From: Amphiscolops sp. MND2022
Lineage: Eukaryota
Assembly: GCA_964187785.1 (NCBI GenBank)
Contig: OZ076409.1
Location: 38,938,001 to 39,002,000, forward strand
Direction: 5' to 3'
Length of the DNA: 64,000 nucleotides
Under the pieces are notes generated by a model. The model ran no database searches. It was not told where the DNA came from and was given only the letters and a program-made list of their open reading frames with translations. Positions 1-64,000 of this stretch are shown here, in pieces; position 1 is the first letter of the stretch, and the number at the start of each line of letters is the position of its first letter. Position numbers and translations under genes: made by a program.

Positions 1-2
1 AC

Positions 3-686
3 AGTGACATAGAAGTCATCGCCTGTTATCGCCACGTGCCTATTGCCCCAACTGAACAGAATGCCACACGCAAGATGACTACGGACCTCTCTAGCTGTGT
101 GGACGACGGGTTGCCCGAATTCCCTTGGGACGACTTTTCGGACTTCTGGCCTGAAGATTTCGAAACAGCAATAGTCGAATTAGGAACTGGCCCAGACGCA
201 ATCGGCAGGGAGAACAATTGTCCAATCAACCAATGCTCAAAACTTGTCCCTCAGACGGATACGCCGCTTTCTCCACCTTTGTGCGAGCAAGGGCCCAGCT
301 ATGGTCGTTATGATTACGCTGGACCAAATGTGACAGATTTTGCTGTGCCCGTAAACTCCCACATCCAGGGAATTAGTGTGCGAATGGGGGCGAACTGTGG
401 TGAACCGAACGCCGCAGCTTATGGAGATTGCATTGTGCGTGGCAGATCATACGAGCAAATCCGCGAGACTGCAGTCCTGACGTACCTTGGGTCGACTTCA
501 AGACGAGGCGAGACGCATTACGATCAACAGAGGCGGAGAGATGCCTACCTAGCTGAAATGAATCAAGGGACAGTACTTTTGGTCCCTAGGGGAGTGTCGC
601 AGGCTGCCGCCTGTGACGGGATTTATTATCAAATTCCCCAAGAATATGCAGAATCCAACCCCCCACCCGGAGTATTGCCAATTTGA
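3..686 (+). CDS. C-terminal part of a retroelement ORF (pol tail or accessory ORF), no recognisable domain; ends 92 bp inside the LTR
   Basis: ORF track 36..686. The frame is also open from base 3, so it is 5'-truncated by the window edge. It crosses the PPT/LTR boundary at 594/595. Confidence 0.55.
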   Translation, partial: SDIEVIACYRHVPIAPTEQNATRKMTTDLSSCVDDGLPEFPWDDFSDFWPEDFETAIVELGTGPDAIGRENNCPINQCSKLVPQTDTPLSPPLCEQGPSYGRYDYAGPNVTDFAVPVNSHIQGISVRMGANCGEPNAAAYGDCIVRGRSYEQIRETAVLTYLGSTSRRGETHYDQQRRRDAYLAEMNQGTVLLVPRGVSQAAACDGIYYQIPQEYAESNPPPGVLPI

Positions 687-2236
687 AAAACTTACGGTAA
701 AACAATTCAAAACTATGCTTAATCTTAGCCCAACAGTACTATTTTATATTTTTACCGTGATGGACCTGTGGTCCACACGGCTACATCTCAAATTTCATTT
801 TTACCTTACGAGAATATACTTAATTGATGAGTTCTGTGCCTGTTTGATTGATTAGATGAATTTGTAATGTAATCAATTGAATGTAAAGTAATGCTTGCTG
901 AATAGTAGGAAACGTGTTCAAATGAACGCTTGTTGACGTCCGGCGTACGTACCGGCCTTATTTAAATGAACCAATCAGAGTGCTGTACATTCTTATCATT
1001 ATTATTGCTGTAGCCACGTGGACCGAAGGTCTACCGCGGTGTTATTAGCTGCCAATTAGTCGATGCTATTATGTGTATTGTAGCCGCGCGTACTGTCAGT
1101 CCGCGACAGTTACTACTATTTAGAGCAGTAATTTAAGTAAACTGATGTAGTTACTCGGACCTTAAGTCTATTAGTACAGTATTAATGGATGATTTGTTTG
1201 TTATGATACTTGTCAGACATGAAATATTAAAGTAAACATGTAACTATTTAAAGCAAAATGTGCTTATTTTAGATCTAATATCACACTTACAGACCATTGG
1301 TCAATCCCTCCATTTTACCCTGATGCTATATTTAGCTGCAATTTGATGTAGTAATATTGACGTCATGTACCAAAATATAATCGGGAGCTATTATTAGTAA
1401 CATGACCAGCATAATTTTGCGGGTCATGCAGTGTGAAGTATATATAGCGGGGACCGGTAGGCCCCAGGATGATTCTTTCTGATTTCACGAAACTATCAAC
1501 TACATACACTTCTGATTCAATTTGTTACGCTACGAGACTTATTGGAATAATAGACCATTAGTCAATTCATTATTAATCTCCAAAGTTAGTTCAATGCCCT
1601 CAACAAGGAGACAGAAAGCCAAAGAGAGACGCTCTAGGCAATTAGACATAATGTCTGATGTAGAAAATGTTGATATAATGCTTGGTAGTTACTCTAGAGA
1701 TGATGAAGAGAATAACATGAGCGAAAGTGAAATGAATTTGGGCTCAGGGTCCAGTAGACCACAACAAAGTTCGAATGTTATAGGAGAGGATTTCAGGTCA
1801 TTACTTAATACCAATAGCAGAGAAAATAGTGAAATCACTATTGAGACCACAAGGTTGATAAATGAAGAAATTTCTAATCAAGTGACTAGAAAACTCAATG
1901 AAATCAAAACTAGTTTGAATTCCCAAATTCAGGACGCGATTACAGTCGCAATAACACGCACGGTGCTTCCTTCTATCCAAAACACACTAGAAACGCAGGT
2001 GAGGTCGAATTTCACCGTGGTGGACCGGGGGTCTAACGGGCCACATCCCAGCCCAATGCCAACAGATTCCACCATAAAGGACCGAAGGTCCAGTGGGCTA
2101 CACCGGAACCCCGAAGTAGGAAATTCACAAAAAACGTGGGAAAATCGTCCCAGAACGTGCTTTGCACAGGAAAATAGTAGACTGAGGTCTAGAGAGAGTT
2201 CAACAGACTCTATGATTAGCGAACAAAATCGCGACA
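595..2236 (+). repeat. LTR, 1642 bp (family A)
   Basis: TGTCGC...GCGACA 6-bp inverted termini, preceded by a PPT. CCAAT box near 971 and TATA-like TATATA near 1441. Confidence 0.7.
1594..2236 (+). CDS. gag-like N-terminal ORF encoded inside the LTR (MPSTRRQKAKERR...LNEIKTSL...EQNRD), truncated at the LTR end
   Basis: 214 uninterrupted codons from ATG 1594 to the LTR terminus. Basic N-terminus plus coiled-coil-like LxEIKxS motif, shared with LTR-borne ORFs at 24968 (which leads into zinc-knuckle gag) and 61516. The frame runs on into flanking DNA to 2310. Confidence 0.65.
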
Positions 2237-2623
2237 ATAAGTTACTGGGAACAAAAGAAAAGCATATTTTTAAACAATGGCTAATGGTTCTAGTGCATAT
2301 TTCAAGGTGAGGTTTAAAGTGAACTTCAGCTGATGGGTAGAATTCCATTTTGTTGCAAAGGCAAGCGATTGAATTTTTAGAGATGCAACAAGTGATTTTT
2401 AGGATGAACAATTCTTTAATGGAAACCCTTCCTCTCTAAGTTGATTTCAATTTTGTTTGAAAAGCAGAGTCGACCTTGGAAAATACATCAAATGACTGCA
2501 AGTGTCCACATGAATACTTTATTGTGCAATGGATCTCTCTGAAAGGTACCCGAGGAGCAATAAATGTACAAAGCTGTCCGGTAATTTCTGAAAAGCAGAA
2601 AAACAGAAAAGCAGAAGAGAGGT

Positions 2624-2631
2624 AGATAGAC

Positions 2632-2702
<71 letters not shown>
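2624..2702. repeat. (GATA)n microsatellite
   Basis: About 19 AGAT units, one AGAC variant. Confidence 0.98.
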
Positions 2703-3013
2703 GAGGTAATTGCAGCAAAAGTTTTTTCATTTTATCATTTACTTGACTTCACAGATTGGGATATTTTCTTCAATTTCACCAAGAAACGGAATAACTTTCA
2801 AGCAGAAAATTTTAGAGCTTAATTTATTAGAGCAACATTATGCACAGAAAGCCATTCATCTAGAAATGTTTTCAGGGAACTTTTTGATACCTTCAGAGTG
2901 AGTTACCTTTAGAGACGTATCTTCAAAGTGACACTGATTTTGCTTCCATTATGGCTGCGAGGTAAAAGTGAAAGAGAAAAGTTAACAATGGATAATGACA
3001 TCGACTACATGAT

Positions 3014-3159
3014 ATAAGCGAAGGTTTAATTAAAATGACTTTGGGTAGATGACAATGTGTTTGATAATGCATATCTCAAAAGTTCTAGAACTTTTGAGAT
3101 ATGCATTATCAAACACATTGTCATCTACCCAAAGTCATTTTAATTAAACCTTCGCTTAT
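3014..3159. repeat. Perfect 146-bp palindrome with no spacer
   Basis: 73-bp arms are exact reverse complements centred on TTCT|AGAA (3086/3087). Confidence 0.95.
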
Positions 3160-3210
3160 TTGCTATTACCCTTCTAAATACCAAAAAAACAATAATTAAG
3201 GCTCTCCGTC

Positions 3211-4093
3211 GGGAGCGGGACAAAACAGCCGATTTTAAACGGGACAAAACAGCCGATTTTCAAAATAGGACAAAACAGCCGATTTTAAAACAGTACAAAA
3301 TCGCCGATTGGTAAATATAAAAATCGCCGATTTTGTCAATGCTTAAGATTAGCAGTCAATAAAATAATTATTATAACGTAGTCAGCTATCTTCACATACT
3401 CCTAGTGCCCTAAATGCAGGAGCGAAGCGACGTGCCAGATGGCCATGCCTCAATGTTGCTACTTGGCGAAGGGAGCGAAGCGACCGAGCCATACAACAAA
3501 TATGAACCTCTTCAAATAAACCAAGTTCCATGCATATCGGCTGTAACAGCACTCATTTTGTTCCGTTTTGAAAACCGGCTGTTTTGTCCCGTTTTGAAAA
3601 TCGGCTGTTTTGTCCCGTTTTGAAAATCGGCTGTTTTGTCCCGTTTTGAAAATCGGCTCTGTTTTGTCCCGTTTTGAAAATCGGCTGTTTTGTCCCGTTT
3701 TGAAAATCGGCTGTTTTGTCCCGTTTTGAAAATCGGCTGTTTTGTCCAGTTTTGAAAATCGGCTGTTTTGTCCCGTTTCGAAAATCGGCTGTTTTGTCCA
3801 GTTTTGAAAATCGGCTGTTTTGTCCCGTTTTGAAAATCGGCTGTTTTGTCCCGTTTCGAAAATCGGCTGTTTTGTCTCGTTTTAAAATCGGCTGTTTTGT
3901 CCCGTTTTGAAAATCGGCTGTTTTGTCCCGTTTTGAAAATCGGCTCTGTTTTGTCCCGTTTTGAAAATCGGCTGTTTTGTCCAGTTTTGAAACTCGGCTG
4001 TTTTGTCCCGTTTTGAAAATCGGCTGTTTTGTCCCGTTTCGAAAATCGGCTGTTTTGTCTCGTTTTAAAATCGGCTGTTTTGTCCCGCATCCC
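3211..4093. mobile_element. Foldback-type non-autonomous DNA transposon with TIRs built from 26-bp tandem units
   Basis: Left arm has about 4 copies of CGGGACAAAACAGCCGATTTTCAAAA (3217-3335). Right arm has about 20 inverted copies (3556-4087). Flanking direct repeat TCTCCGTC at 3203-3210 and 4094-4101 (8 bp; 9 bp if the preceding C is included). Confidence 0.85.
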
Positions 4094-4339
4094 TCTCCGT
4101 CAATGGGTTTTTGGATCATTTGACTTTTTGAAAACATTTTAGATCTGTAACGACAGACCAGTTTTGACACAGATTTTAGGAAAATGCTCGGAAATGCTCA
4201 ACAATACGATGTCATTCTTAATGACAACGAGTAGTTTTTCGACGCAATCATCCAGAACTGTATCAAGTCTAGAAACTAAACAAGCCGGGAACATACTCCG
4301 GATATTACGTCAAAATTTAGGATAGTATTGAAAAAAATT

Positions 4340-4770
4340 ATATGTGGGTATATAATGAGAAACCCCAATTTTGTACTAACAAGGCGCCATATCCAAGGCT
4401 CACAAATATCAAAATTATTTCAAAGTGTCAAGTATTCTTTTTATAGCACCCGAAAAACCCAAAAATTGGACGAATTGTTGCGCCGGGGCCCGCTAGTGCT
4501 GGCCCTTGGCGCGCTAAAAGGGGGACCCTTTCTGATTTTTAGCATCCAATCTGTTGCAAAATATCAAAAAATTGCAGTGGGACCCTTTGGAGGAAAAAAC
4601 TTTTGGAAAAAAGTCTTACAATGCCGAAAAAACTGAAGGGGGACCCATTAGTCTCGCCCGGTATTGTATGTTACGCTTAAAGAAAGAACCAACTATTATA
4701 GTTCAGTTCATTGTGCTAAATGGTCCAATTTGACATCTTAAAGTTTCATGAAGCATTGACTAAAAAACGT
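4340..4770 (+). repeat. Dispersed non-autonomous repeat, inverted relative of the 6060-6541 / 41120-41325 family
   Basis: GGGACCCTTT motifs and AAAGTCTTACAATGCCGAAAAAACT resemble the reverse complement of 6068-6135. GC-rich hairpin at 4480-4512. Confidence 0.5.
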
Positions 4771-6059
4771 GAAAAACGTAAAACAAGAATAGCTGGCAAA
4801 TGTCAAAATTGGATTTTTTCATCGCCTTGCTCACCAATTAAACTAATGCCTGTTTTCGGCAACTTCCGTTCCAATTTGCGTTACACAAGGACGCAGAATG
4901 ATTCGCTTTTTGACATAATTACGTAAATCTTTCCAAATTACACATCTTTTTTCAGACCTTTTTTGCAGGACTAAAGTACCGAGAACCAAGAATGGATATT
5001 AGCCCATTTTAGAGAAACGTTGTATCTATGAGTCTACTACCCGCAATTTGTAGCAATTTCCGACTGGATAGTACATTGAAGGAGGTCTTGGAGAGCTACT
5101 CAAAAAAGATTTCTTAGGGCAATGTGCTTTGTGTTTTGTTTTTGTCTCGAAGATAAAGAGCTAAACTAATTCTTCAGTTTGTCCTGTCATATAAGCGTCC
5201 TTTGTAAGGTATCCCGTACTGAGATCCCATAGCAGTTCATCGATGGCCATCGCAGTCCCATGGGGCCCATCGATGGCCATCAATGGCTCATCGATGGGCA
5301 TCGATGAGGTTTTTTGTAACGATGATCCCATCAATGGGAATCGAAATTTTCGGTCACAAAAATTCGTTCGACCTGGTTATGTTCAAAATTTCAACAACAC
5401 TCTCGCCATGCAAGTTTTTCAGTCTATTTAAGCTTTGTTGGAGATTTTACTTAAATTTGCCAATTATTTTATTCGGTAATGAAGTTATACCTAGTCGTCC
5501 ATATTATTTATCTTTGTGAAAAATCGGATTCTGTTGATTTTCCATGGAAAAAACACCAAATTGTTTGATACAAAAACGTATTTTAAAAGTCAATTCCTGC
5601 ATATTCCAGATATTTTTGCTTCTTAGGAGCAGATGGTTTTCTCAGCAATGGGAGCTTGATCCCGTCGCATTTACATACGTATAATTGCAATTTTGCCAAG
5701 TTTTTCTGATTTTCCATATCTTCTTATATCTCAGCAATGGGAGCAATGGAGCAATATACGTTGCAAATAATAGTGAACTGTTTTCGAGTGGAAAATGACA
5801 CTGTTGATTTTTATGCAAACTTCGAAGCTAAACAAGCGTTTTCAGTCGGCGCCTTTTGTAAAACAAAAAATGCCCGACTCCTACAGTGACCTCTCTCGTT
5901 TTTTTCTCCAAACCTCACACTGGAAGGTCCATTTTTTTTTGTTCATTTGTTCAACTCGAACAACGTGTCGAAAACATACATCAGAATCTCGTTCAAAACA
6001 GAACCGACGTCCAGATCCTCGAAGACATACTACGGATTCCCTTTGGCTAACTTGATGTT

Positions 6060-6541
6060 TTTAACGTAGCTTTTTTTCGGCACTGTGAGACTTTTTCGAA
6101 AGTTTTTTGATTGCACCAAAGGACCCCTTTCATTTTTTGCCATTTTGAAACAAACTGGATTTCAAAAAGCCCAAATGGTTCTTTCTCTTTTGTTGCATTT
6201 TTCGACATTTTGAAATTCTTCAAAATGTTTTTTTTTTCGTTTTAAAATTTTTGAAATTGATGTTTCAAGACCGTCTTTTTCGCGGAACTAGGCGACTTTC
6301 TACAAATTGTTTCTATCAACGCCCCCTTCGAGTTTTACTAGAAACGAAATGCGAGCATAGAGGACTCCATAAGGTTTTCCGCACTATGCGACATTTTCCG
6401 AATAAAAAAATCCGAATGAAAGGCACCCTTTGGATGTCTCGAAATTGTTTTCTGAGCTTTCCATAAAAACGTCCTGGGCATATGTTAAAATCTTTGCCGT
6501 TTTCGAGCCGTAGATGTAGTGCCGACTTTAGACGTTCCCGT
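6060..6541 (-). repeat. Dispersed non-autonomous repeat (possibly Helentron/DINE-1-like); terminus split by the Gypsy insertion
   Basis: Shares CAAACTGGA(C)TTTCAAAAAGC and the terminal GCCGACTTTAGACGTTCCCGT with 41120-41325. The last bases continue after 12398. Confidence 0.6.
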
Positions 6542-6764
6542 TGTTGTATTCGGGTTCATTCCGGTTCATGACCTTACCGAGTTTCGGTTTAAAGAACTTC
6601 AGTTTACGTCTAGAATACCAAACAATGTTGATAAACAAAAACTACAACAAAACTATATTAGATATTTCATTTATACGATTTGGATATCTACGTTCTAGAC
6701 CATAGAAAAAAAGATTACTTTTAGAAACTTTTTTTAATCAAATCTGAGTTATTAGAATAGAACA
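6542..6764 (+). repeat. 5' LTR (223 bp)
   Basis: TGTT...AACA termini. Near-identical to 12170-12393, with about 6-7 differences by eye. Confidence 0.97.
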
Positions 6765-6777
6765 TGGCGCAGTCAGC
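6765..6777 (+). promoter_or_regulatory. Primer-binding site, complementary to a tRNA-Ser-type 3' end
   Basis: TGGCGCAGTCAGC immediately follows the LTR. Its reverse complement GCTGACTGCG-CCA matches the acceptor end I recall for invertebrate tRNA-Ser. Confidence 0.75.
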
Positions 6778-6819
6778 GAATTTTTAAATAAACCGAATTC
6801 TTATCCATAAACGAGAATC

Positions 6820-9800
6820 ATGACAGAAAAGAATATAGTACCGAACCTCGAAACCAAAGCCACAGACGGAAATCCGGTATTCACACCGAGACAATGGCTA
6901 GAAAGATTCAAACAATTCACAAAACGAGAACACAAAATAGACATCACACCTTTATTAAAAGGTGAAGACATAACCGATTCCGGTTGGGGCGCAAAAGAAC
7001 AAGCAATACAAGAAGATTTTATTTGGGGAGTGGGACCGGAAGCACTTTTCCAAATAACCCGAGCAGAGTACAAGACAGACCCGGACAGTATAAAAATCAA
7101 AGATCTAATCCGGTTATACACCGAATACTACCTACCGAAACGAAACACTTACCACAATCGAGGAGATTTCTTTTGGGCGAAACAATCAGAAGAAGAAACA
7201 CCGGAGTATTTTTGGAGAAGACTAATCGAAATCGAAAGAGAATGCAACTTCGGCTCTATATCGGCCGAAGAACTGCTAATCTCCAAATACATGACCGCAA
7301 TAACCGACAAGAAACTACGGGACAAAATAAGGAAAGAGAAAACACTGGAACTAAAGAAAATAGTGAACTGATAAAGCAAAACACATACGAAAAGAAAAAC
7401 GAAAAGAACACAATTCCGGAAGCACTGATTTCATCAAAAGAGAAACAAATAATAAAAGAAGAACCGATACAAAGAATGGAAAGATTCGGAACAAAATCGA
7501 AGAATAAACAATTCGGAAACCGACCATGCAGATTTTTCAGTGCACCAAAATGGTCACCGATACACAAATGCCCGGCATTAGAAGCAAACTGCAATAAATG
7601 CGGAAAGAAAGGCCACTTCGCAAAAGCATGCAGACAACGAACATATAACAACCGAACAGTGAAAAGACTAACCGAAGACGAAGATCAACAGCCGAACGAA
7701 TCAACTAGCGAGTCAGAAGAAAGCATACATCACATCAAAGAGATAAAAACAATCGAAGAAAAGAACAAACACTACACGGCATCAATCAAAATAAACGGAG
7801 TGAGAAAAGAATTCATCATCGACACGGGATCACCAACAACGATAATGCCACCCGACGAAAGAATAATGAAACATACCGAAATTCAAAAAATTACAAACCG
7901 GTATCAAGATGTACACAAAAATGAAGTAAAATTCCGGGGGAAAATTCCGGTAAACATTGAATACGAGAACAACAAACAAAAAATGGAAATTCTAATACCC
8001 GAAAGAACAGACATAACACCATTGTTGGGAATGGACTGGATGAAAACATTCAAATTAACAATCGGAAGAAAAACAATCGGAATTAAGAATCCAATTGGAC
8101 GAGAACAATCAATCAGAAAAAGAGAGAATTATAAATTAATTCCCGGACTTGTTTGAAAATAACGAGACAATAAAAGATACCGAAATAAAGATACAACTGA
8201 AACCCGGACATTTCCCGGTAAAACAAAAAGCCCGACCGGTACCATTACACCTACAAGAAGATGTAAGAAGAGAACTAGAAAAACTAATCAAATCCGGACA
8301 TGTGGAGAAAATAAAGACGTGGACGAAGATTTTTTCGTATCACCGGTAGTAATTACAGTAAAAAGCGACAAATCGGTAAAAATAGCACTAGACTCTCGAA
8401 AGCTAAACAACAGCTGTGTCAAAATGAGACCACACATGCCGAACATGGAGGAATTATTATATCAAATTTCGGTAGAGATAACACGAGACCGAACAACACA
8501 ATTATTTATGTCCAAAATAGATCTGGACTATGCCTACGGACAAATGAAACTATCCGAAGAAACTAGCCGACAATGCGTATTCGCATTAACCGGAAGAAAA
8601 TTCAGCGGTTATTACAGATTCAAAAAAGGTTTTACGGGCTCGCCGATATACCCACAATATTTCAGGAAAAAATTGACCGATCACTCGGATACTGCACACC
8701 AGAGTGGTTGGACGACATAATAGTAGTAACAAGCGGCAACAAACAAGACCACGAGAAGAAACTATTCGACGTCCTGAACAAGCTAGAAAAAGCCGGTTAC
8801 CGAGCCAGCAAGAGAAAATCTGAATTTTTCATGAAACAAACAAAATGGCTGGGACATGAAATCGACGAAAACGGAATAAAACCGAACGAAGAAAAAGTTG
8901 AAGCTATACTAAAATTAAATCCACCGGAGAACACCAAAGAACTAAAATATTTTCTCGGAGCAATACAATATATGGCAAAATATCTACCGAAGCTTTCGGA
9001 AAGAACAGACCGATTACGGAAACTCTTGAAAAAGAACGAATCATGGAATTGGGGAACCGAACAAGAAGAAGACTTCGGAAAAACAAAACAGATGCTAACC
9101 GAAGGGCCGTGTCTAGCTCATTACGCAAAAGTCAAATAAAACATAGTAACAACCGATGCTAGCACTACCTGACTGGGAATAACAATTTGGCAAAAACAAG
9201 ATAACGGAAATACAAAACCAATAGCTTACGGGAGTAGATATTTGAATGATACCGAAAAGAAATACTCAATCGGTGAACTAGAACTACTAGCAGTTGTGTG
9301 GGGATCAGAGAAGTTTAGATTCTGTCTTTACGGAAAAGAGGTTCATTTATATACGGATCATCAAGCACTAGAACCACTGATTTAAAAAACCGGAGCAACA
9401 AAAGTACAGTGCAAGACTAACAGTTAGACCGCCTAACACACTTTGACATATCAATACAGCATATAGCCGGCAGTAATTTGAAACTGACCGATTATCTCAG
9501 CAGAAATCCGGTAGGGGGAGCAGCACCGGAAAAAAATTACGATGAAGAATACGTAAATAACATACTTGCCGAACAAGCTGAATTGAATTTGAAATACGGA
9601 CAACTATTCGCGGACCAATCAAAATGCAGTAAACGCACCACCGAGAGAACAAAGATGAAGTCCGAACATAAAGTTGAACACAAAACCGACCAATCACAAT
9701 CAAATAGAACATTCGAGAACAAAAGCAACGTGAACGAAACCGAACAGAACAAGAAAACAACATCCGGGCAGTCCGATATTAGCACTCTGAAAGACAGTCA

Positions 9801-12045
9801 AACATTAAACACTGAAACTTTTGACAACATGGACCGCGAAAACTTTTATCACAGGGGAGCCACCCGAGAAATTATGGATTTCATTCGAAGAAGAAATAAC
9901 AGCCCGGAAACAAGAAGATTGGTCGAACAACGTAATGCACTATCCCGGCCCGGCACACTGAGACGCCAAACACAGCGTACGGTTTTGGCTCCTTCCCGGC
10001 CAAACAAACGCAGCAGAGAAGAAATTGCCCAAATAGATGCCGAACTAATCCGGAGCGCAAACAGACTCGGAGGCGGTTATCAACCACTGATTGAAGAATA
10101 GGAAGAACAACCGGACGAAGTACGGGAAGAAGGAGAACTTGAGAACAATGAGACAGAAGAAGACAGTGTAGTTATGCAAGGCGACAACCTACCAATTGTG
10201 GATTTATCCAAATACAACACGGAAGGCAAAGAAGCCAAATATATACAGATAAATCACATCGTCGGAAAGCTTACTACAAACAAAAAAGCCACCGAAGACC
10301 ACATCAAAAAAGCCGAATTTGAATTCATGCTTGATCTGAAAACGCTGATATCAAAGACGGCAATTGACCCGGAGCTGACTCGTGTGAGAAACAGCATGCG
10401 CCGAGAGGACAGAGAAACCATTCCGGACAGCTACCGGACGGTCTTCGATAAACTTTCGATCAGATGGGGCTTGAAATTTGTGGACGAACAAATCGTCATA
10501 CCTATTGACCTCAGAAGACGATTACTAGATATTCTCCATTTCGGTCTCTCCGGCGTCACGAAAATGACAACCGAAGCCAAAATTTTCTGGTGGCTGAACA
10601 AAAAGCAGGATATTGAAACGAAAGTCAAGGACTGCACAGCATGTTTAGCATCAGGTAAAAACCTTAATTATCAATTACCGAAAAAACATTACGGAAAACT
10701 AGAGAAGTTGTCCGAACCCGGACAAGAATTACAAATCGATTTTACCGGAAAATTACACAACAAAAAATTAAACGGAGAAACACAAATTTTGATCGCGATA
10801 GATAGATTTAGCAAATGGCCGACAGTGAAAATTTGTAAAATTTCGGAAACAAAGGAAGTAATAAACTTCCTATCTAGCAATTTTAATTTGTACGGAATAC
10901 CGGAAAAGATAAGATCGGATAAAGGGGGAGCATTCATTTCGAAAGAATACCGACAATTTTGCAAAAGCCGAAACATAGAAATAGAAAACTGTACACCCCG
11001 AATGCATACCGGAAACGGAGTAGTCGAGAGAGCAATACAAACAATCAAAAATTCAATACTAGCAAACATGGAAGACAGACTATGTCTAACCGAAAGTGTA
11101 AACCGGGCACTACGAGTAATGCGTTTTACAATACATACGGAATTAAAAATAACACCGTTTGAATTACATCACGGACGAAAACCGAGAACCGAATTAACGA
11201 ACATCGTTAAAGACGGAAAAACATACTTATCTAACTGGTCGGAAATGACTATTTCAGCCCCGGACAGACCGAAAATCCCGATCTATGTGGCCCGCGATGC
11301 GGAAGGTGAAATAACCAACACATCGTGATGGCAAAGACGAAGACAGAAGAAAAACAATCGGGAGAAAATACAAAGTCACCCAAGAAGAAAAAATCGGTTA
11401 GATACCCTTTCTCAATCGTTGAAAAAAACCATAACAAAAAATCCTTAGAAGGAAGATTTCAAAACAAAACACAAACCGCAATAAACTGAACCGAAAACAC
11501 CGTAAAAACGGATACCGGAAAAATTATCAACCGAAAATTTATTTCGGGACCATTATTTCAGGCTGAAAAGAAGACACGAAAAGAGCCAACAATAAACGCC
11601 AACGGGGAAATAAATCCCAAGAATAGACACTGCCTCCGAGGTCTCGACGGCAAATACGGCAGATGGGACGAAATTCTCTGGGATATATTGAACGGAAAAT
11701 TGAAACTAGTAAAAGCCCGAAAACCAGCAACAAGCGACACAGAAGAAGAAGATGACTATGATGAAGATGAGGAAATGCCGGAAGAAATCGGGACACCGAC
11801 ACCGAAGGTATACGATACCTCAGAACGGGATGGGCGATACATCCCAATCCGGATTAACCCGGAAGAAGATGCAACTTCACACCGACGGCGAGATATCGGG
11901 TGAGAAAATAGAAACAAATATAAGACGGTCCACCCGAGATAGTAAAAAACCGAATAGATACGGTACCATACCATACACTGGAAACTTTTGGGTTAGAAAT
12001 AAAAATGTTTTGATAGAAACTGTATTTGTTACAGGAAACCTGTGA
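6820..12045 (+). pseudogene. gag-pol polyprotein broken by multiple frameshifts/stops
   Basis: Gag with knuckle CNKCGKKGHFAKAC. Protease IIDTGS. RT (SPVVIT, IALDSRKLN, KIDLDYAYGQ, WLDD, KWLGH). RNase H (TTDAS, ELELLAVVWG, YTDHQAL). Integrase (zinc finger with first His intact and CTAC, QIDFTG, RSDKG, NGVVER). Confidence 0.95.
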
Positions 12046-12141
12046 CCCGAACAAAAGGAACACCACAGCCGGAGAAAATTCAGAAGCCCGCGGACTTCTT
12101 ACCAGAAGAAGAAACACCCCCAGGACCTTCAAACCAAAACT

Positions 12142-12169
12142 GAGAAAGAGAAGAAGAAAGAGGGGGAAA
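12142..12169 (+). promoter_or_regulatory. Polypurine tract
   Basis: GAGAAAGAGAAGAAGAAAGAGGGGGAAA abutting the 3' LTR. Confidence 0.9.
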
Positions 12170-12393
12170 TATTGTATTCGGGTTCATTCCGGTTCATGAC
12201 CTTACCGAGTTTCGGTTTAAAGAACTTCAGTTTACGTCTAGAATACCAAACAATGTTGATAAACAAAAACTACAACAAAACTATATTGGATATTTCATTT
12301 ATACGATTTGAATATCTACGTTCTAGACCATAGAAAAAGAGATTACTTTTAGAAACTTTTCTTTTATCAAATCTGAGTTATTAGAATAGAACA
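12170..12393 (+). repeat. 3' LTR (224 bp; TG start mutated to TA)
   Basis: Direct repeat of 6542-6764, followed by TSD CCCGT. Confidence 0.97.
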
Positions 12394-12765
12394 CCCGTTC
12401 TGTTTCAGCAAGCTGAAACTTCATTCACATATTTTTGACAGTGTCTTTTAATTTCATCATCCTTAAACATGCAAGTATTTCTTGAAGTTGAAAAATCTTA
12501 TAGAAAAATTATCACGTATAACTTGATATGTCTCAACGAATACCAACTAAGATTTTGATGAAAAGATGCAATAGTGATTTAAGATAATTCAAGTAAGGTT
12601 TTGCATTTTTCGTGTCTTTACCACATAAAAATAAAACTGACATTCAATTTGACCGGTTTCAATCATTGATTCTGACATTGTAGAATGATAAGAAATCCAG
12701 AAGAAAAAATCCAAAACTTCAACGCTTATTCAATTCAGCGTGTGTTTTTGAATTCGACAGTCGTA

Positions 12766-12884
12766 CCGTCACAATTCAGAATGGCTTTTGAAATTTTCGG
12801 TAAGTTTGAAAAATTCATTGGTGATCATCATTGTATTTCTCAAACTTAACGAACAATCTCAAAAATCATTCTGAATTGTGACGG
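12766..12884. mobile_element. MITE (Tc1/mariner-like, TA target)
   Basis: CCGTCACAATTCAGAATG...CATTCTGAATTGTGACGG termini. The imperfect hairpin spans almost the whole 119 bp and is flanked by TA on both sides. Confidence 0.75.
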
Positions 12885-13849
12885 TACGGAGTTTTCACCA
12901 AAATTTTAAGCTATCATTTTGATATCGAAATTCTCCAAAGAATCAAGCAATTGAATGAAAGTCTTCACAAGTATAGTGGAAATGTTTAATTTCTACATTA
13001 GATAGAAGAGAAAGGCTCGATAAAGAAATTGTAAACTGAAGTCCTAAGGTTGTTGGCAATTTAATTTGATTTCTTTCGTAGTTTGCGTGTCAGAAAATTT
13101 CATGAGATACTTACTAAATGCCATAAATCCTCCCTGATATGGATTACTGACCCCAAACAACTTTTAACTGGGTATCCAAATATAGCATTAACATGAGTAA
13201 CCCAGATGAATTTCCCTTATTAAGAAGATTTTGGTTAAAACGTTCTCAAATATCGATCTTTATACCTTCTGGTACCAGTGGAACCTTCTGTAGGGTTTTG
13301 AATTCCTGATTGGAAAATTTAGTTTCGCAATCTATTCAGGGTAAATTCCAGACTACAGAAAATGAAGACATGAAACATGAAAAGTGTAATAGGAAGAGAA
13401 ACAACACTTATGGTGTAAAAGCGGGCTCCGAAAATAATTTTGACAATTTTGTTGTACTATTTAACTATTCTGCGGCTGTTTTTTTTGCAAAAACTTCGTA
13501 TTGCAGCATCTCGTTTAGGTATCTTAGAATTTGCCTAATGAAATGCCCAAACCTAAATGAAAATCGCAGCTGTTCAGCACAAAGTTTGAATGAAGCAGCT
13601 GTTGTTTTCAGATCAAACCAAAAACTAAACGAGATGATAAGATTACATAAGAGCGTAATACTAAGCTTGCATATGAAGTCAACATGGGTTTTTTCATCCA
13701 AGACGGAGTCCACATGTAAGGCTGTTTGATCATAAGTTTACACTAGCTTACAATTGCAATTTTTATAGGTACAAGAAAAGTTTAACGGAAAAGTGTTTAA
13801 AGAAACGAGTGATACGCAGTCTTAATTATACCATGGACCATAATTAAAC

Positions 13850-15350
13850 ATCATTGGGTACTGTGGTTGACTGATGATATGGTCGTTGTTTTTCTTGATT
13901 AATGCTATAGATGATTCTCTAAGGTGCTTCCAAGGGTTGCTTCACTCGGTCGACGCGCAATCAAACGAATTTGCAGTTTTCGAGTGCACATGCGATGAAT
14001 GTCTTTTATGGAGATGAAGGCACCTTTGAATGTTGTCTGATATCTTTTTTGAAAACTAGATGTTCGAGGTTCACCTGAAATTGTTGGACGAAGGCAAGGG
14101 TGATATGTGCCGTCTTCTCTGCAACTGTTGTCGGGTATAGTACATCTGGTCCTGTTGGGACTGCTAGCTGTGAAATGGGCTTGCTGTCTGGAGTTGGCCT
14201 CAATCCGAAAAGAATGGGTAGTACTGCTATCCAGTAGGTCTTTGAAGATATTAACGCTGCTGCTTAGAGAGTTCGATGAAAACGCTCGAATTTTCCATTG
14301 CTCTGTGGGTGATATGAAATTGTACGGCGTCTGCAAAGTGAGGCAGTTGTGACACCATTCTTTGATAAAGCGTTCGGCATTTGACACCGTGAAGTGGGCG
14401 AAGATCATACGTGACATTGATTTCAATTGCTGTGGCAAAGATTCTGAAATTGATTTAAGATTGGATAACGGCATTGTTCGGGCAGAATTGGGCGCGGGGG
14501 ATGCTTTTATCGCAAATGAGAGTCGTGTTTCCAATGCTGATAATCTTAGTTCCATGTGAGTATCTTTCTGACATTTGCTGTTGAAATGAAGTGTCTTCAA
14601 TGCGGGCAATTGTTGGTAGAATATAGGTGGCGATGAAAAGTGTTGACGTTGATACTACGGTTATTAATGTGTCGACGGTTGGTGGTCAAGAAAAGCAGTC
14701 AGCTACAACATTTGTCGATCCTGAGATTTGATGAATTTCGGCAAGGTGTTCTGTTAGTAGAGAAAATTGCCGAGACTGTCGAGAGTTGTTGGTGTTGTTC
14801 CGGCTTCGTTCAAATGAACTGGTGACTGGTTTGTGGTCTGTGAAAACTACGGTATGGCGTCCTTCAATGAGATGTTTGAATTTTATTGTTGCTGCCAATT
14901 TTGTTATCGCAACGACGTAGACGAATACATCTGGGAATCGGTTGATGACTTCGCTGATGAATGATTGGAAAGTTTTACCGTCGTTCTTGAGTCCGAAAAG
15001 CTTGCTAAGAAACTCAAAGAGTTCGAATAGAGTCGTAACGGCTTTCTTCTTGATGTCGTCGAGGTGCATGGGAATTCAATGATACGCTTTGACTAAGTCT
15101 AGTTTGCTGAAGAAATGTTTGTCGTGGATTGCAAACCATGAAAACACTGGCAATGTGTAAGAATCGCGATGTGTGATTCGGTTGAGGGCGCCGCAGTAAT
15201 CTCCACACGGTCTCCATTCTCAGATGTCTTTTTCCGGTACCATATGCCGAGACGATGGTTATGGGCTTTTCAATTGTCAGATGATTCCTAACCGTTGCAT
15301 TTCGTCGAAAGAAGATTTGACAAAAAATAGGTTTTCCGGGCAAATATTTC
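13850..15350 (-). pseudogene. Heavily decayed Gypsy pol relic (RT, RNase H, integrase fragments)
   Basis: RNase H C-terminus FKHLIEGRHTVVFTDHKP...SGSTNVVADCFS. Integrase zinc-finger remnant FIKEWCHNCL. RT-like CGDY/LDLVK remnants around 15090-15220. Confidence 0.8.
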
Positions 15351-16092
15351 TAGGCGCACAAAAACGAAGTTGACTCGAAGCAGCGACCAAACAAGAAAAC
15401 TAAACAAGCTGAATAAGATTACAAAATAGCATAATACTAAGCTTGAATAAGAAATCAACGCGTGTCAATAACTATATTGTTTCTCTTATAGTACCTAGGG
15501 ATAACACAGATTAAGTACAGTGCGGGAATGGGTAACGACAGTTCCAATAAGAGCAGTCATTTTATGTTTCATAAACAATTGAACGCAGATGAAGTTTTAT
15601 GTACATCAAAACTTGCAAACGACGACCAAGTGAGCAACAAACGTTCCGCTTCGTATAGGACATCCAGGTTGAAACAGTTTCGAACAGGTGAGTTTTGGTT
15701 TTATCAGATGGTGAATATCAATGTGAAAATGACAATGCCAAATTTTGTGAACTCGTATCCGAAAACGCACCGAAATAGAAAAAAAATCAAATATTGAGAA
15801 ACATAAACAATACATGAATGAATCAACGGGTTCTCATGCTAAATGTGTGCATAGAAAGTCACGCCAAGTCCTGTGCAGGCGATGATTCAAAAATTTCAGA
15901 AAACTCACAGAGAGCCTAACAAATGTCAACTCAAAAGGACCCTCCATTGTTTTCTTGCAAGGATTTTTACATCTTGGCAACATCTAGGAACAATCCAGAA
16001 TGAAAATTGCTGAAACCTGTGACAGGGCAAACAAATGGTGTAATTAAACCAGTAGGAACTTGGCACGAGAACAGAACTGACTGATTATCTAC

Positions 16093-18091
16093 AACAAGAC
16101 GCCCGCTGAGCAGCGAGATATTTTCCGCCCGAACTGTTCTACAACTACATAAATTTGAGGCTCAAGGATAACTAATGCACTATAAAAACGCTAAGAAGTT
16201 CGAAGAAAAGAAAGCTTTGATTTATCTTTGCCCAGTTGTGAAGGAAACACCTTTATTTTAGTATTTCTGCGATAGTTGGCCAGTTTTCGTAATTTTGACA
16301 CTATGCGACTTACCGAGTGAAATTTTTAATTTTTTTCGAAAACAATTTTTCTCTAAAGGCCGACTGAAATAAGCGTTCAATCCTTGTTGAACCTTAGCCA
16401 TCGTTTTGAATCCAAAACGCTTCAAAATGTAGACATGGGTTGCTTAAAAACGATGATGCTGAAAGCAAAAAAATGTTAGTGTTTTTGAAGCAAAACGCTG
16501 CAATGTTCTCTTCAAAAAATGTATTGCATAGCTCGTTCTTTCGTTGTTGAGCGTTATGGAACTAAAAACGAAGATTTGGAGTTGTACGAAAATTGCATCA
16601 AAAACTACAACATCGTCGAATTTTTCGACTACTTCAAGGTCAATTTCAAGCACTTTTGAATTAGAAATTGTTTTTATCTGTTGTCGAAAGCTTACAGAGA
16701 CAACAACTTTCTCATTGTTTAGGGGTTTTAACATTCTAGTTCACAAAGTCCATCGATAGTTTGGCAATAATTGAAGAAAAGTGATGAAAATAGAAAATTC
16801 TTCTTTTTTTTCTTTTTTCGATGTCAATTCCAGACATTTTTCAATTGAAAAGCTGCATTTATCGTTCCACTAAGTATACGGGACAACATTTGTTCCTTGT
16901 TGACCCTTTCCAACATTCCAATCTCCGGAGTTTGTTGAAAATTTTTAGGAAAAACTGCATAAAACTATGAAAATTGAAAAATTTTGGGATTTTCGTCAGT
17001 TTCGGTGTCAAGTTGAGACTTTTTCATTCAAAAACTGAAACTATCTCATCCTTAAAGACTACCGGACAATAAACTGCTACCTTGGTGAACGTTTTCATTA
17101 TTCCACTCCACGGAGTTTGTTGAAATCGTGACAGAAATTGCATAAAAACATAGAAAAAAGGAAAACTTTGGGTTTTTTGTCGTTTTTGGTGCCAACTTGA
17201 GATTTTCTTCATCTAGAAGACTTCATCAAGTTCTTCGGAAAATTTTTCTGGACCAATACTGTTCGTTGCTTACGCTTCGCAATATTCTGATCTACGAAGT
17301 CTGTCGAAAATGTGACAAAAATTGCATAAAAAATTCCAAAAATAGAAAATTTTGGGTTTTTTGTCACTTTCGGTTTCAATTTGAGAGCTTTTTCAGTCAG
17401 AAAATAAAATACTATTTTCGGAAAAGCCTACTGGACAGCTAATACGGGCCACTTTGACCGTTTTCAACATTATAATTAACGAAGTCCTACTAAAATTCGA
17501 CAAATATTGAATAAAATTGTTAAAAATCGGGAAATTTTTGGAATTTTGGTCATTTATTGGGTCAATTTTCTGACAAAACCGCATTTTTCTCTTCCTAGAA
17601 AACTATTGGACAACAACATCGTGCCTTGTTGAACGTTTGCAACATTCTAATTTGCAATGTTTTATGAAATTCAGAAAATTTTGGAATTTTTGTCATTTTT
17701 GGGGTCAATTTTTTGGTACAAAATTGACTTTATCTCTTCATAGAAGACTGGAGAATGAATTCGTGCCCTGTTGAACGTTTTCAACATTCTAATTCGCGGT
17801 GTCTCTCAAAAAATGGCAAAAATTGCATAAAAACGTTAAAAAATTGAGAAATTTGGGAATTTTTGTCATTTTCGGGGTCATTTCGTCATTAAGGGGTCAT
17901 TTTCGTCATTTAAAAAAACTCCAAAAACCTCTACAAATACATATCGCACGAAGCTAAATTTATGTGAGTTGAATTCTATGGGTAACACCCTTAAAGTCAA
18001 ACATAAATAAATTCTTGGCAAATTTTGTAAAAAAAACCCGTTTGATTTAAATATTTTCCTTTACCATATATGAAATATGGGCGGAAAAAAA
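16093..18091. mobile_element. Helentron/DINE-1-like non-autonomous element with internal degenerate ~130-140 bp tandem repeats
   Basis: AACAAG terminus, hairpin CGCTG-AG-CAGCG (16104-16115), subterminal inverted repeat TTTTCCGCCC (16121-16130) / GGGCGGAAAA (18079-18088). A second copy lies at 51098-54610. Confidence 0.65.
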
Positions 18092-20630
18092 TAACGTTTT
18101 TAATACCAGACGAATTGACTAAACAACTCAATTGAAGGCGATTGTGGTAAGGGTGGAAATTACGTCTCGTATTTTTTACTACTTTCAACCTTTGCAAATA
18201 CAAAAATTACAAAACAATTACAATAGACGATTTATAGACGCAAACACAATTTTCCAAACACGAATGATAGAATAAAAGCAAGAATGTTTTTTGTCGTTGT
18301 TACGGAACATGTTGAAAAGGAGATCACACAGAAAGCAATTGTGTCTCAACGATGATCTTTGGAGTCTCAGCTCACGCACGATTGAACGGGGTTCCCAACG
18401 AAGGTTTTGGAGTCTCATCTCACACACGATCGAAAGTGTACAACGAAAGTCTTGCAGTCTTATCTCACTCGCGACTGAAGCATCAGGATATTTTCAAAGG
18501 TATTGGAGTTCCACATCGGCTATGGCTAAACTTCTATTCCGAAGTTATCGCAACGCATGGTCTCTGAGTCGCACCTCACTTGCAACTGCAGATAGATATC
18601 GCCGACATAACAATATTCTGTTTGCTCGATTTCAACACAGTGTGTGTGTGCATGCTTGGAATTGGAACTTTTTCGGCCCAAGTTGTTCTTTCGGCAGTTA
18701 AGTCACTCAGGTATTCGTAATTTGTCATCATTCGATTGTTTTTGGTCCGGAGTAAGAGGTGAGTAAGACTGTTTTTCCTATTTCGGTACTAGAAGTTCAT
18801 CAAAACTGCGATTTCTCATCACTTGTAGGTCCTAGTTCCACTCTCTTTTCAATCTTAGTAGTGTTCTATTTCGTTTTTAATAAGAATTAAGGTGAGGTTT
18901 ACTGGTGCAACTTTTCATTTGCAAAACACGACTTTAACTTCGGCCTAATGATTGATAGTTGCATTTGTGGACGAAACCTTTTTCTCACCCAACTCCTGAC
19001 AAAACGCTTCAGCAAACTATGGCAAACGGGAATAGTTTTTTTTTCACATTCTTAATTTGCTTTTGGTTGTGGTACACCTTCTAGGGCAAAAACCAGGTCT
19101 TGCGATTACCGGGGCAGAAAAAACAAAATGCATAAAAAACAAATCACTGGGAAGAACGTTCCAAGGGATACCAAAAACAATCACGGACAACTCTCAATTC
19201 TTGATCTTTTATGGTAAGAAACGCTCTGAAAGGTGTCAAGGACGGAAATCGGTTCCATTTGGCAACAACCTCAAATATTGAGATCCCGTACTTTTTCAAA
19301 TTGAAATACAGCTTTCAGGGTTAAAAACATCGATATCCCAAGCTTTTGGGAGTAATTTGCATTTTATATGAGGGCTCTAGGTTTTCGCTACAAATTGCTT
19401 TTCTTGAAACATTCTTGTTCTCATTTCTAATTACCTGACTTTCAACATTAAGGCCAACATCTCAAATCCAGTTCACTTTACCTCTATCAGCTCTCAATTC
19501 GGAATGTCATTCAAGTATTCTCAAGTAATCTGCAAAGCGATGGCTATTGTGCTCCTATTCGTTGAGTACCAAGCAATTATACCAGCAAAGCGGTATTTTT
19601 GGTCCTAGTTTGGCCATTCTTAACGTTTGCTGGCTCAATTGTCAAAACAACAGAATCTTGTTTCTTTTTCAATTACCACCAGTTAGTGAGTGCATTTATA
19701 TTTGGCCAATAAATATAAAGCTATTCAGTTCATTTAAGCTATAACTGAACCTCGTTTGCCAAGTGTGGCTATCACACGAAGTTCTCAAAGAGATCAAATT
19801 TTTGACAAATCACCAGAAGTTTGAAAGACTCCAACTAAGCTCGTGTTATTGCACAACTTCCAGCTCTCCGTTGTCTGGAATGTCGATTACTGAAAACCGT
19901 TTGTCGATATCTTTTCTCATCTCGGGAAATCGGGTTTCATTCATTTAAAAAAGGAAGGTTGGTTTGGTAGTTCAAAGTGTGTGGTGGAGGTTTTCTTGTT
20001 AATTGTCCGTTGAACCACTCACAGCGCTTTCACAACATCTTTCATTTCATTTTCCCACACGCTTTGGTGAGTTGCTTTCATGTGGTGATAGCACACACAG
20101 CGAACTTTCACTCTCGCTTACCCTCAAACACATGTATTACCAAAACAAGCTTAGTTGGTATTTTCGTTTCACTGCTAATATAGCTTCTGGTTCAGTAACT
20201 GTTAACTCTAGGACTTTATAATACAAAACGTTTTATGCAACACGTTTTATTCATCAAAGCGTTGTTGAACGAATCAATGGTTTCTATAGAAGTTTCAAGA
20301 ATTTGAAGTGTACTTCTGATGTAACAGTAATTCACGAACTTTGATGGCCTTCCACTTAATGTTGTTATTGGTTCATTGTAACATTACTTATGCTTCTAAA
20401 ATTTCATATTCCATCCAGTTTAATATACCTTGCCCATTAATAATTTGAATAAACATCATCAACAAAGTAAAGATGAAAAATTCAAAAAACCTACAATTGA
20501 CCAAATTTTACCAAATCATAATGATTGTAGAAATCCTCAGAAACGTTTAGTGACAAGAGACAAGGCGAGAAGGAGTAACGTCGGCGCCTTAAATGAAAAA
20601 AGGAAATATTAAAAGAAGAGCGTGTGTAAT

Positions 20631-23015
20631 TTCACTTGCTGTTCTGGCCTAATTGGATTTGGAAGAGGACGCGGCCTTGGGTTTTGTAACTACTACTGAA
20701 CTATTTTATAGATGTCTAATTCTACTTACGGTACAGCAGAATTATTTGTAGATATTTTGCCGCACACAACATCCAACGTAAGCGTTACGATGTATTTTTG
20801 GAAATTATTTTAGAGCTAACTAAAACTTCCGGTTCAATGTTTTCACACGTAACGTTATTCTCTATTTCCGGTTTCGTCTTGTGAAATTTCCATACTAATC
20901 TAAATACTAAAACGGAAAGATTTTCCAAAATAGGATCATTTATTTCTTCTCTACACTGAAATGAAACATTGAAGATAATATTTAACTTCGCGATCCCAAC
21001 GCAGTTCATACAATCTAATATGAAAAGAACATACAAAATAATATAGAGGAATTGTTTTCCAGTATTAAGGTAGTTGTCAATATCCACTTAAAATCTGAGT
21101 CAAGTGATTTTAGGCAAAAGTTTACAACGTTATGACAGCGTCACTCAACTGAGCTAGTGACGGGTGTTTCTGTTTTTACGGACCAATAGCGTCGCATCTT
21201 AACTGAATTATTTGAGCTCAAGCCAACAGAATTGTGCTTGGTTGCCCCTAGCAACGCCAACTAGCAAAGAGAAAAAGAATGAAATCGCCTACGCTCTCCG
21301 CTTTCTCTCCGTCAGCCACGGCTGCTCAGCTATTCCTAATCTTAATACGTACGAACCGTCTACGGAGCGAATTGTGAAGTTGTAAATACGAAGTAACAGT
21401 TCAAACAAATTTCAAACGATGTTTGTTTCTAAATGGACGCGTTTAAAGTATTCTAGAATTAAGATCTTTCACATAAGACAAGCGGTACTGTAAGAAGGAT
21501 TAAAGCGGAAACTTTTGTACATTATCAGATGAAGTATAGATGATAGGAAACGTTGACCTTACGTCGAAACTCTCTATTATTCTCCCATCTAATACAGCAC
21601 GAGTATGTTGTAAAATATTTTCCTATTCAAGTTCCTAGTTATACTAGAACGCCACGAAAGGTCTTCGTTCCCAAAAATCTAAATGTGCGAAAACAAGCTT
21701 TCTAAACGAATGGAATGTACAATTATTTTTACGTATACATAGCGTGGTGCTTAATTTGATTTGCAAGTACAAAAATCAATGGTGATATCATTTTTCTGGC
21801 CACTATAGTAATGATCTTATAACGACGGTCTTTGTGTGTTATGTCCAGTTCACCTTCACAATACAATGTATAATTCCCGTTGCACTCACGTTCATAGTTA
21901 GTATTGTACCGAGTGAATGTTGTTTCTGTTTAGCATATGCACTTTAATCATGACCTTCATTGTTTAAATTCATTTTGTTTTGAGTTTGCGGATTGTCTCC
22001 GCGAACATTGGATAATGTCTAAGTCAGAGTACTTTGTTATGCTCTATTTTCAACAGCTATAAATTTGTAATGTTGTTTGTATTCGTGTCAATACTTGGAA
22101 TATTCTATTCCGGCATCATTCGTTCCTTTTGCAAACAGTTAGATATTTTTCTTCGCTTTCGAATTTCTCTGCTCCGTTTCAATTCCGTCATCATTTTAGC
22201 GAGTCAAATTTTTGTTCGAATCTCAGCTTTCCTAAGTTGCGAATCACAATCCACAAATTCGCACAGAAACGGTACCAACACTCCCTTCACCACCATCACC
22301 TATCCAAAAAAATTCGGAACCAACGCCAACAGTACCGGTTATGGTACCGTCAACAACCATAGATGCAGAGAACATCATCTGTATAGAAGACAAACCGATT
22401 TGGTCACGACAAGCAAGACAACAGAGAGAGGACAGCCTTTCTCCCCCACCACCGCCACAAACGGCGCCCGACACCGAAGCACCAGAGAACGACGAAAAAA
22501 CAACGGAGTGTCCCCCATCACTACCCGAAGATCTACATGTCAACAAAGAATTCATCCAACACGATAAGGATGACAACTACATCCCGTTAATGTCTGCAAT
22601 AGCCCTCAAAAAGAAGAAGAGAATGCTCTTCCTACCGGTTGAATTCAAAAATGTCAAAATTGACGCGTTAGTAGATTTAGGTGCATACATGAATGCCATT
22701 AGTGAAGGGGATGCCGAGAAAATACAAAAAATGCAAGCCAATGCATCATCAATAAAGCACCACCACCCCTTTCAACGTACAGTACGAAACCGCCGAACTA
22801 GAACAATCACTTGCAACGTACACTCTACGGTTCAAAATTGGGGATTACATTTTTGAAGAAACGTTCATCATCATGAACCAGACGTCATTCTCCATAATAG
22901 GATTGGCGTTCCTACGGAAACATGCTGCAATCCTCGATACCACCCAAGGTACCATGGACTTCCGGAAGATCCAGATTACAATGGCGCAATGGCGCTCACT
23001 GATGAAATGCAGTGA
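20631..23015 (+). mobile_element. Internally deleted duplicate of the family C Gypsy element (LTR part fused to protease region)
   Basis: 20645-22243 is near-identical to 23016-24615. 22250-23015 is near-identical to 26319-27075 and includes the ALVDLGA protease motif. Confidence 0.9.
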
Positions 23016-26000
23016 TGGCCTAACTGGATTTGGAAGAGGACGCGGCCTTGGGTTTTGTAACTACTACTGAACTATTTTAAAGATATCTAATTCTACTTAC
23101 GGTACAGCAGAATTATTTGTAGATATTTTTCCGCACACAACATCCAACGTAAGCGTTACGAAGTATTTTTGGAAATTGTTTTAGAGCTAACTAAAACTTC
23201 CGGTTCAATGTTTTCACACGTAACGTTATTCTCTATTTCCGGGTTCATCTTGTGAAATTTCCATACTAATCTAAATACTAAAACAAAAACATTTTCCAAA
23301 ATAGGATCATTTTTTCCTTCTCTACACTGAAATGAAACATTGAAGATAATATTTAACTTCGCGATCCCAACGCAGTTCATACAATCTAATATGAAAAGAA
23401 CATACAAAATAGTATAGAGGAATTGTTTTCCAGTATTAAGTTAGTTGTCAATATCCACTTAAAATCTGAGTCAAGTGATTTTAGGCAAAAGTTTACAACG
23501 TTATGACAGCGTCACTCAACTGAGCTAGTGACGGGTGTTTCTGTTTTTACGGACCAATAGCGTCGCATCTTAACTGAATTATTTGAGCTCAAGCCAACAG
23601 AATTGTGCTTGGTTGCCCCTAGCAACGCCAACTAGCAAAGAGAAAAAGAATGAAATCGCCTACGCTCTCCGCTTTCTCTCCGTCAGCCACGGCTGCTCAG
23701 CTATTCCTAATCTTAATACGTACGAACCGTCTACGGAGCGAATTGTGAAGTTGTAAATACGAAGTAACAGTTCAAACAAATTTCAAACGATGTTTGTTTC
23801 TAAATGGACGCGTTTAAAGTATTCTAGAATTAAGATCTTTCACATAAGACAAGCGGTACTGTAAGAAGGATTAAAGCGGAAACTTTTGTACATTATCAGA
23901 TGAAGTATAGATGATAGGAAACGTTGACCTTACGTCGAAACTCTCTATTATTCTCCCATCTAATACAGCACGAGTATGTTGTAAAATATTTTCCTATTCA
24001 AGTTCCTAGTTATACTAGAACGCCACGAAAGGTCTTCGTCCCCAAAAATCTAAATGTGCGAAAACAAGCTTTTTAATCGAATGGAATGTACAATTAATTT
24101 TACGTATACACAGCGTTGTGCTTAATTTGATTTGCAACTACAAAATTCAATGGTAATATCAACTTTTTGGCTACTATAGTAATGATCTTATATCGACGGT
24201 CTTTGTGTGTTATGTCCAGTTCACCTTCACAATACAATGTATAATTCCCGTTGCATTTACGTTCATAGTTAGTATTGTACCAAGTGAATGTTGTTTCTGT
24301 TTAGCATATGCACTTTAATCATGACTTTCATTGTTTAAATTCATTTTGTTTTGAGTTTGCGGATTGTCTCCGCGAACATTGGATAATGTCTAAGTCAGAG
24401 TAATTCGTTATGTTCTCTTTTCAACAGCAATAAATTTGTAATTCTGTTTGTATTCGTGTCAATGTTTGGAATATTCTATTCCGGCATCATTCGTTCCTTT
24501 TGCCAACAGTTAGATATTTTTCTCCGCTTTCGAATTTCTCTGCTCCGTTTCAATTCCGTCATCACTTTAGCGAGTCAAACTTTTGTTCGAATCTCAGCTT
24601 TCCTAATTTGGGAATTGAGTAATTGATCACGCCGGCGTGGCTACGCTGATGAAAATGTCAACTAGATTTGTATTTTGCCGCAATTATGAAGCTCAAACAC
24701 CAAATGAGATCGCGTGAACAAAAATGATTTCAAGAAAGTTTTACGGAATAGTGACGCAACTAGGAATTTCGATGCCTGATTTTTTGACGCGTTTTGATGA
24801 ACAAACCCAAATTTTATGAAACCTGAGGAACAAATGATGTAGAGACATGAAAAATAACTCAGTCAATCTTGTAACTGTTTCACGTTCAACTGTTCCGTTG
24901 TAACAACGAAAAACTTTCTTTGACGAATTCACCAATTCCAAAGATCGTCTTTCTTCTCTATTCAAAAATGACAACTAGAAGCCAAAAGAGAAAAGCTGTA
25001 GTCGAACTAAATTCCGGAGAATTCGAAGCATCTGTAGCTGAAAATGACTCATCTGAAAACCTAGTAGCTTGACCTAGCAAAACTCTTAGAGTTGAACCTG
25101 AAATTCTTGATGAGACAAAAATATCTTTGAGTAAAGAAATCATGTCTAATCTAACAAAGATATTAGATATCTGAACAATCAAGACTCTGATTCTGAGTCA
25201 GAAAAGATTGTATCCTCATCTAGCTGAGATACAGAAAATCAACGTGTTTCAAGCGTACTGCAACCTTGAGGATGCTAAAAAAGACAACCTAGAAAATGTT
25301 ATAACGGCATTCAAACGTCGTTTTGGGGATTTCCAATCCTCCGCGAAGGCAAGATGCGAAGGGGATGCGCTGCACTTCAATCCCACAAAACCAAAACTGC
25401 ATGAATTCCTCAATCTTCTGCAGAAAACTGCTAAAAAAGCGTTCGGTTCTGAAGCGCAAAAGTTCTTTGACAAAACCATATACGCTAAAATGCCCAATCA
25501 ACTTCAAAAGATCCTCAACAATGCATGCCTAGAAGACAAGCCCTACAACAATATCGTTCTGCATCTTGAGCGAGAGATGTGATTAAACGGACTAGGAGCG
25601 CCTGATGAAACGACCCTAGTCCCTCTAAGCACAGTAGACGCAGTAGTGACGGAAGACAAGAAGGAACAGCAACCAAAACGCTATTGCATCCATTGCGGTA
25701 AAAATTCCCACTGCAAAGCACAGTGTCGCCGGCTTTGAAAAGAACGATACTACGCAACTGAAACGAACGCTACTAACACAAAACAAGCAGATGAACCAAT
25801 TTCCAAGTGTGATACGCGCGCCAAATTGCACAAAACCGAAAATTGCTGGGTTGGAGCTAACGCGGCAAATGATACAAGAAACAAGAAACGAGAATTTGCT
25901 ATACCAACCGATAAAATCAACGAACAACCCGTACCCACAACACAACCAAAAAACTAAAATCGCCACGCCTACGTTTCGGGGAAAAAGAAGACGAGAGGGC

Positions 26001-27890
26001 ATACACCAATGAAGATCCCCCAAGAAGATTCGAAGATGTTCTAACCGAGTGCAATGAAGAACCTACTCAAGATTGGCAACGACGCTGGAACGTAGGTATG
26101 ATTCTTCGACACAACTCCAGACGTCCGGATGTCCCACAACCACTTCCCCAATGGATAACTGAGTCACCTGATAACTATGCAACACTCAAAAGACCACTTC
26201 CAGTGTCGAAAACTGACAGGAATTACATTTACGATAAAAACTACCGCTGCGATCCGTGGGATGAACCAACGATCTACGATGCAAACACTCTATCTTTCAA
26301 AATACAAACTCCCAATCTACAAATTCGCACAGAAACGGTACCAACACTCCCTTCACCACCATCACCTATCCTGAAAAATTCGGAACCAACGCCAACAGTA
26401 CCAGTTATGGTAACGTCCACAACCATAGATGCAGAGAACATAATCTGTATAGAAGACAAACCGATTTGGTCACGACAAGCAAGACAACAGAGAGAGGACA
26501 GCCTTTCTCCCTCACCACCGCCACAAACGGCGCCCGCCACCGAAGCACCAGACAACGACGAAAAAACAACGGAGTGTCCCCCATCACTATCCGAAGATCT
26601 ACATGTCAACAAAGAATTCATCCAACACGATAAGGATGACAACTACATCACGTTAATGTCTGCAATAGCCTTCAAAAAGAAGAAGAGAATGCTCTTCCTA
26701 CCGGTTGAATTTAAAAATGTCGAAATTGACGCGTTAGTAGATTAAGGTGCATACATGAATGCCATTAGTGAAGGGGATGCCGAGAAAATACAACAAAATG
26801 CAAGCCAATGCATCATCAATAAAGCACCACCACCCCTTTCAACGTACAGTACGAAACCGCCGAACTAGAACAATCACTTGCAACGTACACTCTACGGTTC
26901 AAAATTGGGGATTACATTTTTGAAGAAACGTTCATCATCATGACCCAGACGTCATTCTCCATAATAGGATTGGCGTTCCTACGGAAACATGCTGCAATCC
27001 TCGATACCGCCCAAGGTACCATGGACTTCCGGAAGATCCAGATTACAATGGCGCTCACTGATGAAATGCAGTGATGGACTGAAAGCCCACTGATGAAAAG
27101 TGCAACCAAAAACCCATTACCATCAAGACGGAAGGTAAACATTCTATACCCGCACAATCCACACGTATCATATACGCGCCACTCGCTGTGATTTATGATC
27201 ACCCAAAAACTGAGACTATACAACCTCTACCACAGTTTGACGATTGTGCAAACTCATAGTAGCGCCGGCAATAACAACTGCCAGTGACAAGAAGATAGGT
27301 ATAAAAATTGCCAATACAACGGATTTCCCTACACAATAAGTGGAGACACCAAACTGTCAAATTGCAGATTTTGAAACCAGAAGAAACAAAAATGATCCGT
27401 CCTGTCGACATAGCGGCACTCAATCTCTTAACGGAACACGACGACGTTGTAACGTACATCAACACCTCGATGCAACTGGAACGCCCCGAGGACAACGAAG
27501 AGAAAGTTTGGTTCCCAACCCCAGAAAAGCCAGGAAATGAACAAGAACACTCGCCCATACAGAAGCGGCTTTTGAAATAACTACGGGAACTGGCTGAGCA
27601 TGAACAACTTAATCCAACTGAAAACGAGGAATACCGAAACAAGTTTCTCTCAATGTTCCATTGGACAAACTCACTAATTGCGAGCAAAGACCGAGAAAAC
27701 CTAGAAGATACATTCGTAGAATTCAATGACATTTTCGCCCGACATAGACTTGACATCGGCATGAACACGCAATTCAAAGTCAGCTTAACCCCAGAAGCTG
27801 ATAAACCCGTATACACGAGTCCCGACCAATCTTAAAGAACACCTGACAGTAGAGCTAGCCCTCATGCACCGATACGGAATCATCACGACA
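23016..27890 (+). mobile_element. Truncated large-LTR Gypsy element (family C): LTR, gag, protease, start of RT
   Basis: LTR portion is homologous to the inverted solo LTR 44445-46489. gag starts MTTRSQKRKAV at 24968, with knuckle remnants CIHCGKNSHCKAQC and CDTRAKLHKTENC. Protease ALVD*GA near 26730. RT N-terminus FNDIFARHRLDIG...ELALMHRYGIITT. Confidence 0.9.
25948..25957 (+). promoter_or_regulatory. Putative -1 ribosomal frameshift site (A AAA AAC followed by gag stop TAA)
   Basis: Canonical X XXY YYZ heptamer at the end of gag (CCA AAA AAC TAA). The -1 frame stays open past the stop. Confidence 0.65.
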
Positions 27891-28007
27891 AAAAACACTA
27901 CCGGCAAACAAAAACAAGTTGTCAGCAGTTTGTTGATCGTTTAATCGTTTAGTTGTTGGGGAGCACGTATGCCCGTTCCATTATTGCCAAAGGAATGTGC
28001 TGTTTCT

Positions 28008-28085
28008 GCTCAGAATTGATGCTGGAGGATTGAAGAATTGATGCTGGAGAATTGATGCTCAGAATTGATGCTGGAGAATTGAATG
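28008..28085. repeat. Short degenerate tandem repeat of AGAATTGATGCT(GG/C)
   Basis: About 5 consecutive 13-14 bp units. Confidence 0.8.
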
Positions 28086-28672
28086 AAGACGAAAACCAGC
28101 ATGTTCTTTCCTTTTGCCTGCGGATAATTGTTGCCCCAATTCATGATTAGCAAGAAAGGCATCAAATGAGACAACAGCGAAGTCTCGGATCTTCATAACA
28201 TCCATGAAAAGACTCCCAAGTATGAATTTCTGGAAGGCCACTGTTGACTCGAGTCTTCAAAAGCAGACAATACACAAAATGGCAAATCTCGGCATATGCA
28301 CAGAAGGCGTAATCAGTCCGGCCCTGGCGTAACCTGGGACAATTGTTGTAGACTAAACACAAACCATTAATCAGTAATCAACGCCGAAAAAGAATCGAAC
28401 TCTCAACAAACGAAAGCTCAACGAAAAATCAGAATGAACAAACAGTCAGAGTCAATCAGATGAGCAATCTATAAACTGAAAAGGGCTCACTAACAAGTAT
28501 CAAGCACTACTTCAAGAAGTCCGAACCGATACGTTATCATGTTATCGGCAATCAACAGCCAATCAGTCCACTGCAGCTAAAATACCAATAGAAAATGAGA
28601 TTCAAAACACAACAACGAGGATACGACGAAAAGGTCTACCACAGATAGAAGACCAGAAAACGAAATCATGAC

Positions 28673-31072
28673 TTACTCTATCAGCCTTGTATTTCGCCTA
28701 AGGATTGCCAGTGCACCGGATGTACGGACGTATTGAAGACCACAACTCGACCAAATCTGACAATACACCCCGCAAATCGGCGAACTCCACGAATCCTTGA
28801 CGGAAAATCCTACACAGGACAATCCTATCTTCAATCCAGTCCTCGTATACAGGAGTTTTTAGACGTAGAATGGTATGTATACTCTACTAGAGTTGTTATT
28901 TCCACCATACTAAATACGTCCTGGTATGCTTGCCGGATACAACGAAAAAGCATGTCACTGTGAAACGGGTGTTACGCCACATACACACGATTATCATCAC
29001 TGCTGTGTCCCAAGACTCGGGCAAAAGACGGACTTCCTCCTACTATGGCCAACGGTTATCTCTTGGATTCCAAGCTGCAAACAATTCGAGCTAATGGGAG
29101 CAACTCCGGTTTTGGCATGGGCTGATCCAAAAACTCGCGGACCACACACACTTTCTTTAGGTGATTGTCTTCCCAAAACAGGACAAAGCAACGTTCCATG
29201 TTCGCATTCTTCTCATACTGCAACACATACTCACGAAAATGCCCGATGCTCCTGAACATTATCCGTAACACCCGTGGAACAAGACCTTGACACAGAGCAG
29301 CCTAAAACAAACAACAAGTAAATATAAACAGACCAGCAAACGGTCAGTTGGATACATGTCACGCTATCGAATGAAACAAAACCAATGTCACGCGCTCAAC
29401 GCGGAAAACCACATATCCTACAGAAAGAAATCACTCACCACAGTCTCTGTACGGCTCCATTGTAGGGTAAATTCAGGCTCTCGACAACCCAGTGAATCAA
29501 GTAAGTAACCCCACAAACGTCGAACCAGCGTGAAATCTCCACCACTCCGTAAAACGTCATTCAAGCTCGACGCGGGCGTCATCAACGGCACTTTCGAATC
29601 TGCCTTTGAGTGCTACGGCAGTATGTCCTCATGAAACAGAAATTCCCCGCCCAGATCCACAAAAGACCGTGATCGGAACTCTTCCTCCTGTCTAGCTCTC
29701 ACCTCCATGGGCTCCATCAACTCGATGTATATCGGCAGCCCCATGTGTAACCGATACACCACGTCTTGCTCCCAATGCTCTCTCGATTAAAAATGGCGAA
29801 CAAAACAGCGGACCCATGCGAACCCATCTTTACATCTCGTCTACAGATTCAGCAATAGAAGAATTTGGCACTTTCACATTCCGCAGAAGTTACGAAATCA
29901 CCGAACAGCGGATTCAATGACAACATCCGACAGCGCAAAAGGTTTTGGGCACTATATTTCTTCGTCTTCGGCCGGTCCAGTTGACTTTCCACTTTCTCAA
30001 CAAGTTCGCTGAAACCTAAAATGCACACAAAACATTTAAACACCAACCCAATGTGCAATATGGACTACAGAAAACCCTTGATCATTCAAAATAAAACGTC
30101 ACCTCAACACTATATAAATCAACCCACAGAAACCAACACCACGAATCAACACACCTGTTTGAATCTGCCAACAGTACGTACGTTCCTCCACCGTTGAAGC
30201 TAGCTGACGACCGAATTGCAACACCTCAGGCGACACCGAACTCACGCAACCCATTCCCGGAGAGGCCCCGTCTTCAGCCCCGCTCCAGCCACTCAGTCCG
30301 TCCTCCAACTCTGAAACTCTCGCTTTCCTCTTCTGTTTAGAAGAAGGCGTCGACACAAACCTCACGCTTGTCTTGCGAAATGGGGAAACCTTTGAACCTA
30401 CAACAAAAACGCAATGTACAACAACCTACAAAGGTTCAAAAAAACAAAAGAGAACAAATGATAAGAAAGCGCAACAGAGAAATCAGTTACCGCTTGGTTG
30501 ACAATCTTCCCGGTCGGCGTCTCCGTCTTCTGAGGAGGCGGATCCCACCGCACCTCCATGAGGTTCTAAGTCAAGATCGACGTTGCCCGAAACTACCCCG
30601 GACAAGTCTGGAGGAACAGCAGAAGAAATATTGACACCCGCATTAGTGGCGGACTCAATTGTTGCACCAAAAGGAAGCAATGCTACTAGAGCTTTATTAA
30701 CAGTCTGGTTCGCGAGAAGCACTATGGAGACTGGAGACAGTCTATCGAAGGAGCCCAACGAAGGCAACTCCTCGGCAACAACAGCAGTCACGTCCGTAGT
30801 AGTAGCCGGAACAACAGTATGGGAAGCGCCAGGTTGAGTTACTGAAAATCAAGATCTGGTTTGACGCGTTAGAGATACGGGTAAAACTGTAAAGGTTGAT
30901 CACTAAAACAATAGTCCAATCACCCATGGAAGTCAGAAAGGTTTTACCAACTTGAAGAAGTTACTGCAGCTTCCGCCTCCGAATGATAGACGTCATCCTC
31001 AATGAAACAAAAGTTAGTTTCATGTCCATTCTGGAAACCAGCACCACTGGGAGGACCAACATCTTCATCCAT
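28673..31072 (-). pseudogene. Five-exon spliced gene of unknown function (~640 codons), carrying several stops and frameshifts
   Basis: Exons 31072-30924, 30841-30491, 30397-30155, 30015-29439, 29301-~28690. Introns 30923-30842, 30490-30398, 30154-30016, 29438-29302 are all GT..AG with T-rich acceptors. Splicing joins four separate ORF-track frames in phase. Confidence 0.75.
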
Positions 31073-31373
31073 TGCAAGAAAACTTCAAAACGATCTAAAA
31101 CCCAAAAAAAAATCAAAGAAATGAAGAAAAAGAAACCAACGAATTATTCCGGAAGAGTATCTTACAGGAAAATATCAGCATCATTTTTACTACAATTGGG
31201 AAAAGAATTATCTCCTTTTCAGCTTTCACCTTGAGCCTAATAAAAGGCGGACCGGAGCGCAACGTTTCCAAAAATCATACAGTGAATCTAAAGGTGACTA
31301 AAAAACGCTGAAGGGAAACCCTCAAGGAAAACCACTTCTGGAAAACACTCGTGGACGTAATTCCATTTACAAA

Positions 31374-31905
31374 ATTGATCACGTCATAACGACGTAGCTG
31401 AGGAAAGCGAAGACTAAATTAAGAGCTTTCCTTTCATTTACTGGCCAATCGCAGTGCAGAAGGAAGCAAAACGCTTTCATGAGGTCATATGTAGAGATAT
31501 GTAAAAATCGTCGTTCAATCTTGTAATATTTTCACGTTCAATTGTTCCGTTGTATCAGCTAAAAACTTTCTTTGAAGAATTCATCAATTCCAAAGATCTT
31601 CTTTCTTCTCTATTCAAAAAAGACAACTAGAAGTCAAAGTGAAAAGCTGTAGCTGAATTAGTTTCCGGAGATTTGAAGCTTCAGTAGTTGAAAATACCTC
31701 ATCTGAAAACCTTGTAGCTGGACCTAAAAAACTCTTAGAGTTGAACGTGAAAATGTTGATGAGATAAAAACATCTTTGAGAAAAGAAATTATGTCTTATC
31801 TAACAAAGATATTAGCTGAAAATCAAAAGGAAATGTCTAAATTGATAGCACCTTTGAGCAAAAAACAGCCTGTATATCTGAACATCCAAGACTCTGATTC
31901 TGAAT
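31374..31905 (+). repeat. Family C-related LTR segment (promoter motif + dead gag N-terminus)
   Basis: AATTGATCACG-N13-GCTGA.GAAA also occurs at 24621 and, more diverged, inverted near 45100. TTRSQ..KAVAELVSG..EIKTSLRKEIMS frame is homologous to 24968 onward. Confidence 0.75.
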
Positions 31906-34900
31906 AACTCCAAATAAAAAAACGACACCTAATTTTTTTTCAACATTTTCTGCGTCCCTTCATACATTTTTTGGAACGGTAAAATGTTGAAAACATTTTA
32001 AAAAGTTCCATTTGGTGTTCAGCAGGCTTTTTGAAGCAATATGAGCAGACTTTGGCCCCAAAGTCCTTAGAATTGATCCTAAAAAACTCCGAAAATTCAA
32101 ATTGTATACTGTTATAGACATTTTACTTTTTGTGCAAGTTTGGAGGAAGGTTTGTAAATCAAAACATTTTTAAAAGCTTCAAACATTAGATATATATAGC
32201 TAAACAGTACGTCATTCTTTGGAAAATTGGTGGCTTTTGAGGTTGCAAAAGACACACTTCGACCACTACACTCAAGTTTCTAAATTTTATGGAAAGTTGA
32301 TAGTTTTGTGTTCTGAATTTTGTAAAATTTTCGAGAGGTTTCGTGGGTTAGAATAGTTAACACAATCAACAACAAATAAACGCGTCATCAACTGCGTTGT
32401 TTGGAAAAATTGCAGTTTTTTGGAGGAAAAGTCCTTGAAAAGGACCTCGAAAATACCAAAGTTTTCTATCCTTTAACGATTTCAGTCTCTCTGTTTTTCG
32501 AAATTAGAAACATTTGGACAGTTGAAAAGTTTTAAAAAATCCAATGAAAATAACTGAGTTCAGAGCACTCTTTCAGAAGAAAAAATTGCAGTTTGGCAGA
32601 AAAACACCCCAGAATGGCCCAAAAGATTCAAAAAATTAAAAAAGCTCGTTTTCCGACAAACGTTTTCTAATTTTTGTTCAACTTACCTCCATTGACCTGA
32701 ACATTCAAACATTAGGTGGATAAAAACCCTCGTACTTGAGAATAAACGAGTGAAAAGTTCCTCACTTATCGACCAAATATTGCCAATTGCTCGTTTTGGA
32801 CTTTTTCCGAATGTTTTCATGGAATAAAACATCAATGGGCTCAACGTCAAAACATGTAGCTACTAGTACAGGTTTTGAAACAATTGCACTACTGCAGAAA
32901 AGAAATGGCCAATTTTTCAAAAAAGATTTATCAATAAAGTAATTTCTTTCCTATACTTTTTCGTCAAACTTATTTGTTCATTAATCTTTAAACGAAAAAA
33001 CACAGTACGTCATCCTTGAGAAATAGTCTAGTTTTCCAGGTAAAAACAACCTCTAATTTTTTCCCAAACATCTCAAACTTTTGATGATTTCATGCTCTAT
33101 TTGTCAATTTTTTGAGCTGGGTTGAGAGTTAGAATGGTGTATATAGTCATCAACGAATATAATTGGTATCCAGTGAGCATTTTGGAAGCGATTTGTGATG
33201 TTTCGTGTTTGAAAATCGCGTCCTACTGACACAAAAGAATGGAACGTAAGTTATGTACTGGTCTTCGCTTGTTTCAACGATAAAACAATTCGGTACTTAG
33301 CGTATTCTTAAATCCGTTGTTTCTTTGGAAAATAGGATAAGGGGAATCAAAAAGAGTGAAAACTTTTATTTCAAACTTTTTTGCATTTTCATATTGCATT
33401 GGCTATTCTTGAGTCTCGAGATTGTGTCGTTCAATCTTGTAATTGTTTCACGTTCAATTGTTCCGTTGTATCAGCGAAAAACTTTCATTGACGAATTCAT
33501 CAATTCCAAAGATCTTCTTTCTTCTCTCTTCAAAAATGACAACTAGAAGTCAAAAGTGAAAAGCTGTAGCCGAACTAGTTTCCGGAGAATTTGAAGCTTC
33601 TAAAGTTGAAAATAACTCATCTGAAAACCTAGTAGCTGGACCTAAAAAACTCTTAGGTTTGAACGTGAAAATCTTGATGAGATAAAAACATCTTTGAGAA
33701 CAGAAATTATGTCTGATCTAACAAAGACATTAGCTGAAAATCAAAAGGAAATGTCTAAATTGATAGCACCTTTGAGCAAAAAACAGCCTGTATATCTGAA
33801 CATCCAAGACTCTGATTCTGAATAACTCCAAATAAAAAAACAACACCTATTTTTTTTTCAACATTTTCTGCGTCCCTTCATACATTTTTTGGAACGGTAA
33901 AATGTTGAAAACATTTTAAAAAGTTCCATTTGGTGTTCAGCAGGCTTTTTGAAGCAATATGAGCAGACTTTGGCCCCAAAGTCCTTAGAATTGATCCTAA
34001 AAAACTCCGAAAATTCAAATTGTATACTGTTATAGACATTTTACTTTTTGTGCAAGTTTGGAGGAAGGTTTGTAAATCAAAACATTTTTAAAAGCTTCAA
34101 ACATTAGATATATATAGCTAAACAGTACGTCATTCTTTGGAAAATTGGTGGCTTTTGAGGTTGCAAAAGACACACTTCGACCACTACACTCAAGTTTCTA
34201 AATTTTATGGAAAGTTGATAGTTTTGTGTTCTGAATTTTGTAAAATTTTCGAGAGGTTTCGTGGGTTAGAATAGTTAACACAATCAACAACAAATAAACG
34301 CGTCATCAACTGCGTTGTTTGGAAAAATTGCAGTTTTTTGGAGGAAAAGTCCTTGAAAAGGACCTCGAAAATACCAAAGTTTTCTATCCTTTAACGATTT
34401 CAGTCTCTCTGTTTTTCGAAATTAGAAACATTTGGACAGTTGAAAAGTTTTAAAACATCCAATGAAAAAAACTGAGTTCAGAGCACTCTTTCAGAAGAGA
34501 AAATTGCAGTTTGGCAGAAAAACACCCCAGAATGGCCCAAAAGATTCAAAAAATTAAAAAAGCTCGTTTTCCGACAAACGTTTTCTAATTTTTGTTCAAC
34601 TTACCTCCATTGACCTGAACATTCAAACATTAGGTGGATAAAAACCCTCGTACTTGAGAATAAACGAGTGAAAAGTTCCTAACTTATCGACCAAATATTG
34701 CCAATTGCTCGTTTTGGACTTTTTCCGAATGTTTTCATGGAATAAAACATCAATGGGCTCAACGTCAAAACATGTAGCTACTAGTACAGGTTTTGAAACA
34801 ATTGCACTACTGCAGAAAAGAAATGGCCAATTTTTCAAAAAAGATTTATCAATAAAGTAATTTCTTTCCTATACTTTTTCGTCAAACTTATTTGTTCATT

Positions 34901-37900
34901 AATCTTTAAACGAAAAAACACAGTACGTCATCCTTGAGAAATAGTCTAGTTTTCCAGGTAAAAACAACCTCTAAATTTTTCCCAAACATCTCAAACTTTT
35001 GATTTGATTTGATTGTTTTCATGCTCTATTTGTCAATTTTTTGAGCTGGGTTGAGAGTTAGAATGGTGTATATAGTCATCAACGAATATAATTGGTATCC
35101 AGTGAGCATTTTGGAAGCGATTTGTGATGTTTCGTGTTTGAAAAGCGCGTCCTACTGACACAAAAGAATGGAACGTAAGTTATGTACTGGTCTTCGCTTG
35201 TTTCAACGATAAAACAATTCGGTACTTAGCGTATTCTTAAATCCGTTGTTTCTTTGGAAAATAGGATAAGGGGAATCAAAAAGAGTGAAAACTTTTATTT
35301 CAAACTTTTTTGCATTTTCATATTGCATTGGCTATTCTTGAGTCTCGAGATTGTGTCGTTCAATCTTGTAATTGTTTCACGTTCAATTGTTCCGTTGTAT
35401 CAGCGAAAAACTTTCATTGACGAATTCATCAATTCCAAAGATCTTCTTTCTTCTCTCTTCAAAAATGACAACTAGAAGTCAAAAGTGAAAAGCTGTAGCC
35501 GAACTAGTTTCCGGAGATTTTGAAGCTTCAGTAGTTGAAAATAACTCATCTGAAAACCTAGTAGCTGGACCTAAAAAACTCTTAGAGTTGAACGTGAAAA
35601 TCTTGATGAGATAAAAACATCTTTGAGAAAAGAAATTATGTCTTATCTAACAAAGATATTAGCTGAAAATCAAAAGGAAATGTCTAAATTGATAGCACCT
35701 TTGAGCAAAAAACAGCCTGTATATCTGAACATTCAAGACTCTGATTCTGAATAACTCCAAATAAAAAAACAACACTTAATTTTTTTTCAACATTTTCTGC
35801 GTCCCTTCATACATTTTTTGGAACGGTAAAATGTTGAAAACATTTTTAAAAGTTCCATTTGGTGTTCAGCAGGCTTTTTGAAGCAATATGAGCAGACTTT
35901 GGCCCCAAAGTCCTTAGAATTGATCCTAAAAAACTCCGAAAATTCAAATTGTATACTGTTATAGACATTTACTTTTTGTGCAAGTTTGGAGGAAGTTTTG
36001 TAAATCAAAACATTTTAAAAGCTTCAAACATTAGATATATATAGCTAAACAGTACGTCATTCTTTGGAAAATTGGTGGCTTTTGAGGTTGCAAAAGACAC
36101 ACTTCGACCACTACACTCAAGTTTCTAAATTTTAACGAAAGTTGATAGTTTTGTTTTCTGAATTTTGTAAAATTTTCGAGAGGTTTCGTGGGTTAGAATA
36201 GTTAACACAATCAACAACAAATAAACGCGTCATCAACTGCGTTGTTTGGAAAAATTGCAGTTTTTTGGAGGAAAAGTCCTTGAAAAGGACCTCGAAAATA
36301 CCAAAGTTTTCTATCCTTTAACGATTTCAGTCTCTCTGTTTTTTGAAATTAGAAACATTTGGACAGTTGAAAAGTTTTAAAAAATCCAATGAAAATAACT
36401 GAGTTCAGAGCACTCTTTCAGAAGAGAAAACTGCAGTTTGGCAGAAAAACACCCCAGAATGGCCCAAAAAATTCAAAAATTAAAAAAGCTCGTTTTCCGA
36501 CAAACGTTTTCTAATTTTTGTTCAACTTACCTCCATTGACCTGAACATTCAAACATTAGGTGGATAAAAACCCTCGTACTTGAGAATAAACGAGTGAAAA
36601 GTTCCTCACTTTTCGACCAAATATTCCCAATTGCTCGTTTTGGACTTTTTCCAAATGTTTTCATGGAATAAAACATCAATGGGCTCAACGTCAAAACATG
36701 TAGCTACTAGTACAGGTTTTGAAACAATTGCACTACTGCAGAAAAGAAATGGCCAATTTTTCAAAAAAGATTTATCAGTAAAGTAATTTCTTTCCTATAC
36801 CTTTTCGTCAAACTTATTTGTTCATTAATCTTTAAACGAAAAAACGCAGTACGTCATCCTTGAGAAATAGTCTAGTTTTCCAGGTAAAAACAACCTCTAA
36901 ATTTTTCTCAAACATCTCAAACTTTTGATGTTTTTATGCTCTATTTGTCAATTTTTTGAGCTGGGTTGAGAGTTAGAATGGTGTAAATAGTCATCAACGA
37001 ATATAATTGGTATCCAGTGAGCATTTTGGAAGAGATTTGTGATGTTTCGTGTTTGAAAAGCGCGTCCTACTGACACAAAAGAATGGAACGTAAGTTATGT
37101 ACTGGTCTTCGCTTGTTTCAACGATAAAACAATTCGGTACTTAGCGTATTATTAAATCCGTTGTTTCTTTGGAAAATAGGATAAGGGGAATCAAAAAGAG
37201 TGAAAACTTTTATTTCAAACTTTTTTGCATTTTCATATTGCATTGGCTATTCTTGAGTCTCGAGATTGTGTCGTTAAATCTTGTAATTGTTTGACGTTCA
37301 ATTGTTCCGTTGTATCAGCGAAAAACTTTCATTGACGAATTCATCAATTCCAAAGATCTTCTTTCTTCTCTCTTCAAAAATGACAACTAGAAGTCAAAAG
37401 TGAAAAGCTGTAGCCGAACTAGTTTCCGGAGAATTTGAAGCTTCTAAAGTTGAAAATAACTCATCTGAAAACCTAGTAGCTGGACCTAAAAAACTCTTAG
37501 GTTTGAACGTGAAAATCTTGATGAGATAAAAACATCTTTGAGAACAGAAATTATGTCTGATCTAACAAAGACATTAGCTGAAAATCAAAAGGAAATGTCT
37601 AAATTGATAGCACCTTTGAGCAAAAAACAGCCTGTATATCTGAACATTCAAGACTCTGATTCTGAATAACTCCAAATAAAAAAACAACACCGAAATTTTT
37701 TTCAACATTTTCTGCGTCCCTTCATACATTTTTTGGAACGGTAAAATGTTGAAAACATTTTTAAAAGTTCCATTTGGTGTTCAGCAGGCTTTTTGAAGCA
37801 ATATGAGCAGACTTTGGCCCCAAAGTCCTTAGAATTGATCCTAAAAAACTCCGAAAATTCAAATTGTATACTGTTATAGACATTTACTTTTTGTGCAAGT

Positions 37901-39131
37901 TTGGAGGAAGTTTTGTAAATCAAAACATTTTAAAAGCTTCAAACATTAGATATATATAGCTAAACAGTACGTCATTCTTTGGAAAATTGGTGGCTTTTGA
38001 GGTTGCAAAAGACACACTTCGACCACTACACTCAATTTTCTAAATTTTAACGAAAGTTGATAGTTTTGTGTTCTGAATTTTGTAAAATTTTCGAGAGGCT
38101 TCGTGGGTTAGAATAGTTAACACATTCAACAACAAACAAACGCCTCGTCAACTGCGCTGTTTGGAAAAAGTGCGGTTTTTTGGGAGAAAATTCCTTGAAA
38201 AGAACCCGGAAATTACCAAAGTTTTCTATCCTTTTACGACTTCAGTCTCATGAGTTCACAGCATACTTTTAAAAGAGAAAATTGCAGTTTGGTAGAAAAA
38301 CACCCCAGAATGGCCCAAAAGATTCAAAAGTTTTAAAAAAGCTCGTTTTCTGACAAACGTTTTCTAATTTTTGTTCAACTTCGCTCCATTGACCTGAACA
38401 TTCAAACATTAGGTGGATAAAAGCCCTCGTACTTGAGAACAAACGAGTGAAGAGTTCCTCACGTATCGACCAAATACTCCCAATTGCTCATTTCGGACTT
38501 TTTCCAAATGTTTTCATGGAATGAAACATCAATGGGCTCAAGGTCAAAACATAGAGCTACCAATAGAGGTTTCGAAACAATTGCACTACTGCAGAAAAGA
38601 AATGGCCAATTTTCCAAAAAAGATTTGTCAATAACGTACTTACTTTTTTTTCTCGACCTTTTCGTCAATTTTTTCTGTTCATCAAGCTCTAAACGAAAAA
38701 ACACAGTACGTCATCCCTGAGAAATAGTCTAGTTTTCCAGGTAAAAACAGCCTCTAACTATTTGCCAAACATCCCAAACTTTTGATGTTTTCATGCTTTA
38801 TTTGTCAAATTTTTGAGCTAGCTTGAGAGTTAGAATGGTGTAATTAGTCATCAACGACTATATTTGGTATCCAGTGAGCACTTTTAAAGAGATTTGTGAT
38901 ACTTCGTGTTTGAAAAGCGTGTCCTACTGACACAAAAGAATGAAACGTAAGTTATGTACTGGTCTTCGCTTATTTCAACAATAAAACAATTCGGTGCTTA
39001 GCGTATTCTTGAATCTGTTGTTTCTTTGGAAAATAGGATAAGGAGAATCAAAAAGTGTCAGAACTTTTATTTCAAACTTCTTTGCATTTTCATATTGCAC
39101 TTGCTATTCTTGAGTCTCGAGATTGTGTCGT
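31511..39131 (+). repeat. Tandem array of four ~1.9 kb units (LTR/gag fragment + ~1.5 kb non-coding repeat)
   Basis: Units start TCGTT(C/A)AATCTTGTAA at 31511, 33427, 35356 and 37271. Periods are 1916, 1929, 1915 and 1857 bp. The non-coding part has an inverted, diverged relative at about 51900-52450. Confidence 0.97.
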
Positions 39132-40539
39132 ATAAGAACAGTTTGGAGCAAAAAACATTCCGCTGGTCCTGCTGGCGTCTTGTTTTCAAAACATCGTCAA
39201 TCGGAAACTTCAAAGAATTATAAATGAGTATTGATCATGATCAAGATATTTATAAAATTGAACGTGAACCGAAGCAGACTGCCGAACGACAGTTGGAGAC
39301 CCGGAAGAACATTTCGAAATTGAGGAAACCGTAACAAGATACGAAGGTTCCAAGCTGGCGCCCGTCTTAAGACCCAAAAGGCGCTCATTTTTTCGAATAT
39401 GCTAAAACGTTTAGGAAAGTTCGAAAAATTTCACTGTGCCGAAAGCACCCTTTGAGTTTGAAAAAGACACAATCTTCATTCAAGTAATAAAAAAACCAAA
39501 AGGGACCGCACGGCGAAATGAAAATGTTCTCAAAAAAGTCGTACAGCTCCAGAAAAATCTTGAGGTGGAATGTTTCAGGTTTATGTGGTTTCGTAAAATT
39601 TTGAAACGTTGAGAGGGAGCAACCTTCAGCCCTTTTACAGCGGTTCAGATCTTAGGCTAGAAGATTCCTCAGAAGTGGACCTTCCAGAGTAGAATTGGGC
39701 GTCTTACAAAAACAACCTGCCACTGTAAGAACATGACACTCGTCTCGAAATGGATATTAACAGGAGAACGTCTGAAGTTGGCGTCAGCTGACGGGTCACA
39801 ATGCACTGAGTTTTCCAAATGAGCTCAAGGCGTTTTTAAGGAACATTGCAAAAATATAAGAGTTCTAAAAATACCCAAGGCGAGCCTTTTGCGCCCAGAA
39901 AACGCTTTTGACCATCTAAAATTCTGGAAAGAAAAAATTGCCAGAAAATTTGCTGGCCAAAAGTTGCACAGATCCGAAAATCTTGACACTCAACGCATTT
40001 GGAACATACTGTTCCAACTGGAACACGAAAAAAGCAAGGGGAGAAATTGAAGTTTTCCAAAAAAATGCAATGCTCCAAAAAAACCTCAAGGATTGTTATT
40101 CGATCTCTTCTTGTTTGGGGGATACAATAAGTTAATATAAAATTCATACGCAGTAACCTTTGCTCTCATTGGTGTGTGAGGTCTGTGGCCTGACGAAAAC
40201 ATTTTAATAGTCAGCAACTTTTCGTTACAAGCCCCGACTAAAAACTAGTTACCATAATAGTCAGGCGTGTTTTCTAATAACAGGGACTTCTTTTGAAGTT
40301 TTCAGTTCTCGAAGTTCTGTCCTTCTCGGACAAATATTTTAACATTCTACAAAGTGTTGAACTTTTTGAACCGAAGCAAATACTTTCGAAACAACCATTT
40401 CTACGGGTTAAAGCCAGGAAGGACTTTTACTGTCAATCAAAATCAATCGATAATCGGAATGCTTTCAAATGGCTAAAACATGCATGGATTTGTTCCATAC
40501 ATTTTTGTTGGGCGTACCGGAAAGAAAAACACTTTCCGA

Positions 40540-43500
40540 ATATACGAATTCTGCAAACAACGCTACGAGAAGAAAAGACAGAGTTGTGAAGAATGCTTCA
40601 CAATGAGACAAAAAAACACTCGACCGACATATATTCCTTTCGAGAAAGCATAACAACAAAGAAGCATTCACCAATTCTGGAATAAACTGAATGGTCTGGC
40701 TACTAAAGCAGATTTTGGAGATCAAACGAAAGTGTCAGTCTACGATGTATTCATTTTGAACATGTCCAATGAGCAAGTTCAGGAGATACTATACACGGAA
40801 TCAAAGAACACGCCTGCAGAAGCACACGTTTGCGATAGCATACGAAGTTGGGCGGAAACGCTAAAGAACGTATAAGGATTCGGAGACAAAATGATGGTGA
40901 CGAAAGTCGACGACGACCACGAGAGTAGGCACCCATACTACATGGAACGGGAAAACATTTAAAACCATGATCCTCATGATGATCCAGACGGGCTCGACGA
41001 TGACTAAACTCGCGCTGGACGAAATAAAATAACTATGGATACTAAAGGCTTTGCAAGACAGAAAACAAAATTGAGAACGAGAAAACCATAAACTTCAACA
41101 AGAGAACAGTAAAACTACTGGGCAACGTTTTTTTCAAAATTCTCTTTTCCCATTTTTTTTCGAAAGTTTTCTAATGTCTCCAAAAGGTCACCCTTCAATT
41201 GTTTTGATATCTTGCAACAAACTGGACTTTCAAAAAGCTCAAATGGTCCTCTCTTTTACAATTGTACACACTTTCGTTTTTTAAGCCTGGGATATAGCGC
41301 CGACTTTAGACGTTCCCGTCTTGTAGTGCCGCCAGATTTTCAAAAAGTATTGGATTAAAAAGTTAGCAAATGTTAGAGAGGTTTTTGTAATTATAGACGA
41401 TGTGTTATCTGTAACCAAAGGAACAAAGAGTGAATATTTGGCAAAAGTGCGGGGAATACTAAAACTTTACTAATGGCGAATATGCAAATAAAGTGTGTAA
41501 CTTTGCAATGGAATGTTATAGAAGGTGTAAAATTGCAATCGTGAAAATAAAGTGATTGAGATTCATTTCAACTCGTACAGGAATTTCGCCAATAAACGAG
41601 AAAATGCTAGCATTGTTGAATAGGCTAAGACCGAGGAATCTGGGAGAACTTCGATCCTTTCTAGGGCCTGTGAGCCAGCTGAATTGATTTATCCTGGATC
41701 TTGCAATTATCTGCGCACCGTTACGCGCAATACTGAAAAAGGATGGAGAAAGGAACTGGACAGAGAACTACAAAACAACCTTTCAAAAAATGAATGAGAA
41801 AGTTGAAAAGGTAACACATTTTGAAAAATTTTATATGACGCTAGCAAGACGGACTGGGGACAGTCCTTCTGCAGTGTGAAAATAACACAAGGAAACCAAT
41901 TTCGTATGAATCAAAATTTTTAACAGAATTCGAAATGGCACAGTCTATCAACGTGCTAGAAATTCGCGCTGACGTGTGGTCTGTTTGTTTTTCAAAAATT
42001 ATGTGTTTTGTCCACTTTTGGAATCCTTTCTAATCAAAAGACATTGAAAAGTGTCCCGAGTGCTAACAAAGGAAATAAAACGGTCTCATGTCGATTTACG
42101 CGATGGGTAGATTGCCTCCTACCTTACGGTTCCCAAGATGTACATACACCGCGGAGAACGCTGGCAATGGCAGAATATATGTCAAGGCAACCATCTCTCT
42201 GTTATGTCAATCATAAAGTTATACAGGTTAAGTATACAGTCAGAAACAAATGTTCAAAGATTGGTTCACAATAAACATTGTACAAGGATTCCCATACGGT
42301 TTAAAACAGACGGTATTGGCAAAATGGAATGAGCCAATCAAATCACGGGAAAAGCAAAGAAGAACGCGAATGTGAAACTGTGTTGACCGTGTTAAGCGAA
42401 AGTGAGGGAAACCTAAGTCGTGATAAGAATATTCAACGTTGTAACCTGCCCTGAAACGTTAATTCAAAGAATGTGGACAACCAGCCTGGAAAGGGTAAAC
42501 TATTGAATTCGTCCAGAATTAGCCAACTTCACGGTAAAACAAAATTGAGAAAGAAGGCAATTCGATGATTTTTGTAAGACTAGTGACAGAACGAAAAGTC
42601 GGGGAACATTCGAGGCTTCCTCCAACATAGAAAGACAAATTCAATTCATACAGCTAAGTCATTCATCCTAATAATAACGGTTTATTTTACATGGACCGAT
42701 GATTAGTTATCCCGAGAGACATGCGGAACAATTCGTTTTGTCCATACACTTCAAACAAGTGAAGCATCGCATGTACCGTATTCATCAAGAGATAGTTGAT
42801 AAGGCTACATGATGTCCACAATGTAGCCAGTCAGGTAAGAATTTGAAAAGATTACTATCACAAAATGAGTTCCGAAAACTGCCAAAACCTAGAACTTTTG
42901 ACGACGAACTCTCGCTGGATTTCGCCAGTCCATTTCAAAACGCTCTAAAAGAAGAATTTTTTAAGTGTCAGATGACAAAAATTCTGGATGGCCTAAAGTG
43001 ATGTTTCTTCCGGATATAAGAACCAATATATTTTTTGGTAGAGAACAATATAAGAAATGGTATCTTGAAGAGAAATGGAACAGACTTGGCAGAGTCCGAA
43101 AGACGAAACTAAAATCACTCTTGTAGGGAATTTTATTTCGTAGTGGTCAGGTGGTCTCTTCGTTACTAGACCACCGGAGATCTGTCAACGAGCGCTCAAG
43201 AAAATATAAGGACCTGGTGTTAAATAAGAATAGATCAGGACTATCAAAATTTCTACTCGTGCTCAGGACAGAAATAGGACCGTCCGGAAAGTCGGCATTT
43301 GAACTGCATGTGGGTAGAAAGCCGAATACACTGAAATTGACTACAGTCAGGCAGTTTTTTCAAGGAGCAGACCCAAAGTTCGAAATGACTTCAGCAAATT
43401 CATTAACAATCCTCGTCCGGGAAGGTGTGCGCGGATTCAAGTTCAAACGAGCATTCAAGAAGAAAAAAAGGTGTCAATACGGGAGAGACACACCATATCG

Positions 43501-43960
43501 ATCCTGCCTAACACAGAAAACAATGGCGTTTTTGTAAAGAGGCGTGGCCGTGTAAAAGACAATACTAGGAATAGAACAACTAACGGGGGAAACGCAAAAC
43601 AATGAAATTCGCCACAAAAGAAGAAGAATCCATGTGTGTTCAACTCCTGCAGCAAGGAGATTGAAACACCAAGATGCAGTTAGTGTGATGACGACATGGA
43701 AAACAATAGCGTAACACTGTTAACGCTGACAAGTACCAACCATTAAACAAACTAAAAAAAAGCTTAGTAGAGAAAAAATCAAGCGAAGAAAAGAGTTGCG
43801 AGAAAGAAGAAGATCCGGGAAACAAAGACGAAAGCTACAGGGAAAGTGAGCAAGACAAAGCTGCAGTTGAAGAAGAACACAACGCTTCAATGACGGCCAA
43901 TTTCGAATGGGCGAAAGTGGTACGGATAACGAAGGTACCGGAACGGCTATGAATTAAGAT
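40540..43960 (+). pseudogene. Old, highly decayed Gypsy element (gag, RT, RNase H, integrase remnants)
   Basis: gag-like QFWNKLNGLATKADFGDQT..VYDVFILNM near 40670. RT DFQKVLD..VFVIIDDVL near 41335-41410. LRSFLG near 41650. RNase H DASK near 41840. Integrase LSLDFASP and SAFELHVGRKPNT. Confidence 0.8.
41120..41325 (-). repeat. Copy of the 6060-6541 repeat family inserted in the Gypsy relic
   Basis: Ends GCCGACTTTAGACGTTCCCGTCTTGT. Confidence 0.65.
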
Positions 43961-44444
43961 TGTGTTCACCAAAATGGAGATAGACGAGAGAAAGGAACGC
44001 TATTGGCCCAAACTTTGAAAAGAACTCAAAAACATGAAAACGTTGAGTTTAGTATTGTTGAAGTATTATACTATTCTGATTGGTCCACTAGTATCCAATC
44101 ACGTGTTCGTAAAATGCAATAAATTTGCAGCCTAGCCTTGAATGTGTTTGTTTTTTGTACTTCTGATGTTCTGATTATTGTTATTAGTTACTTTACCCAA
44201 TATCAGTTACTGACTGGAATGTGACAGAGCGTTACAAAATTGTAAATATGTCACTCATTAGCCTATCGCTAAACAAACAGTAATTATCACATCGAACTAA
44301 ATTGCCAAAAAGGAAAGAAACGTCATTCGCACCTTATTTGTCATATTTCATGTTAGTTACACACTTTTCTTTCTCGAAAGCACAAAAGTCGTCTCCAATG
44401 ATCCCTTTTTCCAAGATTCCAAAATCGACTGTGTAGTGTGGTGG

Positions 44445-46489
44445 TGTTACAACTATTTACCGGCGTTGTTTTTGAAGTAGTCGTTTTCGTTCTACTTGGT
44501 GTCGACGTTGTGTTTAGTAGAATGTTTTCTGATTCAGAATCGGAGTTTTCTAAGTTTTAAACAGTAGATGTCATTTTGATGGCTAGAGCTAGCAGTTTTA
44601 GCACTTCCTTTTGATTATCAGCATAGATTTTAGTGAGATCAGACATAATTTCCTTTCTTATAATAGACGTTTTAATTTTGTCTAATCTCTCAGGTTGAAT
44701 TCTGGGTAGTTTACTTGGTCCTGCTACGAGATTCTCAACTAAGTTGTTTTCAGAAGTCGAAGCTTCAAACCTGAGGCTAACTCAACAACTGCTTTTCTTT
44801 CCTTGCTTCTAGTACTCCTTTTCGAATGAAAAGATGTGAGTGATATTTGGAAAAAGTGATTTCGTTAAAGACGTTTTACGTTTCAAACAGGGTGACTAAA
44901 GTGGTTCATAAAAAACGGTAATAATGTTAGTCCTGTGTTAATCATGTATCGAAATTCCTATATGCGTTGTCATTCCGTAATTCCCGTTGAAACCATTTCT
45001 GTTCAGGCAGTCCCATTTTCTGTTTCAACTCTAAAATTTCTGAAAAATAATATTCTAGTTGACATTTTCATCGACAAATGTACGCCGGTGTGATCAATTA
45101 GTCAACTTCTAAGTTGGGAAAAATGATATTCAAGACAAACGAATGGCACTCGACAATTGCAACGCTATTACAACGGAGCAAAGAGTTTTGGAGTTGAGTA
45201 TAAATTGTATAAAGTACTTGCTTCTCTTACATAAGATACAAAGTTGAACCATACGATGCGTTAAACGAAAACCAACAATAACTTTACCATCCAGTATAAA
45301 ACAGTATGAAATCTAATTACATGTATTGGCACAAATCGTTTGAAAGCCAGATTGATGCAGGCATTTTAGCATTAACATAAATTATCTGCCAACAATACAA
45401 GTTATGGATAAACGTTGACCCTACGTCGCACTTTTAACTCTAGTTCTAGAATGCTGTATAACTTCATGATTAGATGGACAAATATGTACTCTTGAAATGT
45501 CATTCTTGGCGTGATGTCAACGTAGATTAAGAAAGCTCCTTTGAGGATATCGAGATTTATCAACACACTTTGTAATCCGTCCTCACAGTACAGCTTTTCT
45601 TATTTGAAATCCTACTTTTAGAATCTATAAATGCGACGTTACAGAAAACAATCACCTAAGGAATTAGTTTGAACTATTGATTCGTTGTAACGATTTTACA
45701 ATTTGCTCCGTAGTCGCTCCGTACGTATTAGGATTAAGTATAGCTTTAAGTTCTTACATTTCACTCCGTAGTCACTCCGTACGTATTAAAATTAGGTATA
45801 ATCGAGCAGCGGCAGACGGAGATATAGCGGAGTGCGTAGGCCTGCATTCTCTTTCTCTTAGCTAGTCGTAGATTTTTATTAAATTAAGCTCGCGTCCTAT
45901 CGGAATGAGCTCAAATAAGTCTACTGAGGGATGACCCTATTGGTCCGTAAAAATAGAAACACCAGTTACTAGCTCAGTAGAGTGACGCAGTCATAATGTT
46001 GTAATTATTCGCTCAAATTGCTTGACTGTACTTTAAGTGAATTCTGGCAACTACTTTAATCCTTTAGAAAACAATGCACCTTATTATTTTGTATGTCCTT
46101 CTCAATATAAAATGTATGAGTTACGTTTGGATTACGGAGATAAATCTCATCTTTGATGTTTTCATATCAGGGTGGAAAGAGAGCAAATTTTCTGTAACGT
46201 AATTTGTCTCTGTTTTGCTATTTACATTGGCATGTGAATTTCAGAATATAAACCGGAAATAAAATGATCACGTGTAAAATGTCAAACAGGAAATTTTAGC
46301 AAGATCAAAATCATTTCCTAAATTGTTCCGTAACTTTGTTATCCGAGAATAAATCTACAAACAGCCTAGCTGTATTGTAAATAGAATTGACTGAAGTTTT
46401 AATACTTGCTGTAGCCATGGCTGAAAATTCTTGTGAATCTGGGAATTCCGACACAGCAGGTGAAGAAACGACCGTAGCGGGTCGTCACA
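44445..46489 (-). mobile_element. Diverged solo LTR of family C (~2045 bp) containing a decayed gag N-terminus
   Basis: Termini TGTGACGAC...GTTGTAACA on the minus strand. Collinear inverted homology to 20631-22240/23016-25200. Frame STRSKERKAVVELASG...SDSESE...TTPVNSCN (44819-44445) runs to the LTR end. Flanks GGTGG/TCTGG match only 3/5. Confidence 0.8.
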
Positions 46490-46929
46490 TCTGGCTAATT
46501 GCATCTCTAAAAACTGACATGTCCTTTAAGATTTCTAACTACAGAACGGGCATTCCTAACATAAAAATAAGAAAAAAAATGTTTTTCAATCTTTTTGGTC
46601 TAATATTTAATTTATTAGTATCAAAAGAAATGCCTGTGCAACCAATAAATGGACAATCCCCAATGAGATACAAACTAAGATCCAAGTGCAAACATTTTAA
46701 GCATGATTATTTTTTTATATGCATAATCTCTCCACTAAATAATAAATATTCCTCTTTTGGAAAATTTGGAACAAACATCAATTGGCGAGCCTAGTTCTTC
46801 CCTAATTTCAAGATTGCAAACCACCTCCAACCTGTTTTTTCAATGGAAACTCTCTTTAAGCAGCGACATTGAATTAAATCCAGGACCTCTAATAAACTTC
46901 AAGTAATTAACAACCTTGTTAAAGAAGGA

Positions 46930-49900
46930 AAATAGCATTTTGAAGTTTTGCCACCTGAATGCACTAAGTTTACTTAAAAAAAATCGACACTCGAAAATCG
47001 CATCAACGATTTTCGTGCAAACACCACTTTTGGTTTTTCAGAATCTTGGCTATAAATCAGCGATGACCCGATATTATGGCAAATAAGCCCAACTCACTTC
47101 AAAACCTATCGGACTGATAGAGAAGCATCAAATAGAGAAAATGGTGGAGGAGTAAGGCTAATAACTCCTACATGCCTTAATCCCAAAACGCGCAACGATC
47201 TAAAGTGTCTGAAAAAACAACTCTTTGAAAATCTCTGGATCGAATGAAGCTTGAATAATAGTACTTCAAATAGGCGAAAGCAATTGATTAAATTTAGCTA
47301 CAATCCGAAAAAAGCATACTACTATCATAAGTTTTGATTAGCAGTTGTTGAAAATAAACCACTGATAATGATGGGTGATTACAACTTAAAGTATCTGAAC
47401 CAAAGAAAAAGAGAAGACCTTGAGACTGTAATATTGCCCTATGGGTTAACAACAATCAATACTGATCAACCAACCAGAATAGGCAAAAAAGCGTTATCAT
47501 TGATAGATTATATCATCACGGATCACTATAATGCTAATTCTTTTTCATCATTTGTATCTGACACCCGTTTGGTACATAAGCTAACAAAACAATTGAATAT
47601 TTTGTGACTTCTGTGATTAGTAATACTAAATTGCAACCGTCGCCATAAGTTTTCATGAAAGAATCTACGATAAAAAGTCATATAGAAACGAACTTTTTCA
47701 AAACTTTTGGATAATTGTAACTGGAGAAACTTTTATGGACAAACATATCCTGAGGGAATATTCTCAATTTTAGCGAGTTTTATGGAAAATTCTTTGCATA
47801 AATCGGTATCAAAAAAGAAAGTGTTTATGCGCAATGATATGATATCCGCAAAATCAATAAACAAGAAAGCAATACGATCTATCGTTTCTTTGGTGTAAAG
47901 TAGTCAAACATTGATCACTTTCTCCGTTTTCAATGAGTGATATTTCCAAGTACTCGAAAAATGAATTCTAGTCAAACATTGAGTAATTTACGTGGTCGAT
48001 AGCTCTAAGTACTCGAAAAGAGAATTCTAGTCAAACATTGACTAATTTACGCTTTATACACGTTACGGAATTGAGCCAATTGTAGGTTGAAATTCTTGAC
48101 TGGTTTCGACTTTTCTCTAATTACGCTCAATGAGCACAATCCGCAAATTCTGATTACACTCTGCATCAAAATTCACGATGAACACATTGCACTGTTTGAC
48201 TAGAATACGGTTCGTTCTCGTTTTACGGAAAATACACGTTACACTTGATGATAAATTCCACTTTTGCGGCATATGTGTCGTAATGATAATCTAACCATTC
48301 ATCAGACGTGGGTTTCTACTTAGACCAAACGTCTTTATACCAAAATTAGGCAAGATATGAATCTAAATGACTTAGAATACGAAGACATACAAAAGCAATC
48401 CATTCGTAATCTTAATTTAGATCGCGAAGACAATAAATCTAAATATTTCCTCGAATTAACTAATGAACGAGAAATATGAAACTTCAATATTGAGGCACGA
48501 AACTCACTGAGAACCAAAACTGTCATCCCATCTTTAAAAAATGTTTTCGGAGATTTTGTTACAGATCAAAGGAAAGTAGCAAACCTCCTCAACTATAGTT
48601 TTTCAAAATTGGACTATTTCATTGGGCAATGCAAGTTTTTCAAAGAAGAAACGTTTCATATTTCTTCGATCCCAACTTTTTCAAAATTTGGTTTTCATCC
48701 GATAACTCTGTTTGAACGCACAAAAATAGTGAGGGGCTTAAATACAAAGAAACCACTTGGTCCATCTAATATACCTGCATGGGCGCTTAAGGATTCTTAA
48801 AATGTCATTGCTGAACCGCTCACCTTCCTAATAAATGCATTTCTTGAGCAGGGAAAATTTCCAAGTCATCTTAAAAGAGCTCATGTAATACCAATATACA
48901 CAAATGGTGACACAGAAGAGCCAAACAATTAAAGACCCATATCAATAGCTTCAACCTTATCGGAAGTTTTTGAAAAAGTAATTTGCAATCAAAAACTAGA
49001 ACATCTCGAAAGAAAAAATTTACTAAGCCAAATTCAATTTGATTTCAGAGCAAAGTACTCGACAAGAGATGCTCTCTTGTATGCTACGGAAAAAACAAGA
49101 TCTGATATTGATAAGAACAAAATGGTAGCTGCAGCCTTTCTTGATCTATCTGAAGCTTTCGATTTCGTCTCCCATGAAATTCTTTTGGAAAACCTCGAAT
49201 TATTAGGTTTCGATCAAATAGCTATTTCTTTAATTAAAAGCTACCTAAGTAACAGAACGCAAAAAGTTGTTCTCCAAAATACATCATCTGATTGGGTTTA
49301 GTTATTTCAGGGTATTCGGGTGTTCCACAAGGTACTCTTCTCGGTCCTCTTTTAGTTAATCTATATGTTAATAGTATGCAGAATGCAATCCAAAAATCAT
49401 GTGAACTGGTTCAATATGCAGATGACACTTTTCGTTTTGTCTCCAATGAATGTCCCAATACTGCCATAAGTCAACTTGAAGCTAATGCTGCCCACTTAGT
49501 TGACTATTTTAAAAGGCATCGATTAAATCTCAACGAGAATAAAACTGAATTCATTGTTTTCAGTAAAAGATCTAATATTATTTCTACAAAAAATCTAACA
49601 TTCAATTTGGATAGATGGTATTTACAGAATTTTGATAGCTGTCGTGAGCAATATCAGGAAAAGTTGTTACAAATAGTCCATACGAAGTTGAAATTTCATC
49701 AAACCAAATACAATAGTTTATGGAATACCAATCATTAATAATGGAACTAAAAACGAAGTTTGGACCACATAATTTCTGTTTCTTATCCAACAACAACCCC
49801 CCCATTTAAGTCCCCCCCAAACAAAAGAGAGTAGGTCACTATTCCAAGGTGGTGAGCATCATCAACAAAACAACCCAACAAACTTGAAAATTTTATCAAC

Positions 49901-50776
49901 CCGAAAACAAAACTGGTTTTTTACTGATAAAAATGATTTCAAAAAAATATCATGAAACAATGAATTGATTACAAATTCTTACAGTGACAGTGAAAAAAAC
50001 GTATGTACGTATTTTCTGAATGGGCGGTTGATCGGTCATCACTTCATTGAACTTGGTAATTTTAGTGCCTGTCATGAGCACTTCCATTAGCACTGCCAGT
50101 GTCCATTTACTAGTAGTTCTAATAATAGTACGGCTAATGTAAAAAGATTGGCTGACAGATACCGTGTATTCGAATCCAGCAGCGTAGTTATGAGTCGGCC
50201 TGTAAAACTCACCAGAACAACCGGTAATTACCTGATTTATGTTTAATTATGAGATGCACAGTGTATGCAGTCAAATTGCGTAGAACCGATGTTTGGTGTG
50301 AACTAGTCAGTTATTGTAATTTAATTACAACCCTAGAGAAACAACTCAATTGGGGTGTAAAAGCTTGTTTCAGCCGAAGAAAGTTTGATTCCTCTAGTGA
50401 TCTAAAACTAAAGCACAGTATTTTTCCGATCAGAATTTTTTCAGATCTGAAAGCAGTCACCTACTTCTGGAAATTTCAAAATATCTTTCTACCTGCTTTT
50501 AGGAGCTCAAATAAAATAACAACTGCTCTGATAAAAACGCAGTCATGGACAAGGGAAATTAGTTGCAGTTGTCAAGCAAAAAGTGCTTTCATGTAAAATA
50601 GGTTTTTCATGAGAAAAATACCCGTTTGGAACAGATTACCAATAATGTTATTCAAGGAAAAATATTCTATCGAATTTTTTTAAAGTAAACTGAAACTATA
50701 CTTTATTGGTAAAATAGCCAATGAAATAGAGTATCCAGAATATAGGAAGAAGTGTTGGAGAGATTACCGGTTTTAA
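46930..50776 (+). mobile_element. Decayed non-LTR retrotransposon ORF2 (APE endonuclease + RT; CR1/L2/Jockey-group-like), interrupted by insertions
   Basis: Endonuclease motifs CHLNALS, GFSESWL, YRTDR..GGGV, MGDYN, PTR..SLIDYII. RT motifs RPISI, FLDLSEAFD.VSH, GVPQGTLLGPLL, YADDT. Insertions at about 47840-48281 and 49605-50320. Confidence 0.9.
47840..48281. mobile_element. Small insertion with imperfect terminal inverted repeats inside the LINE
   Basis: TATCCGCAAAA / TTTTGCGGCATA near the ends. AATGATA is duplicated at 47833-47839 and 48282-48288. Internal ~60-bp repeats contain TAGTCAAACATTGA. Confidence 0.55.
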
Positions 50777-51097
50777 TGTTACATAAATTTATTATTATCT
50801 ACTTTGATTTTAACGTTAAGTTGTTTTTAGTCAGCGCATTTTAGTAGAAAATGCGCCCATTTCTTCCAGTGGGTAGTTTTTTTTACTCGCGTAAGTTCCA
50901 CTTTTATGTTCATTTGTTCAGCTTGTTAGTCTTGTGCACTGCTTTTAATAATTTAACGCTAGCATTTCATTTGAAAAAGAAATTCAGTGTTTTTTCACTG
51001 TCAACTTTGTTTGTCCATTATAAAAGCGTTAGTGTTTTGGATGTAGTTTTCTTCCCTCTTCAGGTGAATTGAACACCCGATGTTTGTCATTTCATGG

Positions 51098-54000
51098 AAT
51101 AAGACGCCCGCTGAGCAGCTGACATTTTCCGCCCCAAACTGTTCAACAACTAAAGAAGTTTGAGGCTCAAGAATAGCCTTTGCAATACAAGAACGCAAAG
51201 AAGTTGGAAGGAAGGAAAACGTTGATTCAGTTCAGCCCATTTTAAAGGTAACCCCTTACTTATAATTTCAGTGACAGATGGCTACTTTCAGTTTTTCGGC
51301 ATAATGTGACTAACCGAGAAAAGAAAATTTTCGAAAACTTTTTTTGAAACTAATTATCGAAAAACATTTTTCGCAATTTTTAAAATTTGAGATTTTTTGT
51401 AAAAAAAACAAATATCCTGAGGCATGAGGGTGTGTTACTTTTGATCATATGCAATTGATGAGGTTTCTTTTTGATTTTGGAAATGACCTCATTTCAGTTT
51501 TTTAACTCTGTGTGTCTTTCCGAAACTTTCATTAGGTCAAAGAGTACCCCCTGCTTTCATAGCTGATTTCGGTTTGAGAAAAGTAGTTTTGCGAGCTGAA
51601 ACGTGTTTCACCATAAAAGATTTTCACCTGAAAAATAAAGCAAATTTATTTTTTGTAATTCCTGTTGGGCAACGGTTGTTTCCAAGTCTCAGGCGTATTT
51701 CTTGAGACAATTTGTAGCACTTGCACTGAGGAAATAGTAAAAGCTTGAAACCAAATCCTTTGGTAATTTGAGAAATTTGAGTGATCCCGGTTTGTTATAT
51801 TATTGCACGTAGTTTCACCAGAATTGTCAAAATTTGGAAAGATTTTTGACAACTTTGGATTCAATTTGAGGATCTTTTCTAATCAGAATCTACAGATGTC
51901 TCTTCAAAATTAGGCCTATAGGACACCGAGTTTGGCTGTTGTTTAATGTTTACACCATTCTAACCCATTTAGTAGCTCGGAACGTACTACTTTGGAAGGT
52001 GTACTCCATATCTAGTGATTTTGTTTGGAGTTTTTTGAATCTTAAATAATGGATAAATGAGTTCGAAACTTAGGATTTAATGAAAAGTTTTTGAAAGTTG
52101 GGCAAATAATATTGTCTGATATCTTTTCGGAACGCTACTGGTAGCTACACGTTTCAGTCCTGAGCCCATGGTGTTTCTGATTGAAGTAAGTTTTCGGAAA
52201 GGGTCCAAAATTGGGACTATGTTGTCGAAAATAAAGAAAGTTGGGAATTTTTGACAATTTTGTTGTAAACTCGATGAACTTCATCCCGGTTTTTTCTCTA
52301 TTTCTATTTTGAGCATTATTAACCTTATTGTTTCAACAAATTTGAACAAAAATTGGTATTAGTTCGTCAAACAACGTGCTTTTTTGCTGTTTCATGGATT
52401 TTTGGGTGTTTTTAAGCCAATTCCAACAAAATATGCAGATACATATTCACAATTGCCTACTGGAGACACCCCGATTAGTCATCGTTGAGTTTTTTAAACA
52501 TTTTATGCAAGAAAGTAGCACGAAAGGTCTACAGAAAACTGCCTAAAATTGTAGAAGAACATGAATATTCAGTTTTCCCAATATTTGGGTCAATCTGAGG
52601 AAAATTTCGACAATAATCTAGGCAGTTTTTTCAAAAAACGTGATTCGGACCACGTTTTATTATCTGGAGCTTTCGAAGCATTCATTTTTGACTTTTTGCG
52701 GTCGATTTCGAGCCATTTGCCTACAGAAGTCTGCAAATATTCCATTAAAAATCTACTGGATTATGAGTTCAGTCTTTTTGAACGTTTGACAATATTCCTC
52801 AGACTGCGGAATCCACTGCTGTCTAATATAATAATATATGCCTCTGAATTCCACCAAAAATTCAAGGTAAAGAGATTTGTCCCCGGAATCCAGAAAAAAT
52901 TGCAAGCGGAATCCGCTGCACATGTTATAAAGTGTGTCTTTGAAATCCGTCATTTTAAACAGCGGATTCCAGGTCTGATAGGTGCTACCTGCGGTTAGCA
53001 GTCAATTCCGCAGTTTCCAAAAAGTGTAGGGATATGCGTCGTAATGCTGACTCCAAATCTCTTCAAAAGGTACACAAGTTACACAAAAACGAAAATGTTG
53101 AAATTTTTCGACCCCTTTGGAGTCATTTTGAGGTGTTTTTGAAGCAAAACGCTGAAACGTTCTCTTCAGAAATTTTACTCCGAAGTTTTTTGACAGTTCA
53201 CTGTCAATTAGAGGCGTTTTTTTAACAAATTTAACTCATCTCGTGACGAAAGCTCACCAAAACAACAAATTTGACAATGTTTTGCTCAATTTAACATTCT
53301 AGTCCTCGATGTCTACCGATACTTTTACAAAAACTGAACAAAAATGGTGAAAACCGGAAAATTTTTGAATTTTTGACTTTTCCGATGTCAATTCTGAAGA
53401 GTTTTTGTTTGGAAAACTACATTTATGTCTTTTCCAAGCATACTGGACAACACATTTTTTCCTTGTTGACCCTTTTGAACGTTCCAGTCTACGAAGTCTG
53501 TCGAAAATTTGAATACCATTTTCGGTGTCAATTTGAGACATTTTTCACTCATTGCAATTATCTCTGCAATAATGACTACCGGACACAAAACTTTTTCCTT
53601 GTTCGCCCTTTAAAACATTCCAATCCACGAAGTCTGTCGAAACCTTAATAAAAAATGCATAAAGACTTTGTACATTTAAAATTTTTGGGTTTTTTGTCCT
53701 TGTCGGTGTTAATTTGAGACATTTTCACTCAAAAAACTAAAAAAAGTCTTCGAAAAAGCCTACTGGACAAAACATTCTTTCCTTGATGATCCTTTCTAAC
53801 GTTCCAATCCCTGAAGGCCGTCAAAACTTTGGAAAAAAGGATATTTTTTTGAAATTTGAAAACTTTTTGGGATTTTTGTCATTTTCGATGTCAATTTGAG
53901 ACGTTTTTCAAGAGAAACGCACTAAACTCTTCGAAAAAGACTACTGGACAACATATTCTTTCCTTGTTGACCCTTTTCAACGTTCCAATCCTCAAAGTCC

Positions 54001-54610
54001 GTCAAAAATTTGAAAAAAAACACTGAGTGTTTGAAAATTGAAAATTTGGGGAATTTTGTCATTTTCGGTTTCAATTTGGGAGTTTTCCATTCTAAAAACA
54101 GCAATTATCTCTTCGGAAAAACCTACTGAACGACAAATTACTGCCATTTTGAGCATTTTCAACATTCTAATCTACGAATTCTATCGAAAATTTGACAAAA
54201 ATTGCATAAGCCTAATTGGGAAACGTTAAAAATTTGTCTTTTCTGGGAATGAAAAATCCGAATTCATCTCTTCATAAACGCCTACTGGACATTAAATTCT
54301 TGCTTTCTTGAACCTTTTTAACAGTCTAATCCACAATATTTATCGAAAAATTGAAGAAAATTGCATTAAAAAATTAGAAAAAAAGCAGTTTTCACTACTT
54401 TTGGGGTCATTTTTGCGTCATTCTGGGGTTCTTGGGGTCAACTAAAAAACTCTAGAAATCTCCACAAATACAAATCGCACGAAGCTAATTTTATGTAAGT
54501 TGAATTCTATGGGGAACACCCTTAAAGTTAAATATATATTTGGTGCTTGGCAAATTTTGTAAAAAAAAACGTTTGATTTAAAAATTAAATATTAGCCTTT
54601 CCCATATGAA
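51098..54610. mobile_element. Second, longer copy of the Helentron/DINE-1-like element
   Basis: AAGACGCCCGCTGAGCAGC..TTTTCCGCCC start and ATCGCACGAAGCTA..GAATTCTATGGG..CACCCTTAAAG end are shared with 16093-18091. Internal degenerate tandem repeats at 53290-54440. Confidence 0.7.
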
Positions 54611-55856
54611 GGGAAATATTAGCCTTTTCCCTTCTTCATATGTTTTTTTTTTGCTTTTTGTCTTTTTGTAGAAGTCTTTGCAGCTGAACGGTTAATCGAA
54701 TACAACTGTTGTTTGAAAGCAACGGGTAATAACTTTTCATAGCTAGTATTTAACTTCACTTCAAATGTAGATGTATTTAAAATTAAAAGGGGTAATTTCA
54801 ACGACACTTAATCTTCATCCGTTTCATATTCAAACTTTCACTCAATGCAAGATCCTAACGGATGAAAGACGTTCCTTGAGCCAAAAAACTCTAAAGTAAC
54901 TGTTATTTATTAAATTAAATGCTTCCAAGTTGTTGAAAGATGAATAAATTTTGAGAAATGTCTACCCGGGTTGACCCTCTTACTAGCATCTTGGCTGTCT
55001 TTGCAAGACTTTGTCAAGTTTTTACTACATCTTGGCAACCACGGATCCCATGGAAAGATTCTTTTCAAGATCTTACTGAGATAATACATTATTCCAAGAT
55101 CGTATCTTGTCACGATGGACAAAACTTTAAAATTGTAAAAAATGCTATACCTTCGGTACAATCGGTCGAGACTCTATATAAAGGCTCATTTCCCCCAACA
55201 ACGACTATTTCTACTCGTTTTCATAATCAAAATGCTTCAACCCGCTGAAATGAATTTGCATGCAAAAATGTGCGAAAAATTACGATAACGTATTCTGGCC
55301 TCCCAAATTCTGACGATAATCCTAATAACTCCTCACCTGTTTAAGACTGAGAAATGCGAATGTACCGAATGAACGCTCATTTCAAGGACTTTTGAAAACT
55401 TCTAACTTATCACTCCTGTCGATTCCAGAGACGGAGTAGAATGGTCTCAAACGCCGAAAGTCACTATTGGAAAGTTACACAGGGAACACTAAGAAAGCCG
55501 GAAATTGTTCGTCAATTCATATCTCCAGCTTTCTTTGAGCCTGTTCCAGCAGGTTTGTTACTGCTGGTAACGGCGATCATTGCCACTTTTGGGAAATGAT
55601 TCAGCTCGAGGTTTTTCTGACGACCTTGTTGGCGACGGTTTTGCAATTGGTAGAACAATTTAATTAGTACTACCCTGAATAAACAGCATAAGGACTTGTC
55701 AATCAATATTTATACCTTGAAACAGAAAATTTTAATGTCCAACAAAATAAATCTGCAAAAATGTTTATTTTTGTTGACTTCCTTTGAGGTTTTTTTCTGG
55801 CCAAATAGGATTTACAATAAAATTTTTCTTGGGAACATAGCTCTCTTGCAACAGCC

Positions 55857-56720
55857 CCAGCTCAAGTGTCGTAGATGGAGGAGTAAGCAGTCAGCCTGTC
55901 CGAGACTTTGAATCTCGAGTCCTATGTTTTTGGTTATTATATTTACGTTTTTTCATTTTTTCTGTGGTGTCGATTTTGTAAAAAACCCTCAATCCGAAAT
56001 TTCTGAACTGTCATGTTTCCTAGAGTTCTCTAACACTTTTTAAGTTGACTGTAGTTCGCTTTTTCCAAAAGGCCATTATCACATTCTAGTTTGCATGAGA
56101 CGTGTAATTCACCGTGGGATTTTTGGACTTTTTCGTTTTTTTTGGCCTGTGACAATTGGTAACTAGAATTATGTTTTTATTTCAGACCCTGTCATCGTGG
56201 TGCTTTCCTGCAATTGCAGATGCCTGATCGAGTTGGGAGTCAGTCCTTGGTTGCAACATTTCCAGCTCAAGTGTCGTAGATGGAGGAGTATGCTGTCCGT
56301 CTGTCCGAGACTTTGAAGCTCGAGTCCTATGTTTTTGGTTATTATATTTACGTTTTTTCATTTTTTCTGTGGTGTCGATTTTGTAAAAAAACCCTCAATC
56401 CGAAATTTCTGAACTGTCATGTTTCCTAGAGTTCTCTAACACTTTTTAAGTTGACTGTAGTTCGCTTTTTCCAAAAGGCCATTATCACATTCTAGTTTGC
56501 ATGAGACGTGTAATTCACCGTGGGATTTTTGGACTTTTTCGTTTTTTTTTTTGGCTGTGACAATTGGTAACTAGAATTATGTTTTTATTTCAGACCCTGT
56601 CATCGTGGTGCTTTCCTGCAATTGCAGATGCCTGATCGAGTTGGGAGTCAGTCCTTGGTTGCAACAGCTCCAGCTCAAGTGTCGCTGATGGAGGAGCAAG
56701 CTGTTAGTCTGTTTGGAACT
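55857..56720 (+). repeat. Tandem duplication, ~405-409 bp unit, 2.1 copies
   Basis: CCAGCTCAAGTGTCG recurs at 55857, 56262 and 56671, and the intervening sequence is near-identical. Confidence 0.95.
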
Positions 56721-59453
56721 CTGAAGTTTGAGAGATCTGAATTTGCCATTTTGATGGACCTCAGAACTGTTTTCAAAAAATTTTTTTGTGATGTGATGAT
56801 TTTTTTGCGTTGTTTTATCTTCAGTGACGAATAATTTATTTAAATTTCAAGATCAATTGTAATTCGAGTTTTTACTGAGCTCAGTGTAAGTGCTAGATTA
56901 AGGGAGAACTAAAATATGAAAGGTCTCAAATCGGCTTTTATAGTCTTTTCGAAATTTTTCGTTGAAATTGCCTGTTTTTTTTCCAAACATTTTCTAGGCT
57001 GCAGCCATATTTTTTCAAATGTGCATGGATCTGCTCAGAGGATTTTGCAGGTTGCATCGAAATTTTACAAAATTTTTCCATGCATGGTTCCAGTATTTTC
57101 TATGTTTTTCAAAAATTTACAATGCATGCATGGATGCAATATGGAAAACTTTCCGGCATGTCCGACTAGGGTTATCAGGATTGACAAAATTTTAAGGTTT
57201 TAAAAACACTATACCTTCGGTAAAAGCAGCCAAGACTCAATCTGAAGGCTCATTTCACTCGACAACGACTATTTCTACTCGTTTTCATAATCAAAATGCT
57301 TCAACCCGCTGAAAAAATTTTGCATGCAAAATTGCGCGAAAAATTTCGATAACGTATTCTGGTTTTCGAAATTCTGACGAGAATCCTAATACTTCCTTAC
57401 CGATAATATGGCGACGGTTTCGCAATTGAAAGAACAATTTAACCAATGCCTAGGTAAACTTTATCTCTTCAATCAAATTTTATACTTTGCTAACAGAAAA
57501 TTGTCATGTCTAACAATGCAAATCTGCAGAGATGTTGATTTTTGTTGACTTCCTTCCAGATTTTTTCTTGCCAAATAAAATTTTACAATAAAATTTCTCT
57601 TGGGAACATTTCTCTTGGTTCTCTTGATACGATCTTTCAATGGCAAAAATGAATACCATATCAAGATCTTAACAAGACCTTAGCCAAGATTGTTCCAAGA
57701 TCTTACTAAGGTATCCATGGATATGGGTATGTATTTACAAGTGATTTCCAGAAACGTACCGTGTTTTTCCCCGGGCTTTGCATGATCATAATGTGTAATA
57801 CTAATTATTCGTATCTAAAACAAATATACATTGTACATCAAAAAAAAGTATTGTACATAAAGTCTTGGTCTTGAGTTTCCTGCAGTCACGCGGACTGAAC
57901 AGCCATTTAAAGTGGTGTCACTCCTGGTGGTAGTTTTTCCCGAAGTGACATCGTATAGATTGTCATCGCAGACGGCAGTCTGTGAAAAGCACTTACTATG
58001 TCTTCATAACAATACTTGGTACAAATTTCTCGAAAAATGAATCTAGTTACTTGAAACATCGATGCCCAAAAGTAGCTGCCAATTTCGCAATGCAGTTTTA
58101 ATTTTAGCTCAATAAGCCCTGCTAAAATTTTTCCTGAAGATAGTCATTGATTCTTCACCTGTGAAATAATTTTTGTATACAATTATGGTACATATTGTCA
58201 TGGTTCGTATGAAGTTTTTCTTAAAAGTGATCTTGAATTTCTTCAATTTATAAGTATTACAACAAATCAATGTTTCTTTTCGATAGGATCCAAACTGATG
58301 AAAATTAATAACGCTAATGTATTTTCTGACGTCAAACGTTTCCCAACCTGTACTGATTGTGCCTTTCAATGACTGTCATAAAATTTGTCACTTTCAATAG
58401 AGTGCCTGAGCAAGGTATTTGAATTTATTAACATCACGTCTGACACATCTGAAGTTTTTCTTCAGCTCAAGGACATTTTGAGCTCAACGGACCTTCATCC
58501 TGATAATTCAACCGAGTGCCTTTGATGAATAATCAGACTCGCGCCTTTTTAAGTATCTGTGAAAGGTTCAACACTTGGGAGAATTGAATTTTTGATTCCA
58601 TCGCATTTTTCCTTGAAAATATATTAATTCTGGTGATGTCTAAACATGAAGCTTTTATTTCTCACTATGGTTACTTTCCCACTTATAAACTTTCGAAATT
58701 TATACATGAAGTAATTTAAGTCATAACATGATCTATTCCGTTGGCTCACTAATGTGAAGTTTCCAATACAAGGAAAATTTTCTAACAAAATGTTCGTGAA
58801 CAAAAATTGTTTCCGAATTCATTACCTGAAATTTATCAATTAGTTACTTTATGTGACAAAAATCCCATCTCCAAGCAGCTCAAAAATTTTATTACTAAAG
58901 TTTTGCATAAATTTTCTGTCCATTGAGGTTGGAAAGGAGTTTCTACAAAATTTATTCAATAATTTTTTAAATTCAAATTGTTTTTTTACTCACAAACTAT
59001 TTACAACCTTACAACCAAATGGTAATTTCGAGTGAAAATAAAGCTAAGTCGTCATTTGTTTGGCTGTTTTCCTCCCACATGTTTAAAAAACTGAAAATAA
59101 CCTATTGAATGATACAATTTCTATTTTTAACAATTTCTGAAATACTACTTTACTCTATTTTGATGACATCACTTAAAATCATACAACCAGCTACTACTTT
59201 ATGCAACAACAATTCACGTTTTCACGCGATTTTACGCAAGTGGGTGGAAAAGGTAAAATTTCTATCTATGTCTTGGAAAAGTTAGAGTACATAACAGCTC
59301 CATCGAATTTTGAATCATTTTTCCATCAAGTTGCGTGTTCGTTTTTGTTTAACGTCGCCGATAGACTTTGTGGCCAACTTTGACCATCACAAGAGCCATG
59401 GCCGCACAGAAAGTGAACGCCATCTGGGTTGATTGGAAGAAGTAAGATCCGGC

Positions 59454-60030
59454 ATCACCTGGAAAAACAATTTTGGCATTTTGTCTTGGCATTACTGATT
59501 CGAATGGCTTTGAATTCACGTTCAATTCGTTAGGGGTTACGTCTGGCTGTTTCCTAGTGCCTATCTAGATTTTCTATTGGTTGAGGATGCAATCACACAA
59601 TTCTGTAAAAACTTAGATCTCCGGGAAAAAGATGAAAAGCAGTCACCGTTATACCTGGGCACATTTTGCAACAAAATAAAATTCTTAAAAAAAATAATTT
59701 GGAATGCAGGTATAAAACATGTTTTTGTTTCCTTGAGGCAAAAAATCACCTGGAAAAACAATTTTGGCATTTTGTCTGCATTACTGACTCGAATGGCTTT
59801 GAATTCACGTTCAATTCGTTAGGGGTTACGTCTGGCTGTTTCCTAGTGCCTATCTAGATTATCTATTGGTTGAGGATGCAATCACCCAATTCTGTAAAAA
59901 TTTAGATGTCCGGAAAGAAAGACGAAAAGCAGTCACCGTTATACCTGGGCACATTTTGCAACAAAATAAAATTCTTAAAAAATAAATTGGAATACAGGTA
60001 TAAAACATGTTTTTGTTTCTTTGAGGCAAA
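59454..60030 (+). repeat. Tandem duplication, 291-bp unit, 2 copies
   Basis: ATCACCTGGAAAAACAATTTTGGC at 59454 and 59745. Confidence 0.95.
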
Positions 60031-60886
60031 GAAATGAATGAATATTGCCGCTTCCAGTCGGAAATTTTGAAAATGTACTGCAGTTATTTTCAATTAGTGT
60101 TTAGAAGAAATTACAAAGATCCGAATGCTGAAATTTTGAAAAAGTTGATCAAATTTGAGCTGTTTTACAAAACAAACATGAAAATAAGTTATTTTTAAAA
60201 AAAAAAACAAATTTGGACTAAATAATGTTTCTTCAGGTTTAAAAACTGAAAGAAATAGTCCTCAAAGGCTTGCCAGGGATCAATAAGAAAGCATTTGTTC
60301 CTATTTGAAACCAAATCGATTATACTGACAACCCTTTTGATAGTCAATGCGATTGAATTGTATCACAATCACATTTATTCTACGATGAATGCAGAAGTGG
60401 ACCGAAAATTGAATTACTAGAAATACTTAAAGTAATATTTTTGGTACCAGAGTGCCGAACAGAATTCGTCGGAATCATTCAAGAGAAAAAACTGAAAACT
60501 GAACCCACGCTGAAAACTCTTATGGTAATTTTTTCAGCATCAGTTATTTCGGCCCATGATTGGAATTTCATTACCTTACAAAATCATGGAGTTAATAAAT
60601 TCCAATACGGCAAAATCAATCAAATCAAAGGGCCAGCAAAGCTCATTATTATTCATGAGATGTAATGATTTTATGATTTTTAAATTTCTATGACCGGTAG
60701 CTGGAGAAATCTACACTGATGGAATCAAACGAAACAGCAATCCACTTAAATTATTTAATTTTGGAAAATCTCACTAAATTCGTACTATCTGAAGCTCTAT
60801 ATTATTGCAATGCAATCTGAATTGTTCACTGAACCGTTTCTTTGCGAGTGAGTGAACAAAGTGTCATTAGAGTTGAAAATTATTCG

Positions 60887-61194
60887 GGTGTCAGGACATT
60901 TCATCCTATGCAATTTCAACCTATGCAATTTCAATGAAATGTGCTAATTGTTACGGAAATTTTGATATTTTTTGGCTTCTTCATGAATAATTACCATTAA
61001 TTCAGGCTGGTTGATTCATTAGTAATTATTGAACTGAAATAAAAGCTCAAACGAATGAAGTCTAAATAGCCAAAATTATTAGGTCGAAATTGTGAGCGGT
61101 TGAAAATGCAATAGGTTGAAATTGTGAGCGGTTGAAATGGCAGCGGTTGAAAATGCATACGTTGAAAGTGTATAGGACGAAATGTCATGTAACC
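60887..61194. mobile_element. MITE with subrepeated TIRs and 8-bp TSD
   Basis: GGTGTCAGGACATTTCATCCTAT / ATAGGACGAAATGTCATGTAACC termini. ATTATTCG is duplicated at 60879-60886 and 61195-61202. Internal ~15-bp GGTTGAAA repeats. Confidence 0.85.
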
Positions 61195-61206
61195 ATTATT
61201 CGGGAC

Positions 61207-61516
61207 TGTCGAACCCAACCGTGTGGGTCGGCTTTGAAGGACCTTTCGAGGTTGACTGTCGGTTTTCGGTGTCTGTCTTACTTATGACAGCCATCATTAA
61301 GTCCTTCAGTTGACTGAACTCATTCTGTAGTTCGTTTATCTTTCTCTCATAACTCTCTTTTATTTCAGATAACTGAGACGAGATATCAGAAACCTCGTTG
61401 CTATCAGAGTCATTGGCAGAAGACTGAGCCATGTCTGGGTCCGTTTGAATGGGTGTTTCTGATGAGGAACTAATAACTCTTCCGCTTCTGAGTTCGGTGC
61501 CTAGATCTGGGTTCAT
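61207..61516 (-). CDS. gag-like N-terminal ORF inside the LTR (MNPDLGTELRSGR...LSEIKESYERKINELQNEF...GFD), truncated at the LTR end
   Basis: 103 open codons reaching the LTR terminus. LRSGR basic motif and coiled-coil-like LxEIKxS motif. Confidence 0.6.
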
Positions 61517-63441
61517 AGAGGTGAGAGAAAAGGAATTATGAGTGAAGACTGGATTCTGGATGATTTTCGATGTATTTTACTATTTTGTGCCGTTATTCGA
61601 ACTCAAATTCACTATTTCTGAACTTGAGATGTAAATGCGATGAGTTTTACAGTGAGACAAGGATACTAGTAAAGAATGAGAATAGTTAACGAGGATTAAG
61701 TAGAGTTCATCCAAATTTCATCGAATAGATATCAATCAAGAAATTACTCAGAGTTGTGAAGGTAGCGTTATTTACGATGAATAAGAGATATGTTTTCTAG
61801 TTCAAATCTGTCGTAATTCGTCCAACTGGACAGTAGCTAATCGCAATTTCGGTCTGTGTAAACTCTAATGGCGGTCCAAAATACAGCAGTTCACGTGTCT
61901 TTTCGGGCTGGTAAGACGCTAAATCTCTTACCAGCCGACTCTTATTGGCTATTGCCAGTTGGTGCTAATTGGTAAGTCACGTGACCGGTGTTGTGAACTG
62001 CCGCAAGTTGGCCAAACCACATGGTACATCTACATATGCTAATTATGACTAATCATCACTTTACAATGTCGCAATTGCCTGCACACAGTGTCATGGTTTC
62101 TATAGCAACTCAAATCATTCAATAATGTACTAATTTCAAGTCAAAACAGAGTAAGCTGCATCACAGGATGAGAAAACGATGTTTTTCCAACTAATTCTAG
62201 CATTAAAATCAATACTTCAAAAGCAAAGATGGAAACGCGATGAATTCGTCAGAATATTTGCTGATTTTCAAGTCTAGTTTAGCTCTGGATGAAAATGCGA
62301 TGAATGGTGGTCTTTTAGCTCGAAAATCAACACGATATGAACTGACGATGATAAAAGGATGAACTCGTCTTCAAAATGAATGATTTCCAGCACAATTTAA
62401 ATCAACGATGGTAAAAGGATGAACTCTCCTCGAAAATAACTAATTTCCAGCACTAGTGAAATTGACGATGAATTCAGGATGAATTCAGCCAATAAAACAG
62501 GTGAAACAGCTAATTCTGCAGTGAAGACAAATATACGATGACTTTAGGATGAATACATTCAAAAAAACAGCAAAATCTAATGAATGAAATTCCAACGATG
62601 GGTTTAGGATGAACTCAACTGAAAATTCGGCTAGTTCTAACGTAAGTCGAACTAGCGATGAATTTACGATGAACTAGTGATGAGTTAATCTAATAAAACA
62701 GATATCCAGCACTTCACTCTTTTTTAGGATGAATTAAGGATGTACTTTCTCATTTCTTGTAGTTTCTGTTCAGGACGATGAAATATAGATGTGTTATGCT
62801 CTTTTTAAGAAATGAGAAGCACATTGAAGGTTAATAATCACAAAACGACGATGAGTATAGGATGGCTTTCATGCATTTTAAAGTCCCGTGAGATCCGCTG
62901 ATGGATCACTAAATAAAATCAAATATATGTCCCAAATTTTGTTCACCCGCAATCTTGGCGATGTGATTGCGATGAACCTTGATAATATAGCACCGTAATT
63001 TCACTAATAGATCAAGTTGTAGGATCACTAAGTCCGCTGATGGATTAGTGATGAACTTTCCTGAAATTCGTCACGACTACAAGTCCTGAGGCGAGGGAGC
63101 TAGTAGAAGTTACAGATTCCATTATTTCTACATCTCTCGGTCCAGTCTGACCGGAAGACTTCTCTCCCTTATCGTGACAAACCAATATTGAATAAGATAG
63201 CACATTAAAAGCTATTGGCAAGATCATTTGTGCGGACACCGGAATTAGAGCGCTCAGTATTAAGTAAATATATATAGCTCAAACTCAGGGGGGATAGGGA
63301 TTAAAGTACAAGTAACGTAGGGTTGCTCACAACCATGGCTCTTATTATATGACATCATATTGCCCATATCTAAGTACATAAGACATAATATTTACATTAC
63401 AAATATTTAGTAGATTATATTTCCATCATGCTGGCATGACA
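61207..63441 (-). repeat. 3' LTR, 2235 bp (family B)
   Basis: On the minus strand GGGGAG (63447-63442) is followed by TGTCATG, and the LTR ends TTCGACA at 61207. Same PPT/terminus signature as 589-600. Confidence 0.7.
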
Positions 63442-64000
63442 CTCCCCGGGGCGGGATTTGGACTGAGAGTGCAGGGACCAAATGCGCAGAGGATGGTTGT
63501 CTCGGCGTTGGCTTCGACTGATCCTTCGTTTGGTTGGGGAGAAAATGGCCTTCGTTAGTTCTGAATTGGCATGTCCTTCGTTTGTTCTGTCCTGTGAGAG
63601 CTTCTCTGAGAAGAGGACCTTCGGTAATCGTCTTTTCTGGCATCATCCTGGGTGATTTCGGTTAAAATTTTCGACGCGGCAACTCTAATTCTTGGTCCAT
63701 CGAATGTCCGCTGACCTGCATTTTATTGGTTGTCATGCTTTTGACGGGAGTTTCGGCTGGTTATTTTCGGTAGAAGCTGATTTCTCGGAGAAAAGTTTCC
63801 CTCCAAAACGCCTACGCTGAGTAAACAATTCGATTAGCTTCACTGACAAATTGGCAGCGAGTCAGGGATGAATGAACGATGAATTGTTTGCTCAGCGAGA
63901 CACTGATGCTGTTTAGCGGAATGGCTGGCGCCGTTACTTGTTTACTCGCGATGAAAGGAGATGAATCGTTGCCATAGCAACTGTCAAAAGTTACTTCCGC

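Follow-up and report, generated by a model that had tools for sequence, protein, structure and literature searches.

The window analyzed here, a 64,000-nucleotide stretch (positions 38938001–39002000) of a 1.07-Gb eukaryotic assembly (probably of an invertebrate animal, judging from the size and acceptors of the introns), carries on its reverse strand a broken copy of an intron-containing gene, which lies antisense within the remnants of a Ty3/gypsy retrotransposon (Table 1). In the alignment of 20 copies this gene consists of seven exons (121/351/225/578/621/82/1301 nt) and six introns. One of the aligned copies is open throughout and encodes 1,092 aa, four contain a single stop, and the remainder are more broken. 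An earlier note, made from the sequence of the window alone, described the copy as pseudogenized, and this is confirmed: exons 4 and 5 contain three stops and one frame change apiece, exon 7 contains one frame change, and one deletion took most of exon 7 together with most of the reverse transcriptase (RT), RNase H and integrase.

The earlier note proposed five exons and four introns. Introns 2, 3 and 4 are present in the sequence with the donors and acceptors assigned to them, and the start codon, the sizes of exons 2 and 3 and the basic patch of exon 3 were also given correctly. The first intron was misplaced: it was described as 82 nt long with the donor at 30923, but the donor lies at 30951, where GT is kept in 19/20 aligned copies (8/20 at 30923). 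The donor at 30923 is rejected because exon 1 would hold a stop and end in phase 2, and its GT is poorly kept. The gene does not end at 28673 as proposed, since intron 5, exon 6, intron 6 and the start of exon 7 continue beyond this position. The interval 28200–28670, interpreted earlier as the tail of pol, corresponds to intron 5 through exon 7 read on the opposite strand; comparison of pol with it gave no real match (best E 0.078 over 18 aa). The ATG is indeed close to LTR sequence in the window, as was noticed earlier, but this is an artefact of deletions. The distance is short because a second deletion took out ORF3, a sense-strand frame, and the greater part of the 3' LTR; in intact elements the ATG lies ~1.4–1.5 kb from the 3' LTR.

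Table 1. Antisense gene and remnants of its host element in the window.
Feature	Position	Strand	Details
Partial duplicate of LTR and gag sequence	20626–23021	+	
5' LTR remnant	about 23017–25166 (within 20626–25166)	+	
Remnant of host element: gag, protease, start of RT	25250–27890	+	rest of RT, RNase H and integrase deleted
Exon 7 piece, small, inverted	27919–28026	+	at the deletion junction
Exon 7, 5' remnant	28082–28352	-	truncated by deletion; ~1.3 kb in intact elements
Intron 6	28353–28494	-	142 nt
Exon 6	28495–28576	-	82 nt
Intron 5	28577–28676	-	100 nt, GTAAGT..ATTTTAG; overlooked by the earlier note
Exon 5	28677–29301	-	predicted RNase H-like strands and beginning of helical insertion domain
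Intron 4	29302–29438	-	137 nt, phase 0; absent in sister clade
Exon 4	29439–30015	-	predicted CxxC..H..H (BED-type) zinc finger and helical region preceding RNase H-like core
Intron 3	30016–30154	-	139 nt; acceptor apparently here in sister clade too
Exon 3	30155–30397	-	243 nt in the window; basic patch KQKRKAR
Intron 2	30398–30490	-	93 nt
Exon 2	30491–30841	-	351 nt
Intron 1	30842–30951	-	110 nt, GTTGGT..TTTTCAG
Exon 1	30952–31072	-	121 nt, ATG at 31072; acidic, low-complexity N-terminus
Region upstream of ATG, presumed internal promoter	31073–31487	-	TGACGTCA degenerate in the window
3' LTR, 3' part	31489–31904	+	ORF3 and 5' part of LTR deleted; caught in tandem array

Host element and position of the antisense gene

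Intact elements are ~15.3–16.7 kb long and have LTRs of ~1.9–2.35 kb with TG..CA ends. The domain order of intact pol (PR-RT-RH-IN, Pfam) is that of Ty3/gypsy; the window keeps only gag, PR and the 5' part of RT. The integrase contains D-D-E motifs, and TGGTGACAGGAG, located after the 5' LTR, is the putative primer-binding site. Target site duplications (TSDs) of 5 bp together with TG..CA LTRs were seen by eye in 17/17 elements. Automatic scoring gave exactly 5 bp in 27/36 elements and none longer, and no obvious motif was seen in the TSDs of either set. Many elements are young, with LTRs 99–100% identical.

The gag ORF of intact elements starts ~400 bp inside the LTR and stays open across the end of the LTR and through the primer-binding site; a gag N-terminus is consequently present in the 3' LTR as well. 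A second accessory ORF of ~240–350 aa, the sense ORF3, is positioned head to head with the antisense gene (L069:5758-6798 (-) and equivalents) and extends into the beginning of the 3' LTR; it is deleted in the window. Its dN/dS is 0.12–0.27, and a Pfam search with it gave no match. Two further remains of the family occur in the window: a tandem array at 31510–39131 (four 1.92-kb units, 89–97% identical, each with the 3' end of the element's LTR) and a degraded, inverted, solo-LTR-like copy at 44440–46390 (-).

DNA and protein searches of the genome revealed many copies of the antisense gene. Of 1,303 candidates from the DNA search 40 were scored, yielding 71 matches, while 150 of 4,821 candidates were scored for exon 5 and 117 of 6,952 for exon 7; these are not copy numbers. 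A single-copy host gene is ruled out by the multiple copies residing in LTR elements. Sixty regions, including the window, were examined, all found through the antisense gene; a script placed pol upstream, on the strand opposite to the gene, in 59 of them, and pol was also seen in the remaining one. A gene-blind sample was formed by taking every seventh of 136 integrase matches, which represents one subfamily group. All 20 elements picked in this way carry the gene antisense, downstream of the integrase. The copies thus lie antisense between pol and the 3' LTR of TSD-bounded LTR elements, which supports the core claim of the earlier note, namely that the gene is an intron-containing accessory gene encoded by the element. 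An env-like ORF was considered and rejected, the gene being antisense throughout the integrase-picked sample and its predicted fold transposase-like.

Conservation, introns and exchange of the gene

A profile of exon 7 was searched against 1.84 billion proteins (E ≤ 0.001) and gave 738 relatives, 150 of which were listed. Through one of those listed, a continuous 890-aa homologue, a sister clade was found within this genome, with a pol 40–55% identical to that of the window clade. Sister-clade elements have the gene at the corresponding position, and exons 4–7 form one ORF of ~870 aa (10/10 fetched), which aligns end to end with exons 4–7 of the window clade; short introns are apparently confined to the 5' part of the gene. 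Since the sister clade carries exons 4–7 as a single exon, the splice model is independently supported. Three core introns are present in the window clade and absent in the sister clade, through either gain or loss. At the position of ORF3 the sister clade contains a ~260-aa ORF, for which tblastn gave no match to ORF3. The antisense gene family likely exists in other assemblies too, since some of the listed homologues match this genome at best at only 36–53% (top candidates scored). A word-based search for longer homologues of exon 7 gave none.

Purifying selection acts on the gene between subfamilies, as dN/dS among copies indicates: eight divergent copies compared with the unbroken copy gave 0.125–0.175, and shifted-frame controls gave 1.0–1.75. 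The lowest values (0.05–0.10) belong to exon 4, which encodes the zinc finger. For the nine closest copies dN/dS is 0.36–1.03, as expected from decay after insertion.

Splice sites are conserved as well. In the eight divergent copies GT/AG is retained at 87/96 splice sites, compared with 283/775 for GT/AG in intron interiors. In about 20 elements the core introns have GT..AG at the same codon and phase at 54/55 scorable positions; the copies thus keep their introns. The 55th position is an exact absence of intron 6 in one subfamily; in this young subfamily (L223/L224, G000:C5:12.53 Mb) introns 4 and 5 are kept. Judging from its conservation, the antisense gene would be transcribed separately, from an internal promoter, and its mRNA spliced. 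Introns antisense to the genomic RNA of a retroelement are not removed from that RNA by splicing and are therefore retained. The introns would persist through retrotransposition of these elements because the genomic RNA is the strand opposite to the gene.

Two short motifs recur near the 5' end of the gene. The palindrome (G)ACGCGTC occurs within 2.2 kb upstream of exon 4 in 51/60 elements, with both clades represented (8.5 expected), and in almost every case it precedes the first acceptor by a short distance; in the window (T)GACGCGTC(A) is located at 30863–30869, inside intron 1. This palindrome is conserved between clades whose proteins are ~25% identical and could be a branch point, a site for a dimeric protein or an RNA dimerization signal. 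The second motif, TGACGTCA, occurs upstream of the ATG in 42/60 elements (2.0 expected).

Trees of integrase and of the antisense gene (FastTree topologies, AU tests) covered 39 of 50 regions, 11 being dropped for short or missing single matches. The trees agree on the deep clade split and conflict within clades, with AU p values of 4e-152 and 3e-8. In 15 elements (pairs not independent) exons 4, 5 and 7 are intercorrelated with rho 0.68–0.78, whereas their correlation is 0.37–0.56 with integrase, 0.22–0.60 with parts of the LTR and 0.16–0.27 with ORF3. Synonymous divergence of the antisense gene is saturated while dS of pol is 0.39. The incongruent trees, the AU tests and the lower correlations rule out that the gene descends strictly together with integrase or LTR. 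As judged from these trees, the gene is older than the clade split, and subfamilies exchange it as a cassette; in the sample it was replaced but never lost. Such exchange, independent of the LTR and ORF3, argues against subfamily-specific LTR binding, and implies that the protein has either a target conserved from one subfamily to the next or a host factor as its target.

Predicted fold and catalytic positions of the product

The C-terminal half of the product was described in the earlier note as unassignable to any family. Sequence and profile searches were indeed null, but the structure model predicts a hAT transposase fold. Pfam searches with window ORFs, exons and homologues gave nothing significant for the antisense gene, the ESM Atlas gave no usable match, and PDB sequence searches and a phage collection gave none. 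HMMs produced no signal against the hAT loci of this genome; profile–profile comparison (hhalign) with its hATs gave probabilities of 0.1% and 2.4%. Comparison with DUF4371-type hATs of this genome gave no match, and neither did the control.

The protein modelled was P0227, a sister-clade homologue ~20–34% identical to the window-clade exons, rather than the spliced product. The model contains an RNase H-like core with a large helical insertion, resembling Hermes. Two structural aligners ranked Hermes first, over 400 residues and with a clear gap, followed by RAG1, ISCth4 and Tn5; TM-scores to Hermes are modest (0.34/0.49). The structural alignment reaches Hermes residue 609, and Pfam shows no C-terminal hAT dimerization domain (PF05699). 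Exon 5 folded alone gave a pLDDT of 40 and no transposase match. The product of the antisense gene is thus predicted, from the model of its homologue, to have a hAT transposase fold. Upstream of the core, the zinc ligands are nearly invariant (C 28/28, C 27/28, H 27/28, H 28/28); the CxxC..H..H arrangement gives weak matches to generic zinc-finger Pfam families and none to zf-BED. The product also contains basic patches.

The CxxH and TRW motifs define hATs, as was also seen here. Catalysis in Hermes is performed by D180, D248 and E572 (PMC2533014). The corresponding positions were mapped by secondary structure and motif spacing, not by residue-level superposition; six genuine hATs of this genome have closely similar spacings. 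The position of the first Asp is occupied by Q/E/R/K (D in 0/31, E in 10/31), and that of the second by G in 24/31 and D in 4/31. The Cys position of CxxH is F/Y in 30/31, the Trp position of TRW is F in 25/31, and the model of P0227 has no helix at the expected place of the Glu helix. On this mapping the catalytic DDE triad and the CxxH and TRW motifs have likely been lost. Scanning of two elements revealed no convincing inverted repeat (TIR) flanking the gene in either, and the TSDs are the 5-bp duplications of the element itself, not of the 8-bp hAT type.

Possible role and relation to known systems

In our preferred reading, to which a probability of about one half is given, the window contains a broken copy of a conserved, antisense, six-intron Ty3/gypsy gene, whose product would have a hAT fold and act as a likely non-catalytic, nuclear, DNA-binding regulator promoting expression of the element. 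The regulator would be a trans-acting activator or anti-silencer. It is rather probable that an ancient, animal-type Ty3/gypsy clade domesticated a hAT transposase, making of it an antisense gene that is spliced, non-catalytic and nearly obligate, whose introns were gained or lost and whose cassette was traded. A hAT element or hAT gene would have entered the clade's ancestor in antisense orientation and then lost its TIRs and catalysis. The protein may oligomerize and bind DNA via the zinc finger, and its acidic disordered N-terminus could act in trans, either activating the element or protecting it against silencing.

A less likely alternative is that the same hAT-derived, non-catalytic protein acts at integration as a tether or chaperone, through nuclear import, holding of cDNA ends or choice of the target site. 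Transposase scaffolds hold DNA ends and targets (PMC10368747), the entire fold is conserved here beyond the zinc finger, and no integrase-picked element lacks the gene. However, the gene has been swapped without its integrase, as the within-clade incongruence and its AU tests indicate, and the TSDs have no obvious motif. It is unlikely that the protein represses or immunizes against related elements (copy-number control), or serves as a decoy blocking host or hAT-directed defence. Cassette swapping and saturated synonymous divergence beside a close pol resemble an arms race, and antisense RNA may provide dsRNA control (PMC7264820), but a conserved positive role would agree with the acidic N-terminus and the strong purifying selection, and the elements are young and very numerous, LTR identity reaching 100%.

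It is improbable that the protein remains active as a nuclease or transposase, its active site being shifted or non-canonical. This idea could draw on the complete hAT-like fold predicted, on an invariant E in the exon-5 alignment and on D/E at column 668 in 31/43. Against this, the ends of strands 1 and 4 have no acidic column common to both clades, CxxH and TRW are apparently lost, the model has no helix at the expected place of the Glu helix, TSDs are of 5 and not 8 bp in elements whose own integrase has D-D-E, and no TIRs flank the gene. Very improbable is a chance match of an RNase H-like core with helical bundles, the gene being derived from an unrelated host gene; such a match would agree with the lack of a sequence or profile link to hAT, yet two aligners agree on Hermes as the best match, clearly set apart from the next and extending over 400 residues, and a zinc finger is located upstream, as in hAT. 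Although nested insertions are common and the genome is rich in hATs, the reading as a hAT that was nested here recently, or as a neutral passenger, is refuted, practically beyond doubt, by purifying selection (dN/dS about 0.15), conserved splice sites, the lack of TIRs, the same position in clades with 40–55% identical pol, and the presence of the gene in every integrase-picked element.

The regulator reading can be compared with antisense ORFs of LTR elements. Those designated aORF-3R lie between pol and the 3' LTR in maize Grande (gene23), rice RIRE2, Retand/TRP28 and Botrytis Boty (PMC7264820; PMC11963269). Like the gene described here, they are conserved, share this place and orientation and occur in most copies; gene23 of Grande is nuclear with its own promoter, and a regulatory role was proposed (PMC7264820; PMC11963269). 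Unlike the gene described here, with its six introns, ~1,090 aa and predicted whole hAT fold, they are plant and fungal ORFs of unknown origin. A nested-TE origin of aORFs was weighed in a 2020 review, which reports no supporting similarity to other TEs (PMC7264820), and the word "intron" is absent from the main text on Retand (PMC11963269).

With Hermes and other hATs (PMC10368747) the product shares the predicted zinc finger, the helical region preceding the core and the RNase H-like core with its helical insertion. It differs in the apparent loss of DDE, CxxH and TRW, in the absence of TIRs and of an 8-bp TSD, in extra disordered tails (acidic N-terminal, basic C-terminal) and in moving as retrotransposon cargo. 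Host-domesticated hATs such as the ZBED genes are similar in that a hAT transposase is reused as a likely DNA-binding regulator, although ZBEDs keep the DDE triad (PMC3606216), which the antisense protein apparently does not. CERV of Cer1 (PMC10309623) and the ORF3s of bdelloid elements (PMC5408684) are likewise extra element-encoded genes, some spliced and nuclear, but in those accounts they derive from spliced messages of the element and have no hAT ancestry. In contrast to the ZBED genes, the owner here is another mobile element, and the gene exists in many copies. HBZ of HTLV-1, a bZIP protein, is not known to be transposase-derived. It is also antisense, as cited in PMC11963269.

The open literature searched contained no description of an LTR element with an antisense gene of hAT origin (and rich in introns), and a Repbase annotation could exist; the accessible text of PMC13547354 and PMC6431247 contains no such case. 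If the domestication scenario is true, it would be a case, not described before, in which one class of transposon domesticated another, a retrotransposon counterpart of the ZBED genes in which domestication is performed by a mobile element instead of the host. It would also provide a traced origin for an antisense accessory ORF. Structure prediction here links the gene to a hAT transposase that is invisible to Pfam and profile searches, and other orphan accessory ORFs may be cryptic transposases. The difference between the clades and the exact absence of an intron in one subfamily could offer a natural system for intron gain and loss within a retroelement.

Several other repeats are located in the window. 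An unrelated gypsy-type element (zinc knuckle, protease, RT, integrase) occupies 6800–12200; its pol is ~27% identical to that of the clade over one stretch, and it gives no match to the cargo profile. Fragments of other retroelements, RT (+) and RNase H (-), are found at 48900–49740 and 14686–15075. A 26-bp minisatellite array at 3014–4100 adjoins a perfect 146-bp palindrome (3014–3159) and inverted copies of the unit, and is possibly a foldback element or the end of a DNA transposon. A repeat unit of ~184 bp forms dispersed arrays at 16787–17900 and 52200–54400.
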